In this document: positions 1 through 64,000 of the stretch, piece by piece | Layout: each line of letters starts with the position of its first letter | Numbering within the stretch: the first letter of the stretch is position 1 | Source of the DNA: Candidatus Magasanikiibacteriota bacterium | GTDB lineage: Bacteria; Patescibacteriota; Patescibacteriia; Magasanikbacterales; GWA2-37-8 | NCBI GenBank assembly: GCA_026396515.1 | Contig: JAPLWQ010000002.1 | Location: forward strand, 125,575-189,574 | DNA: 64,000 nt | Reading direction: 5' to 3' | The notes under the pieces: generated by a model | The model's database searches: none | What the model was told of the DNA's origin: nothing | The model's input: the letters and a program-made list of their open reading frames with translations, nothing else | Made by a program: the position numbers and the translations under genes

Positions 1-3000
1 CAGTAAGCCGCTCATATGGAGTGCTCGTTCCAATTCCCACACTAACCGCATCAGCACCCGTTCCTCCCAGAACCATCATATTTGAACCGCCGACTTTGGC
101 GTCTTTGCCAATAGCGATGGCATTATCCGATGAGGATGCAGAAGCTAAGGTGTCAGCCCCGATACCTAAAAATAAACCATTCGAACCGACAAAAATTTGG
201 CCTGCTTGAAAACCAATAGCAGTGTTGCCACTCGTATTAACAACTAACGGGAGAGTTCCATACCCGATAGCAACATTATCAGCACCATCGATGTTGCCGC
301 TGAGGGCGGATGTACCAATGGCAGTATTCTGTATACCGGTAGTATTGAACTGCATGGCAGAATAACCAATCGCCATATTGTCAGAACCTGAGGTGTTGTC
401 GCGCAGAGCCTCGGCGCCGATCGCCATATTATTGTAACCGTTGTAATTGCTTCTAAGAGCCAGATTACCAATGCCAATGTTTCTGGAAGTGATCATGGTT
501 GAAGTCCCCGCGTCGCCAAAAAAGTAATTCATTAAAGTGGTTGAGCCGTACGCTAAATTTACTCCATTATATTTTAAATAATTACCGGCGCTAATTTGAA
601 TATTACCATTAACATCAATGGCTTCAGCAGGGGCGCTGGTGCCAATTCCTAAATAATTATTCGTATTATCCCAGTACAAGGAACTTGAGCCGGTGATGGT
701 ACTGCTTGCATTCCAAAAAGCGATTTGCCCGGCCGAGCCCGAACCGGAGATACCTGTGCCGGAAGTAAGGGAGAGCCATGTACTGCCGTTATAACCGATA
801 AAGTCTAGACCATTAAAAGCAATAGTACCGGCGGTAGATGTTGGAGAAGTTGTAGCGCCAATGTTGATCCCGCCATTCACGGTGAGCAATTCATAAGTTG
901 AAGTTGTTCCGATAGCCATACGTCCGCCAAAATAATTTAGAGAGTTGGCGCCATCGGAATAAATATTATAATTTGAAGTGGTGGCAAAATTTTGTTCTTG
1001 AATATAGAGCCCATACAGTTTGCCTATAGTACCAGAGCTTGAACCGCTGGTTGGATTATTAATCCTCATGCCATAAGCCTCGCCAATTGTTCCGGCTTCA
1101 ATATTTATACTTGAGTTAATGGCGGCCGCATTAACTATCGTCCCGCCGCCGATTCCGTTTTCTATATTACCACTAAGACCAACGGCGTTGTTGATTACTC
1201 CGGCATAAGAAGCATCATTAATTCCGTTTTGCACACCCCCTTGCAATCCTAAAGCATACCAAATACTGCCGGTTGGCGTTTCTAGGTCAACTGTAGACAT
1301 TTGTCCAAATGCCATCCCCACCGTTCCGGAACCTCTATGCTGAATTTGATTAATAATACCGGCCAAAGCATCAAAATTGCGGCTATTACTTTCATTAGTG
1401 GTAACATTAAACATGGCATTTAGCGTGGTCGAAGCATCCTCATCCGGATTTAAATCCATGCCCAAAATATTTCCTATCTCTAAACCAGAACCCGTATTTG
1501 ATAAATGATTATATTGTTTGTAAGAAGCAAAATTAAAATTTAAATCACTTGGCATCTCGGTTGGGAAGCCACCGCCAACAATAAGTCGGGAAATAGTTGA
1601 CGTGGATAAAGTGGAAGTGCCGTTTACACTCAAATTGTTCAAAAGATAAAACGCTGCGGTGCTGGTTCCACCGGCGAACTGAATTGAATTTGTAGTAACG
1701 TTACCATTGTCAGTTACTTGTTGCAGATTCATCCCGCCAAAATAGGTTCCGGTCGCGGTTAATGAAAGCCATTCTGTTCCGGTGTAACCAATAAAGTCAG
1801 TGCCGTTGAATGCGATAGTACCGGATGTGTCGGACAAAGTAGTAGTAGCACCGATATTAATTCCGCCGGCGACAGTCAGCCTTTCATATGTTGAGCTGGT
1901 ACCAATGGCGACATTGCCATTTGTCTCAATACGCATTCGCTCGGTTGATGGATCCGGATCACCTGCTCCTCCGGTATAAAAAGTAATATTTCTGCTTCCG
2001 CCGGTAGCTACCAAAGCAATACCATTAGAATCATATAAAGCTTGCAGGGTTAAATAACCGCCCAAGTTTGTATTGCCGGCTCCAAATTCAAAATTGTCGC
2101 CCAGCATCATAACGGCACCTCTCGAAGTTCCAGCCTCAAATATTGTGGCCGCTCCGGTTGATGTGCCATTGGCAATATTTTGAACAACTGTCTGCAAAAT
2201 ACTGTCAGTATCTTCAGAAATATGGAGCTTATAAGCCGGGCTGTACGTGCCGATGCCAAAAAAACCGTTTGTATTGTCCCAATACAACGAACTTGATCCG
2301 GCAATAGTGGATGAGTTGCTCCAGAAAGTTACTTCACCGGTATTACCTGACCCGGCAATACCGGGAACGGCCGGCGTACCTGAACCGGAAGTAAGCGACA
2401 CCCAAACGCTGCCGGTGTAGCCGATAAAATCAACCCCGTTCCAGGCAATCGTGCCGGCTGTTGAAGTTGGGGTTGTTGTCGCGCCGATATTAATGCCGCC
2501 GGCGACAGTAAATAATTCATATGTTGAACTGGTGCCAATAGAAACTTGTCCGGTTGAGGCAACACGCATTCTCTCCGTGGAAGGATACGGCTCGCTGGAA
2601 TTTAAACCGCCGGTATAAAAAATAATATTTTTATTTCCTCCGGTCGCAACCATGGCGATGCCATTTGAATTATCTTCGGCAGTTAAAGTTAGATACCCGG
2701 CCAAGTTGGTGTAACCGCTATCATACTCAAAATTTTCTGAAGGCATCAGCAGTCCGCCGCTGGCATTCCCGGATTGAACCACCAAGGCGGCGCCGGCTGT
2801 GGTGCCACTGGCCGTATTTTGTATCATCATCTGCATGATGCTATTTTCACTGTCAACAATGTGCAGCCTATGCTCCGGACTTGTTGTGCCGATACCAATA
2901 TTGCCGGCAAAATAATTTATCGAATTAGTACCGGCCGAATAAATGTTGAAATTTGTATCACTGCCGAGAGTTTGCTCTTCGATATATAAACCATACAAAT

Positions 3001-4663
3001 TGGAAATAGTACCGGTGCCACTATTGCTTGTTGCATTATTTATGCGCAGACCAGCAGCATTAATAATCGTGCCTGCTTCAATATTAATATCTGACAACAA
3101 CGCCGTCGCATTGGTAATCGTACCGCCGCCAATCCCATTTTCCACATATCCGCTAAGACCGACGGCAACTCCAATACTCCCTGAATATGTCGGGTCATTC
3201 GATCCGTTCATTACCTGACCTCTCATGCCAAAAGCAAAACTAATACTACCAGTAGGGCTTTCCAATTCAACTGACGACACACTGCCAAATGCACCAGATA
3301 CAGCTCCGGTGCCTTGGTGAACTACCTGGGTCATGGTACCCCCGATCAGATCAAAATTGCCGGTACTATTCTGGTTCGTCGTCAGGGTCAACATTGAATT
3401 AATGGTCGAGGAAGAATCCGCGGTAGTATTAAGATCAATAGAATATACGTGGGCCGGTAAAAACGAATCGGCCGGTAAAGAATTGTATTGCTTATAAGTG
3501 CTCAGTAACACTTCATCAGCAATATACCCACTATCACCGATGGCCAAGTGAGAAATTGTTGTGCTGGCCAGCGTACTCGTTCCGGACACATTCAAATTAT
3601 TGTTGACGATAAGAGCGCCGGTCATTGTGTCGCCGGTTATATCAACCCAAAGATCAGTGGAGGTAGACAAAAAGCTGGAAGAGGTAAAGCCACTTGCTAC
3701 CAAGCTTGTACCGTCAAACCACAAAAATTCATAAGGCGAAAACGAAGAGGCGTTTGTGCCGCCGTTAATGATCGGCAAAGTACCGGAAACATCAGAAACG
3801 AGATTTATTGTAGATGTACCCCAAACACCGCCGGACAGTTTAATAAATCCGTTCCAGCCGGAAGTGTCTTGACCGGTACCGCCGTAGGCCGGAGATATAA
3901 TGCCTCCCTGCCAAGTGCCGCCATTAATTATCCCCAAAGTGGATGTGCCGGTAACAGTAAGATTGGCGAGAGATAAATTTGTGCCAGTCGCATTGCTAAA
4001 AGTGAAGTCCGTCAAGGTAAGCGGATTTATTAAAATCAGGTTAGTGATGGTGGTGGTGGCAAAAGTAGAATTGCCAATAACAGAAAGATTGCCGCTGATA
4101 CTTGACGTGGCGGTTGAAGAAGACAAGTTAATTCCGGCGCCGGAATATGAACCAGTGCCGATATTAAAACTTAAGTCATTGCCAAGAGCCAAAAGTTGAT
4201 TTGGCGTGGCCGTGCTGGTGGCGTGAAAACCGTCAACACGATCAGAATTAAGAGCGTATGGATGAGAATTTAATTTAACACGCGGGCTGGCTTCTGCATC
4301 AGTGGAAATTTTTACACCAAGATAGTATGACCCGCTAGAGAAATCAAGATAAGACGGGAATGAAACACAGTCACCCAAGGTAAGAGTAAAATATCCTTGA
4401 GGATCGGGTAATATTTGAGCGCAAGCACCGCTTCCCTGATCGTATGTTTCTGTCCATAGCAGTGACCCACTTTGAGACGGGACATCAATGGGCGAACCAT
4501 TAGTGAGATGATTGTAAATTGAAAATTGAATTGTTGTGGAAGCGGCAATCGGGGTACCGGAATTGTCTCGAAGACGGCCCTGATAGTTAACAGCATTTGG
4601 GATAGCTTCGGCCAGGTCGGAAAAAATAAAAAAAGTAGATAACAATACTGCAAAAATAAGCAT
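1..4663 (-). CDS. Giant repetitive secreted surface protein (partial; C-terminus lies beyond window start)
   Basis: Continuous minus-strand frame from ATG at 4663 to the window edge with no stop in my manual translation. The ORF track omits it only because there is no stop in-window. N-terminus is MLIFAVLLSTFFIFSDLAEA-IPNAVNYQGRLRDNSG (signal-peptide-like). A ~100-aa unit recurs (IGTSSTYELLTVAGGINIGATTTPTSTAGTIAWNG.DFIGY.G..W.SLTSG). Short NxAIGxxAL-type repeats near the window start resemble adhesin / tail-fibre head repeats. Confidence 0.6.
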   Translation of the reverse strand, partial: MLIFAVLLSTFFIFSDLAEAIPNAVNYQGRLRDNSGTPIAASTTIQFSIYNHLTNGSPIDVPSQSGSLLWTETYDQGSGACAQILPDPQGYFTLTLGDCVSFPSYLDFSSGSYYLGVKISTDAEASPRVKLNSHPYALNSDRVDGFHATSTATPNQLLALGNDLSFNIGTGSYSGAGINLSSSTATSSISGNLSVIGNSTFATTTITNLILINPLTLTDFTFSNATGTNLSLANLTVTGTSTLGIINGGTWQGGIISPAYGGTGQDTSGWNGFIKLSGGVWGTSTINLVSDVSGTLPIINGGTNASSFSPYEFLWFDGTSLVASGFTSSSFLSTSTDLWVDITGDTMTGALIVNNNLNVSGTSTLASTTISHLAIGDSGYIADEVLLSTYKQYNSLPADSFLPAHVYSIDLNTTADSSSTINSMLTLTTNQNSTGNFDLIGGTMTQVVHQGTGAVSGAFGSVSSVELESPTGSISFAFGMRGQVMNGSNDPTYSGSIGVAVGLSGYVENGIGGGTITNATALLSDINIEAGTIINAAGLRINNATSNSGTGTISNLYGLYIEEQTLGSDTNFNIYSAGTNSINYFAGNIGIGTTSPEHRLHIVDSENSIMQMMIQNTASGTTAGAALVVQSGNASGGLLMPSENFEYDSGYTNLAGYLTLTAEDNSNGIAMVATGGNKNIIFYTGGLNSSEPYPSTERMRVASTGQVSIGTSSTYELFTVAGGINIGATTTPTSTAGTIAWNGVDFIGYTGSVWVSLTSGSGTPAVPGIAGSGNTGEVTFWSNSSTIAGSSSLYWDNTNGFFGIGTYSPAYKLHISEDTDSILQTVVQNIANGTSTGAATIFEAGTSRGAVMMLGDNFEFGAGNTNLGGYLTLQALYDSNGIALVATGGSRNITFYTGGAGDPDPSTERMRIETNGNVAIGTSSTYERLTVAGGINIGATTTLSDTSGTIAFNGTDFIGYTGTEWLSLTATGTYFGGMNLQQVTDNGNVTTNSIQFAGGTSTAAFYLLNNLSVNGTSTLSTSTISRLIVGGGFPTEMPSDLNFNFASYKQYNHLSNTGSGLEIGNILGMDLNPDEDASTTLNAMFNVTTNESNSRNFDALAGIINQIQHRGSGTVGMAFGQMSTVDLETPTGSIWYALGLQGGVQNGINDASYAGVINNAVGLSGNIENGIGGGTIVNAAAINSSINIEAGTIGEAYGMRINNPTSGSSSGTIGKLYGLYIQEQNFATTSNYNIYSDGANSLNYFGGRMAIGTTSTYELLTVNGGINIGATTSPTSTAGTIAFNGLDFIGYNGSTWLSLTSGTGISGSGSAGQIAFWNASSTITGSSSLYWDNTNNYLGIGTSAPAEAIDVNGNIQISAGNYLKYNGVNLAYGSTTLMNYFFGDAGTSTMITSRNIGIGNLALRSNYNGYNNMAIGAEALRDNTSGSDNMAIGYSAMQFNTTGIQNTAIGTSALSGNIDGADNVAIGYGTLPLVVNTSGNTAIGFQAGQIFVGSNGLFLGIGADTLASASSSDNAIAIGKDAKVGGSNMMVLGGTGADAVSVGIGTSTPYERLT

Positions 4664-4877
4664 TTTTGCTCTATTTCTTGAAAAATAAACTACCAGGTTT
4701 AGTCGTTCTTTGACCATCCGAAAATCGATAGATTAATTTACATCATTATTATAGCATATTTTTGCTTCATTGGATAACACTTACAACCATCAGCTGTGGA
4801 TAATTTTCTCTTAGTTAAGACAAAAAACAAAAAATAAAAAAAGAGGTGGCGGAAACACCCTTTTTTAATGAAATTTT

Positions 4878-5606
4878 TTACGGGTTAACCAGTGCCGTAA
4901 TGGTAATTGTGCCGGAATAATCGCCACTCTGCTGTGTTACCGGCGGCGAAGCACGATAACCAATAATCGTGTCGGTTGAGCCAAAATTACAGGTTGAACA
5001 ATTCATGATCTGTTGCATTGAGACAGGAAAACCGGCATATTTTGCCGTACCCGACGCATCACTTGCCCCCCACCAAGTCGAATCATAATTAGAGTTCGTC
5101 CCCGCTTGCATTACGCGAAAGCTTAAGTTGTTACCGGGTGTTGTAGCGCCGTTTCCGGAACCGCTTGAATTCCAATCAGTCGCATCTGGAAATGGATTGT
5201 CCGGAGGCGAACCTGCATTTTGATCCATGGTTGAGGTGGCGCTGTCGCGTTTTATCGTAATATTATAGCCATTTAAAGCGCCGACCATATCAACAACTAC
5301 CGACGAGGTGACTTGCGAGGGGATAAGCGGCGTTAATACTCCAAAATTTACGCTGGTGGCAACAGTGATTGTCATCACGCCAAACTCAATCACCAAACCA
5401 TTATCCAAAATATAATTAGTGCTGGTGGAACGCCCGACTGCAGGATCACCGGCACCCCCCTTCAACTGAAAACCCGTTGATGTCGCATCATGGTAAGTAG
5501 CATTATATGTGCTCCTGTCTTCAGTGTACGCGAAAACAGTCGCCGCCATAGTTAACGACAATAGAAAAATATTTGAAAAAAATTTTAATATTCGAAGCGG
5601 TTGCAT
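4878..5606 (-). CDS. Secreted WxL-like surface protein, paralogue A
   Basis: 242 aa with N-terminal signal peptide. Shares motifs with 5783..6430: FPDATxW, LSFR, WWGAxD, AGFP, and a C-terminal GxYSGTxTxTAxxNP resembling the WxL-domain C-terminus. Confidence 0.45.
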   Translation of the reverse strand: MQPLRILKFFSNIFLLSLTMAATVFAYTEDRSTYNATYHDATSTGFQLKGGAGDPAVGRSTSTNYILDNGLVIEFGVMTITVATSVNFGVLTPLIPSQVTSSVVVDMVGALNGYNITIKRDSATSTMDQNAGSPPDNPFPDATDWNSSGSGNGATTPGNNLSFRVMQAGTNSNYDSTWWGASDASGTAKYAGFPVSMQQIMNCSTCNFGSTDTIIGYRASPPVTQQSGDYSGTITITALVNP

Positions 5607-5782
5607 GCAAATATTATATCAGATTTTATGTCGTCTGACAAAGCGACAACCCCTGAACCTTACCCTCTTTATCCTGTGGATAACTAATTGAATACCATCC
5701 GGCGTAAATGTGGTATAATTAGCGAGGTGAAAAATATCCAAATATTTTTTACAATATTTAATTAATAATAAATTTTAATATT

Positions 5783-6430
5783 ATGAGAAGAAAAATTCTT
5801 TCTGCCGTCATCGCTGTAATGATGATTGTGGGCGGAAGCGGTATATTAAGTTTAGCTCGAATTCAAGTTGTCAAAGCCGTGTCTGACAGTAAAACGCAGA
5901 CAATTGTGCTTTCAGTCACATCAACGATCACGCTGACACTGGCTACCAGCACGGTAAATCTTGGCACATTAGCGCCAGGCACTCCCCTTTCCGCCACAAC
6001 ATCGCTAAGTGTGACCACCAACGACGGTAATGGATGGAATCTTCAGGTTATGCGCGATGACGCCACCACAACATTGAATCTTAATGGAACTTCAACGCCA
6101 GACACTACTTTTCCTGATGCGACGGCCTGGGCATATGCCACTCCAAATGCCACAACTTCCGCTAATGTTGGCGCAAATTTATCATTCAGGATTTTTCAGA
6201 CCGGCACTGATGCAGCACTTTATAATGCCAGCTGGTGGGGGGCTGATGATACCGCTCCGAACGCATTATTCGCCGGGTTTCCTGCCACAAATCAGCAACT
6301 CGCGACAATAGCGTCTTATGTGGGATCTGCACAGGCGGTGGCCTATGGTTTCAGGGCAGATGCTCCGGGCACACAGCCGGGCGGTACTTATTCCGGTACA
6401 GTGACATTTACTGCAATTACCAATCCATAA
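5783..6430 (+). CDS. Secreted WxL-like surface protein, paralogue B
   Basis: 215 aa with signal peptide. Contains NGWNLQV (W-x-L motif) and C-terminal GTYSGTVTFTAITNP. Divergently arranged with paralogue A across a shared ~175-bp intergenic region. Confidence 0.5.
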   Translation: MRRKILSAVIAVMMIVGGSGILSLARIQVVKAVSDSKTQTIVLSVTSTITLTLATSTVNLGTLAPGTPLSATTSLSVTTNDGNGWNLQVMRDDATTTLNLNGTSTPDTTFPDATAWAYATPNATTSANVGANLSFRIFQTGTDAALYNASWWGADDTAPNALFAGFPATNQQLATIASYVGSAQAVAYGFRADAPGTQPGGTYSGTVTFTAITNP

Positions 6431-6442
6431 GAATATATTTTT

Positions 6443-7360
6443 ATGAAGAGAGCGACATACGTCAAATTTGGTCTCTCGCTCATACTGGCCACAATTATTT
6501 CACTACTCAAAATAGAAGCTGCGTCCGCGCAGCTTTCTATTTCTGCATACCCTCTTTCAGTTCGTGGCAAGCTTGACCCGGGGCAATCAATGCAGGCAAA
6601 TGTCACGGTGACAAACCCGAATGATTTTGACATTCGTGTCAGACCGGAAAAAGAAAATCTTAGTGGCGGTGCGGAGGGCGTTATACAGCTTCAGGGCGAA
6701 AAAGATATTCCATGGGGCATCGCGTCGTGGATTAAATTCGATGATTCTAATGATTTTTTGCTTAAACCGAAAGAGCACAGAAAAGTTTTCTTTACTATTG
6801 ACGTACCGGCAAATGCGGAACCGGGAGGCCATTATGGCGCCGTTCTGTTTAGGGCTCTCTCTGCGACTGCTGAAGAAAACGAACAAAGTGGTGTTGAAGT
6901 TTCCGGACGGGTGGGTAGTGTCCTGTTATTCGAAATTTCAGGCAATGTAATTAATGACGCGACCGTGTCGGAAATAATTGCGCCAAAATTTATCGGCCAT
7001 GGACCGTTGAAAATTTCCTTTAAATTTAAAAATGGCGGCAATTCATACTTCAGCCCGGAGGGCGAGGTTGTATATTCAAATTTTTGGAACAAAAGCTATG
7101 ACGCATGGCGGCCACGCGTAGTTTTTCCCGGTTTTGAACGAACATTCGACTCCGCATGGAACCGAAAATTCTTATTTGGTCCTGTAAAAATTACGATCAA
7201 TTCCAGAGTACAGGAAAACGGTCTTATTATCCCTGCAAAATCAATTATTATCTGGGCGTTTCCCTGGCAAGAAGCATTAATTATTCTTGCAGCTATACTG
7301 ATCCTGCTATTCGGAATAAAATATTTCAAAAAGAAATTTAAGATCGTGCGTGTTGAGTAG
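6443..7360 (+). CDS. DUF916/DUF3324-like cell-surface protein with C-terminal membrane anchor
   Basis: 305 aa: signal peptide, beta-rich ectodomain, C-terminal TM helix (ALIILAAILILLFGI) followed by basic tail KYFKKKFKIVRVE. This architecture, and its position next to WxL-like genes, match the DUF916/DUF3324 proteins of Firmicute WxL (Csc) clusters. Architecture-based inference only. Confidence 0.4.
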   Translation: MKRATYVKFGLSLILATIISLLKIEAASAQLSISAYPLSVRGKLDPGQSMQANVTVTNPNDFDIRVRPEKENLSGGAEGVIQLQGEKDIPWGIASWIKFDDSNDFLLKPKEHRKVFFTIDVPANAEPGGHYGAVLFRALSATAEENEQSGVEVSGRVGSVLLFEISGNVINDATVSEIIAPKFIGHGPLKISFKFKNGGNSYFSPEGEVVYSNFWNKSYDAWRPRVVFPGFERTFDSAWNRKFLFGPVKITINSRVQENGLIIPAKSIIIWAFPWQEALIILAAILILLFGIKYFKKKFKIVRVE

Positions 7361-7369
7361 AAATTTAAC

Positions 7370-8377
7370 ATGCGGAGGAAAATATTAAAAACCATTGTAA
7401 TGATGCGAGCCCCTAAATTTCTTGTTATGGGGCTTGTATTTATATTGGCGCCAATCATGGTTTTTGCCGCTACATCCAGCCAAAACCAAAATATGACCAT
7501 AGTTGTTTCCTCAACTCCTCCCGCCGATCATTGCATTGATGGCATGCAAAATTTTGATGAAACCGGGGTAGATTGCGGCGGTTCAACCTGCTCCTCATGT
7601 GGGGGAGGCGGAGGTGGCGGAGGGGCGGTTCTCGCCCAAGTGTCATTTAACGGAAAAGCTGCACCGTACGGCTCAATAAAAATATTAAAAGATGGTATTT
7701 TGGCGTCTACCGGCGCTGCTACGGCAAGCGGCGATTTTAATATTGTCGCCGGAAATTTATCAACCGGCAATTATAAGTTCACAATATATTACGAAGATTC
7801 TGCCGGACGACGATCGGCATCTCTTATTATCAACACTTCAATTAACCAGCGGGGTCAGGCGGTAATCTTCAGCAATATCTTGCTCTCGCCAACCTTAGAC
7901 ACTAATATGAAGGAGGTGAAACGAGGTGAATCAATTACAATATTTGGTGAAGCAACACCTGGCGCGGATATTACGATACGCATTACCGCAGGCAACGGCA
8001 GTGAATTGATATATCACACAACTGCTTTGAGCAACGGAAACTATCAATTTGTTCTTAACACATCGGCGATGGCTCTGGGACAATATTCAATAAGAGTCCG
8101 ATCCGCTCTTGGAACAACAATGCTAAGCGAATATACTTCGCCCATTACATTCACCGTTAGCGAAAAATCAATTATGGAACCACAGGAAAAATGCCCGACA
8201 AAAGGCGATTTAAACAATGATTGCCGGGTAAATTTGGTTGATTTTTCTATCGCCGCCTATTGGTATCATCGCCAAATGAGCCCGTCATTTTTTGCTATTG
8301 AGGCAAGGAAACTTAATGGCGACGGGATTATCAGTTTGGTTGATTTCAGCATTCTTGCTTATTATTGGACAGGGTAA
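7370..8377 (+). CDS. Secreted dockerin-domain protein (Cys/Gly-rich linker, Ig-like beta domains, C-terminal type-I-like dockerin)
   Basis: 335 aa with signal peptide and a GGGGGGGG linker. C-terminus has two Ca-binding dockerin-like segments: DLNNDCRVNLVDFSIAAYWY (fits DxNxD.xVNxxD) and LNGDGIISLVDFSILAYYW. Confidence 0.6.
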   Translation: MRRKILKTIVMMRAPKFLVMGLVFILAPIMVFAATSSQNQNMTIVVSSTPPADHCIDGMQNFDETGVDCGGSTCSSCGGGGGGGGAVLAQVSFNGKAAPYGSIKILKDGILASTGAATASGDFNIVAGNLSTGNYKFTIYYEDSAGRRSASLIINTSINQRGQAVIFSNILLSPTLDTNMKEVKRGESITIFGEATPGADITIRITAGNGSELIYHTTALSNGNYQFVLNTSAMALGQYSIRVRSALGTTMLSEYTSPITFTVSEKSIMEPQEKCPTKGDLNNDCRVNLVDFSIAAYWYHRQMSPSFFAIEARKLNGDGIISLVDFSILAYYWTG

Positions 8378-9294
8378 ATCTTGTGAAAAAAATAATTTTT
8401 TTATTACTCGTCGCATCAATATATTTATTTATAGCAGCAGATGTTTTTGCGGCTGATTTTTTATTTTTTGGTGTTCCACAATCAGTAAATGCCGGCGACG
8501 AATTTAAGATAGATGCCGTTATCGACGCTAAGAAGCTGCCGATTAATGCCCTGTCCGGAAAAATAATTTTTTCTGAAAATTTATTGGATGTAAATCAAAT
8601 TTTAACCGGCAACTCGGGAATAAATTTTTGGATTGAATCGCCAAAAATTTCCCAGCCCGGAACAATTGATTTTTCAGGAATTGTAACCAACGGTTTTGAC
8701 GGAGAATTAGTGCTTTTTTCCGCCATTTTTAAAGCAAAATCACATGGCGAAGCCAATATTGAATATACAGACATTCAGGCCTTATTAAATGACGGAAATG
8801 GAACAAAGGACATTCCCTCGTCAAAAAATATATCCGTAAAAATTACTGTGCCGGCCGAAGGAGAGCCCGCTAAATTATTTACGGCCGTCGACAGCGAACA
8901 GCCGGATGATTTTATTCCTCAAATTGTAAAAACGGCGAATCTTTTTAATGGCGACTATACAATAATTTTTCAGGCGCAAGATAAACAGTCCGGAATTGAT
9001 CATTATGAAATAATGGAAAGAAAAACTTACAGGTTGTTTAATAATGAATTTGAATTTGGAATTTGGAAAAATGCTGAAAGCCCATTTCGGCTCAGCGACC
9101 AAAAATTGCAGAGCAATATTTTCGTTAAAGCGATTGACGAACAAGGGAATGAACGCGTGGCTTATCTTCCGGCTTCAAACCCAATTCTCTGGTATGAAAA
9201 TCGCTTAATTTGGAGTATAATTATATTGATAGCGGCAATTATCTTTGCCTGCGTTCTATTATATGCCAGAAAAAAAGATAAAAACCACCAGTAG
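8365..9294 (+). CDS. Membrane-anchored cohesin-like domain protein 1
   Basis: 309 aa with signal peptide. GDEFKIDAVIDAKKLPINALSGKIIFSENLLDV...GTIDFSGIV...GELVLFSAIFKAKSHGEANIEYTDIQALLNDGNGT follows the cohesin pattern (V.aGd.f.v.v......i....f.l.yd...l.v...G....f.......G.l......F.a....G...i......f.dn.g.). C-terminal TM is IILIAAIIFACVLLYARKKDK. Start overlaps the dockerin gene by 13 nt. Confidence 0.55.
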   Translation: MDRVNLVKKIIFLLLVASIYLFIAADVFAADFLFFGVPQSVNAGDEFKIDAVIDAKKLPINALSGKIIFSENLLDVNQILTGNSGINFWIESPKISQPGTIDFSGIVTNGFDGELVLFSAIFKAKSHGEANIEYTDIQALLNDGNGTKDIPSSKNISVKITVPAEGEPAKLFTAVDSEQPDDFIPQIVKTANLFNGDYTIIFQAQDKQSGIDHYEIMERKTYRLFNNEFEFGIWKNAESPFRLSDQKLQSNIFVKAIDEQGNERVAYLPASNPILWYENRLIWSIIILIAAIIFACVLLYARKKDKNHQ

Positions 9295-19207: not shown

Positions 19208-20218
19208 ATGTTGCCCAAAAAAATCACCCCTGAGTCAAAAGTGCATTTAGTTCACACTTCTTCGCCGGTTGAAAAATCCGATATAAGCACTTTTGAAGCC
19301 GCTCTGAAAAAAATTAAAGAGCGCTATTTGAATACCCGGCTTTTTGACGTGCAGAGAAGTTACCTCGACCTGCGGTATCTTTCAGCGTCCGAATCTGAAC
19401 GCTTGCATAAATTTCGCCAGGCAATTAAGGAGGCAAACTGGTTATTGCCTGTTTACGGCGGAACCGGGTGCGAAGATATTATCCGCCATCTTACCGACTC
19501 CGATCTGATAAAAATCAGAAAAAACCGGCCGATTGTAAACGGTTTTTCCGATACGACCTTTTTAATTAACTATCTGTATTTTGAATTAAAATTACAGACT
19601 TTCCATTATTCAAACGTCTGCGGTCTGCGTGAGAATGACAATAATCAGCTTTTCTTTGACGTTGTGGAAGGGCGCACTAATTCTTTTTCTTTTAAGGAAC
19701 AAAATTATTCGTGGCACGGACCGGCCGGGGCGCCGCAGGAGAAAATTGAGGGCATTGCCATCGGCGGCAACATTTCCACATTCCGAGACCTGTTGGACAT
19801 GTACAATATAAAACTGCGCACCTGGGATGACTATATATTGTTTGCCGAGGACATTGATATGGATATTGAGGATCTGCACCGTGTAATCATCGCGCTTGAC
19901 GAGCGTGGGGTATTTCGCCACATCAAGGCGCTGGTAATCGGACGGTTCAGCAAGGCGGAAATGGAAAAGGATTTTAGAAAATTCAACAGAATTTTCGGCA
20001 AAGAAAATGATAATACCGATAAGCCGGATCGGGTCTTTGAATATCTTTTGAGTGATGTACTCGCTTACCGCAAGAAAGCCGGCAATCCGTTGTACATTCT
20101 GGCCGTGGATAACTTCGGTCATGATGTGGAAAAAAATACCATGCTCGTACCTATCGGCGGAAAAACCACGATTTATCCTGATAAAAAAATTGAATTCACC
20201 GGACCGTTCGTGGATTAA
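19208..20218 (+). CDS. LD-carboxypeptidase (peptidase S66, LdcA/MccF-like)
   Basis: 336 aa. N-terminal VHLVHTSSP, GGTGCEDII (GGYG-like) and GFSDTT nucleophile-serine motif characteristic of S66. Confidence 0.55.
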   Translation: MLPKKITPESKVHLVHTSSPVEKSDISTFEAALKKIKERYLNTRLFDVQRSYLDLRYLSASESERLHKFRQAIKEANWLLPVYGGTGCEDIIRHLTDSDLIKIRKNRPIVNGFSDTTFLINYLYFELKLQTFHYSNVCGLRENDNNQLFFDVVEGRTNSFSFKEQNYSWHGPAGAPQEKIEGIAIGGNISTFRDLLDMYNIKLRTWDDYILFAEDIDMDIEDLHRVIIALDERGVFRHIKALVIGRFSKAEMEKDFRKFNRIFGKENDNTDKPDRVFEYLLSDVLAYRKKAGNPLYILAVDNFGHDVEKNTMLVPIGGKTTIYPDKKIEFTGPFVD

Positions 20219-20226
20219 TAAATATT

Positions 20227-20262
20227 AAAAAAGAACCCCGACTTAATCGGGGTTCTTTTTTT
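20227..20262. terminator. Bidirectional rho-independent terminator
   Basis: AAAAAA-GAACCCCGACTTAATCGGGGTTC-TTTTTTT. Confidence 0.7.
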
Positions 20263-20267
20263 AGGTC

Positions 20268-20528
20268 TTACTTTGAACATCCTCCGCTGCAACCGCCGCC
20301 GCATTGTCCGCCGCATTGCGTACAACCCGCCGTACAACCGGCCGCTCCGCAGCCACCGGCTTGCGCCCCATGCGCGCAGCCGCACCCGCCATCGCTTTTT
20401 ACGCTTTCCGTAACCGGCTGCAATGTTTTTGAGCTTGTTGCGCCACCGGAATACGCTGCGGCTATTCCGACTCCAACTATTAGGGTCGCAGCCGCCGCAA
20501 TTCCGCCTATAAACCAAAGTGGTTTCAT
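20268..20528 (-). CDS. Small secreted Cys/Gly-rich peptide (signal peptide + ~40-aa C/G/A-rich tail)
   Basis: 86 aa: MKPLWFIGGIAAAATLIVGVGIAAA... then CGCAHGAQAGGCGAAGCTAGCTQCGGQCGGGCSGGCSK. Shares CGC...CAHx motif with the C-terminus of 20674..21441. Confidence 0.5.
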   Translation of the reverse strand: MKPLWFIGGIAAAATLIVGVGIAAAYSGGATSSKTLQPVTESVKSDGGCGCAHGAQAGGCGAAGCTAGCTQCGGQCGGGCSGGCSK

Positions 20529-20673
20529 GAAAAATATATTATCCGTCTATACGGTTGAGTTATTTTGTGCCGCCCCCGGAAGTGTCCAGTACCCATACTA
20601 CCGGGCAAGCCGGAGGTGGCGAAATATTTTCTCGAGCGCTCATAGAGTATTACGCATGCCAAAAAAATTTCTT

Positions 20674-21441
20674 TCACTCACCGCAGCCACAGCCCGATCC
20701 GGCGCCACAAGTCGCGGTCGCATGCGCACAGGCCGGCGCGACTTGCTGATCGCACCCGCCACATCCGCACCAGGAACGAATTTCCACTGCTCTGAAACTG
20801 CTGGTGCCAAAACGCTCGCCAATAATTTTAATTTTAGCTCCGAGAACCGTGTATTCCACACCGATAGTGCCGGACACCGCCACTTGCCACCTGCGGCCGT
20901 CCTGATCGGTTAGAATAAAATTATATAAATCATCTATTCCTTCAACCTTGCCACCCAAAAGCCCCTGGTCAGGCATTACCCACATCATCCTGTCGCCCTG
21001 CAAATGATGATAAAAAGAGGTTGAATCGGCAATCGATTCTTCAATCATGTGGCCCAAGCCTAAACGATAAAAAACCCCGCCCAATACAACAGTTGAAACA
21101 ACATAGATAATAATTACTTTTGACAAGGTAAACCGGTAGCCATATTTTGTATGCCGCAGGTTGTAATGGGCAAGCAAAATAAAACCAACAAAAATAAGCA
21201 GCCAAAAATACGGAAAAATGAAAAAGACATATTTCCAAACACTGCCGGTAGCCCGGCTCCAAAGATCCCATTCAGCGTTAGCGATGGAAAAAAATGTAAT
21301 AGACACAGCAATACTGCCGACAACCAAAGCGGTTGCGGTCAGAGACCAAAAAATTGACCGTTTCAAAAATACGGCGTAGCGCGAACTCGGATGCATGTTT
21401 TCTTTTTCAATTTTTTCCAAAACTTGTTGGCTAAGCTCCAT
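20674..21441 (-). CDS. Membrane protein, putative anti-sigma factor / sensor, with Cys-rich C-terminal tail
   Basis: 255 aa with ~4 TM helices. C-terminus WCGCGGCDQQVAPACAHATATCGAGSGCGCGE. Start overlaps the ECF sigma gene stop by 11 nt. Confidence 0.5.
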   Translation of the reverse strand: MELSQQVLEKIEKENMHPSSRYAVFLKRSIFWSLTATALVVGSIAVSITFFSIANAEWDLWSRATGSVWKYVFFIFPYFWLLIFVGFILLAHYNLRHTKYGYRFTLSKVIIIYVVSTVVLGGVFYRLGLGHMIEESIADSTSFYHHLQGDRMMWVMPDQGLLGGKVEGIDDLYNFILTDQDGRRWQVAVSGTIGVEYTVLGAKIKIIGERFGTSSFRAVEIRSWCGCGGCDQQVAPACAHATATCGAGSGCGCGE

Positions 21442-22009
21442 ATGTTTTCAATATTTTATTCAACCGCTTTTTTGCTCTGCTAATCAACGTACCGATAGTA
21501 CTCGCCGGCTTACGCAAAATATCCGCCATTTCTTCATAAGTTCTTTCTTCTAAATATTTTAACACGATGGCATCGCGATATTTTTCCGGCAAACGGTCAA
21601 TAGCTTTTTCAAGCCGCGCTCTATCCATCCTTGCATTCATTTCATTATGCATATCATCCCCGCTTTTTATTTTCTCCCAGTCCTCATTCTCAAGAATCAC
21701 ACTCGGTCTGGCTTTTCTTTTACGCCATTCACTGATCGTTTCATTGTGAACAATGCGATATAGCCATGAAGAAAATTTCAGCTTTCTGTCAAAATCATTC
21801 AGATTCAAATATGCCTTTATGTATGATTCCTGTAAAATATCTTCGGCGTCTTCACTGCGTAAACCGGACAAACGGCGGATATATGCGAGAAGCCGGCCCT
21901 GATACCGGCGCATCAAAACTCCAAAAACCTCGCTTTTTTTAATGGAAAGCGACACGAGCTCTTCATCAGCCATTGTTTCTAACTGTCCGTTTGGCATAAA
22001 TGGATACAT
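21431..22009 (-). CDS. ECF-type RNA polymerase sigma-70 factor
   Basis: 192 aa. Region 2 (ILQESYIKAYLNLNDFD...FSSWLYRIVHNETISEWRKR) and region 4 (DAIVLKYLEERTYEEMADIL) signatures. Confidence 0.8.
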   Translation of the reverse strand: MYPFMPNGQLETMADEELVSLSIKKSEVFGVLMRRYQGRLLAYIRRLSGLRSEDAEDILQESYIKAYLNLNDFDRKLKFSSWLYRIVHNETISEWRKRKARPSVILENEDWEKIKSGDDMHNEMNARMDRARLEKAIDRLPEKYRDAIVLKYLEERTYEEMADILRKPASTIGTLISRAKKRLNKILKTYGA

Positions 22010-22043
22010 CTATATTACGGATAGCATAACAGGTTTATTTCAA

Positions 22044-22079
22044 ACAAAAAACCCCCAGCCCAAGGCTGAGGGTTTTATC
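22044..22079 (-). terminator. Terminator downstream of rpsA
   Basis: Minus-strand CCCTCAGCCTTGGGCTGGGGG hairpin followed by a U-tract. Confidence 0.5.
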
Positions 22080-22087
22080 AAATTTCT

Positions 22088-23317
22088 TTATTCCGCTTTC
22101 TTTTCCTCTTCAACCTGTCCGGCTTCAGCAACGGCCTCAACCGCAGCCAATTCATCCAATTTTTTTACTACTTCCTCTTCATCATTTTTCTGGTCTTCCA
22201 CCACTTTTGCGGCTGCTTCAGCTTTGCGCCCGGTCTTGCCTTTTACACCGGCCATACGCAAGCCCAAACGATGCTCTGCCGGCTCGAGCGACACTACCAC
22301 CATTTCCAGCTCCTGTCCGATTTTAAATTTATCGTTAATGTTGGCAATCGGATCATCAGAAAGTTCGGAGATGTGGGCTAACCCGTGTATCTCTTTATCC
22401 AGACTGACCATCAACCCGAACGGTTCAACTTTAATAATTTTTCCTTTCACGGTGTCACCGACTTTAAATTTATCTTTTACTTTCTTCCATGGGTCATCAA
22501 CCAATCTTTTTATGGAAAGATAAATTTTTGAGTGATCAAGTTGAATAATCTGGGCGCGGATCTTGTCCCCCACTTTCAGCAAATCTTTCGGGTGGTCGAT
22601 TCGTTGCCAGGCAATCTCGGAAATGTGCACCAGACCCTCGAGCCCTTCGCCGAATCTCACAAATACGCCGAATGAAGTAATGGCGCTAATTTCTCCGTCA
22701 ACTACATCACCCACTTTATAGGCCTCAAGCACGGCTTTCTGATCATCTTCCCAGACAGCTTTTTCCGACACAATCAACTTTTCTTCTTTCTCATTTACAT
22801 CTATCACTTTTACTTCCAAATCCTGGCCAATCATTTCCTGCAGTTTTTCAAAAATGATATTTTTATCGCCGCCGGCCACGCGCGGATAATGATCCGGGTT
22901 AAGCTGTGACACCGGCATAAAGCCGTTAATCGCACCCACCTGCACCATCAAACCGCCCTTATTGGCGGAATATACTTTCGCTTTAATAGTTATACCCTGA
23001 GCCATCCACTTTCTCATATTGTCCCATACGCGCTGCATGCCGGCAATACGAAATGATAATTCCATTTCACCATTTTCATTTTCCAAATCTATCACTGTAG
23101 CCTCCGTTTCGTCGCCCGGTTTCAAATCGGAATACTCTCGGGACTCGGAGAACATTTCACGCCCGCGGACAATCGCGGTCGTTAAATTCTGTACATCAAT
23201 GCGCACTTCGTTTTTATCAACTGAAATGATTGTGCCCTTTACGATATCACCGATATTCGGAAAGGCCATTAAATGGTCCTCAAGCAATTTTTTGAAGTCC
23301 TGTTTTGGATCTGTCAT
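22088..23317 (-). CDS. rpsA: 30S ribosomal protein S1 (four S1 domains, K/E-rich C-terminus)
   Basis: 409 aa. Repeated S1-domain pattern (G..V.G.I......G.FV). Confidence 0.85.
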   Translation of the reverse strand: MTDPKQDFKKLLEDHLMAFPNIGDIVKGTIISVDKNEVRIDVQNLTTAIVRGREMFSESREYSDLKPGDETEATVIDLENENGEMELSFRIAGMQRVWDNMRKWMAQGITIKAKVYSANKGGLMVQVGAINGFMPVSQLNPDHYPRVAGGDKNIIFEKLQEMIGQDLEVKVIDVNEKEEKLIVSEKAVWEDDQKAVLEAYKVGDVVDGEISAITSFGVFVRFGEGLEGLVHISEIAWQRIDHPKDLLKVGDKIRAQIIQLDHSKIYLSIKRLVDDPWKKVKDKFKVGDTVKGKIIKVEPFGLMVSLDKEIHGLAHISELSDDPIANINDKFKIGQELEMVVVSLEPAEHRLGLRMAGVKGKTGRKAEAAAKVVEDQKNDEEEVVKKLDELAAVEAVAEAGQVEEEKKAE

Positions 23318-23536
23318 ATTTAACGCAAAAAAATCCGCTTATCCCTTCGCGTCTTTGCGCGAGCAGGTTCCCACCACTAAATTGGGCGGGATTATTATGA
23401 ATTATTTTGTAAAGTGAGTATATATGATAACAGGCAACCTGTCAAGATTATCTCCATATCACGGCCAAAAGACCGCTATTTTCGCTTGATAGGGCGCTAA
23501 AAATGCAGTATAATGACAATGTAAATAATCAATATT

Positions 23537-24400
23537 ATGTTCTATTATATTATCGGCGCCTTAATACTTCTAACCAACAAGGTGCGTTATTATATTTTTG
23601 GCTATGGCCATCCACGGCCATTTTCAGTTGCCGACATCGACCGGACAATAAATTATGATTTGGATGTTTTTGATGGATGGATGAAGCAGCTGAAAAACTA
23701 TTCAGGCGCGAGTGACATAAAGGGTAAAAAAATTCTGGAGCTCGGTCCGGGTGCTGATCTTGGCAATGCCTTTATCGCCCTCGCCCACGGTGCCGCTTCC
23801 TACACTGCTTATGATGCCAACCCTTTGGCAAAAAATTGTTCGGACTCTTTTTATGAAAAATTATTTTCCGTGCTGGCTGAAAAATTCGGCGCCTCCATCG
23901 ATCTGTTCAGAGATGAACTGTCAAAACTCAAAAATAACAGTGGCCGCATTCGCTATATCTGCAACAAAAATTTTGATTTATCGATTTTGAAAACCCAAAA
24001 ATTTGATTATTTTTTCAGTCAGGCGGCTTTTGAACATTTTGATAATGTCGAAAAAGTTTTAAGTCAAATATCTTTAATAGCAACACCCAGTGCGATATTG
24101 ATTGCAGAAATTGACCTGCAGACGCACACGCAAATCATCCGCAACCGCGACCCATTAAACATTTACCGCTTCTCTGAATCTTTTTACCACTATTGCCATT
24201 TCAATGGAATTCCTAACCGCATCCGGCCTCAAACATATGCAGAGTTGCTCAAAAACAATGGCTGGAACAACATTCAGGTGATTCCGCTAAACAAATTGGG
24301 GCAGAAAGAAATGGAAAGAATCAGGCCGGAACTTAACAGAAAATATACTGTCGACCCGCATCTGAACCACTTAAGTTTTGTGTTGATCGGTTCGAAATAG
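23537..24400 (+). CDS. Class I SAM-dependent methyltransferase
   Basis: 287 aa. Motif I ILELGPGADLG. Confidence 0.55.
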   Translation: MFYYIIGALILLTNKVRYYIFGYGHPRPFSVADIDRTINYDLDVFDGWMKQLKNYSGASDIKGKKILELGPGADLGNAFIALAHGAASYTAYDANPLAKNCSDSFYEKLFSVLAEKFGASIDLFRDELSKLKNNSGRIRYICNKNFDLSILKTQKFDYFFSQAAFEHFDNVEKVLSQISLIATPSAILIAEIDLQTHTQIIRNRDPLNIYRFSESFYHYCHFNGIPNRIRPQTYAELLKNNGWNNIQVIPLNKLGQKEMERIRPELNRKYTVDPHLNHLSFVLIGSK

Positions 24401-24538
24401 AGACAAATTATTTGGCATTAATAAATTGGCTTATTTTAGCCAAAAAATAGCCACAAAATATCCCCACTTCCGGCTTGATAAAGCTTGTTTTTTATGATAA
24501 AATGTTAATGCTTTGAAACAATAATTTTAGCGAATATT

Positions 24539-25162
24539 ATGCACATCAATTGGCTCGGCCAGACCTGCGTCAAATTGCAGACAAAAAACCTAAAAGACGA
24601 GGATGTTGTAATTCTAATTGACGCCTACCGGCCTTCTGTCGGTGATTTTCCGCGCAGTTTCACCCCTCAAATCGCCCTATACTCTCAAGGCGAAGATGAT
24701 GCCGCCACGCTTAGCCAGGATCCATTTATTCTACAAACTCTTGGCGAAGTGGAATTAAAAGACACGATGATCTATTCTTTGCCCGGGCCGGATGAAACCA
24801 TTGTTTTCAAAATTCTTTCCGAAGGGTTAACTATTGTGCATCTTGGACGCACTAATCACAAGCTAAACACAGAAACAATCGCCAAACTCGGCAATCCTGA
24901 TATTTTATTTGTGCCGGTTGGCGGTGAAAAGAACGGCACTCTTGAGGCCGAGGATGCCGCTGCTACCGTTACCGCGCTTGAACCGAGAATTGTCATCCCG
25001 ATGGCTTATCAATGCGACACTGACCCAAAAGCCGCTCTAATTTCTGAATTTATAAAAAATCTGGGATTAAAACCGGAAGCAACCGACAAAAAATTTATCA
25101 TTAAGAAAAAAGATCTGCCTCAAGAGGAAACAAGGTTGATGATTTTGGAAAAAAATTATTAG
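24539..25162 (+). CDS. MBL-fold metal-dependent hydrolase-like protein (UPF0173-like)
   Basis: 207 aa. N-terminus INWLGQTCVKLQ...VVILIDAY resembles the UPF0173 / YtkL start (ITWLGHSA...ILIDPF), with Q replacing the first His. Confidence 0.4.
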   Translation: MHINWLGQTCVKLQTKNLKDEDVVILIDAYRPSVGDFPRSFTPQIALYSQGEDDAATLSQDPFILQTLGEVELKDTMIYSLPGPDETIVFKILSEGLTIVHLGRTNHKLNTETIAKLGNPDILFVPVGGEKNGTLEAEDAAATVTALEPRIVIPMAYQCDTDPKAALISEFIKNLGLKPEATDKKFIIKKKDLPQEETRLMILEKNY

Positions 25163-25163
25163 T

Positions 25164-25514
25164 ATGCGCAAAGAGGAAAAGAATCAAAGACAAATTCAAC
25201 ATATTTTGCAAAAAAGACGCATTATGTTTTTTTCCGTTTTAGCCGTGGCCATTATTATGACCGGCCTATGGGGCTTTACTCTGCGTAACCAGTTTCTTTC
25301 CTTCAACTGGGCCGGCTCATCCGAAACGAACCTTTTCAAAGCGGCAAAAAGTGACTTGCAAGAGGCGTCTGATATAATTGAAAAACCGATCCGTGAGCAA
25401 GCGGCGGCAAAAGAACAGGTGCGCAGTACGCTTCAAAATATTATTGACAATGCCGTCAGTAGCGGCACTTCCGAGCTAATCGCTTCCACCACTTCAGCCA
25501 CTTCAACAAATTAA
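25164..25514 (+). CDS. Small membrane-anchored hypothetical protein
   Basis: 116 aa with one TM (FFSVLAVAIIMTGLWGF). Start overlaps the previous stop. Confidence 0.4.
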   Translation: MRKEEKNQRQIQHILQKRRIMFFSVLAVAIIMTGLWGFTLRNQFLSFNWAGSSETNLFKAAKSDLQEASDIIEKPIREQAAAKEQVRSTLQNIIDNAVSSGTSELIASTTSATSTN

Positions 25515-25531
25515 TTGTTTTTTGGTTTTTT

Positions 25532-28024
25532 ATGCAAGAAAAAATGTCATTACCCTCTTCCGATAATATCGGCAAACTAATTGCCGCTCCGATCGCCGAA
25601 GAAGTCAAACAGTCATATTTGGAGTATGCCATGAGCGTAATAGTTTCGCGCGCTCTGCCGGACGTGCGGGACGGTTTTAAACCGGTTCACCGGCGCATTA
25701 TGTATGCCATGTGGGATGTTGGGCTGAAACACACATCAAGATACCGAAAATCAGCGCATGTGGTCGGCGAGGTAATGGCCAAATATCACCCGCACGGCGA
25801 TGCCGCCATCTATGATTCCATGGTCCGCATGGCGCAAGATTTTTCCATGCGCCAAGTGTTTGTTGACGGACAGGGCAATTTTGGCTCAATGGACGGCGAC
25901 CCTGCCGCTGCAATGCGCTATACCGAGGCACGACTTGCTTCTTTGGCCGAAGAAATGCTTTTTGATATTGATAAAAATACCGTTGATTTTATTCCTACCT
26001 ATGACGGTTCTCATCAAGAACCCACGGTCCTGCCTTCAAAAGTCCCCAATCTTCTGTTGAATGGCACTATGGGCATTGCCGTGGGCATGTCCACCTCCAT
26101 ACCGCCGCATAATTTAGGCGAGCTCTGCGACGGCGTATCATTATTAATTGAAAAACCAAAATCAACCATAGAGGAACTAGCCGAAATTATTAAAGGTCCG
26201 GACTTCCCCACCGGCGGCATTATTTACAATAAAAAGGATATCGCCGCCATGTATGCGACCGGCAAAGGCGGAGTAGCACTTCGGGCAAAAGCTGAAATCC
26301 AGGAAACTAAAACCGGCCACTTTCAAATAATTATCACTGAGGTCCCCTATCAGGTAAATAAGGCAACACTGCTTGAAAAAATCGCCAACCTGGTGCAGGA
26401 GAAAAAAATCGAAGGCATCAAAGATCTCCGCGACGAGTCAAACAAAGACGGCGTACGCGCGGTTATTGAACTCAAAAAAGATTCTTATCCGAAAAAAATT
26501 CTGAACCAACTGTTCAAGATGACTGAGTTGCAGACAACTTTCCACAGCAACATGCTGGCATTGGTTGACGGCATCCAACCGCGCATATTGAACTTAAAAA
26601 CCATTCTCGAAGAATTTATCAAACACCGCCAGGTGATTATCCGCCGCCGCACGGAGTTTGATTTGGAAAAAGCCAAAGACCGCGCCCATATTTTAGACGG
26701 ATTAAAAATGGCACTGGACCAAATTGATTTGGTGATCAAAACTATCCGCGCTTCACAAGATAAGGACGAAGCAAAAATCAATTTGATTAAAAAATTCAAA
26801 TTTTCCGACCGGCAAGCTACTGCAATTTTAGAAATGAGGCTACAGCAGCTGGCCAACCTTGAACGCCAAAGAATTGAAGACGAACTAAAAGAAAAAAAGG
26901 CCTTAATAAAGGAATTGGAATCAATTCTTGTTTCCGAATCTAAAATTCTTAAAATTATTAAAACCGAAACTGAAGAAATTAGGGCCAAATATGCCCAACC
27001 GCGACGAACACAGATTGTCGCGCACGGCATAAAAGAATTTACCGTAGAAGATCTTGTTCCAAACGAGTCAACAATGATTGTCGTTACAACCGATGGCTAC
27101 GTGAAGCGCTTGCCACCGGACACTTTCCGACAGCAATCCCGCGGAGGAAAAGGCGTGATAGGCGTCACCACCAAGGAAGAAGAATCGGTTGACCAAATAC
27201 AGATGACCAACACACACGACAGCGTGTTGTTCTTTACGAACCGCGGCCGTGTCTTCCAGCTTTTTGCCTACGACATCCCTCAAGGAAGCCGCACGGCAAA
27301 AGGGCAGGCCTTGGTAAATTTCCTTCAGTTGGCGCCGAATGAGAAAGTGACAGCCCTTCTAACGATGGGCAATTTATCAGAAATTAAATATCTTGTAATG
27401 GTGACAAAAAAGGGTTTAATCAAAAAAACAGCGCTTGAGGATTTTTCGAATGTACGCCGTAGCGGCCTGATCGCCTTAAAACTTAAAAGCGAAGACTCAA
27501 TGGAGTGGGTCAAGCCATCAAGCGGGCACGATGAAGTCAGTATAATCACGCTTAAAGGCCAAGCCATCCGCTTTGATGAGGGCGACGTGCGCCCTATGGG
27601 CAGAAACGCCGCCGGTGTGCGCGGTATGCGCTTGCATGACAAAGATGAGGTGATTTCTATGGACATTGTTGACCCAAAAAATAAAAATTTGGAACTTCTG
27701 ATAGTGGGTGAAAACGGCATCGGCAAGCGCACGCCTCTTGCCCAATACAAAGTTCAAGGACGCGGCGGCAGCGGCATCAAGACAGCCGAAATAACGCAAA
27801 AAACCGGCAACTTAATCCATGCCAGGCTTGTTGACGGGTCAAAAGAGGAAAAATATGATCTACTCTTAATGTCCGCCAAGGGTCAGGTTATCAGGTTGCC
27901 TTTAAAAACCGTTTCCGTGTCCGGAAGGGCTACCCAAGGCGTCCGGCTGATGAGATCCAAGGAGGAAGGCGACCGTGTGGCGAGCGTAACGGTTATTGAA
28001 AATAATGGAGACGCACTGGCATAA
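25532..28024 (+). CDS. gyrA: DNA gyrase subunit A
   Basis: 830 aa. HRRIMYAM...[35 protein letters not shown]...[11 protein letters not shown], GyrA-box QQSRGGKG, C-terminal beta-pinwheel repeats. Confidence 0.9.
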
Positions 28025-28032
28025 ATTTATTT

Positions 28033-28067
28033 AAAAAAAACCGCCAGCCTGGGGCTGGTGGTTTTTT
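28033..28067. terminator. Bidirectional rho-independent terminator between gyrA and the NUDIX gene
   Basis: AAAAAAAA-CCGCCAGCCTGGGGCTGGTGG-TTTTTT. Confidence 0.7.
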
Positions 28068-28070
28068 ATT

Positions 28071-28499
28071 TTATATAATTTTCATTTTTTTTAACCAATA
28101 ATCCCAAATCGGTTCAAGAGTCAACGTTTTTATCTCTTCCGGTGTGTACCAGCCAATCGATTTCTCTTCCAACGTAAACAAAGCCGGTTCGCCCTCGCAT
28201 ACGCACTCATATACATACCAATAATGAACCGATATCCCCCGACTGCAGACATTCCCATCCGCTTCTTCTTCAAAAATCTTTTTACTCTGAACAATTTGTA
28301 AACCGCTTTCCTCCTGCACTTCTCTCACCAGTGCTTCTTCCGGCGTCTCGCCTTCTTCAATATGTCCGGCGATGCAGGCAAAACCCATTGGAAATATTTT
28401 TCTGTCTATCATTAAAAATTTTCCGTCGCGTTTTATCACCGCGGAAGCAGTAAAGTGCATCAGATGTCCTTTTGTTGATTGTCCTGTTTTTGCCGGCAT
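28071..28499 (-). CDS. NUDIX hydrolase
   Basis: 142 aa. Nudix box GHIEEGETPEEALVREVQEESGL. Confidence 0.75.
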   Translation of the reverse strand: MPAKTGQSTKGHLMHFTASAVIKRDGKFLMIDRKIFPMGFACIAGHIEEGETPEEALVREVQEESGLQIVQSKKIFEEEADGNVCSRGISVHYWYVYECVCEGEPALFTLEEKSIGWYTPEEIKTLTLEPIWDYWLKKMKII

Positions 28500-28515
28500 A
28501 AATTAGTATTATTAT

Positions 28516-28587
28516 GTGCCCTCGGCGCGAATCGAACGCGCACCATCTCCTTCGGAGGGAGATATTCTATCCATTGAACTACGAGGA
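28516..28587 (-). tRNA. tRNA-Arg (anticodon CCG)
   Basis: Minus strand GUCCUCGUAGUUCAAUGGAUAGAAUAUCUCCCUCCGAAGGAGAUGGUGCGCGUUCGAUUCGCGCCGAGGGCA. 7-bp acceptor, T-loop UUCGAUU, anticodon loop CUCCGAA. Confidence 0.75.
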
Positions 28588-29577
28588 CTAAATCATCCGC
28601 CTTAAGGCCCGCAAACATCCATAAAATTTGTATCTCCAAGACGAAATGGAAAAATCAAACGTCCCCGGATCTTCCCGGTACTCACCGCCAAACCCCTGCT
28701 TAAACTTGGTCACGCCGGCATACTGATGATTATTATCATATTCATAATTGCCGTCCGCCTGCTGCCCGGTCTTGGGCGCTACACCAAAGAAATCATAAAA
28801 TTTGAAATCATACCTCTGACCCATTTTTATCCCTTCCCATTGGATCAAATATGGTGCCATTAAAGAACGGTGCTCGTAGTCGGATGCGCCAAATACATAA
28901 GTGAATGTATCCCCAAAACCGATGAAGACCGCAACAGCAATGGCCTTAGGTCCGTAATATACAGTGAGCTGGTGAGAAAGCGAAGAAAAAATAATTTCAT
29001 GATAATGCCGGGTTTCATGCAAGCGAAATTTATCACGCCTACCGGTTTCCTTCATCAGAGCCATAAATGCATCAGCATCTTTAGCATCACTAACGCGCAA
29101 ATCTTTTTTTTGCGCCAAATTAATATTGTACCGTGTTTTCTGATGCATATTGGCGAGCAGTTCATCAGGTGTATGCCTTAAACCCAAAATTAATGTCGCC
29201 CGCGGATTGAAATCAGGAACCTTTTCGGCGCCGGCGAAATTTCTCGACGGCTCAATTCTAAAAAAAATGCATTTTTTATCCGACAAATATTTTATCAATT
29301 CTTCGTTGATATTATTTATTGAACCCAACTCTAAATTCTTTTTATAAACCGGCCCCTTTGGGCAATACGCATATAGCCAGCCAAACGGCAATTTATGATA
29401 TTCGATAAGCGCCATTGCCACCGGTTCATTGTCGTCAAAAACAACCAGGCGCTCAATGTTTTTCCCTTCGCGCGATAATATCTCTTCCCATTCAAAGGAT
29501 TGGCAAAAAGGCGCCTTTTCAGCGTTTTCTTTTAGCCAGCTATTAACCATTTCATATTTTGTTTCAACTTTCAGCAT
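28588..29577 (-). CDS. FemAB-family peptidoglycan cross-bridge aminoacyltransferase-like protein
   Basis: 329 aa. Composition and motifs resemble FemX/FemAB (GNAT-like duplicated fold). By-eye call. Confidence 0.45.
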   Translation of the reverse strand: MLKVETKYEMVNSWLKENAEKAPFCQSFEWEEILSREGKNIERLVVFDDNEPVAMALIEYHKLPFGWLYAYCPKGPVYKKNLELGSINNINEELIKYLSDKKCIFFRIEPSRNFAGAEKVPDFNPRATLILGLRHTPDELLANMHQKTRYNINLAQKKDLRVSDAKDADAFMALMKETGRRDKFRLHETRHYHEIIFSSLSHQLTVYYGPKAIAVAVFIGFGDTFTYVFGASDYEHRSLMAPYLIQWEGIKMGQRYDFKFYDFFGVAPKTGQQADGNYEYDNNHQYAGVTKFKQGFGGEYREDPGTFDFSISSWRYKFYGCLRALRRMI

Positions 29578-29626
29578 ATTTTATTTTGCCAATTAATCTT
29601 ATCTCATTAACTGGATTTTAGCAATT

Positions 29627-29660
29627 GAAAATGAAAAGCGCGTCTCCGGGGAGACGCGCT
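29627..29660 (-). terminator. GC-rich palindromic hairpin (AGCGCGTCTCCGGGGAGACGCGCT) plus U-tract: terminator at the edge of GC island 2
   Basis: Perfect 11-bp-arm palindrome. Minus-strand U-rich tract follows (UUUUCAUUUUC). Confidence 0.5.
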
Positions 29661-29695
29661 ATACGGGTGTGGGGAGACGCGCTATACGGGTGTGG
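29650..29695. repeat. Tandem direct repeat, 2 full copies of a 23-nt unit GGAGACGCGCTATACGGGTGTGG (partial third copy)
   Basis: Copies at 29650-29672 and 29673-29695. The first copy overlaps the palindrome arm. Confidence 0.8.
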
Positions 29696-29706
29696 GGCGA
29701 CGCTCG

Positions 29707-29970
29707 TCATTCCAGGCGAGGAAGGACGAAACGTTGCCACCAGATTCCTGGTAAATCGACATCGGCGAGTTTATAGCACGAGTACAGCGAGGTCATGGCG
29801 CCAAGAACGTAAAACGTGGAAAACCATGGAGGGTGGTCAAACGCGCGTATGAATAGCCAGATGCCGACGACGAACAAAGCGATAATCGCGACCGATTGGA
29901 CCAGGACAACGCTTAATGTTGCCAGGCTGGAAACGATAACGAGCAGTGTTCTTTTTATCGCTTGTGCCAC
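29707..29970 (-). CDS. Small 2-TM membrane protein (GTG start, AAAGGAG SD), GC island 2
   Basis: 87 aa with two hydrophobic helices. GC-rich codon usage unlike the flanking genome. Confidence 0.45.
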   Translation of the reverse strand: MAQAIKRTLLVIVSSLATLSVVLVQSVAIIALFVVGIWLFIRAFDHPPWFSTFYVLGAMTSLYSCYKLADVDLPGIWWQRFVLPRLE

Positions 29971-30840
29971 AACAGCTCCTTTCTATCGGCGGCCCCTGGT
30001 ACAGGTAACCAGCACGATGACTGTGTTGAACGCTCCGATTTCTCCTCCTTTTTGATACATCATCATATGTGTTTTTATAAACAATGTCAATATTAAAAAA
30101 CCCCCCAATGAATCGGGGGGTTAGAAGGAACTGTGTTTGTTTTTTTTGGAGTGAGAGCTCCGTGCGCGTTCTCCTATGGAGTGTGACCGCCTCGGCGGTC
30201 ACTGGCACTCGGCATCCCTTTGGACATTTGTCCGCGGCCCGGGTTTTTCCCCGGTTCTCCTCTTGCCGCCGGCGTTTGGCTTCTTAGGCCATTAGGGGGA
30301 CGCCGTCCCTGGTTTATCACTTCCGGACTGGAAATGAAGACCACTTAATACCTCGTTCAGTTCTGACGGATCAGACCGGATCAGACAGCGGGATTACCCG
30401 CCAATCAGATCCCTGAACAAGAGTACCGCCAGGTAATTTTTGTTCCCCATTACAGGGGTCAAAGGTTGCCCGGCTACCTATCGCATCATTTTTTTCAGCG
30501 CGATGCGACACGCGCTCTTAGTTCTCGGGTCGTAGATCTATCGAGAAACATGGTAACCTCCTTCTGCGCCTGGGTTTGTTTTCAATGTTGTGTTTTTCCT
30601 TCTCACTGCGCCCGAACGTCTTCAGGGGCAGAATTAAAGGCCGAGATTCACGCGTTACTCGGCTTCGCGTCCACAGCGTGGATTCTCACAACTTTCGCCG
30701 GGGGGCATGTGATCTCCCCCACCCGTTCACGGGCGTTCGCTGATCTTGGCGTGTTGACGTCAGAGAAAGGGCATCTTTATCCTCCATTGCAGTGTTGTGG
30801 GTGACCGCGCCGCGTCGTTGCGCAGGTCAACCCTGTGTTG

Positions 30841-31279
30841 TCAGCCCGCCTTGGCCGCCGGCGCCTTCTTGGCGCTGCGGGACTTGGGGGCCGCCTTGGC
30901 CGCCGGCGCCGGGAGCTGAGCCACGGGGGCCTGCTCCGACACCGGGAGGTCGAGACCGCCGAAGATGTCGGCGAACGTCCCGAGGGCGGCCGACACGCGC
31001 TTCTCGCGCTTGGCCTCCCACTCCTCGATCGCGGCCGCGCTCTCGGAGAACCGGTAGAACATCCGCTCGAGGGGCTTGCCGGTGGTCTTGGCCACCAGCT
31101 TGGCGCGCTCGAGGATGCTCTCCTTGCACTCCCCGCAAGCCACGAACTCCGCCAGGTCCGCCACCTTCGCGGGGCGTCCGAGCTTGCGGTCGATCTTGCG
31201 CAGCGGCGGCACGAACGCGTGTGCCTCGTCCATCTCAGCGCCGCAACCGTCCACGATACACACCAATTTCTTGGACATG
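30841..31279 (-). CDS. Zinc-ribbon protein with Ala/Lys/Pro-rich basic C-terminal tail (histone-H1-like tail), GC island 2
   Basis: Strong SD AAGGAGG 5 nt upstream of ATG at 31279 (MSKKLVCIVDGCGAEMDE...FVACGECKES). C-terminus APAAKAAPKSRSAKKAPAAKAG. The ORF-track N-terminal extension to 31338 is probably not translated. Confidence 0.5.
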
Positions 31280-31698
31280 CTATCCTCCTTGTGCCCGCGT
31301 GAATCGCGAGCGGTTGTTATGAGAGCTTCAACGCTCAATAAAAGGTTGGTGTTAATTTGTAATTCTTTAGACAGATCAATCAGATACTATCTCTACACTG
31401 CAACCCTTTATTTAGCGCTAAAACTCGATGTAAGGAACAAAAAACCTCTGTTTGAGAGAGGCTAAAATCGTTCGCTTTACCTTATTTCCCTCTCTCAGGA
31501 AATTAGGCATATTTTCAGCATAACGGATTAGTATAGCATATTTTTACCCTTTTGTCAAGACCCTGCCTAACAAAACGCTTTTTTACCTAAAATAAGCCAA
31601 AAGACGACACGACTTGCAAAAACTACGGTTTTATTGTATAATAAAGGCCGATTTTACAATCAATCAAGATTTAGGTATTTGAAATTAGATATATCCAT

Positions 31699-31911
31699 AT
31701 GGGTTTACCAGGCCATCGAAGAACATCATCGCACAAACGACGCCGCGCAGCGCATTTTGCTTTATCAGAGAAAACATATAACCTCTGTCCGAAATGTCAG
31801 AAACCGGTCAGACCGCACCGCGCCTGCGGATTTTGCGGAACCTACCGCGGATCACAGGTAATAAGCGTAAAACGCCAAACCGCCCGCGCCGCCAAAAAAG
31901 CGAAAAAATAA
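31699..31911 (+). CDS. rpmF: 50S ribosomal protein L32
   Basis: 70 aa. HRRTSSHKRRRAAHFAL and zinc ribbon CPKC...CGFCG. Confidence 0.8.
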   Translation: MGLPGHRRTSSHKRRRAAHFALSEKTYNLCPKCQKPVRPHRACGFCGTYRGSQVISVKRQTARAAKKAKK

Positions 31912-31964
31912 ATTTGGTTGAGGGGGCGAACAAATAATATTTTTGTCTTTTCACATTAAAAAAT

Positions 31965-32432
31965 ATGTCCAACCGCCATCTGGCGCGCAGTATCGCCATG
32001 CAAACAATGTTTGAATGGGATTTTCGAGGACAAGATAATGAGCGCCTGCCGGCTATTCTTGAACACAGCCTGGCTGAATTCGGCGAAGGACTGACAGAAA
32101 AAGAATTTACTGTGAATTTAATTAACGGTGTTATTGCAAATCTGAAAAAAATTGATAAGATTATTACTGAATACGCACCTGACTGGCCGATTGAACAGAT
32201 TACCGTAGTGGACCGAAATATTTTGCGCTTAGGCATATACGAATTGGCTTTTGCCAAAGAAGTACCGCCAAAAGTGGCAATTAATGAGGCGATAGAATTA
32301 GCCAAAGGATTTGGCGGACCTTCATCGGGAAAATTCGTCAACGGGGTGCTTGGCGCGATATTCAAAAATATGGCGCCGGAGGAGACAAAAAGCGAAAGTG
32401 GAAAAGCGGAAGATAATAAAACAAATGAATAA
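31965..32432 (+). CDS. nusB: Transcription antitermination factor NusB
   Basis: 155 aa. [18 protein letters not shown]...KFVNGVLG matches the NusB C-terminal signature. Confidence 0.8.
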
Positions 32433-32523
32433 TTATCGGGCGGCATAAGCCGCCCCGTGAAACAGGGTATCCAAGAGTGTAAAAACGATTGAATACTCGC
32501 TTTCACGGTAATCATCAATTCAT

Positions 32524-33288
32524 ATGATTATTGAAAGACCTGAAGTCATTGCCAAGGACTTTACCGCAATGGAAAAAAAACTCGGCGTGACGTTCAACAA
32601 TCCTGACATTTTGGTACAGGCGTTTGTTCATCGCTCCTATTTAAACGAGCATCGCGATTTTCCATTGCCTCATAACGAGCGTCTGGAATTTTTGGGGGAT
32701 GCTGTGGTAGAGTTGGTTGTAACTGAGTATCTATTTAATGAATTCGGAAATCCGGAGGGCGAACTCACAAACTGGCGCGCGGCTCTCGTTAATGCTAAAA
32801 CACTTGCCAGCATTGCTTATGAAATCGGCATGGAGCCATATCTTTTTTTAAGCCACGGCGAATCAAAAGACGCCGGCACAAAAGCCCGCGATTACATCAT
32901 GGCCAATACCATGGAATCAGTTACCGGAGCGATATACGTTGATCAGGGTTATGAGGCGACAAAAGGATTTATTTCACGCTCTGTAATTCCAAAACTACCG
33001 TACATTCTGGAAAACGGATTATATATGGATGCCAAAAGCCGATTCCAGGAGTCCGCACAGGAGTTAGCCGGAGTGACCCCTTCATATAAAGTGCTCGGTG
33101 AGGTAGGACCTGACCACGCAAAAAGTTTTAAGGTTGGGGTGTATATTGGAAAAGAATTGGTGGCATCGGGTGAAGGAATGAGCAAGCAGGAAGCGCAAAC
33201 CGAAGCGGCAGAAATGGGTTTGAAAGTTAAAGGATGGAAAGGGCCGAAAACAAATGTGATAAAGAGAAGTCCGGGAGACGCGTTATAA
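32524..33288 (+). CDS. rnc: Ribonuclease III
   Basis: 254 aa. RNase III signature ERLEFLGDAVVELVVTEYLF plus C-terminal dsRBD. Confidence 0.85.
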   Translation: MIIERPEVIAKDFTAMEKKLGVTFNNPDILVQAFVHRSYLNEHRDFPLPHNERLEFLGDAVVELVVTEYLFNEFGNPEGELTNWRAALVNAKTLASIAYEIGMEPYLFLSHGESKDAGTKARDYIMANTMESVTGAIYVDQGYEATKGFISRSVIPKLPYILENGLYMDAKSRFQESAQELAGVTPSYKVLGEVGPDHAKSFKVGVYIGKELVASGEGMSKQEAQTEAAEMGLKVKGWKGPKTNVIKRSPGDAL

Positions 33289-33304
33289 AAAAATCGCTCA
33301 TCAG

Positions 33305-33377
33305 GGGTCGCTAGCTCAGCTGGTAGAGCAGGTCCCTCTTAAGGACAAGGTCCAGGGTCCGAATCCCTGGCGACCCA
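33305..33377 (+). tRNA. tRNA-Lys (anticodon CTT), atypical T-loop UCCGAAU
   Basis: GGGUCGC-UA-GCUC-AGCUGGUA-GAGC-A-GGUCC-CUCUUAA-GGACA-AGGUC-CAGGG-UCCGAAU-CCCUG-GCGACCC-A. Perfect acceptor and D stems. One mismatch in the anticodon stem. Confidence 0.7.
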
Positions 33378-33443
33378 CAAATTAAAAATATCGCACAAGT
33401 GCGATATTTTTAATTTACTGGGGTGAAGCCTTCATCTATTTTG

Positions 33444-33517
33444 TGCCCCCAGAGAGAATCGAACTCCCACCTTCAGGTTCGAAGCCTGATATTCTATCCA
33501 TTAAACTATAGGGGCGC
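33444..33517 (-). tRNA. tRNA-like gene, probable tRNA-Arg (anticodon TCG); imperfect acceptor and D-stem pairing in my reading
   Basis: Minus-strand T-arm GGGAG-UUCGAUU-CUCUC, D-loop AAUGGAUAGAA, anticodon arm UCAGG-CUUCGAA-CCUGA. G3/G70 mismatch. Could be degenerate or a pseudogene. Confidence 0.5.
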
Positions 33518-33605
33518 AGCACAAAACAGTATAGCACAAAACAGCCAAGGAATCAAGATTAGAGGCCGATAATTGACAAAACGCTCCGTTTGTGGTTAGA
33601 TTCCT

Positions 33606-34235
33606 TTGCTCATTACACAAAAAACCAAGGAGGAAAAAATGAAATTCGACACAGCCACGTTTGGTATGGTGGCAGGTGTCGTATCACTTGTCGCCTTTAT
33701 CCCTTACATCATTTCCATCATACGCGGTAAAACCAAGCCAAACCGCGCATCCTGGTGGATATGGACAATAGTGGGCTTCATGCTCGCGTCGAGTTATAGC
33801 GCGTCCGGCGCCAAAGACACTATGTGGGTAGCATTAAGCTACCTCATCGGCCCGCTTCTAACAGCGCTTCTCGCCATCAAATACGGTGAGGGCGGTTGGA
33901 CGCGGTTTGACCGCGCCTGCATTGCCTGCGCCGCTATGAGCGCCATTCTCTGGTTCGTCTTTGATTCGCCGCTACTGGCTCTGCTCATCAATTTGATAAT
34001 AGACGGAGCTGGAGCTCTGCCGACAATCAAAAAGACATACACAGAACCGGAAAATGAAGACCGGCTTTCCTGGGCGCTCTTTTTTGCGGGAAACACACTG
34101 AATCTATTTGCGGTTAATCCATGGACTTTTGCCATAGCCATATACCCGCTCTATTTGTTCATCGGCTGCGGCATTATTACTGCGCAAGTATTCTTTCGCC
34201 GTCGCGGACAAAAATCCGCGCCTCCCGATGAATGA
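33606..34235 (+). CDS. Polytopic membrane protein, possibly PQ-loop / MtN3(SWEET)-like
   Basis: 209 aa, ~6-7 TM. Two PQ-loop-like segments (FIPYIISIIRGKTKPNRASW; LPTIKKTYTEPENEDRLSW). Confidence 0.3.
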   Translation: MLITQKTKEEKMKFDTATFGMVAGVVSLVAFIPYIISIIRGKTKPNRASWWIWTIVGFMLASSYSASGAKDTMWVALSYLIGPLLTALLAIKYGEGGWTRFDRACIACAAMSAILWFVFDSPLLALLINLIIDGAGALPTIKKTYTEPENEDRLSWALFFAGNTLNLFAVNPWTFAIAIYPLYLFIGCGIITAQVFFRRRGQKSAPPDE

Positions 34236-34323
34236 TTTTCACTGTTTTTTCTCGCCCGGCACTTTATCGGGCAAAAAAAGGCCTCCCCTACCCGGGAGGC
34301 CTTAATATTTATATAGGACTATT

Positions 34324-35166
34324 TTATACCGTCAATCCGTCAACTTTAATTTTTCCACCGGATAAATTTTCATTATCAGATAGTACGCTTAAAATTTCAT
34401 TTTTTAATTTATAAAGTTCTTCGCCACTTTTAGCCAGAGCAATAATTATAAATGGAAGGTCAGACGAAAATAATTCTCCAAATCCGTGATGTCCAAAAGC
34501 GATATTCACTGCCACCTTCAATTCTTCTGCCGTATATTCGGAAGGTAGGTAAGCGCGCTCAATCACAAACCCCATTGGCAAACCGATTTCCTTGTTCGGA
34601 TTAAATCCGCCGACTCCATCAAAATAAACAACCCGCGCGTTGTGAAATTCCGTTGGCCGCTCCATGTCTTCCGCCATAATATGAGTACGCTCCGCCGGAT
34701 GACCGAGTTCCTTGATTTTATCCGCCAACTTGTCCGACCACGCTTTCGCATATGCTTCAATTTTTTCCGCCAAATTTTCCTTAGCGCCCACATCCGGAAA
34801 ATCACGGTGATAAGCCAACCCGGCCGCCCCACAACCGCCATGACTGGTAATATTTGTCACTCCGCGTTCAATCAAAATATTCGCCACCTTCTTGAGACGC
34901 TCTTCCTCGCTTGAAGCCGGGAATAAAATGCCGGATCCGGCGAAGGCAAACTTAACTTCGCCATTGATATCCTTATGGGCGGTTCCTTCATCCATACAGC
35001 AAACACATTTTTGCTTTTCTGAAAAAGAATGATTCAGGTCGGGGAACTCACGCTTAAAATATTCAGCCGCTCCCAAGGTCGTCAACTCTTTGATATCCGC
35101 ATTTTCAATCTCAAACGACAATTTTTTGCTTTTATTATCATGCAATTCAATATTCTCATTAGTCAT
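34324..35166 (-). CDS. Hypothetical protein with conserved Cys/His motifs (CVCCMDEG...SHGGCGAAG)
   Basis: 280-aa ORF. Motifs faintly resemble beta-carbonic-anhydrase-type zinc ligands (CxD...HxxCG). Not a secure call. Confidence 0.4.
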   Translation of the reverse strand: MTNENIELHDNKSKKLSFEIENADIKELTTLGAAEYFKREFPDLNHSFSEKQKCVCCMDEGTAHKDINGEVKFAFAGSGILFPASSEEERLKKVANILIERGVTNITSHGGCGAAGLAYHRDFPDVGAKENLAEKIEAYAKAWSDKLADKIKELGHPAERTHIMAEDMERPTEFHNARVVYFDGVGGFNPNKEIGLPMGFVIERAYLPSEYTAEELKVAVNIAFGHHGFGELFSSDLPFIIIALAKSGEELYKLKNEILSVLSDNENLSGGKIKVDGLTV

Positions 35167-35450
35167 AGATTTTTATTATCAATAATATGTGTCTCTATTT
35201 AATCAAAATTCGGCACATTCGTCAACTCCGAACATTTTTTGCAACCTTTACTTCTACCTGTGCATAACTTTGCTTGACACTCTTCCATTTTTTAAAAAAC
35301 CGTTCTATAATAAATATAGGTCGATGAAGTTTGTGCTACATGCTTGTAGGCAGAAACTTTATAAAAAAGAAATTTTTTCTCGCGATCGCGAGTAAGAAAA
35401 AATCATCTTTAGGCCGCGCTCCTAAGCGTGGTTGAAAGGAGGTAACTACT

Positions 35451-35528
35451 ATGGCAAAGAAAAAAGCTAAGAAGAAAGTGACAAAGAAGAAAGCCAAGAA
35501 AACGAAAAAAGCGAAAAAGCGTAAATAG
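35451..35528 (+). CDS. 25-codon lysine-rich micro-ORF (MAKKKAKKKVTKKKAKKTKKAKKRK) with canonical SD
   Basis: AAAGGAGG SD 7 nt upstream of ATG. Below the ORF-track length cutoff. Confidence 0.4.
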   Translation: MAKKKAKKKVTKKKAKKTKKAKKRK

Positions 35529-35579
35529 TCTTGGAAAATAAATCACCTCGTATTTTGCGGGGTGATTTTTTGTTTATTT

Positions 35580-36854
35580 TCATTCCAGCCATAGCCGGCT
35601 TTGAGATATGGCTTTTTTTGCATTGTTTAGCAATAAATCGACAGTTCCGAATATGCCATCATACCCCGGAACTACCCTTATCTTCCCCTGGCGCATATTC
35701 GAAATTGCTAAAGCAATATTTTCGTCTGTCGCACTTTTTTTAAGCTCCTCGACTGGTGCCCGCAATAAAATATTAAACTCATTATCAAATGCTTTAATTA
35801 AATTTTCATATTCAACGTTAACCTTTTTGCTTTTATCGCCAACATGAAATACGGAAGCTATTATTTCTTTTAACGGTACGATGTACTTATGAGGAATAAA
35901 TTTATTTTTCGGTATTTCTTTTTCTTTTCTGTCAGACAGCTCAACCACTCGGCTCAGCACGCCAACAGTTATTTTCTTTTTACACTTCGGACATAAATAA
36001 TTTTCTTTCTTTGTTTGTTCCGGGTCGAGTGACACCTTGCAATCAGCATGCCCGTCAAAATGATATTTGCCTTCTTCCGGAAAAAATTCTATTGTGTATT
36101 TAAATTTTCTTTTATCTCCTTCTTTTATTATGCGGCATATCTCACTGAATGTAATTTCATTTTTATCGGCAAACTCCAATACATTCGCTTCACGGCCAAG
36201 CTTGTCTAAACTATGGGCATCGGAATTGGATACAAGAGTATAATTATCAAGTGCGCTCCACATGTGATTCATAATCGGATCACTTGAAAGGCCCGTCTCC
36301 AGCGCGTGAATATGCGAAGACAGTTCCTCAAAACAATCATCCAATTTATTATAGCCGGATTTTGATCCAAAGATTGAAAACCAAGGCGTCCAGGCGTGCG
36401 CCGGGATAAGCATAAACCGTTCATCTATGTCTAAAAGCATCTGTAAAATCGCCTTGCCGGATAATCCCAGTATCGGCCGTCCGTCAGAGCGCACATTAGC
36501 GCCCTTGGCCTCAAGTGCTTCGATAAATCTGCCTACGGCCTCGACACTTGGGGCTAAAACGACCAAATGAAGGCGTCTAGTGGCATCTTTATGCTTGTAT
36601 ATACAGGAAATCTCAGTAGACAGGATAAAACGGACCTTCGAGCTTGCATCCTTAAGTTTAAAAAGTCCCGAATTATCCTCAACAAGTAGTTCTTTGATGT
36701 GATTAAACCACGCCGGATGTGTAAAATCACCGGTTGCGCAGATATCAATCCCTTTTTTTTCGCAAGCCAAAGCAATTTTTGGCAATTCCAAGTCAGGCGA
36801 GCATGCTCGCGAATATTTAGAGTGAATATGCAAATCAATTATTTGTTCTATCAT
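35580..36854 (-). CDS. PHP-domain metal-dependent phosphoesterase
   Basis: 424 aa. N-terminal DLHIHSKYS...ICATGDFTHP and further His/Asp motifs of the PHP fold. CxxC pair CPKCKKK in the C-terminal part. Confidence 0.5.
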   Translation of the reverse strand: MIEQIIDLHIHSKYSRACSPDLELPKIALACEKKGIDICATGDFTHPAWFNHIKELLVEDNSGLFKLKDASSKVRFILSTEISCIYKHKDATRRLHLVVLAPSVEAVGRFIEALEAKGANVRSDGRPILGLSGKAILQMLLDIDERFMLIPAHAWTPWFSIFGSKSGYNKLDDCFEELSSHIHALETGLSSDPIMNHMWSALDNYTLVSNSDAHSLDKLGREANVLEFADKNEITFSEICRIIKEGDKRKFKYTIEFFPEEGKYHFDGHADCKVSLDPEQTKKENYLCPKCKKKITVGVLSRVVELSDRKEKEIPKNKFIPHKYIVPLKEIIASVFHVGDKSKKVNVEYENLIKAFDNEFNILLRAPVEELKKSATDENIALAISNMRQGKIRVVPGYDGIFGTVDLLLNNAKKAISQSRLWLE

Positions 36855-36934
36855 GTTGTTTGACCTGTGAGAGCCATGGCTCTATAATTACCCATGAATA
36901 ATAGTATAGCGCGATAAATATAACAATAGCCATT

Positions 36935-37276
36935 ATGCGCTGGGTGCTCCGCTCGAAAATTCACAAAGTTACGGTGACACAAGCCGACATCAACTATGTC
37001 GGCAGTATTACTATTGATGAAGATTTAATGCAAAAAACCGGGCTTTGGCCCGGGGAGAAAGTTTTGGTGGCAAGCAATACTACTGGCGCTCGCTTAGAGA
37101 CCTATGTTATAACCGGCGCAAGGAATTCAGGAATAATTTGTATGAATGGCGCAACAGCTCATCTGATAAAAGTCGGAGAAGAAATTATTATAATGGGTTT
37201 CGAACTTTCAGATAAACCGATTACCCCAAAAATAATTTTGGTTGATAAAGAGAATAAATTCGTTGAATTTTTATGA
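36935..37276 (+). CDS. panD: Aspartate 1-decarboxylase
   Basis: 113 aa. LRSKIHKVTVTQADINYVGSITIDEDLM...GARLETYVI...SGIICMNGATAHL is near-identical in pattern to PanD (pyruvoyl-forming G-S site present). Confidence 0.8.
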   Translation: MRWVLRSKIHKVTVTQADINYVGSITIDEDLMQKTGLWPGEKVLVASNTTGARLETYVITGARNSGIICMNGATAHLIKVGEEIIIMGFELSDKPITPKIILVDKENKFVEFL

Positions 37277-38142
37277 AGAAAATAACAGCCGCGGACAATA
37301 TCTGCATCGTTGACGATGGTTATTTTGAAAAAACCGTTTCTTCTATAATTTCCGCCGGCAAGGAAAAGCTTCATGTCTTGGCTGACTTTGACAGAACCCT
37401 GACTCGCGCTTTTGTTGACGGTAATAAAATTCCATCGCTAATTTCACTGCTCCGAAGCAACAATTGTTTGGGGGCTGATTATTCTACTCGCTCCTATGCC
37501 CACTATGATAAATACTCCGGTTATGAAAACAATAGTAATCTTACGAGGGAACAAAGAGCGGAAAAGATGCAGGAGTGGTGGGACGCGGCCCACGGACTGA
37601 TGATTGAATGCGGACTGACAAAAAATGTGATGGATGAGGTGATGGCCAAACGACAAATGAAGCTCCGCGTTGGGGCCAAACAATTCATTGACCGCTTGGC
37701 TGAAAATTTGATTCCACTTGTTATTCTGTCAGCCGGTCCGGCGTACATGATTCAAAAATTTTTTGAATTGGAGGGCTGCATGAGCAAAAACATTGATATT
37801 ATAGCCAATTGGTATGAATATGATGAAAAGGGCCGAATGATTGGCACGAAAGAACCATTGATACATACCTCAAATAAATACGAAATCACGGTGGATAATT
37901 TTCCTGCCTACGAAGCCATAAAAAAACGAAAAAACGTATTGCTTCTTGGCGATACGATTGACGACGTGGGGATGATAGAAGGTTTCGATTACGACAATTT
38001 GCTGAAAATCGGCTTTTTGTGTGAGGATGTTGAAAACCAACTACCCAAATACAAACAATATTTTGATATGATTATTCTGAATGACGGACCAATAGATCCT
38101 CTAAACCAGTTATTGGATAATATAACTAAAAAAGCGCCTTAA
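37273..38142 (+). CDS. HAD-superfamily hydrolase, pyrimidine 5'-nucleotidase (UMPH-1/cN-III)-like
   Basis: 289 aa. Motif I DFDRTLT. GDTIDD motif near the C-terminus. Confidence 0.45.
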   Translation: MKKITAADNICIVDDGYFEKTVSSIISAGKEKLHVLADFDRTLTRAFVDGNKIPSLISLLRSNNCLGADYSTRSYAHYDKYSGYENNSNLTREQRAEKMQEWWDAAHGLMIECGLTKNVMDEVMAKRQMKLRVGAKQFIDRLAENLIPLVILSAGPAYMIQKFFELEGCMSKNIDIIANWYEYDEKGRMIGTKEPLIHTSNKYEITVDNFPAYEAIKKRKNVLLLGDTIDDVGMIEGFDYDNLLKIGFLCEDVENQLPKYKQYFDMIILNDGPIDPLNQLLDNITKKAP

Positions 38143-38801
38143 AAAGGCGCTTTTGTTGATACAACTTTTTCCTCTCCACCAGTAGCTGCTTTGAACATTA
38201 TCGAAATTGCACACAAGGCAATTGATTGATCCGGCAGTGGCGCTTTGGCGCCATATTTTATATCCCCGACAATCGGATGGCCAATATGCGCAAGCTGGGC
38301 TCGGATTTGATGATGACGCCCTGTTTTTAAATCGATTTTTAGTAAAGAATTTTTGCCTCGGTTTTCTATGACTTCGTAGGAAAGTTCCGCCAGCTGAGCG
38401 CCTTCTTGTTTCGCGTCGTATATCTTGGCCTTATTGGTTTTTTCGTCGTGCAGTAGATAATTTATTTGCGTGTCTTTTTTGTTTTTCGGCACTCCTTCCA
38501 CCAGCGCCTGATATTCTTTTTTGAAATCGTGATTTCTTATCTGTTCTGACAGTCGTGAAGCGCCTTTGCTTGTTTTCGCGAACAATACGATTCCCGAGAC
38601 CGGTCTATCCAATCGGTGTATGAGCCCCAAAAACACATTGCCTGTCTTTGCATATTTTTCTTTCAAATATTTTTTTACTTCATCCATCAGACACAAATCA
38701 CCGGTTTTATCCCCTTGTACTAAAACGCCAGCCGGCTTGAATACAGCAATAAGATGATTGTCTTCGTAGAGGACTTTAAGCGGCATAATTATACGCGCCA
38801 A
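38139..38801 (-). CDS. RluA-family pseudouridine synthase
   Basis: 220 aa. Catalytic motif HRLDRPVSGIVLFAKT. Confidence 0.8.
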   Translation of the reverse strand: MARIIMPLKVLYEDNHLIAVFKPAGVLVQGDKTGDLCLMDEVKKYLKEKYAKTGNVFLGLIHRLDRPVSGIVLFAKTSKGASRLSEQIRNHDFKKEYQALVEGVPKNKKDTQINYLLHDEKTNKAKIYDAKQEGAQLAELSYEVIENRGKNSLLKIDLKTGRHHQIRAQLAHIGHPIVGDIKYGAKAPLPDQSIALCAISIMFKAATGGEEKVVSTKAPF

Positions 38802-39679
38802 CGGGCGAAAATTCCGCAGGGCAATAAACGCTCCGTATCCCGTTCGCGGATAGTCAAAGCGCCTTTTTCAATTTCTCCGACATCGCCTATTAAATCTTTC
38901 AACGCATTTTCATAGGCAATAGCTGAGTAGCCGGACGAATAACCGTTTACCAGGAAAAATACGGGCTTATCCGACAGAAGTTGTTTGCACAAATCAAGCA
39001 GTTCCAAAAAATTTTCTTCAATTTTCCACACTTCGCCTTCAGGGCCATGCCCATATGCCGGCGGATCCAGAATTATTCCGTCATACTTATGCCCACGCTT
39101 AATTTCACGTTTTACAAATTTTACCACATCCTCAACAATCCAGCGCGTCGGCTTATCCTGTAAATTGTTCAATTCCGCATTTTCTCGAGCCCATGTTACG
39201 GCCACTTTTGAACCGTCGACATGGCACACTTTGGCGCCGGCCTTGGCGCAAGCAAGGGTCGCTCCGCCGGTATAGCCAAACAAATTCAACACTTCGAGCG
39301 GCCGTTTTGACACCTGAATTATTCCTGAAAGCCAATACCAATTGCTTGACTGTTCAGGAAACAAGCCGGTGTGTTTAAAAGAGGTCGGTTTGACCCAAAA
39401 TTTTAAGCCCTGTAAATCTACCGTCCATTTTTTTGCGACATTATCTTTCATTTTCCACTCGGTTGATTTTCCGTCGCGCAAAAATATCGCGTCTGCCTTC
39501 CCCCATTCCCTTGCCGATAATTTCTTTTTCCAAAGAGCTTGAGGGTCAGGGCGAGACAAAACATACTCGCCATATTGTTCCAATTTCTCGCCATCTCCTG
39601 AATCCAAAAGTGCGTATTGCGAATCAGGGCAAACAGCTAAAATATTTGGATTTTTCATTTTTATTCTTTCACAGAGCAT
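38789..39679 (-). CDS. SAM-dependent RNA methyltransferase (RlmI/RlmK-like, DPPAY motif)
   Basis: 296 aa. LNLFGYTGGATLACAKAGAKVCHVD (motif I) and ILDPPAYG (motif IV). Confidence 0.55.
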   Translation of the reverse strand: MLCERIKMKNPNILAVCPDSQYALLDSGDGEKLEQYGEYVLSRPDPQALWKKKLSAREWGKADAIFLRDGKSTEWKMKDNVAKKWTVDLQGLKFWVKPTSFKHTGLFPEQSSNWYWLSGIIQVSKRPLEVLNLFGYTGGATLACAKAGAKVCHVDGSKVAVTWARENAELNNLQDKPTRWIVEDVVKFVKREIKRGHKYDGIILDPPAYGHGPEGEVWKIEENFLELLDLCKQLLSDKPVFFLVNGYSSGYSAIAYENALKDLIGDVGEIEKGALTIRERDTERLLPCGIFARWRV

Positions 39680-39683
39680 AATT

Positions 39684-40640
39684 TTAGATTAATATTTTTT
39701 TAAGAATTTTCCCCAATTTTATGTCGCACAATCCCCCGCCGGAACGTTCTAAATCAGTACTGATAATTTTATGATTTTTTAAATATTCACGATCAAAATC
39801 AAAAATGCCCCATTTTCGTTCTCTATAGAATTTCTTTTCCACTCCTTTTGGCTTATGGCTATTATGAATTAAGCAAAAAATCTGGCGCGGTAAATATTGT
39901 TCCAACTGCCATACAAAATCGCTTAATCGTTCCGGTCCCGTTTCTCCGTCTAACCGATAGGCGTTCCCGACAACGTAAACTAATTCCGCTTTGGTTTTTT
40001 TTAGCACCTCAAACATACCACCGGGCAATAAGGTTGCGATAATACTAGTATATAGACTGCCCGGACTTAAAATTATATAATCAGCCGATTTGATTGCTTT
40101 GGCCGCTTCCGGATTAATTCTGCATTTTGGTTCAAGCCAAATTTTTTTTATTTTTGACCCGTGGTTGTATCTCGGTTCATCAATAAAAGCTTCTGTTCTG
40201 ACGATCTGGCCGTTAACCAGTTGGGCGACCAAATCGACCGGCCTTACTGTCACGGGATAAACACGGCCGACTGTTTCTACGCTTTGCGACAGCGCATCCA
40301 GCGCTTTGGTGAAACTGTCGCAATATTTGGCGATTAAAGTCAAAAATAAATTTCCCAAATTGTGTCCTTTCAATTTTCCCTGGCAACTGAAACGCGGCTG
40401 ATAAAAAATCTGGCGCAACACCGGATAATCGTATTTAGACAACGCCAGCACCGCCCGCATAATATCACCCGGAGGTAGAGTACCAAGTTCTTTTCGCAGT
40501 CGGCCGCTCGAACCGCCGGAATCGCTCATGGAGATTACGGCAGAAATATCAAAATTCTCCAAATAGTGCTTTAGAGAAACCAATGTAACGGCCGAGCCGT
40601 TCCCCCCGCCGATAACGACAACTTTGGTCTTCTTCTTCAC
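39684..40640 (-). CDS. YvcK/CofD-family (UPF0052, gluconeogenesis factor-like) protein
   Basis: 318 aa. N-terminal VVVIGGGNGSAVTLVSL...MSDSGGSSGRLR. Confidence 0.6.
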   Translation of the reverse strand: MKKKTKVVVIGGGNGSAVTLVSLKHYLENFDISAVISMSDSGGSSGRLRKELGTLPPGDIMRAVLALSKYDYPVLRQIFYQPRFSCQGKLKGHNLGNLFLTLIAKYCDSFTKALDALSQSVETVGRVYPVTVRPVDLVAQLVNGQIVRTEAFIDEPRYNHGSKIKKIWLEPKCRINPEAAKAIKSADYIILSPGSLYTSIIATLLPGGMFEVLKKTKAELVYVVGNAYRLDGETGPERLSDFVWQLEQYLPRQIFCLIHNSHKPKGVEKKFYRERKWGIFDFDREYLKNHKIISTDLERSGGGLCDIKLGKILKKILI

Positions 40641-40648
40641 AATATAGA

Positions 40649-41092
40649 TTAAATGCTTATATTGATATTCACTATATGCCCCTTAAACACATCCACCTGA
40701 TAATAGATTTTATTTTTTTCTTCCGGGAAATATAGCCGATAGGCACTGCTTGCATTCACTACCTGCATCGTAAACATGCCGTTTTCGTCCGTTTTTGCGT
40801 TTAAACTTGATTGAGCGGCGGCAATCACTATATTTGGAACCGGTTGCCCCTTGCGGGTTACTTTTCCCGTAATTTGCGCTCCGCCGTCGCTTGTCGGAGA
40901 ATATGTTCCATAAATATAATTAACTTTGTCGCCTGCGTTTATTGTATCCGGTTGAAGTAAAATCTCCGCTTCTTTCTGGCCTTCACTCAATGAAACATTG
41001 CCAGAGCCGGCATAACCGTTAATTTTGGGAACATAAAATTCGCGATAATTTGGCGGTACTTGCGCGACACCATTCTGATCGGCGTAGAACAT
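40649..41092 (-). CDS. Hypothetical beta-rich protein (carboxypeptidase-regulatory-like domain?)
   Basis: 147 aa (ENGMFTMQV motif). Frame remains open upstream across an A6 run into the preceding lipoprotein gene region, so this may be the frameshifted C-terminal part of one gene. Confidence 0.4.
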   Translation of the reverse strand: MFYADQNGVAQVPPNYREFYVPKINGYAGSGNVSLSEGQKEAEILLQPDTINAGDKVNYIYGTYSPTSDGGAQITGKVTRKGQPVPNIVIAAAQSSLNAKTDENGMFTMQVVNASSAYRLYFPEEKNKIYYQVDVFKGHIVNINISI

Positions 41093-41109
41093 CGCACTGG
41101 AATACGGAA

Positions 41110-41427
41110 TTACAATCGGCGCGCCAGGAACTGGTTTTTTGTCACGCTATTTATTATCGTTACTTTTGTTTGTGATACTTTCGGCTGCTCAACCTCTGTC
41201 GTATTTGTTTTCTCACTCGTTGTGACATTTGTAGCGTTAGAAGGTGACGCTACATTTATATCAGGGTTATTTACCCCTATTACATTACCCGACGCATCTC
41301 TTTGCACCATTACCAAATCTTCCGCTGACTGATTGTTTTCACAACCGGCCAAAAATACCGAACCGGAAACCACAAAAATTAAAATTAAATATTTCATAAA
41401 TATATTATTTAGGTACATGTTGCCCAA
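41110..41427 (-). CDS. Small lipoprotein (lipobox LAGC)
   Basis: MKYLILIFVVSGSVFLAGC... Thr/Asn-rich mature part. Confidence 0.5.
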   Translation of the reverse strand: MGNMYLNNIFMKYLILIFVVSGSVFLAGCENNQSAEDLVMVQRDASGNVIGVNNPDINVASPSNATNVTTSEKTNTTEVEQPKVSQTKVTIINSVTKNQFLARRL

Positions 41428-41951
41428 TAAAACGGACTCTTGATAACACCATTATCAAATATCCAGTTGCTATATGGGTCATTGTATTCACTGCACTGTG
41501 CCACGATATTAACTGTCGTCGGGCATTTATAAGAATCAACGTAGCCTTCATTTACATTCATTTTACAGTTCGCCAATTCTCTTGGTTCATTTCTTGACGC
41601 ACCGGATACTTGAACTGAAACTTTTGACATATCAGGCATAACAACCATACACTGACCTAGGCAATCTTCTTTTGTACGGCATGTTTTACCGGCATCCGAC
41701 AATTTATGTAGGCAGGTATTGCCACACGATGTTCGTTGCATTTTTCCTCCGGATATGGCACAACGTGCATCAATAGTTTTTCCAACAATAAGCACGCCCA
41801 AAGCGATAGGCGCCTGCATCATAAATTTTACAGGGCCCATTTGCCCTCTCACATTCTTATCTACTAACGGATAAACAACCAACATGCTGCCAACATCAAT
41901 TATTACCAAGACCGCCAATATAATTAACGTGATTTTAAAACCTTTACTCAT
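41409..41951 (-). CDS. Membrane-anchored Cys-rich protein, paralogue 3 of a tandem triplet
   Basis: 180 aa. N-terminal MSKGFKITLIILAVLVII TM. Conserved Cys pattern shared with the two upstream paralogues (C..SGGK....CG..C.HKL.DAGK.C....DC.G.C.....DMSKV...........EP.EL.NCKM......V.SY.CP..V.I.A.CS.Y...). Confidence 0.6.
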   Translation of the reverse strand: MSKGFKITLIILAVLVIIDVGSMLVVYPLVDKNVRGQMGPVKFMMQAPIALGVLIVGKTIDARCAISGGKMQRTSCGNTCLHKLSDAGKTCRTKEDCLGQCMVVMPDMSKVSVQVSGASRNEPRELANCKMNVNEGYVDSYKCPTTVNIVAQCSEYNDPYSNWIFDNGVIKSPFYWATCT

Positions 41952-41964
41952 ATAAAAATAATCA

Positions 41965-42429
41965 CTAAATTGCCCACGTATATGGGCTAATAATTAAACC
42001 ATTATCATATGTCCAGGGCGAAACTTGCTCAAAATATTTACTGCATTCTGCAACAATTTTTACGCTTGGCGGGCATTGATATGAATTAATTAAACCGCCA
42101 GATGACCCCATTTTACAATTTACCAACTCTTTAGGCTCATATCTTTTTTTGTCGCTTGTTAGACTTGTAACCTTGGACATATCCGGCTCAATAACCTGAC
42201 AAAATCCCTTACAGTCTTTATTGTTTTGGCACGGTTTACCCGCATCGCCTAATTTATGAAGGCACGTCTTCACACAAGCAATTCCACATTGCTCAACATA
42301 TTTTCCGCCAGTCACCCAGCATGTTGCGCCGCGCAACGGCTTCAAATTCCAGGGTTTATAAAACCACAAACCTGCGCCGACAGCTAAAATAATGATAATT
42401 AATAGCGACACTTTAAAACCTTTGCTCAT
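41965..42429 (-). CDS. Membrane-anchored Cys-rich protein, paralogue 2
   Basis: 154 aa. MSKGFKVSLLIIIILAVGAG... The same 10-Cys framework. Confidence 0.6.
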   Translation of the reverse strand: MSKGFKVSLLIIIILAVGAGLWFYKPWNLKPLRGATCWVTGGKYVEQCGIACVKTCLHKLGDAGKPCQNNKDCKGFCQVIEPDMSKVTSLTSDKKRYEPKELVNCKMGSSGGLINSYQCPPSVKIVAECSKYFEQVSPWTYDNGLIISPYTWAI

Positions 42430-42452
42430 AAAATATCAAAAAAATTAATAAT

Positions 42453-43022
42453 TTACATTCCCATATACTCCCGGTTTAAATTTACCGTTCCGTTTTCATA
42501 ACTCCAATATAATTCATTTCCGCTATAATCGTATTTTTGACAAGTTGATTGAATTTGTACCGTCGAAGGGCACACATATGACCTTAGAACAGGGTTAATG
42601 CCCAATTCATCTTTGGTTAAGGTAATTTTTCGACAATTAATTAAAACAGTCGGCTCAAGATCGGAAATTTCTCCGGTTATTTTATCTCGCGCAGGAACTG
42701 GCAAATTCGCAATGCATTTGCCATCACACTCTTTTGAACTTGCGCATGCTTTCCCGGCGTTCTTGTTTGCCCGATCACATATGCTACCACAGCTTATTCC
42801 GCAATTACTGACGACCTTACCCCCGGTCACCACGCAGAATACATTCGATATTTTCTTAATTCCTTCGATAACGAGTATAATTGGAGCCTTAATTATAGCT
42901 TCTCCCATATTCTTAACACTGCCCTCGTTCTTAATTTCCTTTACAGCTAATGCTAAACCGATAACAACTAATAAGGACACAGCCACCAAAATAATTAATA
43001 TCTTTTTAAAAGACGAACTCAT
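42453..43022 (-). CDS. Membrane-anchored Cys-rich protein, paralogue 1
   Basis: 189 aa. MSSSFKKILIILVAVSLLVV... More divergent but with the same Cys spacing (CVVTGGK...CG.SCGSIC...AGKAC...ECDGKC...NCRK...YVCPSTVQI.STC). Confidence 0.55.
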   Translation of the reverse strand: MSSSFKKILIILVAVSLLVVIGLALAVKEIKNEGSVKNMGEAIIKAPIILVIEGIKKISNVFCVVTGGKVVSNCGISCGSICDRANKNAGKACASSKECDGKCIANLPVPARDKITGEISDLEPTVLINCRKITLTKDELGINPVLRSYVCPSTVQIQSTCQKYDYSGNELYWSYENGTVNLNREYMGM

Positions 43023-43024
43023 AT

Positions 43025-43828
43025 TTAAAATTTATTAATATTATGCGCTTTTTCCAAATGCTCTTTGGTGTTAACGCCGACCGCTTCGAGCGGATCAATA
43101 TTTACTGACGACAGCGGAACGCCGGTGTCAAAAGCGATTTTTACCAGGTCGGTCAAATACAACTCGCCCGCAGCATTATTATTTTTTAAATTCTTCAGGT
43201 TTTTCCAGAGCCATTCGGCATTAAAACAAAAAAAGGCCGAATTCAGTTCCATAACATTCAATTCCGCCGGACTGGCATCCTTTTTCTCAACTATCCTAAT
43301 AATATCCCCGTTTTCATCCCGGATAATCCGGCCGAAATCATAAAACTGCGCCCGCCAATCGCGAAAATCCGGCACCGTAACCGTCGCCAGCGTTAACATA
43401 TTGCTTCGCGACATATGGTCATCGATCAAATTATTAAGTGAAGCGGCTTTGATAAACGGCATGTCGCCATAAAGCACAATAACGCATTCGACCTTCCCAT
43501 TGAGCGCGCCCTCTGCCATTTGAACCGCGTGCCCCGTGCCGAGGCGCTCCGTTTGGACAGCATAGTCTGCCCGGCCGCTCAAATAATCGCGCACCAGATT
43601 ACTGTCATCTGCAACTACCACAACGGGTTTAATTTTTAGTTCTTCAGCCACGTTGACTACATAATCAATAAGTGGCCGCCCGCGCAAAGGGTGCATCACT
43701 TTCGGTAATTCGCTCTGCATCCTTTTTCCTTTTCCCGCAGCAAGGACAACAATGCCAATTTTATTTATATCAACCATAATTATTTTGACTGCAAATAATT
43801 CTTTATATCGTTTAAGGATTTGAACCAC
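43025..43828 (-). CDS. UDP-N-acetylglucosamine pyrophosphorylase, GlmU uridyltransferase domain only (no LbH acetyltransferase domain)
   Basis: 267 aa. IVVLAAGKGKRMQSELPKVMHPL, LGTGHAVQ, NNNAAGELYLTD match GlmU N-terminal motifs (E. coli LAAGKGTRMYSDLPKVLH, LGTGHAMQ, NNNAQGEYYITD). Confidence 0.75.
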   Translation of the reverse strand: MVQILKRYKELFAVKIIMVDINKIGIVVLAAGKGKRMQSELPKVMHPLRGRPLIDYVVNVAEELKIKPVVVVADDSNLVRDYLSGRADYAVQTERLGTGHAVQMAEGALNGKVECVIVLYGDMPFIKAASLNNLIDDHMSRSNMLTLATVTVPDFRDWRAQFYDFGRIIRDENGDIIRIVEKKDASPAELNVMELNSAFFCFNAEWLWKNLKNLKNNNAAGELYLTDLVKIAFDTGVPLSSVNIDPLEAVGVNTKEHLEKAHNINKF

Positions 43829-44418
43829 GGAATTTTACTTCTTTCACAATCCTCTTCGTTCCAATATGAATAATTATACAAGGTCAGAACATCTACTCCG
43901 GCAAAGTGATTTTTTATCACCATGTTCTCCTCCAAATTATCATTTATAAATAGTATTTTTTCATTTTTTACGATTGATGCTATGACTTGATCCTTCCCTC
44001 CGGCAATTTGGACAACTTCATCAAACATTTTGTCCGCGCCGATAGCTTCAACTTTCCTTTTTTGAAATTCTATAGTTCCGGCAGTAAGTAAAATTACTTT
44101 GGCACAAATTGTTTTTAAGTACCTGATAAAACCACCCGCATCCGATAATAAATAATCATTATTTAGAAGATTATTCAAATCATTCAAAATATTTTCAGAA
44201 ACTTCATAGCCAAATTCTCTCACCGCTTCAATTTGTTTCTCAAAAGTGTAGTGAAAATATCCCGGTGTCGGCAACTCTGCCGCACGACGATATGCTTTAA
44301 TAAATTGTTCGTGATTAATGCCGAATGGCTGAAACAATTTATATATATCTTCTTTCAATTTTCTGGTGTCATAGATAGTATCGTCCAAATCAACGAAACA
44401 GACATCATATTTGATCAT
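43780..44418 (-). CDS. HAD-superfamily hydrolase
   Basis: 212 aa. Motif I CFVDLDDTIYDT. Confidence 0.6.
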   Translation of the reverse strand: MIKYDVCFVDLDDTIYDTRKLKEDIYKLFQPFGINHEQFIKAYRRAAELPTPGYFHYTFEKQIEAVREFGYEVSENILNDLNNLLNNDYLLSDAGGFIRYLKTICAKVILLTAGTIEFQKRKVEAIGADKMFDEVVQIAGGKDQVIASIVKNEKILFINDNLEENMVIKNHFAGVDVLTLYNYSYWNEEDCERSKIPWFKSLNDIKNYLQSK

Positions 44419-44509
44419 AAAGCCACTTTTTGATAAAGAATATTAGCTAAAATTAGCCATTAATTAACCGTTTTCGCAACTGTGGACAAGGTGTGCACAA
44501 AACCCAATA

Positions 44510-45388
44510 TTATGCGACAACATCGCAGATTTCCCTGAATCTTTCACTGGCAATTGTATCCAAAAAACGCAATCTGTCAGCATCGTTATCATAATTAGCC
44601 ACTTCCTGCCAAATTGCTCTTCCCGCCAAGAATCCAACTGCGCCATTGGCATATGCAATTTTTAATTGTTCAAGAAAAACCTCATATGGTTCACCTCTGG
44701 TTAGTAAAATCCATGGCGTTCCATTTAGCATCGCCGTAATTTTTTTGCACGACTCTTCATCACCGGGATATTCCAATTTAAATACATCGGGAATAATATT
44801 TGCTTTTATAAACGCATCAACAGAGCGCAAAACCCACTCAGACCTGTCTTTGGCCAGCGCTTCATTGCCATAGGTAACAATTTCTAAAAATAATGGCAAA
44901 TTTGAAACACGGCAATCGTTCAAAACTTTTTTTGCCGTCTCCAGCTGTGCGGAGCAACTCAATGCTTCGGGGTTAAAATAAAGTAAAATCTTTATACCGC
45001 CGGCTCCCATTTCTTTTAGTTGCTGAACCGAATATTCAAGCTGGGTCGTCCTCTCACCTTTATCTTCCGAGTACCCGGTTTTTTCGATACAGAGCAAATA
45101 TGGCTTATCCGGATTTTCAAACGACTTTAAACCCCAATCTGGATCAATAAGAACGCCTGAAAAATTTTCTCGGGTCGCGTTGATGATCATTTTTTTTACC
45201 TGAATTAGCTGTTCATCCGTAACCGAATCCGGATTAGCCTTATTAACGAATTTTTTAAAACTGCCCCGATGATCAAGGGCAAGCATCAGATACTTTCCAT
45301 TTTTTTGAAATTGCTCAAGCATATGTAATAGATGATTACTTATCGCCGTTCCATTCGGCGATAAATTCTTCAATAAATTGTTCAACAA
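44510..45388 (-). CDS. Class I aldolase, tagatose-1,6-bisphosphate aldolase (LacD)-like
   Basis: 292 aa. LALDHRGSF, LIDPDWG, EKTGY, KILLYFNP, PLFLEIVTYG parallel LacD motifs (LAFDQRGAL, LLDPEYG, EKTGY, KFLLYYD, PFYLEILTYD). True start may be the internal Met (MLEQ, ~45322), which avoids overlap with the HD gene. Confidence 0.55.
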   Translation of the reverse strand: MLNNLLKNLSPNGTAISNHLLHMLEQFQKNGKYLMLALDHRGSFKKFVNKANPDSVTDEQLIQVKKMIINATRENFSGVLIDPDWGLKSFENPDKPYLLCIEKTGYSEDKGERTTQLEYSVQQLKEMGAGGIKILLYFNPEALSCSAQLETAKKVLNDCRVSNLPLFLEIVTYGNEALAKDRSEWVLRSVDAFIKANIIPDVFKLEYPGDEESCKKITAMLNGTPWILLTRGEPYEVFLEQLKIAYANGAVGFLAGRAIWQEVANYDNDADRLRFLDTIASERFREICDVVA

Positions 45389-45995
45389 ATTTTATGCGGT
45401 GTTCAGCTATTTTTTTAGCTGCTTCCGTATTCAGCATCCGGGGTAATTTCAGTACTTTTTCATAAAAATGATTAATGCTGGTGCCGTCCTGTTTTCTAAA
45501 CTGGTAATCCGCCCTGTTTAGATGTCCCCTAGGCTTTTTTTGAGGATCATGCAATATGCGTTTTAAATTACCGCCGGTGGCAAATGTCCGCGCGACACCA
45601 ATCGCTCCAATACTATCCAGCCAATCGGCGTCTTGAAGTATTTGCCCTTCTTTTGACCTTGGCCTCGTGGTTTCATCACCCAGAAATTGTGACTCATCGA
45701 TAACTTTAACCAACTCTTCTTTTAAATCATCTTCAATCCCCAGCACGTCCATCATACCGCGAAGTATAAAAGAACCCTTTATTTCATTGAACTCATACTG
45801 TTTATAATCTCCGAGGTCGTGGAGGAGCGCTGCGAGTTCAATTAATCTCAAATCGCCCCCTTCTTTCTCTTGTATATTTTTCGCCGTCTGCCAAACCCGC
45901 TGAATATGATACCAATCGTGGCCGGTGTGTTCCCCGGTCATTTTCGCCTTTACATAGGCGGCCGCTTTATCAATTAAACCCTGATCAATCTGCAT
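45336..45995 (-). CDS. HD-domain phosphohydrolase
   Basis: 219 aa. H...HD motif (HDWYHIQRV...LAALLHDLGD). Confidence 0.6.
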   Translation of the reverse strand: MQIDQGLIDKAAAYVKAKMTGEHTGHDWYHIQRVWQTAKNIQEKEGGDLRLIELAALLHDLGDYKQYEFNEIKGSFILRGMMDVLGIEDDLKEELVKVIDESQFLGDETTRPRSKEGQILQDADWLDSIGAIGVARTFATGGNLKRILHDPQKKPRGHLNRADYQFRKQDGTSINHFYEKVLKLPRMLNTEAAKKIAEHRIKFVEQFIEEFIAEWNGDK

Positions 45996-46111
45996 ATATT
46001 TAAGGGCTAAACTATATGTTCATCTTATCATTTTCTTGCTAAAAAATGAAGTGTCTTCTCCCGATACAAAACACCGTGATATTTAGATATTTGGGTACAA
46101 AAAAACTGAGT

Positions 46112-46226
46112 ACAAGGTTCAGGCGCCGGCCTACTTTTGCGGGTTACGCTATCATCGGCGCTGGCAGGCTTAACTGCCGAGTTCGGGATGGGATCGGGTG
46201 TGACTCTGCCGCTCAAGGCACCTGAA
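46112..46226 (-). rRNA. 5S ribosomal RNA
   Basis: Minus strand contains CCCAUCCCGAACUCGGCAGUUAAGCCUGCCAGCGCCGAUGAUAGCG (5S loop B/C core). Flanked by an extended inverted repeat (processing stem). Confidence 0.8.
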
Positions 46227-46294
46227 CTTTGTACTCAGTTTATATCCCGATTTATTCGTCGGGATTTTAATAGCTCAATTTCAAAAACAGAATC

Positions 46295-49295
<3,001 letters not shown>

Positions 49296-49751
49296 ACAAC
49301 GAAAACACCAAACAGTGTTTTGTTGCGTTCTACCCAGCAGTTCATCCCACCGTAGCGGGATAAAATCTGCTTTTTTTGTTGAGCTATCTAGATTGTCAAC
49401 GTGCCATCCGTTTCCTACCTCATTGCTCATGCCAATAATTTAGCCTGAGTGTGAGATAAAAAAATGAGCCGCGACAAGCGACTCAATTTTTGTGAGTTTG
49501 AACCGCTTGGATACTATGAGTAAGATTTGAGTTGTTTGATAATGTTTAACATTACCTGTCTTTTACAATTGAGTAAAAGTCTTACCCAGAGGTCCAGGCG
49601 GATACGATATGTATCCATGTGATTGGACGTGGTCCCCGAAGGGGTTTTAATCGTAGGCACATATTAACAGAGTATAAAAAAGTTGTCAAGAGCCATAAAT
49701 GGGACAGAATGTGGATAAATATATTGGCTTTTTTTAACTAGAAATGGCCCT

Positions 49752-49792
49752 AAAAAAGAAAAACCGGCTGGCGCTAGAAGCGGACAGCCGGT
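49752..49792 (-). terminator. Rho-independent terminator at the edge of GC island 3
   Basis: Minus strand AACCGGCUGUCCGCUUCUAGCGCCAGCCGGUU hairpin plus UUUUUCUUUUUU. Confidence 0.65.
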
Positions 49793-49816
49793 TGAATGAA
49801 GGAACGAAAAATCTCT

Positions 49817-50311
49817 CTACTGAATAAGCACATTCATGTCGTCGCAAAAGTTGAAGGAACCGAAGGTGTCACCCAGCAAATCGGAGCAGGTGTACTGGAG
49901 CAGGTCGCCCTCGCCCAAGTAGACGCTGATCACGAGCTGGTCGCCCTTGCCGAAGGTTGCGATCTCATTGTCGTCGCCGTCCGGCCAGAGACAGTTCTCA
50001 ACCACTAACCCTCCGGTGGTGTCGTTGTCCACGGAAACGATCACCGTGGCATCGTTACCGTTTTCGAACTGGACTTCGATACCCTCACCGTGTTCGAAAA
50101 CAAACCGGACAAGCACCGAGCAGACCTCCACCTCGGCGTACTCGCGGTCAGAACCGCTCGTGTCTGCATCGGCTTCGTCGCCCTGCGTGGTGTTAATCAC
50201 CGTTGTCTCCGGCTCCGGGACGATATCCTGCACGCCGCATGACACGGCACAGACGATCCCGAGGAACATCCAGGCGCGAAAAACGTACTGCATGAGGTCG
50301 TAAATTCGCAC
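49817..50311 (-). CDS. Putative lipoprotein, acidic (GC island 3)
   Basis: GAGGAG SD 7 nt upstream of a GTG start (MRIYDLMQYVFRAWMFLGIVCAVSCG). Signal peptide with lipobox-like AVSC. Asp/Glu-rich mature domain. The ORF-track N-terminal extension to 50371 is unlikely. Confidence 0.5.
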   Translation of the reverse strand: MRIYDLMQYVFRAWMFLGIVCAVSCGVQDIVPEPETTVINTTQGDEADADTSGSDREYAEVEVCSVLVRFVFEHGEGIEVQFENGNDATVIVSVDNDTTGGLVVENCLWPDGDDNEIATFGKGDQLVISVYLGEGDLLQYTCSDLLGDTFGSFNFCDDMNVLIQ

Positions 50312-50464
50312 GATTTTTCTCCTCTCTTTTTTACGGCCATTTGGCCGTTTCGTTGATAGTAAAAGGAACAAAGAATAGTATCACGAATTATCGGAATTGT
50401 CAACCACTATGAAAAGAACAAGCCCGGCATGAGTAGCCGGGCTTGGGAAATGAACGAGAATGAA

Positions 50465-51034
50465 TCAAACGTGCGGGAAGAAAGACTGTCCGATGCAGTC
50501 CGGTTCGCCGTTGTTTTTCAAACAGCAGGCGGGTGTGAACGGATAATGTGTCGGACAGGCCGGCGGCGGGTAGTTTGAGCCGCAAGCGGGTAGGGTATCA
50601 GCCCAATTCCACTCCACCGGAGACCAGTAATCACAGCCGCCGAGATCAAACGAATCGCAACTCAACTCTTCGGACGGACCGTCATCCCAGCAGTACCAGA
50701 ACTGATCGGATCCGGGATAGGTCGGCGGATAGCAGGTATGCGTCTCATAGCCGCAAACCTCTTCCTCGCCGCACTCATCGGCCGTCTCGCAGACTGTAGG
50801 CTCGGTATCGGTGTCTGTGTCGGTGTCGGAACCAGCATCGGCGTCCGTATCCGAATCAGAGTCCGTATCCGTGTCGGAGTCAGTGTCGATATCGGAGTCC
50901 GTATCGGAATCAATGTCGGAATCGGTGTCCGAGTCCGAATCGCCGTCACTGCTTGCGTCTGCTACTGTGTACTCTTGTTGGACCCCACAACCAAGAACCA
51001 GAACTGAACATACGAGGACAAATGTGTTACGCAT
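50465..51034 (-). CDS. Lipoprotein with (Ser-Asp/Thr-Asp)n acidic repeat and Cys-rich C-terminal domain (GC island 3)
   Basis: 189 aa. MRNTFVLVCSVLVLGCG lipobox, then DSDSDTDSDIDSDTDSDIDTDSDTDTDSDSDTDADAGSDTDTDTDTE. C-terminal 16-Cys domain (CETADECGEEEVCGYETHTCYPP...CCLKNNGEPDC). Own hairpin terminator at ~50420-50445. Confidence 0.65.
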   Translation of the reverse strand: MRNTFVLVCSVLVLGCGVQQEYTVADASSDGDSDSDTDSDIDSDTDSDIDTDSDTDTDSDSDTDADAGSDTDTDTDTEPTVCETADECGEEEVCGYETHTCYPPTYPGSDQFWYCWDDGPSEELSCDSFDLGGCDYWSPVEWNWADTLPACGSNYPPPACPTHYPFTPACCLKNNGEPDCIGQSFFPHV

Positions 51035-51173
51035 CGCTTTCCCCTTTGTAAAAGGCCGTTGTTTTAGCCATTTGTTTCTTCTTCTGCGAACTTGAAACTA
51101 TACTACAAATTAACGTAAACGTCAATCACTCGTGACTAATTCAACAAAAAATCGCCACAGGTAGCCTAGCGTG

Positions 51174-51256
51174 TGCCGGAGAGAGGACTCGAACCTCCAA
51201 TCCCTTTCGGGAACATGCTCCTAAGGCATGCGTGTCTACCAATTTCACCACCCCGG
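51174..51256 (-). tRNA. tRNA-Leu (anticodon TAG), long variable arm
   Basis: Minus strand GCCGGGGUGGUGAAAUUGGUAGACACGCAUGCCUUAGGAGCAUG...GGUUCGAGUCC...CUCCGGCA. Anticodon loop CUUAGGA. Confidence 0.75.
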
Positions 51257-51494
51257 CGTACAGCACAATATAGCATAAAAATCAGCATATTACAAGATTG
51301 AAACACAAATGAACGGGACCGAGCGAATTGAATTTTTGTTGAGGACAATCGCGGAATCCCGATGACAAAATCGGGATGAGCGTTAGGGCACCGAGTCCGC
51401 AGACGAGGCGACCCGTGTCCGAAACAAATATTCAATAAGCAAATCACATAAACAATACAGCGAGCCAAGTGGCCCGCTGTACTAAATGATATTT

Positions 51495-53723
51495 TTATCT
51501 TCCGCCTCTGAAACCTCCACCGCTCTTACGGTCGCGGCTGCCGCCTCCTCGTCCGCCGCCAAATCCGCCTCTGCGTTCCATCGGCGGCCGTTCCACATAT
51601 CCTTCCGGTTTTGGTAAAAGCGCTTTCATACTCAAATTTACCCGGCCCATACTGTCAATTTCTTTGACCACCACATTCACTTTATCGCCCAATTTCATCA
51701 CGTCACTCGGTTTACTGGTATAGGCCCAAGCAATATCGGTCACGTGCACCAGGCCGTCCTGACCCGGCAGTACATTCACGAACGCGCCAAAATCTTCCAG
51801 CCGGACAACCGTGCCTTCATATGTCTCACCGGCGGTGATTTCATGCGTGATGCTTTTCACCCATTCAATCGCTTTTTCCAAACCAACCGCATCGTTTGAT
51901 GTGATGTTAACCCGGCCATCCTGCTCAATATCAATCGACACACCGGTTTCATCAATAATCTTGTTAATCATTTTACCGCCCGGTCCCACCACATCACGAA
52001 TTTTTTCCGGATTAATCTGAATAGTGACGATGCGCGGCGCGTAGGGCGACATTTCCTTTCTCGGTTCAGCAATCACTTTTGCCATTGATTCAAGAATCTT
52101 GAAACGCGCCTCACGTGAACATTTAAAAGTCTCTTCAATAATTTCCCAACTCAAACCATCTGTCTTGGTGTCCATTTGCATAACGGTAATGCCGGAATCG
52201 GTGCCGGTAATCTTAAAATCCATACCGCCCGGTCCGTCTTCAACATCCTGCAAATCGGTAATCACTTTCCAATTGCCTTTCTTGTCGCTGGCCAACCCGA
52301 TGGCAATACCGGCGACCGCCTTTTTAATCGGTACACCGGCGTCCATTAAAGCCAAAGATGAGGCGCAAGTAGAAGCCATTGAGCTCGATCCATTGGAACC
52401 AAGCACCTCGGACACAACGCGCATAGCATAGGGAAAATCTTTTTCATCGGGCAAAACCGGCTGAAGCGCCCGTTCTGCCAGTGCACCATGCCCGATCGCC
52501 CGGTTGCCCGGACCACGCAGCGGCCCGGTCTCGCCATACGTCGCAGGAGTATCATTATAATGATGCATATAACGCTTTGTACCTTCTTCTTCCATCGTAT
52601 CCAGAGTTTGTACGTCGCCCGGTGCGCCTAAAGTTACAACCGACAAAACCTGCGTATCGCCGCGCTGGAACAAACCTGTGCCATGTGTTCTCGGCAAAAG
52701 CCCAACTTCAGAATACAAATCGCGAACGTCGCTTAAACCACGACCGTCCAAACGCTCGCTCTTTTCAATTATTCTTTTGGTGACAATTTCTTCAACATAG
52801 ATTTTTACGCGCCCCAAAACTATAGTCATTATTTTTTCATCGATCACCTCTGCTGTCATTTTTTCTTTTAGAGCATCGGAAAACCGATCAACCATGGCCA
52901 CGCGTTCAGCGCGATTCTTTTTTGGCGCGTCAAAAATCCAATCATCTTCATGTGAAGCGATAAATTCGCGTGCCTGCTTCTCCATATCCCGAAGTTTTAT
53001 TTCCGCCTCGGTCAAATTATTATGCAGGTCAATTTTTTCCTGACCGATTTCTTTTTGAATTTTCTTGATAAATTCAAGTACCGGCTCGAGCGACTTCGCG
53101 CCAAATTGCATGGCGGCAAGCACTTCCGCTTCCGGTTCCTCACTGGCGGCCATTTCCACCATTATCACTTTATCCGGCGTACCGGCTACTACCATGTCCA
53201 ACGTGCCCTCGTCCCGTTGTTTAAAAGTCGGATTGAGCACTAATTGACCGCCAACTTTGCCGACGCGCGCGCCGCCGATTGGTCCTTTCCATGGAATCGG
53301 AGAAACCGCTAAGGCCAAAGACGCGGCCACAAACGCCGGGACTTGTGAATCATTTTCTCCATCCCATGATAGCGCGGTAAGAATCACTTGCGTGTCGTTG
53401 CGCATAGAATCGTCAAAGAGAGGACGAATCGCCCGGTCAACCATGCGGCCGGATAAAATCGCTTCCTCACTCGGGCGCCCCTCGCGCTTGATGAACCGGC
53501 TGCCTTTTATTCTTCCGGCGGCATACAATTTTTCCTCAAAATTCACCATCAGAGGAAAAAAATCAATACCATCACGGGTATTTTTACTCATGGTGGCGGT
53601 TGCTAAAATTACGGTATCGCCATAGCGCACCATACATGAGGCCTGGGTTTGGAGAGCCAGCTTTCCGGTTTCAACAGAAAGCTTGCGGCCGCCCCATTCC
53701 ATGGACCAGTTTTTAACATTCAT
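51495..53723 (-). CDS. pnp: Polynucleotide phosphorylase (RNase PH x2, KH, S1, Gly/Arg-rich tail)
   Basis: 742 aa. Canonical PNPase domain order. C-terminal RGG tail. Confidence 0.9.
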   Translation of the reverse strand: MNVKNWSMEWGGRKLSVETGKLALQTQASCMVRYGDTVILATATMSKNTRDGIDFFPLMVNFEEKLYAAGRIKGSRFIKREGRPSEEAILSGRMVDRAIRPLFDDSMRNDTQVILTALSWDGENDSQVPAFVAASLALAVSPIPWKGPIGGARVGKVGGQLVLNPTFKQRDEGTLDMVVAGTPDKVIMVEMAASEEPEAEVLAAMQFGAKSLEPVLEFIKKIQKEIGQEKIDLHNNLTEAEIKLRDMEKQAREFIASHEDDWIFDAPKKNRAERVAMVDRFSDALKEKMTAEVIDEKIMTIVLGRVKIYVEEIVTKRIIEKSERLDGRGLSDVRDLYSEVGLLPRTHGTGLFQRGDTQVLSVVTLGAPGDVQTLDTMEEEGTKRYMHHYNDTPATYGETGPLRGPGNRAIGHGALAERALQPVLPDEKDFPYAMRVVSEVLGSNGSSSMASTCASSLALMDAGVPIKKAVAGIAIGLASDKKGNWKVITDLQDVEDGPGGMDFKITGTDSGITVMQMDTKTDGLSWEIIEETFKCSREARFKILESMAKVIAEPRKEMSPYAPRIVTIQINPEKIRDVVGPGGKMINKIIDETGVSIDIEQDGRVNITSNDAVGLEKAIEWVKSITHEITAGETYEGTVVRLEDFGAFVNVLPGQDGLVHVTDIAWAYTSKPSDVMKLGDKVNVVVKEIDSMGRVNLSMKALLPKPEGYVERPPMERRGGFGGGRGGGSRDRKSGGGFRGGR

Positions 53724-53818
53724 AAGAATGCCTTTCCGAAGCTGATTTGCGAGCTACAGACACTTCTTACGAAGAGTCTATCTGTCCGCGCACCAACTTC
53801 ATTAAATTGTTAAATATT

Positions 53819-54394
53819 TTATCGTTGTTTTACACTTCTCGGATACCTTCGATCTTGAATCAAAAACTTCGCCTTGTCCGCGCTTAAATCGGTAAAATTA
53901 TCAGCTACTTCACGCAATTTGCCCGAAGAAGTCTCGCCAAAAGCCATTACTTCAACCTGTTTACCCTGATTATATTTCAGATATTCAATTAGCGGTAAAA
54001 AATCACCATCACCGGAAACCAACACGATCGCATCTAAACTGTTTGACAAACGAATGGCATCTACGGTCAGACCGACATCCCAATCAGCCTTCTTTTCTCC
54101 GCCCCAGAATATCTGAAGCGGCCTGTGTTTTGTTTCAATACCTAAACTATTCAAAGCATCAAAAAACGGCTGCTCTTCCTTGGTTTCAGTGCGGACCACA
54201 TAGGCGATAGCGCGAATTAATTTTCGGCCAGCCACCCCTTCTATCAGAATATTACCAAAATTAACCTTTGCGCTAAAAAGATTTTTTGCGCTGTAATACA
54301 TGTTTTGCACATCAATAAACACCCCAACTCTCTGATCGGGGTGCTTAAGCGGATTACTTTTTTTGTTCAGGTTGGGCTTCATCATCATTTGCAA
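53819..54394 (-). CDS. NYN/LabA-like (PIN-fold) protein
   Basis: 191 aa. VGVFIDVQNMYYSAKN...AIVLVSGDGDFLPLIEYLK (LabA/NYN signature). Confidence 0.6.
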   Translation of the reverse strand: MQMMMKPNLNKKSNPLKHPDQRVGVFIDVQNMYYSAKNLFSAKVNFGNILIEGVAGRKLIRAIAYVVRTETKEEQPFFDALNSLGIETKHRPLQIFWGGEKKADWDVGLTVDAIRLSNSLDAIVLVSGDGDFLPLIEYLKYNQGKQVEVMAFGETSSGKLREVADNFTDLSADKAKFLIQDRRYPRSVKQR

Positions 54395-54731
54395 TTAATA
54401 CTTCTTCTTCCACCGGCTCTTCATCTTTTCCTGCGCCTACCTGGCGAGGATTTTTCGCCAATCTCGCCTGCTTTATTTTTAACTTTTTGGAAAGCTCTTC
54501 AAACGATTCCGGGTTGTCTTTTTTAAGATATTTCATTAAACGCCGGCGGGTGCTTACTTTGCGCAATAAACCTCGGCGGGAAGAATGATCTTTTGAATGC
54601 GTCTTCAAATGCTTAATCAGCTCATCGATTTCCGCCGTTAAGATTGCAATCTGCACTTCACTTGAACCGGTATCTCCATCATGGATAGCAAACTTTTTAA
54701 TTAAAGTCTGCTTTTTCTTTGTTTCTAACAT
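54354..54731 (-). CDS. rpsO: 30S ribosomal protein S15 with ~35-aa acidic C-terminal extension
   Basis: GDTGSSEVQIAILTAEI..L..H...HSKDHSSRRGLLRKVSTRRRLMKYLKK matches S15. Likely start MLETKKK (the ORF track extends to 54755). 3' end overlaps the NYN gene start by ~40 nt. Confidence 0.75.
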   Translation of the reverse strand: MLETKKKQTLIKKFAIHDGDTGSSEVQIAILTAEIDELIKHLKTHSKDHSSRRGLLRKVSTRRRLMKYLKKDNPESFEELSKKLKIKQARLAKNPRQVGAGKDEEPVEEEVLIANDDEAQPEQKK

Positions 54732-54845
54732 ACATGCATAATATTTACCGAGCACGGAAAAGGCATATACTTCGCCGGTTCGGAGGGCATAGAACCCTTA
54801 ATAAAGTACTTACAGAATAGCAGAATAAGTAATTAATGTCAATAT

Positions 54846-55313
54846 TTATGGACAAGGCCCGGAAATAACTTCACCTCCGCCATCTGAACAATATGTTTTT
54901 TCTTCTTCGCTCAAAATGGCTCCACATGAACCGTCCGAAAAAAGACAAGACGATTTGCCTGCTACTCTACTTAGAATGAACGTTGTTATAGCATAAGATG
55001 CGGCGATAATAACTAACCCTATAATCGCCGCTTCAAGAATACCTTTCGCCTCAGCCACCTTATCTTCTTTGCCACGAGCCGTTAGCCATGTAAATCCGCC
55101 ATAAAGGGTGAGGGCGAAGAAAAGAATCGCCACAATTCCAAGAACAGTGGAAACAATGCTTTGAATCCGACCCGTAATTGAACTTGATGCACCGGTAGTC
55201 TCATAACCGGCTTTTGTCGCCGTATCCTTCAAACCAAACCCGGCCGAAAGCGCTTGACCACCGAAAAACAGCAAACCAACAACCGCAAAAATTAATATTA
55301 TTTTTTTGTGCAT
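54846..55313 (-). CDS. TrbC/VirB2-like (T4SS pilin-like) two-helix membrane protein, outlier copy with Cys-rich C-terminal tail
   Basis: 155 aa. Signal peptide. Conserved core ILFFALTLYGGFTWLTARGKEDKVAEAKGILEAAIIGLVIIAASYAITTFIL shared with the 57457-62863 array. Tail is KSSCLFSDGSCGAILSEEEKTYCSDGGGEVISGPCP. Confidence 0.5.
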   Translation of the reverse strand: MHKKIILIFAVVGLLFFGGQALSAGFGLKDTATKAGYETTGASSSITGRIQSIVSTVLGIVAILFFALTLYGGFTWLTARGKEDKVAEAKGILEAAIIGLVIIAASYAITTFILSRVAGKSSCLFSDGSCGAILSEEEKTYCSDGGGEVISGPCP

Positions 55314-55403
55314 ATCAGGCGAAAATGATAATTAATATCATATATTATACCTCATCTTGATTTTTCGGGCAAAATATGCTAAAATTGCTATGTTTTGTCA
55401 ACT

Positions 55404-55475
55404 GGCCCCGTAGTTCAAAGGATAGAACAACAGCCTTCTAAGCTGTGGATCTAGGTTCGATTCCTAGCGGGGTCA
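55404..55475 (+). tRNA. tRNA-Arg (anticodon TCT)
   Basis: GGCCCCG-UA-GUUC-AAAGGAUA-GAAC-A-ACAGC-CUUCUAA-GCUGU-GGAU-CUAGG-UUCGAUU-CCUAG-CGGGGUC-A. Confidence 0.75.
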
Positions 55476-55502
55476 CGATTTAATAAATATTTCGAGAAAA
55501 AT

Positions 55503-56042
55503 ATGAACGAACGAAGCCAGGGATTCACGCCGGATTCAGCGACCAACGAGGCACCCAAAGAAATTCCCGAAAAAGCCGACATTCATCAAGAAGCCACCGC
55601 AGAAGAAATGGCTTATTTGGAGTGTTTCTTAAAAGATCATCCCGAAAAGATAGCCGCGATAGAAACCAGAAGAGATTGCGAACAAGAAAAACATGAATTA
55701 CAGATGCTTCTCCAAAATTTTGAAGAGGCCCATTCTCTCGAGGAACTCAACGCCATCCCGGATGTGACACCTGAACTTTATAACCTTTTTGCGCACGACC
55801 GAGACATGTCCGCGGAGCAAATTGAATCTGCGCTTGCCAATCTCTCGCCGGAAGATGCCAAAAGATACCAAACAAGATCGCCGGCGATAAAAGATCTGAA
55901 ACCAATTGTTGCATTAATGAACAAAATGGAAAAAGAGACAAATATTTCACAGGCCGAATTCGACAAATTGAGGACCGCATATAAAGTATTATCTCGTGCT
56001 GTCGGTATGATAAATAATAATAAGGTCGACCACACTAGATAA
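55503..56042 (+). CDS. Acidic hypothetical protein
   Basis: 179-aa ORF. Coding-like. No family recognised. Confidence 0.4.
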   Translation: MNERSQGFTPDSATNEAPKEIPEKADIHQEATAEEMAYLECFLKDHPEKIAAIETRRDCEQEKHELQMLLQNFEEAHSLEELNAIPDVTPELYNLFAHDRDMSAEQIESALANLSPEDAKRYQTRSPAIKDLKPIVALMNKMEKETNISQAEFDKLRTAYKVLSRAVGMINNNKVDHTR

Positions 56043-56144
56043 ACGGTAAGGCACCACATGCCATGCCGAGATACAAGCAAAACGACCCGAAGATCTTGAT
56101 TTTTCCAACAAAACCTGATAAAATTCAAAAGTTGAAAATTACAT

Positions 56145-56216
56145 GGCGGCTATAGTTCAATGGTAGAACACTGGTTTGTGGTACCAGTCACCTGGGTTCA
56201 ATTCCCAGTAGCCGCC
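56145..56216 (+). tRNA. tRNA-His (anticodon GTG) with encoded G-1
   Basis: G-GCGGCUA-UA-GUUC-AAUGGUA-GAAC-A-CUGGU-UUGUGGU-ACCAG-UCAC-CUGGG-UUCAAUU-CCCAG-UAGCCGC-C. Extra 5' G pairs with C73 as in tRNA-His. Confidence 0.75.
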
Positions 56217-56381
56217 CTAAATAAAGAACGTCCCAATTTTCGGGACGTTCTTTATTTAAGAAATTTTCTGGGAGTTGAGCTCAATTGACTTTTATATCCT
56301 ATATATACCACTAATATGAGCCATCTTGAAAACCTCAACATTGCCAAAACCCTGTATTTTTGATAAAGTATTCCATACCCT

Positions 56382-57467
56382 ATGACCACTCCAAAAAAAA
56401 TTTTATTTGTTTCCTGTTCCGCCGGCGCCGGCCACAAACGCGCCGCCGAGGCCTTACGTTTAACATGCGCAAAAATCTATCCTGACATTGAAGCCAGGCA
56501 TATTGATTTAATCGACTATTCAAACGGATTAGTTAAAAAGACCGCTTCAAGCTATCATTTTTTAGCAAAACATCTCCCCGATGTTTATGGCTTACTTTAT
56601 GATGGATCCGATTCAACCATTGCCGCAAAATTTTTAAATTATTTTTCTTCAATTTTTCAAATTAATACAAAAAAGTTGCGCCGGTTTGTAAAACAATATA
56701 ATCCGGACCGAATAATTTGCACGCATTTTTTGGCTTCGCCCTTTCTAAAATCATTTGCCGAAACAACTCCGCTCGATATGCTCATCACTGATTATGAGTT
56801 GAACAAGGTAGTACTGGATCCAAAAATACGATATTTCTTTGCTCCTGAAAAAGGCATAGCTGACGAGATATCAGCACTCGGACGTCAGGCATATGCCACG
56901 GGCATACCAATACATCCGCAATTTTTTGAACAAAAAAATTTCAATCAGACATTGAATGATTTCGGACTAAATATTGATATTCCAACGGTACTGGTTATGT
57001 CCGGCGGAACCGGTCTGGCAGATACCACCTCTTTGGTCAAGAAAGTCCTAAAAAACCAACAGAAGATGAACTTACTGGTTATTTCCGGAAAAAATAATCG
57101 CCAATTATACGGCAAGCTTTCCCGTCTTACGGCGCCTTCAAACATTAATTATAAAATTGTTGACTTCACCGAACGCATTGATGAGTTAATGAAAACGGCA
57201 GACTTAATAATAACAAAACCGGGCGGTTTAACTATTACCGAATGTATGCATTTAGCCAAGCCTCTTCTTCTCGTAAGCCCCATCCCCGGACAGGAAGAGG
57301 CAAACATTCGTTTCCTGGAAAAAAATAATTATGGCCGGCTTGTGGCCGACCATAATGAAATTACGAATTTGATTGATCTTGTCCTTAACGGTACATTGAA
57401 ATTTACCAGCCCTGTTCTTCCCGTTAATGCTGCTGAAACGATATTACAGCTTTCGTTTACGGATTAA
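56382..57467 (+). CDS. GT28-family glycosyltransferase, processive diacylglycerol glycosyltransferase (UgtP/YpfP, MGDG-synthase)-like
   Basis: 361 aa. N-terminal KILFVSCSAGAGHKRAAEAL (MGDG synthase / UgtP N-terminal signature) and C-terminal GT28 domain (TKPGGLTITECMHLAKPLLLVSPIPGQEEANIRFL). Confidence 0.6.
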   Translation: MTTPKKILFVSCSAGAGHKRAAEALRLTCAKIYPDIEARHIDLIDYSNGLVKKTASSYHFLAKHLPDVYGLLYDGSDSTIAAKFLNYFSSIFQINTKKLRRFVKQYNPDRIICTHFLASPFLKSFAETTPLDMLITDYELNKVVLDPKIRYFFAPEKGIADEISALGRQAYATGIPIHPQFFEQKNFNQTLNDFGLNIDIPTVLVMSGGTGLADTTSLVKKVLKNQQKMNLLVISGKNNRQLYGKLSRLTAPSNINYKIVDFTERIDELMKTADLIITKPGGLTITECMHLAKPLLLVSPIPGQEEANIRFLEKNNYGRLVADHNEITNLIDLVLNGTLKFTSPVLPVNAAETILQLSFTD

Positions 57468-57894
57468 ACGGCTGATTCTCACTGCTTGGCGGATTTACTT
57501 TTAAGGCATCACGATTGCCGCCAATGGCAAGATAAGCGACAAAAATTGTAATTGAATAAGCGCAAATAACAATAACCAAACCAATAATTGAGGCTTTTAA
57601 GGTATTCTTCGCCTTTGTTATTTGTTCTTCGTTCCCGCCGGACATCATCCATAAAGCGCCGGCATAAAGTGTAAGGACCAGAAAAATAATACCAATTAGA
57701 CTTAATGCCGCGCGTATAATCGTTGCCGCTGTTACACGCGGGTCTTGAGGTTCGCTGTAACCGGCCCCCTCTTCCGCGGCCGCTGACAGTTGCCCTTCCA
57801 TTTCTGTAATGCTGGCCATCGCCCGGTCGGCAAATAGAAGACCTCCGAATAAAAGCAATCCGCAAATCAGGATTGTTTGTATTTTTTTATTCAT
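57457..57894 (-). CDS. TrbC/VirB2-like pilin-like protein, array member
   Basis: 145 aa. Signal peptide plus core IIFLVLTLYAGALWMMSGGNEEQITKAKNTLKASIIGLVIVICAYSITIFVA. Confidence 0.5.
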   Translation of the reverse strand: MNKKIQTILICGLLLFGGLLFADRAMASITEMEGQLSAAAEEGAGYSEPQDPRVTAATIIRAALSLIGIIFLVLTLYAGALWMMSGGNEEQITKAKNTLKASIIGLVIVICAYSITIFVAYLAIGGNRDALKVNPPSSENQPFNP

Positions 57895-57905
57895 ATATTT
57901 CTTTA

Positions 57906-58529
57906 TTAGTAATCAATTCCGCCCGCACAATTAAAATACGGAGTGCATGACTCACCAGCAAACCATTGCGCATCCGCCCATTTTTGTCCACAAGTTGCTG
58001 CAGAGGTAGTCTGCATACACTTTTTTTCCGCCTCCCAATAACAGCAACCCATACTCGTTTCCGGCCCCCACTGGCTTGAATCAGTACTCGGAGCCGATGC
58101 TCCAATCACAAAATTCATAACCAACGCCGTAATCCCATAAGCCGATGCCACGATAGCCAAACCGATGACCGATGACTTTATTATACCCTTGGCTTTTGTA
58201 ATTTTTTCTTCAGCGCCGGAAGCAGTCATCCAAAGAAGACCGGCATAAATAGTTAAGACCAAAAATATCACGCCAATTAATGACAATACTCCGCGGATAA
58301 TTCCACCAATGGTACGCGACAAGGCATATTGATCGCCGCTGGTATCATAACCCGATTGATTCGCGATACCCTGCGCCATACCGCCCTGCTGGAAACCAAT
58401 ATCAGGCGCAGCAAAAACTTGCGTTGATAAAAGAAAAAAACCGCCAAGTACTGCGACCGTAATGATGAACAATTTTTTCATAATGATACAATATTTTTTG
58501 AAATACGCTATTATTATGGCATGCAACAT
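57906..58529 (-). CDS. TrbC/VirB2-like pilin-like protein with Cys/Trp-rich C-terminal tail
   Basis: 207 aa. Core VIFLVLTIYAGLLWMTASGAEEKITKAKGIIKSSVIGLAIVASAYGITALV. Tail has 7 Cys (GCCYWEAEKKCMQTTSAATCGQKWADAQWFAGESCTPYFNCAGG). Confidence 0.5.
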   Translation of the reverse strand: MLHAIIIAYFKKYCIIMKKLFIITVAVLGGFFLLSTQVFAAPDIGFQQGGMAQGIANQSGYDTSGDQYALSRTIGGIIRGVLSLIGVIFLVLTIYAGLLWMTASGAEEKITKAKGIIKSSVIGLAIVASAYGITALVMNFVIGASAPSTDSSQWGPETSMGCCYWEAEKKCMQTTSAATCGQKWADAQWFAGESCTPYFNCAGGIDY

Positions 58530-59095
58530 TTATGTATTTCTCCGGGTGTAACATCGGCTGCGGTGCAATCCAAACTGGCATCCAATGTCTCTTCTTCTGC
58601 GCAAGGATTACTCGGATTTGCGCTACTATAGGCACAAGAGCCGCCTTTCGACATACAATCATTGCCACCACCCGAACCCCCGCCGGTTCCGAGACGCAAT
58701 AACACAAATGTAGTGATGGCGTATGACGATAATAATATCATCAATCCAATAACTGAGGTGGCAATTATCTTTTTCGCCCGGGTCACTTCTTCATCGCGCC
58801 CGGCAGCTTTTATCCAAACAAATCCGCCGTAAATAGTGAGAATTAAAAAAACCGTGCCCAAAATATAAAAACCGCCTTTTAATATATCTTCGGTAAAGGA
58901 AGAAACATCGGACGACAGCCCAACGCTCGTTTTCATACTATTAAGCTTTGCGCCGGCCGCTCCTATCCCTCGTGGCGCGTCATCGCCGGCAAAAACACAG
59001 ACTGGAATAATTAACCAGGCAATTATAGCAACAACAATTGTTTTGCGTAAATTCATATATTTCTTATGCACCACAACAGACTCGCTGGGTCTCAC
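58514..59095 (-). CDS. TrbC/VirB2-like pilin-like protein with Cys-rich C-terminal tail
   Basis: 193 aa. Core TVFLILTIYGGFVWIKAAGRDEEVTRAKKIIATSVIGLMILLSSYAITTFVL. Tail GGGSGGGNDCMSKGGSCAY...CCMP. Confidence 0.5.
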   Translation of the reverse strand: MRPSESVVVHKKYMNLRKTIVVAIIAWLIIPVCVFAGDDAPRGIGAAGAKLNSMKTSVGLSSDVSSFTEDILKGGFYILGTVFLILTIYGGFVWIKAAGRDEEVTRAKKIIATSVIGLMILLSSYAITTFVLLRLGTGGGSGGGNDCMSKGGSCAYSSANPSNPCAEEETLDASLDCTAADVTPGEIHKCCMP

Positions 59096-59552
59096 CGCTT
59101 GGTGGACAGGTGCCTATAACTTGGCCCGACGGACAGCTACTCATCGGCGTACAAACACCACCCAGCTTACTGCTACAATCTTCAGTTCCTTCAACATCAC
59201 CACTCTGGCCAAGCCGGGAAGCGACAAAAGCAGTAATTGTATAAGCAAACAAAATAATCGCCAAACCGATAACCGCTCCAATAATAATCTTTTGCGCTTT
59301 GCCAATCTTTTCTTCGTTACCGGACGCCGTCATCCACATGACACCGCCAACAACCGTTAACACTAAAAAAATCGTGCCCGTCACAGCCAGTATTGCCGTA
59401 ATAATATTCGCTGTGCTCGTGTTAAGATCTGATTCCAAACCGACTCCACCAACCGATTGATTCAACAAACCCGAGCCTAACGCATCCGCAAAAACAAACT
59501 GCGGCACGAAAATAATTAGCAGGGCAATGGTGATGAGCAGTATTTTTTTCAT
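59064..59552 (-). CDS. TrbC/VirB2-like pilin-like protein with Cys-rich C-terminal tail
   Basis: 162 aa. Core TIFLVLTVVGGVMWMTASGNEEKIGKAQKIIIGAVIGLAIILFAYTITAFVA. Tail ...CSSKLGGVCTPMSSCPSGQVIGTCPP...VCCGA. Confidence 0.5.
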   Translation of the reverse strand: MKKILLITIALLIIFVPQFVFADALGSGLLNQSVGGVGLESDLNTSTANIITAILAVTGTIFLVLTVVGGVMWMTASGNEEKIGKAQKIIIGAVIGLAIILFAYTITAFVASRLGQSGDVEGTEDCSSKLGGVCTPMSSCPSGQVIGTCPPSGETQRVCCGA

Positions 59553-59558
59553 AAAATA

Positions 59559-60551
59559 TTATTTGAGGTATTTATCACTAACATTAGCTTCAAATGTCCC
59601 AAGACAACACTTAACATCATTGTTCTTCTCCCAAACTCCATAGCAATAACCAGGTTTCAAATTTTTTGACGCGTTGTCGCAGGTAAATAATGTCGTATCA
59701 ATACAAGTGCCTCCAAGTTTTGCACAATTCTTACAACAAATCTGGCCGGTTGGGCAGCCTTGTGCGTCCTCCGATGGCTTACCGTTGTGAATCTCTGCAC
59801 AAGCAAATTTTTCTGCACAGAAAAATCCCGCTTGTTTTTCACAGGCGTTCTGCTCCTGAGCGCCGCCCTCTTCCTCTTTAGGCGCCATTGCCCCGGAATT
59901 CATCCAAGCTACATAGGCTTCGGGAGGCACACAACATTCAAGTCCTTCAGTACTGCATAAACCTGTAACAATTTTTTTATCTTCACATCCTTTTTGGGCG
60001 GTGTCGATGCATGCTCCCCCTCCATCTTTAAAGGCATAATCACACTCACTTACACATTTCTTACTTTTACATACTTGGTTCACGCCCTTAGCCGCGCATT
60101 CCTCGGCATATACTCCATCCGGCGTATTTGCGCACACCTGGCCCGCTTCTTGTATAAAGGTATCAAAAATAAAAATTGTAATGGTATAGGCGGATAGAAC
60201 AATCACAAGACCTATCACTGCTGACTGTAGGCGGCTCTTGGCCGCCCCCACTTTTTCCTGAGATCCGGCCGCCGTCATCCATGTAAAGCCGGCGAATAGA
60301 ATTAATATAAAAAAATAGACACCGACCAGCGATAAAGCAATAGACACTAAACTGCCTAATACTTTAGGAATACTTCCGCCTGTCGCGCCTGCAGAAATTT
60401 GGTTGGATGCGAGGCCTGATTGCGAGCCGGCAGTTGAGAGACCATACGGGTCATCTGCTGCTTTAACAATATTTATTGCCAACCATAACGAAGCCAACAT
60501 TATTGACGCGGCCACCACTGCCACAGTTAATTTTGAGAAATTCTTAATCAT
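59559..60551 (-). CDS. TrbC/VirB2-like pilin-like protein fused to ~200-aa C-terminal ectodomain with ~30 Cys
   Basis: 330 aa. Core GVYFFILILFAGFTWMTAAGSQEKVGAAKSRLQSAVIGLVIVLSAYTITIFIF followed by a long Cys-rich region (CANTPDGVYAEECAAKGVNQVCKSKKCVSECDY...CCKNCAKLGGTCIDTTLFTCDN...). Confidence 0.5.
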   Translation of the reverse strand: MIKNFSKLTVAVVAASIMLASLWLAINIVKAADDPYGLSTAGSQSGLASNQISAGATGGSIPKVLGSLVSIALSLVGVYFFILILFAGFTWMTAAGSQEKVGAAKSRLQSAVIGLVIVLSAYTITIFIFDTFIQEAGQVCANTPDGVYAEECAAKGVNQVCKSKKCVSECDYAFKDGGGACIDTAQKGCEDKKIVTGLCSTEGLECCVPPEAYVAWMNSGAMAPKEEEGGAQEQNACEKQAGFFCAEKFACAEIHNGKPSEDAQGCPTGQICCKNCAKLGGTCIDTTLFTCDNASKNLKPGYCYGVWEKNNDVKCCLGTFEANVSDKYLK

Positions 60552-60553
60552 AA

Positions 60554-60964
60554 TTACGGAGACGGAGTTGTCGTGGCTGTTTCTGCCGGAGCCGCCGTTA
60601 GTCGTTCAAATACAAATGTGGAGATGGCATACGAAGCAGCAACAATTAATAAACCAATAATTGCCGTTTCCAGCATTGATTTCGCCTTATTCACTTTTTC
60701 AACTGTCCCGCCAGCCGTCATCCAGGTGAGGCCGGCGTACAAAACCAGTAAAAAGAAAATTGTTCCGACAAACATTAATAATGTGGTCACTATTGTGCTG
60801 GCTAAAGTTTCCGGTGTCTGTTTGCTTATGCCTAATGTTAATAATTTAGTCTTCTCCGCAGTCAGATTCAGACCGTATTTGTCTTTTCCCTGCGCGCCGA
60901 CAAAAACAGGCAACATAATTGCCCCCAAAATCACAAGCGCTAGCATAAGCCTTTTAATGGCCAT
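60554..60964 (-). CDS. TrbC/VirB2-like pilin-like protein, array member
   Basis: 136 aa. Core TIFFLLVLYAGLTWMTAGGTVEKVNKAKSMLETAIIGLLIVAASYAISTFVF. Confidence 0.5.
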   Translation of the reverse strand: MAIKRLMLALVILGAIMLPVFVGAQGKDKYGLNLTAEKTKLLTLGISKQTPETLASTIVTTLLMFVGTIFFLLVLYAGLTWMTAGGTVEKVNKAKSMLETAIIGLLIVAASYAISTFVFERLTAAPAETATTTPSP

Positions 60965-61054
60965 ATTATTCTGGTTTGGATTCTTTTGAAAAACAAGCCA
61001 AACCGGAATTTCTGTCAGGGGGTTGCGCGCGCGAACCCCCTGACAGGAAGGATA

Positions 61055-61486
61055 TTAACCGCCCGTACCGGAACCTGTACCGGTAGTAGCACTGACCAAT
61101 TGACTGATAATAAAGCTGGCTAACGCGTATGCTGACAAAATAATAGCCAAACCGATTACACCAGAGAAGATCCATTTCTTGGCTTCTCCTACCTGCTCTT
61201 CATTACCTCCGGCAGTCATCCATTTGAAACCACCGATAAGGATGATAACCACAGCGACGATACCGAGTAAGCCCATAGCTACCCGAATGATACGAGCAAT
61301 AGTTGCGCGGACATCTTCACTTCCAAGACCGGTATCTGACGCGTAACCAATGCCGAGATCGTCTGTACCAAGTACGCCTTCACTCGCGTAAACCGGTGCG
61401 ACGTTGAAACTCATAAAACCGCCGAGTAACAAGGCCAACGAAGCTACGAATACTGCTAATTTTTTCATAATTTCACCCCCTTTCAA
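61055..61486 (-). CDS. TrbC/VirB2-like pilin-like protein, array member
   Basis: 143 aa. Core IVAVVIILIGGFKWMTAGGNEEQVGEAKKWIFSGVIGLAIILSAYALASFII. Confidence 0.5.
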   Translation of the reverse strand: MKGGEIMKKLAVFVASLALLLGGFMSFNVAPVYASEGVLGTDDLGIGYASDTGLGSEDVRATIARIIRVAMGLLGIVAVVIILIGGFKWMTAGGNEEQVGEAKKWIFSGVIGLAIILSAYALASFIISQLVSATTGTGSGTGG

Positions 61487-61559
61487 GGAATTGGCACCAA
61501 TGTGCCGGATAATTATTACTTATAAATATTTTATCTTATTATGAATTTTTGTGCAATCA

Positions 61560-61961
61560 TCATGATTGAGCACCTTGCAAAAATCTAAACACTGTATTGA
61601 CTAATAAATAACTGGCTAAAACTACAATTAGTCCTATTATTGACCACATCATTGTTTGAGTACCCCTTTTTACTTTTTCTTCATTTCCAGCAGAAGTGAG
61701 CCATTGAAAACCGCCCCAAACCATCATAACAAGCGACAAACCGCCAACCAGCCCCAAAAACGACCTGATGACGGTGCCTATGATAACAGCCGGAGTAATA
61801 TCAGCATCTTTAAGAGCCTTACCTTTGCTGTCAGTCAATTGAATCGGATTTTCAAGGTCAACCGTTTCTTGCGGCGTGGAAGTTGCCAAGGCAGCCGGTA
61901 CGATAACGGCGAAGCAGCTAAATAGCAGAAAAAAAACAAATATTTGCTTTAAATATCTCAT
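61560..61961 (-). CDS. TrbC/VirB2-like pilin-like protein, array member
   Basis: 133 aa. Core GLSLVMMVWGGFQWLTSAGNEEKVKRGTQTMMWSIIGLIVVLASYLLVNTVF. Confidence 0.5.
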   Translation of the reverse strand: MRYLKQIFVFFLLFSCFAVIVPAALATSTPQETVDLENPIQLTDSKGKALKDADITPAVIIGTVIRSFLGLVGGLSLVMMVWGGFQWLTSAGNEEKVKRGTQTMMWSIIGLIVVLASYLLVNTVFRFLQGAQS

Positions 61962-61966
61962 ATATT

Positions 61967-62863
61967 CTAACCAATCTTTGTAAGAATAGTGTTAACGATC
62001 ATATAACTGCCGGTCATCGCCAGAATGCCAAAAGTAGTCCAAATAAGAATCTTTTTTGCTTTTGTAATTTTTTCCGCAGTACCGCCTGCTGACATCCATG
62101 TAAATCCGGCATAAATATATAAAATGAGAGCAATTGACCCCATAAACGCGAGCAATATATTTACACCGCTCGCGAGCAAACTATATGGCGAACTGATCTT
62201 CATCGGATTCAATTTCTTCGCGCCAGCTACCAGCGAAGTGATACCTTGTGGCTGTTGCGGTGCTGGCTTTGCCGTATCTCCGGTTTTTGCTTCATACATA
62301 TCTATCACGTCCACCGGCGCTAAGATGTTTACGTCAACAGTGCACGGTGTTATGCAATAATCACTTGAATTCCTCAGTAAACATTTACCACTAACAATGC
62401 AACCGTTACTTTCAGTTTGTGCGTACACCGTATCGGCAAAATTCAAACTCTTGCCCGACTTTACTCCAATGGTATTACTCAAGAACGTAATTAGAGCATA
62501 GGCGCTAAAAGCAATTACCAGGCCAACTACTGCGGCGGTTATCGCACCGGTGCCCTTTTTAACCTTTTCCTGGTTGCCTTGAGACATTATTAAAATAAAA
62601 CCGCCATAAACAAACATCAAAAGCGCTAACGCGCCGATAAAACCAAAAATATAGAGGCCGACATTAATAGCAAACGTGATAAAAATGTCAATTTTGTCGC
62701 AGCTCTTATCAATACTGTTCCCCAACAAACAAGACGGAATAATTTTACTTGCACCCTGGGAAGCCGATGACCCCGATGGAGTGCTGGTGGCTAAACAAGG
62801 AGCGGCAAATAAAAAACTCGCTCCGATTGCCATCAAAATAAAAATTTTTGAAAACATTTTCAT
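61967..62863 (-). CDS. Tandem double-domain TrbC/VirB2-like protein (two pilin-like cores fused in one ORF)
   Basis: 298 aa. First core IGALALLMFVYGGFILIMSQGNQEKVKKGTGAITAAVVGLVIAFSAYALITFL, Cys-containing linker, second core GSIALILYIYAGFTWMSAGGTAEKITKAKKILIWTTFGILAMTGSYMIVNTIL. Confidence 0.5.
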   Translation of the reverse strand: MKMFSKIFILMAIGASFLFAAPCLATSTPSGSSASQGASKIIPSCLLGNSIDKSCDKIDIFITFAINVGLYIFGFIGALALLMFVYGGFILIMSQGNQEKVKKGTGAITAAVVGLVIAFSAYALITFLSNTIGVKSGKSLNFADTVYAQTESNGCIVSGKCLLRNSSDYCITPCTVDVNILAPVDVIDMYEAKTGDTAKPAPQQPQGITSLVAGAKKLNPMKISSPYSLLASGVNILLAFMGSIALILYIYAGFTWMSAGGTAEKITKAKKILIWTTFGILAMTGSYMIVNTILTKIG

Positions 62864-62864
62864 A

Positions 62865-64000
62865 CTATCTTAATGTCTGGCTAACTTTCGCGGCAGCGCG
62901 ATTTAGCACTTCCTGGCCCCACTGCTCTTCTCGGCCCGAATAATTCGGCGGAACCGACATCCATTCAGTCACCATATCTTTTAAGGCCTGCACCGCCCCC
63001 TGATAATTTGTTCCCCGGTACCAATTTTCCGCGATTAACAGTTGCGACACAAACGGGCTCAAATCAATATCTTCTTTTTGTTTATTAACCAAATTTCTAA
63101 GTGCGGTCGGCCGTTTTGTCTTATTCAAATAACCTTCCGTAGCTTGCGAATGTGTCATATAGTTTATCAAACCCCAGGCCTCGCTCGGATGCTTTGATTT
63201 TCCCACTACTGTCTGGATCCAATAATTTGCCGCATTGGCCGGCTTTTCCGGGTCAAGCTGAAGCATAGGTAAAACACCATAATTCAATTGCGGAGCGCGG
63301 GCCTTAATTTGAGAATTGTGATAACTATAACCGATAAAAAAAGCGACCTTACCTTGTATAAAGCTCTCTAAAGAGTCGTCCATTGATTCATTCCAAGAAT
63401 ATGTGTCGCGAGTGGGGTTGGCAAAGTCAGTATAAAAGGTCATAACGGATGCCGCCGGCGATTCAGCCCCTCCTAAATTGGATGGGGCGACATTAAAGAT
63501 GGCGCGGTTATCCCGACTGATAACTTCAACATTGCTTTGCTTGAATAAGGTGTACAAAATATCATCAATGCCGACCACATTGCCGGCGCTCCCCATAGCC
63601 ACGCCTGATTGAATAATTTTTCCGGTATCAGCACTATATTTTGATATTTTTCTCACTGCGGCCTGAAACTCCTCCCAAGTCGTCGGCGGTTCAGCGACCT
63701 GCGACCTGTCCAATAAATCTTTGTTGTAATAAATCGCCATGGTATCGAGCGAGAGAGGCAGGCCGTAAATCTTATTATCAATAATCACGTCTTTTTTTAC
63801 CGTCTGTAAATACTCGCGGTCAATTCCAAAAGCCGTGGGCATAGCCACCGGCCGGGTGGTAACTATGGTCTCCACTTGCCCGATTAAATTTTTTTGATTA
63901 AGCATGGTGGTGTCAGAAATGCTTGGCGGCATCGTTGCCAGTTTGCTCTGAAATTTTCTTAATTCACGTACATGCACGGAAACAATATCCGGCCCTTTAT
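62865..64000 (-). CDS. ABC transporter extracellular solute-binding protein (family 1, sugar-type), N-terminus beyond window end
   Basis: Frame stays open to the window edge. Periplasmic SBP-like composition (W/Y-rich, ...YYNKDLL...TWEEF...). Confidence 0.5.
   Translation of the reverse strand, partial: KGPDIVSVHVRELRKFQSKLATMPPSISDTTMLNQKNLIGQVETIVTTRPVAMPTAFGIDREYLQTVKKDVIIDNKIYGLPLSLDTMAIYYNKDLLDRSQVAEPPTTWEEFQAAVRKISKYSADTGKIIQSGVAMGSAGNVVGIDDILYTLFKQSNVEVISRDNRAIFNVAPSNLGGAESPAASVMTFYTDFANPTRDTYSWNESMDDSLESFIQGKVAFFIGYSYHNSQIKARAPQLNYGVLPMLQLDPEKPANAANYWIQTVVGKSKHPSEAWGLINYMTHSQATEGYLNKTKRPTALRNLVNKQKEDIDLSPFVSQLLIAENWYRGTNYQGAVQALKDMVTEWMSVPPNYSGREEQWGQEVLNRAAAKVSQTLR

Follow-up and report, generated by a model that had tools for sequence, protein, structure and literature searches.

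A putative autoregulated ECF sigma/anti-sigma module with a small exported cysteine-rich protein as its candidate output in Patescibacteria

Introduction

Which cue might be sensed, and which function controlled, by an ECF sigma factor that is encoded together with a membrane protein ending in a cluster of cysteines and a small exported protein that is itself rich in cysteine and glycine? This question is raised by 3 neighboring genes on the minus strand of a Candidatus Magasanikiibacteriota contig of which we analyzed a stretch of 64 kb (the window): an ECF sigma gene (21431–22009), a gene for a membrane protein (20674–21441), and a gene for an 86-aa Cys/Gly-rich protein (20268–20528). The first-pass annotation of this DNA had proposed a sensing circuit of sigma factor, anti-sigma-like protein, and secreted peptide at this locus, with a duplicated Cys module at its heart. 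We found no account of this sigma/membrane-protein/peptide system in the literature, and the main text of the ECF-classification paper does not mention CPR groups.

Results

A compact transcription unit with conserved gene order

The coordinates and C-terminal sequences that had been given for the 3 minus-strand ORFs all match the DNA, as does an overlap of 11 nt between the sigma and membrane protein genes (21431–21441), while the gap of about 150 bp claimed between the membrane protein gene and the 86-aa ORF measures 145 bp. The unit is closed, as had also been noted, by a strong intrinsic terminator on the minus strand (20227–20261), consisting of a hairpin with a 16-pair stem (read from 20261 to 20227) and a subsequent T-run. 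This terminator is bidirectional and shared with a convergent S66 peptidase gene. The GC-rich character ascribed to the Cys-coding DNA is real, with values of 0.64 to 0.70 over stretches coding for Cys, Gly, and Ala compared to 0.45 for the window.

Sequence comparison showed each element of the trio to be conserved among its own orthologs. At 20 of 20 loci examined, among them those of distant members without a Cys tail, the membrane-family gene has a sigma gene directly upstream, and the 2 genes mostly overlap or are no more than 8 nt apart. Beyond the trio, a C39-type peptidase gene takes the place of the S66 peptidase gene at locus L003. In one lineage only (L014 and L017), the gene downstream of the peptide gene encodes a TrxB-like disulfide reductase, and L017 additionally encodes a CxxCxGxG lipoprotein.

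The first gene encodes an ECF sigma factor

The product of 21431–22009 (minus strand; 192 aa) is an ECF (group 4) sigma-70 factor, as had been recognized from the sequence before: It matches the Pfam families Sigma70_r2 (PF04542; 3.2e-16) and Sigma70_r4_2 (PF08281; 1.5e-15) and scores 98.5 bits against NCBIfam TIGR02937, well above the cut-off of 42.9 that defines the ECF superfamily. SigW and SigM are its nearest named NCBIfam models, but it falls outside the SigW, SigM, and RpoE equivalogs, given that the best of these models (SigW, PRK09641) reaches 106.3 bits versus a cut-off of 209 and that all remaining NCBIfam equivalog models also stay below their cut-offs. Its actual start may be a conserved ATG at 21994.

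The second gene encodes a putative anti-sigma factor of a large, unannotated family

By its gene context, the 255-aa product of the second gene (20674–21441, minus strand) is a putative anti-sigma factor, and its architecture was deduced from an AlphaFold model (pLDDT 78 with a deep alignment). A cytoplasmic N-terminal helix (aa 3–13) is followed by TM helices at aa ~21–54, 68–97, and 106–140, a predicted extracytoplasmic OB-fold domain (aa ~155–224; 20770–20979, minus strand), and the Cys tail. Kyte-Doolittle analysis and two AlphaFold models give 3 TM helices instead of the 4 claimed earlier. The extracytoplasmic location proposed for the C-terminus held up, since the predicted topology is N-in and C-out in agreement with the positive-inside rule (3 Lys and Arg but no Asp or Glu in loop 2). 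The Cys tail is placed outside because the N-terminus is inside and 3 TM helices follow, which is the sole arrangement with this result.

No match to Pfam, NCBIfam, or PADLOC was obtained for this protein, and neither zf-HC2 nor RskA nor any other anti-sigma Pfam family matched it or any of 124 family members. We took an N-terminal four-helix anti-sigma domain (ASD) of ~80 aa as the mark of class I anti-sigma factors like RsiW, RsrA, or ChrR, with an added HxxxCxxC motif for the ZAS type. The trio protein has a single helix ahead of TM1 (at ~21) and a cytoplasmic N-terminus free of Cys, so that it does not belong to this class. It does not belong with NrsF (DUF1109) either, considering that it has 3 TM helices instead of 6 and no DUF1109 match. 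With ~20–28 aa, the cytoplasmic N-terminus falls well short of the length of a class I anti-sigma domain, which counts against an anti-sigma role.

Judging by sequence searches, the protein represents a large, unannotated, and previously undescribed family of Patescibacteria with 2,483 representatives at E ≤ 1e-3. Its members share the short N-terminal helix, 3 TM helices, and extracytoplasmic OB-fold followed by a hypervariable tail. Within the CPR radiation, this family is apparently the usual partner of ECF sigma factors, and the hypervariable C-terminal tail may encode signal specificity. The window contains no paralogs of the membrane protein. A wide alignment of 65 sequences was too diverse as a seed for metagenome scanning and was replaced by an alignment of Cys-tail members only.

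In the protein studied here, the tail (aa 225–255; 20677–20769, minus strand) carries 7 cysteines in the arrangement CGCGGC-x8-CAH-x4-C-x5-CGCGE and is disordered in the AlphaFold models, a point against the sensing model proposed below. Alignment reduces this to a minimal clade-wide motif, WCGCxxC-x(6-8)-C-x(2-4)-C, of which C225, C227, C230, and C238 are invariant in 18 sequences with identities down to 31%. All members with a WCGCxxC tail form a single clade of 25, while some members outside it, scattered over the family, also have CxC tails (P0036, P0094, P0102, P0108, P0146, P0150, and P0264).

Two matching promoter motifs suggest control of the sigma operon and the peptide gene by the sigma factor

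The motif TGAAA-N16/17-CGTAWTA occurs at exactly 2 sites in the 64 kb of the window versus 0.07 expected, a number not reached in any of 100 shuffles. The first ECF-type site, P_sig (TGAAAT-N17-CGTAATA; 22013–22042, minus strand), is located directly upstream of the sigma ORF and is kept at this position in L001–L003, L005–L008, L011–L018, and L019. The second, P_pep (TGAAAG-N16-CGTAATA; 20648–20676, minus strand), lies upstream of the peptide gene, and the TGA of its -35 element doubles as the stop codon of the membrane protein gene. Its columns are invariant in an intergenic alignment of 6 loci, and its position is kept in 14 loci. No sites of the motif other than P_sig and P_pep were found in the window. 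At L016, both promoters have the same variant -10 element, TGTAYTA, which would be expected if one sigma factor reads both. The motif resembles the SigW-type consensus of B. subtilis, TGAAAC-N16-CGTA.

The presence of one motif at both genes, its rarity compared to chance, and its conserved position at orthologous loci point to an autoregulated ECF promoter pair, and on these grounds the peptide gene is an apparent direct target of the sigma factor. Together with the sigma gene upstream at 20 of 20 loci and a conserved peptide gene, the matching promoters support the general idea of a sigma/anti-sigma-like/peptide circuit put forward in the first-pass annotation, and they do so more strongly than was visible at that stage.

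Just past the -10 element of P_pep, near the expected transcription start, we found a GC-rich palindrome (GAGCGCTC; 20634–20641, minus strand) that is kept at this position in other lineages with varying sequence (GAACGCGTTC, GAGGCCTC, or GGGCCC). The 5′ UTR of the peptide gene further contains a conserved stem-loop (20569–20620, minus strand; MFE z = -2.09), for which 91.7% of cells are paired compared to 40–63% in slid controls and which gains covariation support from 4 pairs that changed on both sides. It is confined to a Magasanikbacteria-like clade and absent from L003 and distant lineages. A riboswitch or other known RNA in the 145-nt spacer was considered and rejected, given that 20529–20673 has no Rfam match at E ≤ 10. 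Weak Rfam matches of the region all fall on the terminator.

The third gene encodes an exported protein that is conserved along with the Cys tail

Orthologs of the 86-aa protein (20268–20528, minus strand) are encoded downstream of the membrane protein gene in all 12 Cys-tail loci for which downstream DNA is available, with identities down to 34%, and are absent from 4 of 4 loci without Cys tail. A dN/dS of about 0.1–0.36, with pN far below pS, speaks for purifying selection. By these comparisons the ORF is a genuine coding gene, and the possibility that it is not expressed, which would have spoken against the proposed circuit, is very unlikely to apply. The family comprises 16 clusters and is found exclusively in Patescibacteria. 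Non-Cys relatives of the membrane protein have other small secreted proteins as apparent targets. At one such locus (L019), we considered whether a downstream protein duplicates the OB domain and tail of the sensor in soluble form; this idea was rejected (BLASTP E = 31). A likeness between PWISGKGG and AWAGKGG at this locus is visible by eye.

The peptide is composed of a conserved N-terminus (MKPLWFIGG), a hydrophobic segment (aa ~1–26) with an AxA-like site at its end, a linker, and a Cys region. The latter (20271–20384) spans 38 aa with 9 Cys and 14 Gly (24% and 37%, respectively), CxC and CxxxC spacings, additional Ala and Ser, and not a single Phe, Trp, or Tyr. In composition only, it thus has the features of a metallothionein (high Cys content, no aromatics, CxC/CxxC), while membership of a metallothionein family is not indicated by Pfam or NCBIfam. 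More generally, the peptide has no Pfam, NCBIfam, or PADLOC match, and comparison of its profile to PDB sequences produced spurious matches only.

The peptide could also be the precursor of a RiPP, bacteriocin, or signal whose product or maturation is sensed by the anti-sigma factor in a feed-forward loop. A precedent for such a loop has been proposed with MibX/MibW in microbisporicin biosynthesis. RiPP maturases are scarce in the small genomes of CPR bacteria, which counts against this explanation, and in the precomputed Pfam lists for 9 loci from several lineages (L001–L007, L017, and L018; 4–6 kb each side of the trio) we found no gene for a radical SAM protein, MNIO/DUF692, DUF2063, LanB/C/M, or YcaO. 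Neither the radical SAM/SPASM or LanB/C/M neighbors of SCIFF, ranthipeptide, and lanthipeptide precursors nor the MNIO (DUF692) and DUF2063 maturases of bufferins are therefore encoded beside the trio at these loci. DUF2282 and other precursor families did not match the peptide, and no precursor family gave E < 1 (best NCBIfam RiPP-type model, E ≥ 1.2). The core is admittedly rich in Cys, Ser, and Thr, the gene is small with an ECF promoter, a C39-type peptidase gene adjoins the trio in L003, and RiPP precursors with Sec signals are known, e.g., bufferins (PMC11626156). With no maturase-type gene in any of the 9 annotated neighborhoods, the earlier suggestion of a precursor whose maturation is sensed is weakened, and we regard it as very unlikely.

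The likeness between Cys tail and peptide is one of composition

The first-pass annotation had viewed the tail and the peptide as copies of one Cys module, one tethered and one secreted, but their local alignments are no better than those of shuffled sequences. For each of 7 genomes, we compared the tail to the peptide of the same genome and determined the fraction of composition-preserving shuffles that scored at least as high as the observed pair, resulting in p = 0.15–0.54 for proteins; a codon shuffle of the DNA gave p = 0.08. The similarity of the Cys motifs is thus without statistical support, which had been named in advance as an outcome that would speak against the proposal, and a duplicated module was rejected. 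What the tail and the peptide have in common is their composition (Cys, Gly, and Ala without aromatics) and a leading CGC, so that the tethered and secreted "copies" are a compositional analogy and not homologs. Repeated independent pairing of Cys tail and Cys peptide cannot be demonstrated either: The WCGCxxC members are one clade, and the co-occurrence of tail and peptide therefore represents retention after a single origin.

The cysteine counts of tail and peptide increase in step, with 7 in the tail accompanying 8–9 in the peptide compared to 5–6 accompanying 7, though this correlation is phylogenetically confounded. In 2 explanations, the peptide would act on its own sensor. In one of them, which we consider doubtful, the peptide is a decoy or partner of the anti-sigma Cys tail, with metal exchange or mixed disulfides between the two, and sigma activity would be set by how much free peptide there is relative to ligand. 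If true, this would amount to an extracytoplasmic mechanism by which an effector titrates its own sensor, set in a CPR-wide anti-sigma family with a swappable sensing tail and with differing tails matched to differing secreted targets.

In the other, which we likewise hold to be unlikely, the peptide would be a membrane-anchored regulatory partner (CpxP-like or YhdK/YxlD-like) that docks on the anti-sigma factor through its TM helices and Cys tail, via a common metal or mixed disulfides, and thereby re-silences or tunes the switch. In its favor, the N-terminal MK(P/S)LWF(I/L)GG equals the cysteines in conservation across lineages with 34% identity (M1 and G9 invariant; W5, F6, and G8 nearly so), a degree that generic signal peptides do not usually show. 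The long hydrophobic h-region of ~20 residues with just one N-terminal Lys and the parallel rise of the cysteine counts also agree with this explanation, and a small secreted protein adjoins the sensor in every examined member that has a downstream gene with the sigma motif. Conversely, every ortholog has an AxA-like signal-peptidase site after its hydrophobic segment.

Discussion

Taken together, we slightly favor the view that the trio is an autoregulated pair of ECF sigma and anti-sigma factors that stands on its own and has a small, exported, and thiol-rich protein as its dedicated output. It is probably a thiol-based defense against metals or oxidants. In the model outlined below, we infer that the membrane protein acts as an anti-sigma factor, what kind of cue it senses, that the peptide serves as a buffer, and that a feedback loop exists. 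The 255-aa protein would hold the sigma factor at the membrane, likely by contacts of its short conserved N-terminal helix and a conserved basic cytoplasmic loop (YNLRHTKxGYR), while its extracytoplasmic OB-fold and C-terminal Cys cluster would form the sensor. A thiol-reactive cue, i.e., a soft metal ion (Cu, Zn, or Cd) or an oxidant or electrophile, would change the Cys cluster so that the anti-sigma factor is inactivated or degraded and the sigma factor is freed to transcribe its own operon and the peptide gene from P_sig and P_pep. The peptide would then be exported through its signal peptide or N-terminal anchor. At the cell surface, its 9 cysteines would bind or quench this agent and so relieve the sensor, resulting in negative feedback.

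The cysteines could also have a more mundane role. The window encodes further exported Cys-rich proteins (41409–43022 and 59064–60551), and those of the trio may for this reason be plain structural disulfides. In this case, the peptide would be a disulfide-crosslinked Gly/Cys-rich envelope protein made under generic envelope stress, to which SigW-like ECF systems classically respond, and the tail would do no more than stabilize the OB domain as a knuckle built on Zn or disulfides, without any sensing specific to thiols. It agrees with this explanation that the broader family uses the same OB-fold for sensing with non-Cys tails. Yet a Cys-rich tail and a Cys-rich target have been kept together across the clade, down to 34% identity, and the peptide lacks the hydrophobic core or aromatics expected of a folded structural unit, so that we judge an envelope component to be quite unlikely. 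The non-Cys relatives, with the same architecture and unrelated secreted targets, nevertheless indicate that the general logic of the family does not depend on thiol chemistry.

Several known systems share part of these features with the proposed thiol-based module. In B. subtilis SigW/RsiW, the likeness comprises the best named profiles for the sigma factor (SigW/SigM), a TGAAAC-N16-CGTA-type motif, and an autoregulated operon. RsiW, however, combines a zinc-binding anti-sigma domain of class I with a single TM helix, unlike the ~20–28 cytoplasmic residues, 3 TM helices, and OB-fold of the trio protein, and the SigW regulon is large whereas the trio motif has 2 sites within 64 kb. Metallothioneins like SmtA/BmtA or MymT resemble the peptide with a short region of ~24% Cys that is rich in Gly, Ala, and Ser, without aromatics, and with CxC and CxxxC spacings. 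However, the known bacterial ones are cytoplasmic while the trio peptide is predicted to be exported, and metal binding is its candidate role. TcdC of Clostridioides difficile, likewise a putative anti-sigma factor, is anchored in the membrane and exposes a C-terminal OB-fold at the surface (bioRxiv 10.1101/872283), but it has a single TM helix, a group 5 sigma partner (TcdR), and no Cys tail, and we detected no sequence relationship between it and the trio protein.

Functional precedents are known from Proteobacteria. Periplasmic cysteines of NrsF govern the release of sigma-F under Cr or Cd stress in Caulobacter vibrioides (PMC3511200), and sigma-F drives the expression of Sec-exported Cys peptides (bufferins) that buffer copper and protect against this metal stress (PMC11626156). 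Like the trio as proposed, this system combines an ECF sigma factor with a multi-pass membrane-embedded negative regulator encoded second in the operon and a conserved sigma-dependent motif ahead of genes for small Sec-exported Cys-containing peptides. To hold sigma-F, NrsF requires its extracytoplasmic cysteines, and those of the trio membrane protein are extracytoplasmic by prediction. Still, NrsF belongs to a different family than the 3-TM OB-fold protein without Pfam match, bufferins need adjacent MNIO (DUF692) and DUF2063 maturases that are missing beside the trio at the 9 annotated loci, and neither DUF2282 nor BUF_6/12Cys is similar in sequence to the trio peptide. Caulobacter sigma-F is only weakly autoregulated, in contrast to an autoregulatory promoter that in the trio is conserved as much as the target promoter. 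The SigF/NrsF pair of Azospira suillum drives MrpX, a Met-rich peptide that acts sacrificially in the periplasm and scavenges a reactive agent outside the cytoplasm (PMC4436054). This SigF/NrsF–MrpX/YedY system shares with the trio as proposed a sigma/anti-sigma pair and a very small regulon around an exported peptide of biased composition, but MrpX has a periplasmic methionine sulfoxide reductase under common regulation that recycles it, whereas the Cys/Gly-rich trio peptide has no conserved linked recycling enzyme. The best reading by analogy is that the trio works like SigF/NrsF–bufferin or SigF/NrsF–MrpX without homology to either. If the peptide is an unmodified, exported buffer of metallothionein-like or sacrificial thiols, the trio would be a simpler counterpart of these proteobacterial defenses.

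Almost nothing is known about gene regulation and environmental sensing in CPR/Patescibacteria because these organisms are uncultivated and have small genomes. The locus described here brings forward a large unannotated family of membrane proteins with about 2,500 representatives at 50% identity. The trio itself is a compact, complete, and portable unit of a sigma factor, a candidate anti-sigma factor, 2 cognate promoters, and one target, and its reconstruction in E. coli or B. subtilis could reveal what a CPR cell senses.

A conserved sigma factor/membrane protein/peptide unit

The trio is encoded on the minus strand and bracketed by two hairpin terminators, one (22076-22048) that ends the upstream ribosomal protein S1 gene and one (20261-20227) that forms the downstream border. 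Its first ORF (21431-22009) encodes a 192-aa protein that can be assigned to the ECF sigma factors by its matches to Sigma70_r2 (3e-16) and Sigma70_r4_2 (1.5e-15) of Pfam and to TIGR02937 of NCBIfam (98.5 bits; cut-off 42.9). SigW and SigM were the top named models in NCBIfam, with the equivalog cut-offs missed by far in all cases. The sigma ORF overlaps by 11 nt with that of a 255-aa membrane protein (20674-21441), and 145 nt beyond the latter follows the ORF of an 86-aa exported Cys/Gly-rich protein (20268-20528), the peptide. Neither of these two proteins had any match in Pfam and NCBIfam searches, and an identical membrane protein in a Candidatus Magasanikbacteria MAG is labelled hypothetical. 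The first-pass annotation had quoted the C-terminal sequences of both correctly, and its description of the Cys-coding DNA as GC-rich holds, with a local GC content of 0.64-0.70 (window: 0.45) along the stretches that code for Cys, Gly, and Ala.

Close homologs of the membrane protein (14 clusters) keep the tail motif SWCGCGGC...C.H...C...C.C, while a broader subfamily reaching down to 31% identity keeps a minimal WCGCxxC-x(6-8)-C-x(2-4)-C with C225, C227, C230, and C238 as invariant tail residues. Among 16 loci with such a Cys tail, all 12 for which downstream DNA was present have a small protein gene directly after the membrane protein gene. These small proteins follow the pattern M(K/N)(P/S/K)LWF(I/L)GG, a hydrophobic stretch with an AxA-like site, a linker, and CGC...CGG.C...C.C...C, with 7-9 cysteines. 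Searching from the peptide side returned 16 clusters, all from Patescibacteria and all without annotation, and led to two new contexts in Kuenenbacteria (loci L017 and L018) where sigma factor, Cys-tailed membrane protein, and peptide are again found together. Pairwise codon comparisons of the peptide gave pN of 0.19-0.37 versus pS of 0.52-0.77 and, where calculable, dN/dS of 0.11-0.36, values which argue that the 86-aa ORF is a real gene under purifying selection. The three genes thus form a genuine regulatory unit that has been conserved. One full trio with Magasanikbacteria-like synteny (L008, CAYOXC010000005.1) belongs to a MAG labelled "uncultured Gammaproteobacteria bacterium", probably a binning or labelling error.

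A family of putative anti-sigma factors with variable tails

The membrane protein had initially been described with four TM helices, but we found three hydrophobic segments by Kyte-Doolittle analysis (window centres 38-47, 76-84, and 111-120) and three long helices in both AlphaFold models. Following the positive-inside rule, the N-terminus and loop 2 (YNLRHTKYGYRFTL; K+R 3, D+E 0) are predicted to be cytoplasmic and the C-terminal domain to be outside. The AlphaFold model from a 124-sequence alignment (pLDDT 78, pTM 0.68) comprises an N-terminal helix (residues 4-13), the three TM helices, a five-stranded barrel (161-223; pLDDT ~90), and a disordered tail. Four of the 124 members weakly matched Pfam BOF, and none matched the known anti-sigma families of Pfam.

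An exhaustive profile search retrieved 2,483 representatives at E <= 1e-3 and 1,230 at E <= 1e-30, with Pacebacteria, Moranbacteria, Parcubacteria, Kuenenbacteria, and Magasanikbacteria as named sources and hypothetical annotations throughout. Family members align across profile positions ~2-225, beyond which follows a hypervariable tail of 15-40 residues. Since an ECF sigma gene lies directly upstream of the membrane protein gene in all 20 loci examined (4 of them without Cys tail), mostly overlapping it or at a distance of <= 8 nt, we treat the membrane protein as the cognate anti-sigma factor on the basis of gene context. This anti-sigma family has no counterpart in Pfam, NCBIfam, PADLOC, or the literature searched. 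The C-terminal tails of many non-Cys members (representatives P0033, P0060, P0085, P0101, and others) are Met/His-rich, Pro-rich, or strongly basic, and this variation in composition suggests that specificity resides in a tail that can be swapped.

In a neighbour-joining tree built from the core region with the tail left out, all WCGCxxC members fall within one pure clade (n = 25) and other CxC-type tails are dispersed elsewhere. The association of tail and peptide therefore has one origin that was kept through deep divergence, not repeated gains. The proposal that tail and peptide share a module is not supported: Local alignments of the tail with its own peptide in 7 genomes scored no better than composition-preserving shuffles (of which a fraction of 0.15-0.54 reached or exceeded the observed score), and a DNA-level test gave p = 0.08. 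As positive comparisons, tail versus tail and most peptide versus peptide alignments scored well beyond their shuffles, with a marginal result (shuffle fraction 0.063) for the window peptide against the divergent one of L002. What the tail and the Cys region of the peptide have in common is their composition and a leading CGC, and no more.

Promoter motifs and other conserved elements

The motif TGAAA-N(16-19)-CGTAATA, which we take to be of the SigW type (TGAAAC-N16-CGTA), has exactly 2 matches in the 64-kb window versus 0.07 expected, and 0 of 100 shuffles reached 2. Both are on the minus strand, one directly upstream of the sigma ORF (P_sig, 22042-22013) and one before the peptide gene (P_pep, 20676-20648). 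In the intergenic alignment, the TGAAAG and GCGTA.TA blocks are invariant with 16 nt between them, and the TGA of the former is the stop codon of the membrane protein gene. Related loci carry the motif at both equivalent positions with small -10 variants; in L016, TGTAYTA replaces CGTAWTA in both promoters, a co-variation as predicted if one sigma factor reads both sites. A terminator scan of the window found none between membrane protein and peptide genes, so that the peptide may be transcribed by read-through as well. Sequence evidence thus supports the regulatory wiring of the trio well.

Across the sigma start regions compared (window 22007-22042, minus strand; L002, L003, L006, L007, and L013-L017), the first ATG mostly lies only 3-12 nt past the -10 CGTAWTA and a Shine-Dalgarno sequence is absent, which implies that the sigma mRNA would be leaderless or near-leaderless. 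The conserved start in the window may be ATG 21994 (MPNGQLE...) and not 22009. Right after the -10 element of P_pep lies a GC-rich palindrome (20634-20641, minus strand) that is found at the equivalent site in L005, L007, L012, L014-L017, and L021. Its sequence varies with lineage (GAGCGCTC, GAACGCGTTC, GAGGCCTC, GGGCCC, GTGAACGTTTCAC) while the palindromic character is retained, and it may serve as an operator bound by a second regulator or form a structure at the 5' end. The peptide 5' UTR also contains a 52-nt stem-loop (20569-20620, minus strand) confined to the Magasanikbacteria-like clade, with modest thermodynamic support (z = -2.09) and clearer support from covariation (91.7% of cells paired versus 40-63% in slid controls; 4 pairs altered on both sides). 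Neither element matched Rfam.

Comparison to known systems and possible mechanism

Two conserved cysteines of the Caulobacter membrane regulator NrsF are required for holding sigma-F inactive, and sigma-F is freed under Cr/Cd stress (PMC3511200). It drives the bufferins, Sec-exported Cys peptides complexing copper (PMC11626156), and in Azospira, SigF/NrsF drive the periplasmic MrpX, a peptide rich in Met that serves as a sacrificial target of oxidation by hypochlorite (PMC4436054). The trio resembles SigF/NrsF-bufferin and SigF/NrsF-MrpX in logic but is no member of either: its putative anti-sigma factor is from another family than NrsF, its peptide matches neither bufferin nor metallothionein families, and MNIO and DUF2063, the defining maturases of bufferin clusters, are missing from every annotated trio neighbourhood. 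If maturases were encoded elsewhere, the peptide might possibly be a RiPP or signal precursor read by the anti-sigma factor.

The trio is best read as an autoregulated ECF switch with an exported thiol-rich protein as its dedicated product, and we infer the chemistry. A soft metal, or else an oxidant or electrophile, would be the thiol-reactive cue perceived by the extracytoplasmic OB-fold and the Cys cluster, and binding or quenching of this cue by the peptide would relieve the sensor. Alternatively, the peptide could be a membrane-anchored, CpxP-like feedback partner of the sensor instead of a buffer; a retained membrane anchor fits the strong conservation of its N-terminus. The cysteines could also form purely structural disulfides, which is consistent with other exported Cys-rich proteins being encoded in the window.

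Other genes around the trio and its relatives

Three tandem paralogous genes at 41409-43022 (minus strand) encode membrane-anchored products of 180, 154, and 189 aa with the common Cys-rich motif C..GGK....CG..C...C..K..DAGK.C.....C.G.C. The products of two neighbouring genes at 59064-60551 (minus strand; 162 and 330 aa) combine a signal peptide and a TM hairpin with Cys-rich C-terminal domains. Between ftsH and an S66 LD-carboxypeptidase gene, 18619-19197 (plus strand) encodes a conserved, unannotated 192-aa protein with a HELYE motif that is unmatched in Pfam and has syntenic counterparts of 187-189 aa in L001, L003, L005, and L018.

In the Kuenenbacteria-like loci L014 (2367-3290) and L017 (4446-5755), a gene for a TrxB-like pyridine-nucleotide disulfide oxidoreductase comes after the peptide gene, and L017 also encodes a 90-aa lipoprotein with four DnaJ-type CxxCxGxG motifs (PF00684, 4e-5); terminators lie between the peptide gene and these genes. 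Both are a hint of thiol redox chemistry from a single lineage. In one distant lineage (L016, 3951-4538), a 195-aa M50-family membrane protease (site-2-protease-like; HEYAH ... LDG) is encoded 400 nt past the peptide gene. The sigma operon is closely preceded by a reverse transcriptase (RVT_1) gene in L003 (1721-3074) and L006 (3324-4367), though not in the window; the one of L003 is accompanied by a bAvd-like gene, which suggests a diversity-generating retroelement.

Relatives without Cys tail and the general logic of the family

Three relatives without Cys tail (L019, L020, and L021) repeat the layout of sigma factor, membrane protein, TGAAA-N16/17-CGTA motif, and small secreted protein, the latter differing between lineages and not being Cys-rich; a fourth, L004, has neither the motif nor a same-strand downstream gene. 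The motif-preceded targets of L020 (4040-4459) and L021 (3934-4476) belong to a common helical repeat family (DYNAW...F..M.EAH.LMEEGK.EEA) that is unmatched in Pfam, with a possible role as secreted stress proteins.

Pairs of an ECF sigma and an anti-sigma factor that come with their own exported peptide are a kind of system already known in general; the components here are a putative anti-sigma family unmatched in Pfam, NCBIfam, PADLOC, and the literature searched, and an unannotated peptide family confined to Patescibacteria. Because L019-L021 repeat the layout with non-Cys targets, the family in general appears, from sequence, to couple a sigma/anti-sigma pair to one secreted protein that is encoded next to it and depends on the sigma factor; the Cys-tail clade is the version with a thiol-rich sensor tail and a thiol-rich target.

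Follow-up and report, generated by a model that had tools for sequence, protein, structure and literature searches.

The locus lies in a 64,000-nt stretch of a metagenome-assembled genome (MAG) of Candidatus Magasanikiibacteriota bacterium (GCA_026396515.1 JAPLWQ010000002.1:125575-189574), and this whole stretch is referred to here as the window. The GC content is 0.61-0.78 across 30800-31300, compared with about 0.31-0.46 in the flanks. A sequence-only reading had taken this GC-rich stretch ("island 2") for foreign DNA inserted near a tRNA gene, with scars at its boundary. The stretch exists with all the features described, although some coordinates and descriptions needed small corrections, and its distances to the femAB-like gene start and to tRNA-Arg(CCG) are as claimed. 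The features are collected in Table 1, where ZnR denotes an orphan four-Cys protein, its gene and its family, and TM1 and TM2 denote small membrane-protein genes. The first predicted unit would run from a near-consensus promoter through a structured leader of ~250 nt, ZnR, a mini-ORF of 4-6 codons and a double-pseudoknot RNA of ~120 nt, with ~500 nt of extra structure here, to a terminator. The second would have its own promoter and encode small membrane proteins, of which TM1 is deleted to a stub in the window and TM2 is intact.

Table 1. Features of the locus, from high to low coordinate, with positions counted from the first letter of the window
Feature	Position	Strand	Details
ZnR promoter (predicted)	31530..31558	-	sigma-70-type; TTGACA, 17 nt, TATACT; extended -10 TG; 11/12 match
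Leader part 1, attenuator-like RNA	31429..31528	-	terminator and alternative pairing
Leader part 2	31294..31427	-	long stem about 31427..31322; GC hairpin 31310..31294 just ahead of the SD
ZnR SD	31290..31283	-	AAGGAGGA
ZnR gene	30841..31278	-	145-aa four-Cys protein, putative zinc finger; helical core; disordered basic Ala/Lys/Pro tail; GC 0.70, GC3 0.93
Mini-ORF with SD (predicted)	30760..30785	-	SD GGAGGA (30785..30780); ATG CCC TTT CTC TGA (MPFL and stop, 30774..30760)
3' RNA core	30639..30759	-	~120 nt; double pseudoknot
3' core P1	30751..30738	-	
3' core P3	30720..30701	-	UCACA in its loop is paired to UGUGA within 30694..30685 (pseudoknot 1)
3' core P4	30682..30670	-	
H-type pseudoknot 2	S1 30669..30666 with 30654..30651; S2 30663..30658 with 30645..30640	-	
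3' extension	30125..30637	-	lineage-specific, structured, fold z = -5.4; second SD and 17-codon ORF; 10-nt tandem at 30367-30386
Terminator of ZnR transcript (predicted)	30093..30122	-	intrinsic; AACCCCCCGATTCATTGGGGGGTT and T-run
Promoter of membrane-protein operon (predicted)	30062..30090	-	TTGACA, 17 nt, TATGAT; 11/12 match
TM1 remnant	29983..30078	-	only the C-terminal ~20 codons (ending GAFNTVIVLVTCTRGRR and stop) recognisable; no ATG
TM2	29707..29970	-	87-aa hydrophobic protein; GTG start; SD AAAGGAG
23-nt tandem repeat	29648..29703	.	2.4 copies; TRF score 105
Terminator of TM2 (predicted)	29627..29660	-	intrinsic; 10-bp stem (7 GC), 4-nt loop, then TTTCATTTTC; 47 nt past the TM2 stop
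femAB-like gene start	29577		
tRNA-Arg(CCG)	28516-28588		

The GC contents of ZnR at the three codon positions are 0.66/0.50/0.93, and this periodicity indicates that the ORF is truly coding. Both previously called ORFs are real, but the larger one, given as 146 aa at 30841..31279, is 31278..30841 on the minus strand with 145 aa and a stop; the end at 31279 was off by one and put the frame in error. The CxxxxC...CxxC N-terminus was described correctly and corresponds to C7-x4-C12 and C48-x2-C51. The four Cys are invariant in the family alignment of nine sequences, as are P24, R35 and L42, so the two Cys knuckles (CxnC ... CxxC) expected of a zinc ribbon or treble clef are kept across homologues. 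In the AF2 model, residues 1-90 have a pLDDT of about 90 or higher, and the Cys-knuckle region is modelled confidently (above 90). The fold matched nothing in the PDB or BFVD, and a profile search of the PDB was also empty. No family was found for the window protein in Pfam, PHROG, NCBIfam or PADLOC, and none of the nine family members matched Pfam.

The Ala/Lys/Pro-rich tail comprises residues 109-145 and is predicted to be disordered. It had been called histone-H1-like and typical of high-GC bacteria. Pfam, NCBIfam and a PDB profile search gave no homology to domains of the Hc1, HU/Hlp or AlgP type, and the tail is low-complexity sequence that resembles those proteins in composition only. 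Anti-sigma-like proteins had also been named as candidates, and the HxxxCxxC motif with an adjacent sigma-factor gene that defines ZAS proteins was not found. ZnR belongs to a rare family of about 20 clusters, and an exhaustive HMMER search with ZnR returned 13 matches in 1.84 billion representative proteins.

Upstream of ZnR, the core of the predicted promoter, CTTGACAAAA..AAAAT(A/G)TGCTATACT, is near-identical in the related loci L007, L001, L005, L090, L087 and L112, and L110 and L113 have a variant -10 (TATTAT / TATAAT). In the first part of the leader, UGAGAGAG (31497..31490) can occupy a hairpin-loop position or pair with the 5' arm, CUCUCUCA (31460..31453), of a predicted intrinsic terminator (31463..31443 and U-run). 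The leader would thereby adopt one of two mutually exclusive folds, resulting in premature termination at ~95 nt or read-through. The RNAalifold consensus picks the 8-bp GAGAGAG:CUCUCUC pairing in four lineages, with one compensatory change, so a predicted intrinsic terminator and a conserved, mutually exclusive alternative pairing, as expected of an attenuator, are both present. Model R2 of this leader scored 108 bits on the window and elsewhere matched only upstream of ZnR in L007, L087/88 and L001; among unseen loci it matched L110 and L112 only, and the GAGAGAG attenuator is missing from the L005 clade. The predicted folding energy of the leader (250 nt) is -89 kcal/mol (z = -7.4). The leader is ~84% identical to that of L007 over about 250 nt, and the non-coding flanks are about 82-84% identical; four-fold sites of the neighbouring genes are saturated between the two (dS about 1-6). 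Long leader hairpins of different sequence occupy the equivalent position in L001, L005 and L110.

The leader resembles attenuators and protein-bound leaders (PyrR-controlled pyr operons, ribosomal-protein operons) in its order of promoter, purine-rich GAGAG-loop hairpin, antiterminator pairing and terminator upstream of an ORF. UCCUGAGAGAGG in the leader also resembles UCCAGAGAGG, which we take to be the PyrR site and use as a lead only. However, the leader matches neither the Rfam PyrR family nor any other, and it has an extra conserved stem of ~130 nt between terminator and SD. A 13-nt complementarity between the leader hairpin (31308..31296) and the pseudoknot of the 3' RNA (30654..30642) was considered as a possible contact between the two ends of the transcript; L007, L087 and L005 lack it, and as a feature specific to the window it was treated as chance.

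Downstream of ZnR, an SD with an ORF of 4-6 codons lies at the same place in 9/9 lineages (MPFL, MPFP, MMPFY, MPFP, MPFL, MPFL, MHWPER, MIFPL, MPFY). The peptide is M-P-F-x in seven of the nine and not universal, with MHWPER in L110. Leader peptides such as ErmCL/ErmDL, TnaC, cat and cmlA likewise have a strong SD, a tiny ORF and a partly conserved peptide, and the mini-ORF stop lies 8-12 nt ahead of structured RNA, which would be unfolded by a ribosome terminating there. In contrast to leader peptides, the mini-ORF follows its gene instead of preceding it, the structure sequesters the SD of no downstream ORF, and the L110 peptide is not conserved. We tentatively suggest that translation of the mini-ORF might remodel the 3' RNA. 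Programmed -1 frameshifting at CCCUUUC within the mini-ORF was also considered and rejected, as the heptamer is out of frame or not conserved and the pseudoknot is >100 nt away.

The structure of the 3' core is conserved. Among nine distinct sequences, 225/225 cells were paired and 20/28 pairs showed compensatory changes, both pseudoknots included, while none of 500 shuffles matched and slid controls were 30-54% paired. The H-type pseudoknot has compensatory changes in two of the four S1 pairs and five of the seven S2 pairs with no unpaired cell in the nine sequences, as required of this class, and the loop-3' pseudoknot (pseudoknot 1) has them in two of its five pairs. MAFFT and CM alignments mis-registered several helices, so hand alignments with N-padding were used; these were fitted to the proposed structure and the counts lean towards it, which is partly offset by three loci added after the model was fixed. 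P1, shifted by MAFFT, was left out of the nine-sequence count, and a six-sequence version was also made. Model R1 of the core scored 89 bits at 30788..30638, gave one match per ZnR locus and none elsewhere in about 700 kb, and matched all three loci not used in building it. In L001, ZnR is present and the 3' element is absent. Neither RNA is thus obligatory for ZnR, because L001 lacks the 3' element and the L005 clade lacks the attenuator.

Both structured RNAs, the leader and the 3' core, are previously undescribed. Rfam 15 searched over the whole window at gathering thresholds matched neither, and permissive searches (E up to 10 or 1) of 29500-31500, 31270-31720 and five related loci gave only terminator-like chance matches far below threshold. 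A literature search for CPR structured RNAs or GC-rich CPR genes found nothing specific.

The core shares with H-type pseudoknot RNAs (preQ1, SAM-II and fluoride aptamers, frameshift stimulators) the compact S1/L1/S2/L2/S1'/L3/S2' topology with both stems covarying. It differs from them in being part of a ~120-nt fold with a second, loop-to-3' pseudoknot and in its position behind a mini-ORF in a 3' UTR; it matches 0/4227 Rfam models at E <=10 and lacks the slippery-site geometry of frameshift elements. The fold is riboswitch-sized, an intrinsic terminator follows it in L007, L089, L112 and L113, and small membrane proteins lie downstream in most lineages, all of which would fit a small-molecule riboswitch or attenuator in the 5' UTR of the membrane-protein genes. 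However, every lineage with TM1 has a near-consensus promoter between the terminator and TM1, the element is present in L113, which has no TM genes, and in the window, where TM1 is destroyed, and the aptamer-like core has no identified alternative pairing with the terminator. We therefore consider control of the membrane-protein genes by the element unlikely.

The 3' extension contains no ORF >56 aa on the minus strand. Long extensions are also found in L005, L110 and L087; those of L005 and L110 are homologous over about 490 nt (E 3e-28), and the window extension could not be aligned to any of the three. Terminators equivalent to the one predicted at its end follow the 3' RNA in L007, L089, L005, L110, L112 and L113. 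The tract from the ZnR stop to the terminator, about 720-810 nt in the window, L005 and L110, is strongly structured and conserved between L005 and L110, and in this it is comparable to large narrow-lineage ncRNAs (OLE, GOLLD, ROOL, HEARO, raiA). It differs from these in having no sequence or model similarity to them and in being, as predicted, co-transcribed behind a protein gene. Its long part is also dispensable, with the core alone in L007, L089, L112 and L113. About 1 kb of "intergenic" DNA at the locus is probably functional RNA.

In the membrane-protein unit, the 87-aa ORF is supported by an 88-aa L007 orthologue (46% identity, tblastn E 2e-21) and by homologues of 88-89 aa in L005, L089 and L112. 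TM1 has 94-101 aa in relatives, and tblastn of the L007 protein against the window aligned query residues 63-94 only (E 8e-4). TM1, TM2 and the spurious ORFs gave nothing above curated cut-offs in Pfam, PHROGs, NCBIfam or PADLOC. The arrangement of a terminator followed by a TTGACA promoter is shared by L007, L089, L005, L110 and L112.

The sequence described as a perfect 24-nt palindrome (29637-29660) is present but not perfect, as its two 11-nt arms are separated by a GG that is not self-complementary; it is the only one of its kind in the window (0 expected from shuffled sequence). Together with the 23-nt repeat it had been read as terminator-plus-repeat scars of an insertion. The terminator part of this description agrees with our prediction of a Rho-independent terminator for TM2, but the scar part does not, as the terminator position is conserved in relatives: L007 and L005 have terminators of other sequence at the same position ahead of the femAB promoter. 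The 23-nt unit in 2.4 copies was confirmed and is also unique (0 expected). Each unit, read on the minus strand, carries a copy of the terminator 5' arm AGCGCGTCTCCCC, and L007 lacks the repeat, its site being filled by a single terminator hairpin. By this comparison the repeat is a window-specific duplication of the 5' arm, which probably arose by slippage. The annotation of this MAG is corrected accordingly: the "palindrome" is a predicted terminator, and TM1 is the remnant of a partly deleted small membrane-protein gene.

Homologues of ZnR are situated between L32/NusB/RNase III and (TM1, TM2) FemAB-NUDIX-GyrA in L001, L005, L007, L089-91, L110/111, L112 and L113. The same slot (L32, ZnR, ..., FemAB-NUDIX-GyrA) is occupied by ZnR in at least eight other lineages of the Candidate Phyla Radiation (CPR), with only 26-48% protein identity between lineages. 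All fetched ZnR loci have CPR-like contexts, most of them with L32/NusB/RNase III/FemAB neighbours. Every recovered related locus spanning the L32-femAB junction carries a ZnR homologue, and no empty site was found. When the femAB-like neighbour was used as the query, 80 loci were obtained, of which only L007 carries ZnR; the ZnR HMM missed even this copy among the 80.

These data bear directly on whether the locus is a recent islet from a high-GC donor, inserted beside femAB and tRNA-Arg, with the palindrome and tandem repeat as its scars. The sharp GC step with a GC3 of 0.93, the Ala/Lys/Pro-rich tail and the 23-nt repeat at one edge would fit such an origin, and another GC-rich gene of the window (an MVP homologue in island 1) has thousands of homologues in other phyla. 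However, ZnR occupies the same slot with the same local GC excess in at least eight further lineages despite ~30% protein identity, a pattern that the sequence-only reading had itself named as evidence for a native locus. A donor-like homologue was found neither in the 1.84 billion representatives nor in phage and plasmid collections, in which blastn found no match to the locus. No homologue came from a recognisably high-GC organism; all fetched loci are in AT-rich to 51% GC contigs. Viral contigs scanned by protein and RNA pattern gave chance matches only (CM scores of 13 bits or below).

Att-like direct repeats linking both ends of the island were not found in 29000-32000. There is also no integrase, recombinase or transposase among the listed ORFs of >=20 aa (29980-30845) and >=40 aa (27-34 kb), and Pfam and PHROG searches of the four longest island ORFs were empty. 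The non-coding RNA on either side of the GC-rich part is AT-rich to moderate in GC and shows conservation with the host lineage, and the sister genome L007 has the terminator without the repeat. Nor does the locus resemble a diversity-generating retroelement, with no second ZnR copy in 29-32 kb and no RT-like ORF among the local ORFs. A compositional break, short repeats at one edge and a tRNA within about 1 kb are shared with genomic islands and integrative elements at tRNA genes. Unlike these, the locus has no recombinase, flanking direct repeats or evident donor, a housekeeping-type gene separates it from the tRNA, and it is syntenic in all related lineages found. Recent transfer is thus very improbable.

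Misassembly or misbinning of foreign high-GC reads into a CPR contig might be suspected, as the window comes from a MAG and has a discordant composition. We regard it as having almost no likelihood, because independent assemblies from many samples and projects show this same architecture, with host-like sequence on both sides each time: L007 is a MAG from another study, L110 an NCBI MAG assembly, and L001, L005, L087/88, L089-91, L112 and L113/114 are contigs from different Logan, ENA and JGI runs. The locus is probably native to Magasanikbacteria-like CPR bacteria, inherited vertically within a restricted lineage and fixed in place between rpmF (L32) and the femAB-like gene, and consists of the two predicted minus-strand units described above.

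The GC3 of ZnR is far above that of its neighbours in 12/12 distinct loci examined (0.50–0.96 vs 0.24–0.68). The values are 0.93 vs 0.44-0.51 in the window, 0.96 vs 0.38-0.45 in L007, 0.91 vs 0.30-0.39 in L110, 0.88 vs 0.50-0.57 in L112, 0.83 vs 0.47-0.53 in L113, 0.81 vs 0.58-0.68 in L005, 0.76 vs 0.32-0.38 in L003 and 0.50 vs 0.24-0.32 in L001. Because the proteins are so divergent between lineages, the synonymous sites of ZnR must have been replaced repeatedly. The rise is equal in C3 and G3. In the L005/L089/L098 trio, polarised third-position changes numbered 8 W>S and 15 S>W, with about 31 W and 123 S sites available, which places these sequences near equilibrium and not in decay. Judged from these comparisons, the gene has maintained its GC excess over a long time, and the excess is not a mark of recent transfer.

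We infer that the cause is either GC-biased gene conversion (gBGC) at a recombination-prone cassette or selection on the mRNA. In the former, ZnR would be a diversifying allele, swapped time and again by homologous recombination through the ultra-conserved leader and 3' RNA "arms", with gBGC at this hot spot raising GC3; this would account for the GC excess only and leave the anatomy of the locus as described. Between the window and L007, ZnR has dN 0.62 and dS 0.53 (dN/dS about 1.2) against dN 0.02-0.16 in neighbours, and its identity is 48% to L087 and 39% to L007, yet the flanks are closest to L007. The symmetric rise of C3 and G3 also fits a W>S bias and not tRNA-driven codon choice. However, the incongruence between ZnR and its flanks could be plain rate acceleration in L007, and the high dN could reflect relaxed constraint instead of function in this sub-clade. 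In the L005 clade ZnR is slow (dN/dS 0.19 for the L005-L089 pair, dS no higher than in neighbours), and GC3 is still 0.8. We know of no demonstration of gBGC of such strength in bacteria, and we hold the recombining cassette to be possible but doubtful. Lassalle et al. (2015, PMC4450053) proposed that recombination and GC3 are linked in bacteria. With that proposal ZnR shares the local GC3 excess, the equal rise of C3 and G3 and signs of exchange or rapid turnover. By contrast, the ZnR excess (+0.25 to +0.55 GC3) in a single ~450-bp gene over deep divergence goes well beyond the genome-wide correlations of that study.

Selection on the mRNA would instead favour high GC if the whole transcript were a stable structured RNA, either bifunctional or resisting A/U-specific endoribonucleases. 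Both UTRs are strongly structured, as given above, and the CDS of the window is more stably folded than its shuffled versions (z = -3.3), but the L007 CDS has a z of only -1.6. Four-fold-site divergence is lower in ZnR than in neighbours (0.32 vs 0.34-0.63; 0.22 vs 0.27-0.38), which is expected anyway with only C and G in use, and a shallow examination identified no conserved base pairs inside the CDS. This explanation is rather unlikely on present evidence. Either way, a ~450-bp gene with GC3 0.25-0.55 above its genome and proteins at ~30% identity is a counter-example to reading sharp GC islands as recent transfer, and so long-kept an excess calls for a maintained force, be it biased conversion or RNA-level selection.

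By analogy with ribosomal-protein or PyrR-type autoregulation, ZnR might bind nucleic acid, most likely RNA, and feed back on its own leader or 3' RNA, a role that we put forward with reserve. A broader and more doubtful proposal is that the ZnR transcript is a bifunctional RNA-protein module of a CPR subgroup. The 3' part of the transcript would then represent a functional RNA of a new class (ligand-sensing, ribosome-sensing or catalytic) gated by translation of the 4-6-codon ORF, and the extreme GC3 of the ZnR gene would be actively maintained by biased conversion between the RNA "arms" or by RNA selection. ZnR would then be a compositional island without horizontal transfer and a natural test case for bacterial gBGC. 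The locus adds two well-supported RNAs from the poorly studied CPR, both tied to an orphan, putative zinc-finger family without structural or family assignment, and working covariance models now exist for finding more copies.

Island 2, read as a foreign GC-rich insertion from the sequence alone, was shown to be a native, conserved unit. The high GC content itself was borne out (0.61-0.78 across 30800-31300, on a Candidatus Magasanikbacteria MAG contig of 328,883 bp and ~45% GC). The ORF lying there, ZnR (NCBI NTW66_01210), encodes a four-Cys putative zinc-finger protein; it is present as proposed, except that its start lies at 31278, one base off the 31279 suggested. Its GC by codon position is 0.66/0.50/0.93, so the gene is genuinely coding and distinct from its neighbours. 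Homologues in related CPR lineages are flanked by rpmF (L32), nusB and rnc and, on the opposite side, by small membrane proteins and femAB-like, NUDIX and gyrA genes; the window's layout is exactly matched in L001, L005, L007, L089-L091, L110/L111, L112 and L113/L114. The FemAB of L007, the sister genome and itself a Magasanikbacteria MAG, shares 76% identity with that of the window. Since ZnR keeps the same slot and the same GC3 excess in these lineages, the proposal of a foreign island does not hold. No att-like direct repeats linked the two island ends, Pfam and PHROG scans found no recombinase in island 2, and searches of phage, plasmid and viral contigs found no phage or plasmid similarity. 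A whole femAB-like gene stands between the tRNA and island 2, which shows none of the defining properties of a genomic island. An assembly chimera is excluded by independent assemblies from many samples.

Features of the ZnR locus and of other GC-rich regions, in window positions
Feature	Position	Strand	Remark
rpmF promoter-like site	31614-31642	plus	TTGCAA, 17 nt, TATAAT
ZnR promoter	31558..31530	minus	near-consensus, extended -10
Leader intrinsic terminator	31463..31443	minus	within first 100 nt of leader
Hairpin before ZnR SD	31296-31308		
ZnR ORF	31278..30841	minus	145 aa, preceded by SD AAGGAGGA
ZnR C-terminal end	30844-30852		
Pseudoknot S1'/L3/S2' strand	30642-30654		
Second SD and short ORF	30490-30551	minus	MFLDRSTTRELRARVASR, then stop
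Tandem, 2 x 10 nt, perfect	30367-30386	plus	CGGATCAGAC
TM1 remnant	29983-30078	minus	last ~20 codons
TM2	29970..29707	minus	87-aa hydrophobic ORF
23-nt tandem repeat	29648-29703		2.4 copies
Hairpin	29637-29660	minus	after TM2 stop codon, then TTTCATTTTC
Island 1	14021-16537	minus	838 aa, GC3 0.89
GC-rich ORF	49820-50293	minus	GC3 0.77
GC-rich ORF	50468-51034	minus	GC3 0.62
Tandem repeat block	50802-50942		6/12/18/30-nt units

At the left edge of the island, the sequence-only reading was correct in its hydrophobic ORF (TM2) and its tandem repeat, and the hairpin is real, although it has a 10-bp stem and a 4-nt loop in place of a perfect 24-nt palindrome. Hairpin and repeat are each unique within the window, where shuffling predicts zero further copies. 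From its sequence and position, the hairpin is the predicted intrinsic terminator of the membrane-protein operon, and the comparison showed that this putative operon is separate and follows the ZnR unit. L007 and L005 carry terminators of other sequence in the same position, directly ahead of the femAB promoter. The 5' arm of the terminator recurs in every 23-nt unit, and the repeat is absent from the L007 site; it reads as a local slippage duplication and not an att scar. In relatives, another small membrane protein of 94-101 aa, TM1, is encoded upstream of TM2; TM1 is intact in L001, L005, L007, L089, L110 and L112. In the window, TM1 is cut short and joined to the old SD without a start codon, and no further copy was found within the window.

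The ZnR family is rare. Searched exhaustively with HMMER, 1.84 billion representative proteins gave only 13 matches to the 145-aa protein, three of which are long low-complexity proteins, and a profile search added a few further homologues. A second sub-family adjoins DEAD/UvrD helicases. The four Cys, P24, R35 and L42 are invariant. The AlphaFold model predicts an ordered region at residues 1-107 (block-mean pLDDT 86-95 across residues 1-90), in which helices are inserted into a pair of zinc knuckles and the C-terminal helix is long, and disorder at residues 109-145. Purifying selection was detected in the L005 clade (dN/dS 0.19), and between the window and L007 the protein evolves very fast (dN 0.62 against 0.02-0.16 for neighbours; dN/dS ~1.2). 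ZnR and its flanks are incongruent: the window is nearest L087 by ZnR but nearest L007 by flanks. The homologues mostly end in K-x-A/V-A/S-G, with an optional K/R, right at the stop (KAG, KTG, KAAG, AVAG, QVAG and VSGR were seen in the alignment), and the disordered tail upstream holds a short conserved motif, APVAQLP / V..HPT. Both resemble short linear motifs for interaction or processing.

The evidence for a compositional anomaly of ZnR is solid. Its GC3 lies well above the surroundings in 12 of 12 distinct loci, the reference for L087, L089 and L092 being the overall GC of the remaining contig and not the GC3 of neighbours.

GC3 of ZnR and of its surroundings
Locus	ZnR GC3	Surroundings
Window	0.93	neighbours 0.44-0.51
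L007	0.96	neighbours 0.38-0.45
L110	0.91	neighbours 0.30-0.39
L112	0.88	neighbours 0.50-0.57
L113	0.83	neighbours 0.47-0.53
L005	0.81	neighbours 0.58-0.68
L004	0.79	neighbours 0.37-0.65
L003	0.76	neighbours 0.32-0.38
L001	0.50	neighbours 0.24-0.32
L087	0.93	rest of contig, overall GC 0.50
L089	0.80	rest of contig, overall GC 0.46
L092	0.71	rest of contig, overall GC 0.39

C3 and G3 are raised to an equal degree. As protein identity between lineages is just 26-48%, synonymous sites have undergone many rounds of replacement, and the GC excess must therefore be maintained and is not a leftover of transfer. Polarised third-position changes in the L005/L089/L098 trio (8 W>S and 15 S>W over ~31 W and ~123 S sites) give, on these small numbers, an equilibrium GC3 of ~0.7 without rapid decay. 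To our knowledge, no maintained GC3 anomaly confined to a single gene has been described. The excess might be upheld by GC-biased conversion within a recombination-prone cassette or by selection on the mRNA, two candidate causes of similarly low probability. The nearest framework for the anomaly is the bacterial gBGC hypothesis (PMC4450053).

The ZnR promoter is kept nearly base for base among lineages. The 250-nt leader folds far beyond shuffles (z = -7.4) and is ~84% identical between the window and L007, while synonymous sites of the neighbouring genes are saturated (dS 1-6). Its first 100 nt contain hairpin H1, presenting UGAGAGAG, and the intrinsic terminator; in a conserved alternative fold, GAGAGAG is bound to the 5' arm of the terminator, CUCUCUC. 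The leader is thus predicted to have the architecture of a transcription attenuator. The covariance model of this leader (R2) matches solely upstream of ZnR, including two loci outside its building set, and the L005 clade is without the element. The rpmF promoter-like site and the ZnR promoter face away from each other, which makes the 140-nt spacer a divergent promoter region; it is well conserved with L007.

A strong SD and an ORF of 4-6 codons lie ~50-70 nt past the ZnR stop in all lineages but L001 (MPFL, MPFP, MMPFY, MPFP, MPFL, MPFL, MHWPER, MIFPL and MPFY). An RNA of ~120 nt follows, with hairpins P1, P3 and P4, one pseudoknot in which the P3 loop (UCACA) pairs with UGUGA further downstream, and a terminal H-type pseudoknot (S1/S2). 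In alignments hand-fitted to the proposed structure, 179/179 cells were standard pairs for six sequences, with compensatory changes in 20 of 32 pairs, and 225/225 cells were paired for nine, with such changes in 20 of 28. With nine sequences, both pseudoknots acquired compensatory changes: UCACA/UGUGA became CCACA/UGUGG (L112) and UCACC/GGUGA (L113), and in S1 CGCG/CGCG became UGCG/CGCA and CGCC/GGCG. None of 500 shuffles attained any of five measures, and sliding the partner strand lowered pairing to 30-54%. The covariance model of the core (R1), built on those six sequences, located the element directly behind ZnR in three additional lineages (54, 46 and 23 bits). It had no other match in ~700 kb of CPR sequence, nor in the metagenome and viral contigs selected by pattern matching. 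No Rfam family matched the 3' RNA. The sequence evidence for new structured RNAs at this locus is solid. The helicase-linked sub-family is without the pseudoknot RNA (L003 2613-2790; L092 5820-5900); in its place, a conserved pair of hairpins lies downstream, together with a small ORF starting M(K/A)YY(I/V)VDGVV (24 aa in L003).

The terminator comes directly after the core in L007, L089, L112 and L113, and several hundred extra non-coding bases separate the two in the window, L005, L087 and L110. The L005 and L110 extensions are homologous across ~490 nt (E 3e-28); that of the window aligns to neither and folds with z = -5.4. It contains the 10-nt tandem, and the L005 extension has a 2 x 13-nt tandem, ATAGTCCACAATC (~3010-3036), about as far from its core; these may be repeated binding sites or coincidence. 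A second strong SD and short ORF occurs ~270-350 nt past the ZnR stop in the window, in L005 (~2897-2911, MRLT) and in L087 (~1450-1490, MFRRKI), and the peptides are not conserved. Of 13 nt in the GC hairpin preceding the ZnR SD, 12 are complementary to the pseudoknot strand S1'/L3/S2', so that the 5' and 3' UTRs could make contact; L007, L087 and L005 do not share this complementarity, which is therefore probably chance.

The comparison showed a native, conserved order of predicted elements: promoter, attenuator-type leader, ZnR, mini-ORF with pseudoknotted RNA, and terminator. The locus would work like an RNA-regulated small-protein operon, and it lies outside every described RNA or protein family testable here; it comes closest to four known kinds, namely protein-dependent attenuators, H-type pseudoknot aptamers, leader-peptide sensors and large lineage-restricted non-coding RNAs. 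Tentatively, the zinc finger and basic tail may bind nucleic acid, probably RNA, with possible feedback on ZnR's own leader or 3' RNA, resembling the feedback of ribosomal proteins and PyrR on their own RNA. It is conceivable, if far from assured, that ribosomes terminating at the mini-ORF, 8-12 nt ahead of P1, remodel the 3' RNA.

Two ORFs with raised GC3 (window median 0.44) adjoin a tandem repeat block and have no Pfam family; they may mark a third compositional island. Island 1 encodes a bacterial major-vault-protein (MVP) homologue (Pfam MVP_shoulder 6e-29, Vault_3). Its homologues in other phyla (Eremiobacterota, Planctomycetota, Desulfobacterales and others) number in the thousands, with identities of 52-58%. 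On the sister contig L105 (86% identical) the gene keeps this synteny (382-aa gene, T2SSE) and has GC3 0.87 against 0.42-0.53. Island 1, in contrast to island 2, is plausibly of foreign origin.

Follow-up and report, generated by a model that had tools for sequence, protein, structure and literature searches.

The stretch of DNA analysed here (the window, 64 kb of a Candidatus Magasanikbacteria contig from the Patescibacteria/CPR) contains two neighbouring genes, p2 and p1, which probably form a pair of separately transcribed, lineage-restricted genes for cell-surface lipoproteins, held in a conserved slot between tRNA-Leu(tag) and a 23S-5S rRNA unit and acting through an anchored stalk-and-head mechanism. 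The best reading of the two sequences is that lipid-anchored polyanionic stalks display disulfide-locked heads on the cell surface. CPR bacteria are believed to spend their lives attached to other cells, and few of their surface proteins have been defined; the locus provides two small, position-conserved, rapidly diversifying putative lipoproteins, each with an orphan head rich in disulfides. Both make reasonable candidates for host or environment contact, and are easy to express and test.

The ORF list confirms both genes on the minus strand, where a preliminary description of this DNA had placed them, and their position between the 23S rRNA (46322..49296, minus strand) and tRNA-Leu is borne out as well. 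The features of the slot are as follows.

51173..51257, minus strand: tRNA-Leu(tag), found by ARAGORN (Rfam 54.4 bits); upstream boundary of the slot, with its 3' end towards p2.
51097..51125, minus strand: predicted sigma-70-like promoter site of p2, TTGACG-17-TATAGT, from a consensus scan (10/12 matches).
50465..51034, minus strand: p2 gene (NTW66_01340), an ORF of 189 aa, identical to P0001.
50987..51034, minus strand: p2 signal peptide and lipobox, residues 1-16 (Cys16), predicted by a PS51257-type rule.
50801..50947, minus strand: p2 acidic dipeptide tract, residues about 30-78, with Asp at every second position and Ser, Thr, Ile, Ala or Gly between.
50468..50800, minus strand: p2 Cys-rich head, residues 79-189, rich in Pro, Trp and Tyr, with 12 invariant Cys (alignments A2/A3).
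50419..50445, minus strand: p2 intrinsic terminator, CAAGCCCGGC-loop-GCCGGGCTTG and a T-run, with a 10-bp stem (dG -21.3, z -5.9).
50375..50403, minus strand: predicted promoter-like site of p1, TTGACA-17-TACTAT with a TG extension, from the consensus scan.
50333..50348, minus strand: small hairpin in the p1 5' UTR, ACGGCC-AAAU-GGCCGU, directly upstream of the ribosome-binding site GAGAGGAG.
49817..50311, minus strand: p1 gene, an ORF of 164 aa with a GTG start after GAGAGGAG.
49750..49793, minus strand: p1 intrinsic terminator, AACCGGCUG...CAGCCGGUU and a U-run, with the hairpin at 49762-49793 (fold dG -22.3, z -3.6).
49661..49689, minus strand: promoter-like site of the 23S-5S unit, TTGACA-17-TAATAT, from the consensus scan; downstream boundary of the slot.

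Each gene thus comes with a promoter-like site and a terminator, an arrangement conserved over five loci. The proposal that each gene has its own GC-stem terminator agrees with the dG and z scores of both hairpins, of which the one behind p1 was missed in the consensus scan because its loop is longer than 8 nt. The stem of the p2 terminator is unchanged across five related loci, the -35 and extended -10 elements of p1 are kept in L008, L009 and L014, and the hairpin in the p1 5' UTR occupies the same place in L008, L014, L001 and L006 and is less clear in L009. The 2326 nt from tRNA-Leu to 23S are 100% identical in L019, an independent Logan assembly, and the junctions are therefore no assembly artefact. 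On either side of the pair the ORFs belong to conserved housekeeping genes (PNPase, NYN, S15 and HD), and the 23S-5S rRNA unit at this slot is unlinked.

The homologues found all lie in Patescibacteria-type contexts, with two contigs bearing other bin labels. A search of 1.84 billion representatives yielded just 3 clusters for p2, and p1 has 25 homologous clusters, none of all these from GC-rich taxa; no myxobacterial, viral or plasmid-borne homologue is among them, and searches of viral contigs, plasmids and PHROGs came back empty. In about ten related genomes (loci L001, L002/L013, L005/L006, L007/L008, L009, L014, L016, L017/L018 and L015) the gene order is PNPase, tRNA-Leu, p2 where present, p1, in some cases a small gene and Smr, and then 23S. 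The tRNA-Leu ahead of p2/p1 is the same one in L001, L002, L006, L013, L016 and L017. The p1 gene occurs in all related loci and p2 in seven of about ten; it is absent from L001, L002/L013 and L005/L006, and a search for p2 remnants in L001, L002 and L006 found none. The p1 gene occurs in two types, A and B, and the type B p1 of relatives has long D-x linkers. The small gene and Smr of the relatives are both absent from the window. The slot looks like an evolutionary hot spot: p2 and the small downstream gene are gained or lost from locus to locus, stalks differ in length, and the two p1 types do not follow the pattern of the neighbouring genes. The occupation of the same slot in related Patescibacteria argues that the pair is native to this lineage and not a foreign island.

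The base composition of the pair is unusual at third codon positions. GC3 is 0.770 for p1 and 0.616 for p2, whereas the 55 other ORFs of the window average 0.430 (sd 0.047, maximum 0.56), so that the GC-rich codons described earlier stand 4-7 sd above those of the other ORFs (z = 7.3 for p1 and 4.0 for p2). In bulk GC the locus stands out only modestly: it has 0.56-0.57, the window 0.45 and the neighbouring PNPase gene 0.50, and intergenic GC is host-like at 0.40-0.41. Amino-acid composition was rejected as the cause of the excess in p1 (GC2 0.345, GC3 0.77) and is only partly a cause in p2 (GC2 0.51, GC3 0.62); other Cys-rich secreted proteins encoded in the window have normal GC3. Two stronger GC islands are found in the same window. 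In every genome examined, p2, p1 and the small gene have a GC3 of 0.56-0.80 versus 0.34-0.60 in flanking genes, and in L014, L015, L016 and L017 the change is abrupt at tRNA-Leu and at Smr. The p2 homologue P0015 shows the same excess (0.62 versus 0.33-0.41) at a different locus. Since orthologues share this excess although their synonymous sites are near or at saturation, high GC3 appears to be a maintained property of the module and no mark of recent foreign origin. A local GC3 spike beside a tRNA gene in these genomes, being inherited with the gene across lineages, is by itself no evidence of recent horizontal transfer. Candidates for its upkeep include recombination-linked gene conversion, selection on mRNA, or something else.

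Both genes are under purifying selection (dN/dS 0.06-0.13 for p2 and 0.07-0.25 for p1, with dS at least 0.84), and both evolve faster than PNPase, which is 78-87% identical among five genomes in which p1 is 34-68% identical. The types of p1 are distributed incongruently with p2, PNPase and 23S. The p2 protein of L014 is 75-83% identical to those of the window, L008 and L009, while its p1 is only 31-33% identical to theirs; that p1 is 90% identical to the p1 of L017, whose p2 shares 43% with that of L014. Such patterns, together with the sharp GC3 edges and the conserved terminator/promoter block between p2 and p1, which could serve as a crossover point, make it conceivable, if somewhat doubtful, that the slot is a dedicated surface-antigen cassette locus driven by recombination. 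Alleles of p1 (A and B), p2 and the small gene would then be swapped between lineages of related Patescibacteria by homologous recombination, the conserved tRNA-Leu and rRNA/Smr flanks serving as anchors, with GC-biased gene conversion holding GC3 at 0.6-0.8 versus 0.35-0.55 in other genes; recombining bacterial genes do tend towards higher GC3 (PMC4450053). If true, this would represent a localised footprint of GC-biased gene conversion and an antigenic-cassette system in CPR bacteria. However, the comparison relies on similarity patterns over only five to seven loci, the nucleotide identity of the L014 and L017 p1 genes (80%) is little above the roughly 75% of housekeeping genes, and GC3 is high in P0015 although that gene lies elsewhere. 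The L014-L017 identity is also compatible with slow evolution of type B combined with paralogue sorting, and the two types of p1 could have arisen by differential loss of ancient paralogues instead of exchange.

The stalk-and-head reading is drawn most directly from p2. Its acidic tract, earlier described as a perfect repeat of 45 residues, is real and about 47-50 residues long, but it is not perfect: at one point (DADAGSD) a Gly stands in place of Asp, an interruption kept among homologues. The underlying DNA repeat is imperfect too, being only 59-86% self-identical. Mature p2 has a net charge of about -44, a pI of about 4 and a single Lys or Arg residue, and about 48% of the tract is Asp or Glu. 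The C-terminal domain had been credited with 16 Cys; it contains 12, all invariant, out of 14 in the whole protein, the other two lying in the signal peptide. The head has no match in Pfam, NCBIfam or PDB, and Pfam was negative for the Cys domain in six members. NCBIfam SD-repeat models match only residues 27-77 of p2, at 30-31 bits versus cut-offs of 999-2500, a match to low complexity only. The protein ends in ...IGQSFFPHV, without LPXTG.

The p1 protein has a similar layout, with a signal peptide and lipobox (AVSC25), a short acidic linker (residues 26-59) and a 4-Cys domain (residues 60-164) that is predicted to be all-beta and in which all four Cys are invariant (alignments A1/A6). It carries a net charge of -27 with a pI of about 4, and its N-terminus, [MV][RK][IL]YD, is kept among homologues. 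A kinship between p1 and the p2 head was considered and rejected, profile-profile comparison showing the two to be unrelated. Scans against Pfam, NCBIfam and PHROGs, run with p1, p2 and the small gene that follows p1 in relatives, gave only low-complexity noise, and sequence and profile searches of PDB with p1 and p2 gave no match; both appear to be orphan families, with no Pfam match. AlphaFold2 models were unusable (pLDDT 50.6 for p1 with an alignment of 12 sequences, 41.1 for the p2 head with four).

In the proposed mechanism, each pre-protein would be exported by Sec, its lipobox Cys would be modified with diacylglyceryl and the signal peptide then cleaved by signal peptidase II, so that the mature protein stays anchored on the outside of the cytoplasmic membrane. 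The anchor would be followed by a disordered polyanionic (D-x)n stalk, about 48 aa in p2 and about 34 aa in p1 (long in the type B p1 of relatives), which would probably carry divalent cations and may hold a compact head off the membrane, through the wall or S-layer. The heads, presumably locked by disulfides among 12 Cys in p2 and four in p1, would be the functional surfaces, most likely serving to touch another cell (host or partner) or the environment.

A rather unlikely alternative is that the D-S/T tract is itself functional instead of a passive spacer, acting as a high-capacity, low-affinity polyanion for Ca2+/Mg2+ or mineral surfaces and possibly O-glycosylated or phosphorylated. Its acidity and charge would suit such a role, the tract is present in all p2 homologues and has a counterpart in the long D-x linkers of type B p1, and the conservation of the DAG[ST]D interruption reveals constraint on position; by analogy, the SD repeats of staphylococci are glycosylated (PMC3794999). 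However, homologues differ freely in the sequence and length of the tract (34 to at least 68 residues), which is what a spacer would show, strict conservation is found in the Cys-rich heads, and the locus has no linked glycosyltransferase or kinase. The same variation bears on the idea that the tract is a hotspot for length change: homologues do differ, but the independent assembly of the same organism is identical. Contigs L008, L009 and L014 start inside the tract, and L018 starts in its last TE repeats.

That p1 and p2 are anchored lipoproteins, as the stalk-and-head model requires, is indicated by pattern rules. A lipoprotein signal was defined by a K/R n-region, a hydrophobic h-region and [LVI][ASTVI][GAS]-C with the Cys at position 15-35. 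Both proteins carry one, so that both products look like lipoproteins, in agreement with the lipobox signal peptides noted earlier, and each fails another rule at one position. The p2 lipobox, VLGC at Cys16, passes the PROSITE PS51257-type rule and fails G+LPP, while p1 passes G+LPPv2 at Cys25, where a Cys at -4 makes it fail PS51257. The aligned lipobox Cys passes a rule in 10 of 12 other p1-family sequences tested, an equivalent of Cys16 occurs in P0002 and P0015, and a Cys likewise ends the signal peptide in the p2 proteins of L016 and L017. There is only a slim chance that the two are instead soluble secreted proteins cut by signal peptidase I, or exported factors associated with a type IV secretion system (T4SS), with no membrane anchor. 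The failed rules would fit this, as would the result of a search for lgt, lspA and dsb/disulfide oxidoreductase genes within the 64-kb window, which found none, and the position of P0015 three genes downstream of a VirB4/PrgI/TraC-like cluster. However, most homologues of p1 and p2, even highly divergent ones, keep a Cys at the end of the h-region with Ala, Gly or Ser before it; CPR genomes encode lgt in multiple copies (PMC4736985); and only one locus of more than ten shows a link to T4SS genes.

It had also been suggested that the pair came in as a foreign island, acquired from a myxobacteria-like donor of high GC and inserted site-specifically at the tRNA-Leu 3' end; this history is very improbable and is already largely refuted. 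Like tRNA-linked islands, the locus lies beside a tRNA 3' end, has atypical composition (as do the stronger GC islands of the window) and has one gene that is variably present, p2 being missing from the slot in L001, L002 and L006; in two relatives a second copy of 20 nt from the tRNA-Leu 3' end even follows shortly after the tRNA. That duplicate, however, brackets only an RNA-like element of ~125 nt and not the lipoprotein genes. Across the whole window the 23-nt 3' end of tRNA-Leu, with up to 3 mismatches, matches only itself, and its 14-nt core has matches at chance level, none near 49.7-50.5 kb, so that the direct repeat sought near 49.8 kb is not there. No integrase or mobility gene lies inside or beside the pair, where the only ORFs are p1 and p2 and the flanks are PNPase, NYN, S15 and 23S-5S-HD. 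Homologues in the same context recur in related genomes, p1 is present at this site in all of them, and promoters, terminators and intergenic DNA are host-like and conserved. The characterisation of such proteins as myxobacteria-like and not CPR does not hold for a Magasanikbacteria contig whose homologues are Patescibacterial in context, nor does recent import readily explain a GC excess that orthologues keep at dS of 0.84 or more, near or at saturation.

Among known systems, the putative p2 lipoprotein is reminiscent of the staphylococcal MSCRAMM proteins ClfA/ClfB and SdrC/D/E, in which a long (S/T-D)n tract also separates the cell anchor from a folded surface domain. That tract is thought to be an extended wall-spanning stalk, and its length varies among strains as that of p2 does among homologues. 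The p2 anchor, however, is an N-terminal lipobox instead of a C-terminal LPXTG sortase motif, the A-domain and B repeats are absent, the heads are unrelated orphan domains, and the locus has no linked SdgA/SdgB-like glycosyltransferase. The Vlp, Vsa and Vsp lipoproteins of Mycoplasma, likewise reduced-genome, host-dependent bacteria, also have a lipoprotein signal peptide followed by length-variable charged tandem repeats, and are fast-evolving surface proteins at a defined locus. The resemblance to p1 and p2 extends to the signal peptide, the charged region of variable length, the rapid evolution and the fixed locus; unlike those proteins, p1 and p2 form no multigene family, their DNA repeat is imperfect, they end in strongly conserved disulfide-rich domains, and no phase-variable homopolymer or invertible promoter is seen at the locus.

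Within the CPR, Cys-rich extracellular proteins thought to mediate attachment have been described in Peribacteria (PMC4736985). Like p1 and p2 these are secreted, Cys-rich and strain-variable, with a proposed attachment role, but they average about 1650 aa (versus 164 and 189 aa) and weakly resemble Myxococcus Cys-rich repeats, whereas p1 and p2 appear to be lipobox-anchored and match no repeat family. Searches with Myxococcus Cys-rich repeat and MXYO-CTERM models found nothing beyond a low-complexity hit on MXAN_5453_fam (11 bits at E 0.088; cut-off 500). Arrays of genes with SPII signal peptides lie beside T4SS genes in Saccharibacteria (PMC7427843), and these too are small CPR lipobox proteins, with P0015 providing a parallel for the T4SS neighbourhood; however, p1 and p2 have no sequence relationship to the array members, and in the window and most relatives they lie outside a T4SS cluster. 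T4SS_pilin genes are present in the window 3.8 kb from the locus.

The interval 49752-51262 carries two ORFs, both on the minus strand, which encode the lipobox-type proteins p1 and p2. The features of the locus, all on the minus strand, are as follows.

51495..53723, minus: PNPase gene, upstream of tRNA-Leu
51295-51267, minus: sigma-70-like site, tRNA-Leu
51173..51257, minus: tRNA-Leu(tag), one boundary of the p2-p1 slot
51125-51097, minus: sigma-70-like site, p2
50465..51034, minus: p2 ORF, 189 aa
50445-50419, minus: p2 GC-stem terminator (dG -21.3, z -5.9)
50403-50375, minus: sigma-70-like site, p1
49817..50311, minus: p1 ORF, 164 aa, with a GTG start 7 nt past GAGAGGAG
49793-49762, minus: p1 GC-stem terminator with a U-run (dG -22.3, z -3.6)
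49689-49661, minus: sigma-70-like site, 23S
46322..49296, minus: 23S rRNA gene, the other boundary of the slot, followed by 5S

The gene pair is real and lies where the preliminary description placed it. The junctions of the locus are real, since the window is matched with 100% identity by a separate Logan assembly (L019) over 2326 nt, from upstream of tRNA-Leu into the 23S gene. Five loci preserve the p2-p1 spacer: its terminator stem is invariant, and it also carries TTGACA, an extended -10, GAGGAG and a small hairpin in the 5' UTR. These regulatory signals are thus native. Purifying selection acts on both genes (dN/dS 0.06-0.25, with 0.08-0.09 for PNPase), which are therefore real and functional. 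In the minimum free energy fold of the p1 5' UTR (50312..50375, minus), the GAGAGGAG ribosome-binding site is base-paired to a pyrimidine run, UUCCUUUU (dG -15, z -2.6); this weak signal could reflect sequestration of the site. In the protein collection, the 164-aa p1 product with its GTG start comes only from Logan assemblies, and the MAG's NCBI record does not supply it; GenBank may call p1 with another start or not at all.

The pair had been read as a foreign island inserted at tRNA-Leu, but that reading fails, and the two genes probably encode lineage-specific surface lipoproteins of an ordinary kind. No second copy of the tRNA-Leu 3' end was found in the window, the ORFs beside the pair are conserved housekeeping genes rather than mobility genes, and related genomes share this context, an outcome that the preliminary description had itself named as counting against its reading. 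The recurring order is (T4SS pilin - S15 - NYN) - PNPase - tRNA-Leu(tag) - [p2] - p1 - [small gene - Smr] - 23S - 5S - HD, in which the small gene encodes 98-134 aa; neither it nor Smr was found in the window. Among the genomes compared, p1 is present in all and p2 in seven of about 10. In three sets of relatives' contigs (L001/L012, L002/L003/L013 and L005/L006) p1 directly follows tRNA-Leu without p2, while p2 precedes p1 in L004, L007/L008, L009, L014, L016 and L017/L018. In L015, p1 is followed by the small gene and Smr; the 273 nt of sequence to hand upstream of p1 contain no p2. L016 and L017 have extra genes between PNPase and tRNA-Leu, and one p2 homologue (P0015) is found at a different locus, where a ComF-like gene and a PrgI/TraC-like/VirB4 cluster directly precede it.

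In some relatives a GC-rich structured element of about 125 nt lies just 3' of tRNA-Leu (L006 185-312, L005 about 107-235, L004 1-131). An inverted T-arm copy forms its start, and its last 20 nt exactly duplicate the 3' end of tRNA-Leu from the same genome. Of its two internal hairpins, which covary between L004 and L006, one has a GGAA loop; a search of Rfam returned no family. The duplicated end encloses only this element, and not p1 or p2. No 16S gene lies upstream of the 23S-5S unit (46118..49296) within the window, where protein genes and tRNA-Leu (51173..51257) precede it, an arrangement that matches the unlinked rRNA genes reported for Patescibacteria (10.1101/705046). The L014 23S gene (2425-5544) exceeds the model by about 195 nt, and contains two tRNA-like matches at 3735-3891, one to tRNA-Ile(gat) with 69 bits and another with 58 bits.

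The suggestion that these proteins are myxobacteria-like and foreign to CPR also fails. The p2 protein is identical to MCX6781751.1 (NTW66_01340), from a Candidatus Magasanikbacteria MAG (328,883-nt contig), and the source organism falls in the Patescibacteria/Parcubacteria group. There are 12 close p1 homologues (55-82% identity) and a profile search gave 25 clusters, and no Pfam domain was present in any of them; all hits with a name or context are on Patescibacteria-type contigs. Two of these contigs are labelled 'uncultured Gammaproteobacteria' and 'Methanoregula sp.' (L013, CAYOXC010000004.1, and P0022 / L017), yet have the Patescibacteria synteny PNPase - tRNA-Leu - p1 - 23S, and are probably mis-binned. 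With the p2 C-terminal domain (head) as query, an exhaustive phmmer search against 1.84 billion representatives gave three clusters only, and additional p2 copies were seen on contigs surrounding p1 homologues. Searches of viral contigs, PHROGs and plasmids gave no match. The window also encodes other Cys-rich secreted proteins, with ordinary GC3.

41409..43022, minus: three tandem 10-Cys paralogues (180, 154 and 189 aa) with an N-terminal membrane anchor, MSKGFK..., and GC3 0.36-0.38
59559..60551, minus: T4SS-pilin-like protein with 22 Cys, within a small-membrane-protein array

That array occupies 54846..55313 and 57457..62863 (minus), and several of its members match PF18895 (T4SS_pilin). 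A small lipobox protein (FLAGC29) is encoded at 41110..41427, next to the 10-Cys paralogues, and a weak VirB8-like match is present at 12733..13881.

The N-terminus of p2 is MRNTFVLVCSVLVLG-C16. In its acidic tract or stalk (residues 30-79, 47-50 residues), every second position is Asp, with a single Gly-for-Asp swap at DADAGSD. The repeat is imperfect at the DNA level (59-86% matches), and is thus not a classical slippage-prone microsatellite. The 111-residue head is rich in P, W and Y and has 12 Cys, not the 16 first counted; the signal peptide adds two, which makes 14 in the whole protein. In p1, a signal peptide extending to AVS-C25 is followed by a 34-residue acidic linker and a domain of about 105 residues with four Cys, predicted to be all-beta in a low-confidence model. 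The PROSITE-type lipoprotein rule passes p2 and fails p1 at one position, the G+LPPv2 rule does the reverse, and the lipobox Cys is kept in most homologues tested. Mature p2 and p1 have net charges of about -44 and -27, respectively, and a pI of about 4.

No homology was detected between the two heads, but these unrelated families have a common architecture: a lipobox, a polyanionic (D-x)n linker, which would be disordered, and a head with an invariant, even number of Cys. Because this architecture occurs in both, p1 and p2 are probably membrane-tethered, stalk-displayed surface domains stabilised by disulfides. Cation binding by the stalk is a plausible prediction. Mycoplasma variable lipoproteins have repeat regions, which the stalks recall, but membership in that family fails. 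The stalks also resemble the SD-repeat region of staphylococcal Clf/Sdr adhesins (PMC3794999); p2, however, lacks LPXTG and an A domain and its NCBIfam scores are far below cut-off, which excludes it from that family. Other CPR are reported to have several lgt genes and Cys-rich extracellular proteins for which a role in attachment has been proposed (PMC4736985).

Two features are mildly interesting: a GC3 spike that is inherited, and mosaic alleles in a tRNA-rRNA slot that is itself conserved. GC3 is 0.770 in p1 (z 7.3) and 0.616 in p2 (z 4.0), against a mean of 0.430 (sd 0.047, maximum 0.56) for 55 other ORFs in the window; intergenic pieces within and beside the supposed island are host-like (GC 0.40-0.44). 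An amino-acid effect was ruled out as the source of the p1 excess (GC2 0.345). All genomes examined show the same pattern: GC3 is 0.56-0.80 for p2, p1 and the small gene against 0.34-0.60 for flanking genes, and it changes sharply at the tRNA and at Smr. The excess does not look like a sign of recent import, since orthologues share it at pS 0.5-0.77 (dS 0.84 to saturation), at which a foreign composition would have decayed; it thus appears to be maintained.

What is true in the island view is that the slot is dynamic. Stalk length among homologues ranges from 34 to at least 68 residues; three contigs (L008, L009 and L014) start inside the tract, and L018 starts in its last TE repeats. In five genomes, PNPase is 78-87% identical versus 34-68% for p1, which occurs as type A (153-167 aa, the window's type) or type B (168-182 aa; its D-x linker is long, and it has an added GS[IV]GTGEGGDEDV loop). 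The p2 of L014 is 75-83% identical to those of the window, L008 and L009, and only 43% to that of L017, while its p1 is type B and 90% identical to that of L017. L016 and L017 have the most similar PNPase (87%), yet different p1 types. By these sequence comparisons, p1 types appear to be distributed incongruently with p2 and PNPase, which, for the few loci compared, points either to recombination that swaps cassettes or to ancient paralogues lost differently among lineages. GC-biased gene conversion linked to recombination (PMC4450053), we infer, would connect the mosaicism with the raised GC3.

Other GC3-rich genes occur in the window. A second GC island at 30841..31338 (minus; NTW66_01210) is a 165-aa ORF, annotated as 145 aa, with GC3 0.89 and no matching Pfam or NCBIfam family. 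The strongest composition outlier in the window is NTW66_01130 (14021..16537, minus), whose 838-aa product contains domains of the Major Vault Protein (MVP_shoulder, E 6e-29; Vault_3, E 3e-10); its GC is 0.63 and its GC3 0.89, against a GC of 0.45 for this CPR genome. Another GC3-rich block in the clade is L001 1257-2620, where phosphoribosyltransferase and OMP-decarboxylase genes have GC3 of 0.77-0.87 versus 0.39-0.60 for the other L001 genes.

Follow-up and report, generated by a model that had tools for sequence, protein, structure and literature searches.

What does a row of related small-protein genes do for a Candidatus Magasanikbacteria bacterium: does it encode a variable surface, a set of delivered effectors, or the subunits of a single assembly? 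The source genome is a MAG from the CPR/Patescibacteria, and the genes lie on the minus strand of a 64-kb window (the whole stretch of DNA analysed), at 54846-55313 and 57457-62863, where a ~65-aa helical-hairpin core occurs 11 times among ten genes. The ten open reading frames listed by the first-pass annotation were reproduced exactly in position and strand. An HMM derived from the core, searched against a six-frame translation of the whole window, placed all 11 cores in these ten frames and none outside them, and found two hairpins in g10, the gene described as encoding two fused cores. For three genes we revised the start codon, to 61468 in g8, 59056 in g4, and 58481 in g3.

All ten genes match PF18895 (T4SS_pilin; E 1e-5 to 9e-12), which bears out the proposed kinship with the T4SS-pilin family of CPR. 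Nine pass the curated cut-off of 26.6 bits, and g7 (60554..60964, minus strand; 136 aa, without Cys) falls slightly under it at 25.5 bits. The NCBI entries identical to g6 and g8 are named 'pilin [Candidatus Magasanikbacteria]'. A weak HMM match to NCBIfam NF045849 (Mbov_0395 / MMCAP2_0565) also extends over the whole hairpin in all ten genes (E 1e-3 to 3e-9), with no score reaching the 40-bit cut-off. To call the core strictly conserved was too strong, as only four alignment columns are invariant and pairwise identity averages 38% (range 20-62%). At the DNA level, copies share 60-75% identity across their best 49-68 nt, and an independent assembly in a Logan contig reproduces the same 12.7 kb at 100% identity. 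The array therefore consists of diverged paralogues, not assembly duplicates.

Behind a Sec signal peptide, every product shows in its hydropathy profile two hydrophobic helices with a short charged loop between them (consensus GG-x-W-M-T-A-x-G-x-E-E-K-V-x-K-A-K); an AF2 model of g6 places the hairpin at H61-93/H98-136. The PDB held no sequence relative, and fold searches returned nothing beyond generic helical hairpins. We infer that the hairpin, once exported, lies in the membrane with its two ends on the outer face, which would make the C-terminal tails extracellular. This topology weighs on the suggestion that the genes encode a family of secreted T4SS effectors, as the TM7x array was first described. 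That array was termed 'putative effector genes' and three of its genes rise in stable symbiosis (bioRxiv 2022.03.25.485537), and secreted proteins are often Cys-rich; nevertheless, the two strongly hydrophobic helices behind each Sec signal peptide speak against soluble delivered proteins, the conserved part is the membrane hairpin rather than a soluble part, and five of the ten proteins have almost no soluble domain. We regard an effector role as extremely improbable.

Outside the core the paralogues differ, to a smaller extent than initially described. N-terminal ectodomains, put at 20-200 aa, extend ~20-45 aa past the signal peptide, the sole long segment being a ~95-aa linker in g10, and tails credited with 4-30 cysteines contain 0, 0, 0, 0, 0, 4, 6, 6, 6, and 22, with four more in the g10 linker. 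The reported ~200-aa Cys-rich domain does exist: it is the 201-aa C-terminal tail of g6 (59559..60551, minus strand), in which at least 18 of the 22 Cys are invariant over 21 homologues. Predicted structures of this tail show small beta-rich domains (pLDDT about 80-88), and fold searches matched them to no recognisable known fold. Also on the minus strand, g5 (59064..59552) ends in a 6-Cys module, C-x4-GGxC-x5-C-x7-C-x9-CC; g4 (58514..59056) likewise has a C-terminal 6-Cys module, g3 (57906..58481) has a 6-Cys tail of differing pattern, and g1 (54846..55313) has a 4-Cys tail. The tails of g2 (57457..57894; 145 aa) and g9 (61560..61961; 133 aa, short tail), both again on the minus strand, are free of Cys. 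Across 253 array proteins, Cys density is 7.8% in tails versus 1.3% elsewhere, and tails with at least two Cys have an even count in 99% of cases. The tails were also called hypervariable; they do differ between paralogues, but those of orthologues are 40-62% identical and keep an invariant Cys scaffold. Even counts and conserved scaffolds suggest that the Cys-rich tails are extracellular disulfide knobs.

The genomic context of the array is equally stable. In about 23 species-level relatives, which, anchored by PNPase, are Magasanikbacteria, the same 8-12 paralogues lie upstream of rpsO-NYN-pnp with their order unchanged; reciprocal best hits are perfectly collinear in 23/23 loci, and the flanks of the array are conserved. 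Orthologues of g3 and g9 were found in all 23 relatives and of g1 in 19, and g4, the least widely conserved paralogue, had a reciprocal best hit in five. Synteny and collinearity across these genomes indicate a fixed repertoire rather than a recent tandem expansion, as had been proposed, or a variation cassette, and the ten diverged VirB2-like "T4SS pilin" genes make up a real operon whose conservation is ancient. Intergenic gaps are 2-32 nt, except around g8. The operon is headed by a solute-binding protein gene (SBP_bac_1/SBP_bac_8; 62865..63977, minus strand), which stops 1 nt ahead of the g10 start and lies upstream of the array in most relatives; its product is 468 aa on a longer Logan contig, and no permease or ATPase gene stands beside it. 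The operon's pilin genes end with g2, ~100 nt downstream of which lies a strong terminator-like hairpin (57328-57356), and g1, which adjoins rpsO, is predicted to be transcribed separately, with promoter-like sites at 55344-55401. The interrupting genes are as first described: tRNA-Arg (55404-55476), tRNA-His (56146-56217), and a convergent MGDG-synthase/UgtP-like glycosyltransferase gene (MGDG_synth/Glyco_tran_28_C; 56382..57467, plus strand), which has the same position on the opposite strand in 15/23 relatives and whose functional tie to the pilins is unproven.

A head-to-tail array with a conserved core and differing exposed parts could in principle serve as a repertoire for phase or antigenic variation of the surface, with recombination or gene conversion among copies producing the variants, as the first-pass annotation envisaged, and the virB2 paralogue families of Anaplasma and Bartonella offer a precedent (in PMC12102498). 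The fixed positional orthologues with their invariant Cys scaffolds argue against this, as do the 100% identity of the independent assembly and the shortness of the best shared tracts: long identical tracts are absent between copies, and thus there is no sign of gene conversion. Silent cassettes are lacking, since all copies are complete genes that each encode a signal peptide, and we found no recombinase among the scanned window ORFs, no invertible segment, no slippage-prone repeat, and no flanking inverted repeats of note. Such a repertoire is largely refuted and in our view very improbable; neither phase variation, antigenic variation, nor an effector role is supported for this array.

Among the paralogues, g8 (61055..61468, minus strand; 137 aa, without Cys, with a short tail) has several distinguishing properties. 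It is the most conserved (median orthologue identity 64% versus 37-48% for the others), has the highest PF18895 score, and has 2,355 homologues at E<=1e-8, compared with 31 for g6 and 41 for g10 at E<=1e-5. Its ATG is preceded at 4-5 nt by a strong Shine-Dalgarno (SD) site, GAAAGGGGGTGA (61472..61484, minus strand), within a 91-nt AT-rich spacer that also contains a promoter-like site (61528-61555); the SD site is present in 23/24 g8 orthologues versus 12/215 other array genes, and 33/45 genes of the source genome are without SD. Directly 3' of the stop codon lies a conserved GC-rich stem-loop, CAGGGGGTTCGCGCGCGCAACCCCCTG (61016..61042, minus strand), occurring a single time in the window and likewise in each of the nine loci with the exact core. 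Hairpins at <= -20 kcal/mol occur 3' of the gene in 83% after g8 versus 6% (p=1e-11), and 13 of the 19 pairs show compensatory changes. This element is predicted to be an attenuator/terminator or an mRNA-stabilising hairpin, and the pap operon provides a precedent for differential expression via a hairpin after the major-subunit gene. Because it is the most conserved paralogue and has the sole conserved strong SD site together with a covarying 3' hairpin, g8 is probably the major pilin of the set, although it is the third gene of the operon and not the first; the division into major and minor pilins is inferred from these sequence-borne expression signals.

The only TrbC/VirB2 match in the array is also that of g8. 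The proposed TrbC/VirB2 likeness holds as a weak bridge through its orthogroup, of which 28/46 members match PF04956 at E<=1e-3 and which aligns in register with A. tumefaciens VirB2 in hhalign (E 3e-4, 39% probability, against 1.9% for the mixed window cores); it does not hold at the level of the family cut-off, as g8 itself scores 22 bits against a required 27.9.

Each paralogue might instead assemble separately, as a homopolymeric pilus or variant surface, with the number of paralogues widening the host range. Paralogue differences do lie mainly in exposed parts, tails evolve ~4x faster than cores (dN 0.31 versus 0.07), and the 2025 survey proposed versatility towards different host strains (PMC12102498). 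The genes are, however, tightly packed in a single operon and hence co-expressed, their order is retained across 23 species, and strong translation and transcript-stability signals occur on one copy only. Moreover, one polypeptide joins two paralogues: g10 (61967..62863, minus strand) has a signal peptide and two hairpin cores, it has 13 fused homologues, and its halves are separate genes in four loci (L047, L016, L012, and L023), by which comparison g10 arose by in-frame fusion of two adjacent pilin genes and is the derived state. Within its T4SS cluster, Southlakia epibionticum ML1 also has a pilin series reported to be essential (Wang et al. 2023, PMC10633639), so those genes are apparently not redundant, and we consider redundant pilins improbable here.

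Our preferred explanation, which we hold to be reasonably likely, is that the locus is the pilin set of a Patescibacteria-type T4SS, an ancient fixed operon with g8 as the major pilin and the others as minor pilins. To our knowledge, a pilus has never been seen for the PF18895 family. In this reading a single highly expressed major pilin would be accompanied by about nine minor ones, several of them with disulfide-rich knobs. The hairpin after g8 would stabilise its transcript or attenuate read-through. The other nine genes would retain the polymerisation core, so that the same machinery could handle them, while bearing paralogue-specific N- and C-terminal extensions that in five cases would include a disulfide-stabilised C-terminal knob. 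Such minor pilins would sit at the tip or base of the filament or along its surface, or make up its priming complex, and would mediate host-cell contact. Since each paralogue keeps its position strictly from species to species and two neighbours have become fused, the paralogues would be non-redundant partners within one assembly, not interchangeable variants.

The hairpin could also work independently of any T4SS, as a mere membrane anchor or oligomerisation unit that shows varied ectodomains at the cell surface or as a membrane platform or pore, without pilus or VirB4; we judge this unlikely. VirB4, VirB6, TrsD, and VirD4 are absent from the window (as already noted for VirB4, VirD4, and VirB6) and from 5.7 kb beyond it, leaving no T4SS machinery within about 70 kb. 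The connection to VirB2 is weak, some family members are fused to PKD and Big domains, and others with 2-17 covalently concatenated hairpins (P0080, P0073) fit poorly with a classical helical pilus. Against a T4SS-independent hairpin stand the published co-localisation with virB4 in 1,135 assemblies, the essentiality of the S. epibionticum pilin genes within a T4SS cluster, the TrbC/VirB2 matches of the g8 orthologues, and abundant-subunit expression signals on one copy, as is to be expected of a polymer. In addition, the best-conserved part takes in the cytoplasmic loop, suggesting contact with a conserved machine. The T4SS link proposed here rests on homology and on co-localisation published for other genomes.

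Comparison with known systems places the array within a recognisable landscape. Like TrbC/VirB2 proteins (PF04956; A. tumefaciens VirB2, RP4 TrbC), the products have a signal peptide, two hydrophobic helices with a short loop, and a conserved Trp after helix 1, and the g8 orthogroup is in register with VirB2; unlike them, they score under the family cut-off, lack T4SS neighbours, comprise many paralogues per genome, and include long Cys-rich C-terminal domains and multi-hairpin fusions, in a monoderm organism, whereas classical monoderm T4SSs have no VirB2. The pilin-like conjugal transfer protein Mbov_0395 / MMCAP2_0565 of Mycoplasma ICEs (NF045849) shares the wall-less or monoderm T4SS setting and weak HMM similarity, but is encoded by a single-copy gene inside a conjugative element. 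The virB2 families of Rickettsiales and Bartonella (Anaplasma, Ehrlichia, Rickettsia) are likewise tandem diverged copies in host-dependent bacteria with reduced genomes, and are thought to serve antigenic variation or host range towards eukaryotic hosts; here, by contrast, positional orthologues with domain extensions are stable, and the presumed host is another microbe. Type IV pili and type II secretion pseudopili, with their major and minor pilins, and the VirB5 tip adhesin of T4SS pili follow the logic proposed here, in which one abundant subunit is joined by several low-abundance ones with a common assembly core, which act as a tip or priming complex or as an adhesin; the likeness is one of analogy and not of membership, as protein fold and machinery are unrelated.

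The closest systems are the VirB2-like pilin arrays that Quinonero-Coronel et al. (2025, PMC12102498) described in Patescibacteria, together with the S. epibionticum series and the 'Sec-secreted array' of Nanosynbacter lyticus TM7x, and this kind of PF18895 pilin array is thus already published. The arrays reported in 2025 comprise 2-11 pilin genes in 383 assemblies, a range that includes the ten genes and 11 cores found here (PMC12102498; with the S. epibionticum series, PMC10633639 and PMC12857230), and they share with ours the Pfam family, the phylum, low identity between copies, and a non-pilin gene interrupting the tandem array. They were reported to be most abundant in Microgenomatia and Saccharimonadia, whereas the present array belongs to class ABY1 (Magasanikbacteria) and, unlike the published ones, has no virB4 neighbour, being flanked by an orphan SBP gene on one side and rpsO-pnp on the other. 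The cited papers make no mention of positional orthology, a lone SD- and hairpin-marked major gene, disulfide-rich knobs at the C-terminus, or fused double pilins. New here are therefore a syntenic, collinear array in 23 related species genomes, a likely major pilin, g8, marked by conservation, SD site, and 3' hairpin, Cys-rich C-terminal tails with even counts and conserved scaffolds, and the two-core gene g10 as a derived fusion in a family in which up to 17 cores are fused elsewhere.

Ten minus-strand ORFs of 133–330 aa lie at 54846–62863 of the window; we refer to them as g1 (54846–55313) to g10. With an HMM built from the segment common to all of them, a helical hairpin of about 65 aa that we call the core, 11 cores were detected in the ten ORFs, two of them in 61967–62863 (g10), and the same HMM search found no other copy when the window was translated in all six frames. 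All ten genes match Pfam family PF18895 (T4SS_pilin), nine with scores of 31.5–45.4 bits and g7 with 25.5 bits, which falls below the gathering cut-off of 26.6 bits; both g10 cores match, as do 46/46 homologues of g8. The array noted in the first-pass annotation is thus confirmed and its family call was correct, and we assign the array to PF18895 with high confidence. The exact g6 and g8 proteins are annotated by NCBI as "pilin [Candidatus Magasanikbacteria bacterium]" on a contig of 328,883 bp. A comparison anchored on PNPase assigns the window to Candidatus Magasanikbacteria, in class ABY1 of the Patescibacteria.

Nine of the genes are adjacent (g10 to g2, within 57457–62863) and the tenth, g1, lies 2.1 kb off, separated from them by a convergent MGDG-synthase-like glycosyltransferase gene, tRNA-His, a 179-aa ORF and tRNA-Arg. 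With refined starts for g8, g4 and g3 (g8 had been listed as 61055–61486, and its true start is 61468), the intergenic gaps from g10 to g2 measure 5, 91, 90, 2, 6, 7, 32 and 11 nt, and a solute-binding protein (SBP) gene ends 1 nt before g10. With this spacing, the SBP gene and the nine pilin genes appear to form a single operon. A strong terminator-like 12-bp hairpin followed by a T-run (57328–57356, minus strand), some 100 nt past g2, lies within the 3′-terminal part of the convergent glycosyltransferase gene and is likely the terminator of the pilin operon.

Across the array, four core columns are invariant and pairwise core identity ranges from 20 to 62% (mean 38%), with identity outside the core of 15–19%. 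A Logan assembly of SRR20698649 is 100% identical over window positions 51335–64000 and continues for another 5.7 kb. The copies are old paralogues and not collapsed or expanded assembly repeats, the alternative raised at the outset. We then compared the array with PNPase-anchored loci from GTDB species representatives, comprising about 23 species-level relatives with PNPase identities of 68–83% (the best identity among PNPase-anchored loci being 86%). In these relatives 8–12 cores occur at the same place, upstream of rpsO-NYN-pnp. The SBP gene stands upstream of the array in 19/23 (it is absent in loci L015, L055 and L064), and 15/23 have the glycosyltransferase gene, in opposite orientation, between pilin genes nine and ten. 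The best match of each window gene has the same ordinal position in the relatives, and reciprocal best hits are strictly collinear in 23/23 loci, being recovered for g9, g8 and g3 in all 23, for g10 in 21, for g1 in 19 and for g4 in 5. Orthologue identity (44–95% in the closest genomes) exceeds paralogue identity. Synonymous sites are saturated even against the closest relative (pS ~0.7), so dN/dS is unusable for comparing core with tails, and only dN and amino-acid identity were used. Judged by these comparisons, the array is a fixed, ancient repertoire of individually conserved paralogues.

These results bear on the earlier interpretation of the array as a set of variable surface proteins. 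Hallmarks of antigenic or phase variation (silent or partial cassettes, long identical tracts, invertible segments, slippage repeats, a recombinase) were not found at the array, and no recombinase family was detected among the window ORFs scanned. All array copies are complete genes, the best inter-copy matches at the DNA level are 49–68 nt long at 60–75% identity, and orthologues are stable over 23 species. The higher identity of orthologues than of paralogues, together with the lack of long identical tracts between copies, of invertible repeats and of a recombinase among the ORFs scanned, argues against recent expansion, gene conversion and phase or antigenic variation, the last of which we regard as very improbable. 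The further suggestion that the array encodes secreted effectors gained no support, and we give it hardly any credence. That the paralogues are redundant, alternative pilins serving host range is, beside such individually conserved genes, quite unlikely.

The N-terminus of every product is consistent with a Sec signal peptide: a basic n-region is joined by a hydrophobic h-region and by small-x-small sites. After this segment, hydropathy profiles show two strongly hydrophobic TM-like segments per gene and four in g10, and the PF18895-type layout of a signal peptide plus a two-helix hydrophobic hairpin is present in all ten genes. AlphaFold2 (AF2) models the hydrophobic segments of g6 as a helical hairpin (H61–93/H98–136) and predicts hairpins in g10 too, but the whole model of the fused g10 is too poor for use (pLDDT 51). 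The N-terminal regions extend only ~20–45 aa past the signal peptide, shorter than the ectodomains of up to 200 aa first described. The first figure of 4–30 cysteines in the tails, C-terminal to the core, was likewise overstated: five genes have tail cysteines (4 in g1, 6 each in g3, g4 and g5, and 22 in g6) and the tails of g2, g7, g8, g9 and g10 have none; the g10 linker has 4. Tails of different paralogues are unrelated, and those of orthologues are related. In g6 at least 18 of the 22 cysteines are invariant among 21 homologues (38–79% identity), and AF2 predicts small beta-rich domains in its tail (pLDDT ~80–88). A 6-Cys module (C-x-GGxC-x-C-x-C-x-CC) is shared by g4, g5 and g6, the last with two copies; a strict regular expression of this module matches 21/263 array proteins versus 0.2 expected from shuffles, and the module is therefore real, yet one of several tail types. 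In a set of 253 array proteins from the relatives, the C-terminal tail has four or more cysteines in 34%; of the tails with two or more, 99% have an even number, and Cys density is 7.8% in tails versus 1.3% elsewhere. This pattern fits intramolecular disulfides in an extracytoplasmic domain and agrees with a topology placing both hairpin ends outside; the conserved disulfide scaffolds on several paralogues should face the host. A PHROGs search returned nothing for g6, g8 or g10. Elsewhere, PF18895 cores are fused to PKD, Big_5 or Big_7 domains (contig L068, 9228–12557; proteins P0030 and P0031), so Cys-rich knobs are not the only exposed domains attached to the hairpin; a gene for a 718-aa PKD-repeat protein adjoins a pilin array.

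One paralogue, g8, differs from the rest in several respects. It is the most conserved, with a median orthologue identity of 64% versus 37–48% for the others, and has 2,355 database homologues at E≤1e-8 (g6 has 31 and g10 has 41, both at E≤1e-5). Its extensions are the shortest and lack cysteine, it scores best against the pilin HMMs, and it is flanked by the two longest spacers of the operon (91 and 90 nt). The sequence immediately 5′ of its ATG is GAAAGGGGGTGA. A GGRGG motif precedes the ATG in 23/24 g8 orthologues versus 12/215 other array genes, the latter count allowing every possible start, and 33/45 other genes of the source genome have no Shine–Dalgarno (SD) match at all. Directly 3′ of the g8 stop is a GC-rich stem-loop, CAGGGGGTTCGCGCGCGCAACCCCCTG (61016–61042), in a region with a folding z-score of −5.2; the window has a single copy of the element, as does each of the nine loci that share its exact core. 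The 70 nt past g8 orthologues fold at −20 kcal/mol or below in 83% of loci, versus 6% for other array genes (Mann–Whitney p = 1e-11), and RNAalifold predicts 19 pairs, 13 with compensatory changes. We read the SD sequence and the hairpin as putative expression signals of an abundant subunit, the former for strong translation initiation and the latter as a transcript-stabilising or attenuating element. On this reading, we infer from sequence that g8 encodes the major pilin and the other genes minor ones. A tblastn search of 72,556 plasmids gave no match to g8.

The proposed resemblance to TrbC/VirB2 is weak and shows through g8. Only g8 matches PF04956 (TrbC/VirB2), at 21.8–22 bits (E 2e-4), below the curated 27.9-bit gathering cut-off, and the other nine genes have no match at E≤0.1; among g8 homologues, 28/46 match at E≤1e-3. 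A profile of these homologues (n = 46) aligned with Agrobacterium tumefaciens VirB2 at 39% probability (E 3e-4) over 55 columns with both helices in register, versus 1.9% for the mixed window-core profile; the reference sequence used is 100% identical to annotated virB2. The g8 orthogroup may thus link the array to TrbC/VirB2, in keeping with the canonical-subunit role proposed for it, and direct similarity of the array proteins to characterised pilins is weak. All ten proteins fall below the 40-bit cut-off of NCBIfam NF045849 (Mbov_0395 pilin-like, Mycoplasma ICE), the best being g8 at 36.5 bits. A PDB search with the 11-core profile gave only spurious repeated matches (designed "Pizza" propellers, CorA); the PDB held no sequence relative of the cores, and fold searches were uninformative.

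The double core of g10 is shared by 13 full-length fused homologues in NCBI, JGI, ENA and Logan assemblies. In four loci (L047, L016, L012 and L023) its halves are separate adjacent genes, the second with its own signal peptide, so g10 is a derived in-frame fusion. The fusion is topologically consistent, since the two termini that are joined, C-terminal in the first hairpin and N-terminal in the second, both lie outside, and it suggests that the two subunits may be physical partners. Among 1.84 billion proteins the window-core profile matches 76,674 cluster representatives at E≤1e-3, many of which carry 2–17 cores per chain. Single polypeptides concatenating 6, 8 or 17 hairpin cores include P0080, P0073 and P0074 and one at L068 6001–8463; P0080 has 17 cores in 1,775 aa, and P0073, with 8 cores in 820 aa, is a verified single code-11 ORF that occurs on three contigs, was read on two (one JGI, one ENA) and adjoins a pilin–PKD fusion. 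The literature searched yielded no mention of such "poly-pilins".

[quoted passage not shown] More tentatively, such arrays may specify a defined heteromeric filament that jointly comprises a g8-type major pilin, about ten non-redundant minor pilins and fused, pre-assembled neighbours. The conserved ribosome-binding site and 3′ RNA hairpin would mark the g8-type major pilin, the hairpin core would be the assembly handle, the disulfide-rich knobs (elsewhere PKD or Ig domains) would face the host cell, and covalent hairpin fusion (two here, up to 17 elsewhere) would represent a family-wide pre-assembly of neighbouring subunits. If true, the filament would be a pilus for modular adhesin display, with no counterpart among characterised T4SS pili, and there would be a sequence rule for choosing the major pilin in other Patescibacteria.

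Under another reading, the proteins would serve in membrane display or as a platform independently of a T4SS. In its favour are the existence of poly-hairpin fusions and the missing T4SS neighbours: as first reported for VirB4, VirD4 and VirB6, no T4SS Pfam family was detected among the window ORFs scanned, nor in the 5.7 kb past the window end. Published Patescibacteria arrays are often near virB4 or other T4SS genes (1,135/1,948 assemblies; PMC12102498), whereas the window array has no such neighbours within the range scanned; two Magasanikbacteria genomes are VirB4-positive in Table S1 of the same 2025 survey. We consider this reading unlikely, and retain the T4SS-associated heteromeric assembly as the preferred one.

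Several features of the surroundings merit description. The SBP gene (62865–63977, minus strand; 5410–6816 of contig L001) is an orphan of ABC type, with no permease or ATPase gene alongside, and is translationally adjacent to the first pilin gene; a functional link with the pilin operon is possible. The glycosyltransferase gene (56382–57467, plus strand), opposite in strand to the pilin genes, is of the MGDG-synthase/UgtP-like glycolipid type. Conjugative pili contain stoichiometric lipid, so a glycosyltransferase–pilin link is conceivable, though a link via pilus lipid is pure speculation. Upstream of the SBP gene, in the 5.7 kb past the window end, are three genes (L001, 588–4437), followed by an NTP_transferase gene. 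The first two (603 and 212 aa) have N_methyl prepilin motifs, and type IV pilin-like genes therefore adjoin the T4SS-type pilin operon; the third (464 aa) has no Pfam match on record. A separate type IV pilus-like and surface-protein cluster (5783–13881, plus strand), distinct from the PF18895 array, encodes a WxL-interacting-like protein (6443–7360), a Big_6/Big_13 protein (7370–8377), a cohesin-domain protein (9245–10006) and a T2SSE/PilB ATPase (10977–12698), all on the plus strand, besides several ORFs without a Pfam match.

An 838-aa ORF (14021–16537, minus strand) lies in an island of 62% GC, the genome being ~44% GC, and matches MVP_shoulder (6e-29), Vault_3 and the rat and human major vault protein chains (E 2e-20, residues 464–774). 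A vault-protein homologue in a CPR genome points to horizontal transfer or chimeric assembly. Its mirror ORF (14012–16525, plus strand) has no Pfam match and is probably a high-GC artefact. Another short island of high GC (30744–31386; the 30–32 kb interval has 52% GC) gave no Rfam match and has open frames that overlap on the two strands. At 2–4732 (minus strand), an open frame of 1,577 aa or more is cut by the window start, which keeps it off the ORF list; it probably encodes a giant surface protein. The 23S and 5S rRNA genes lie at 46118–49296 (minus strand) and no 16S gene was found in the whole window, a pattern suggestive of an unlinked rRNA operon.

VirB2-like pilin arrays of Patescibacteria have already been published (Quinonero-Coronel et al., PMC12102498), and a run of predicted pilin genes within the Southlakia epibionticum T4SS cluster was reported to be essential (Wang et al. 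2023, PMC10633639). T4SS genes with a pilin series are essential in the only genetically tractable patescibacterium, in a role described as completely unknown (PMC11665869). The window locus adds no new kind of system, and the comparison with 23 relatives gives the problem a testable structure and indicates specific genes and RNA elements for testing in cultivable Saccharibacteria. New here are the evidence that a major pilin and several minor ones make up a fixed repertoire, the conserved RNA hairpin, the disulfide-rich tails and the fusion. The array has the features by which the published arrays are defined, namely adjacent genes, a Patescibacteria taxon and low identity, and it therefore belongs to an already known class of system.
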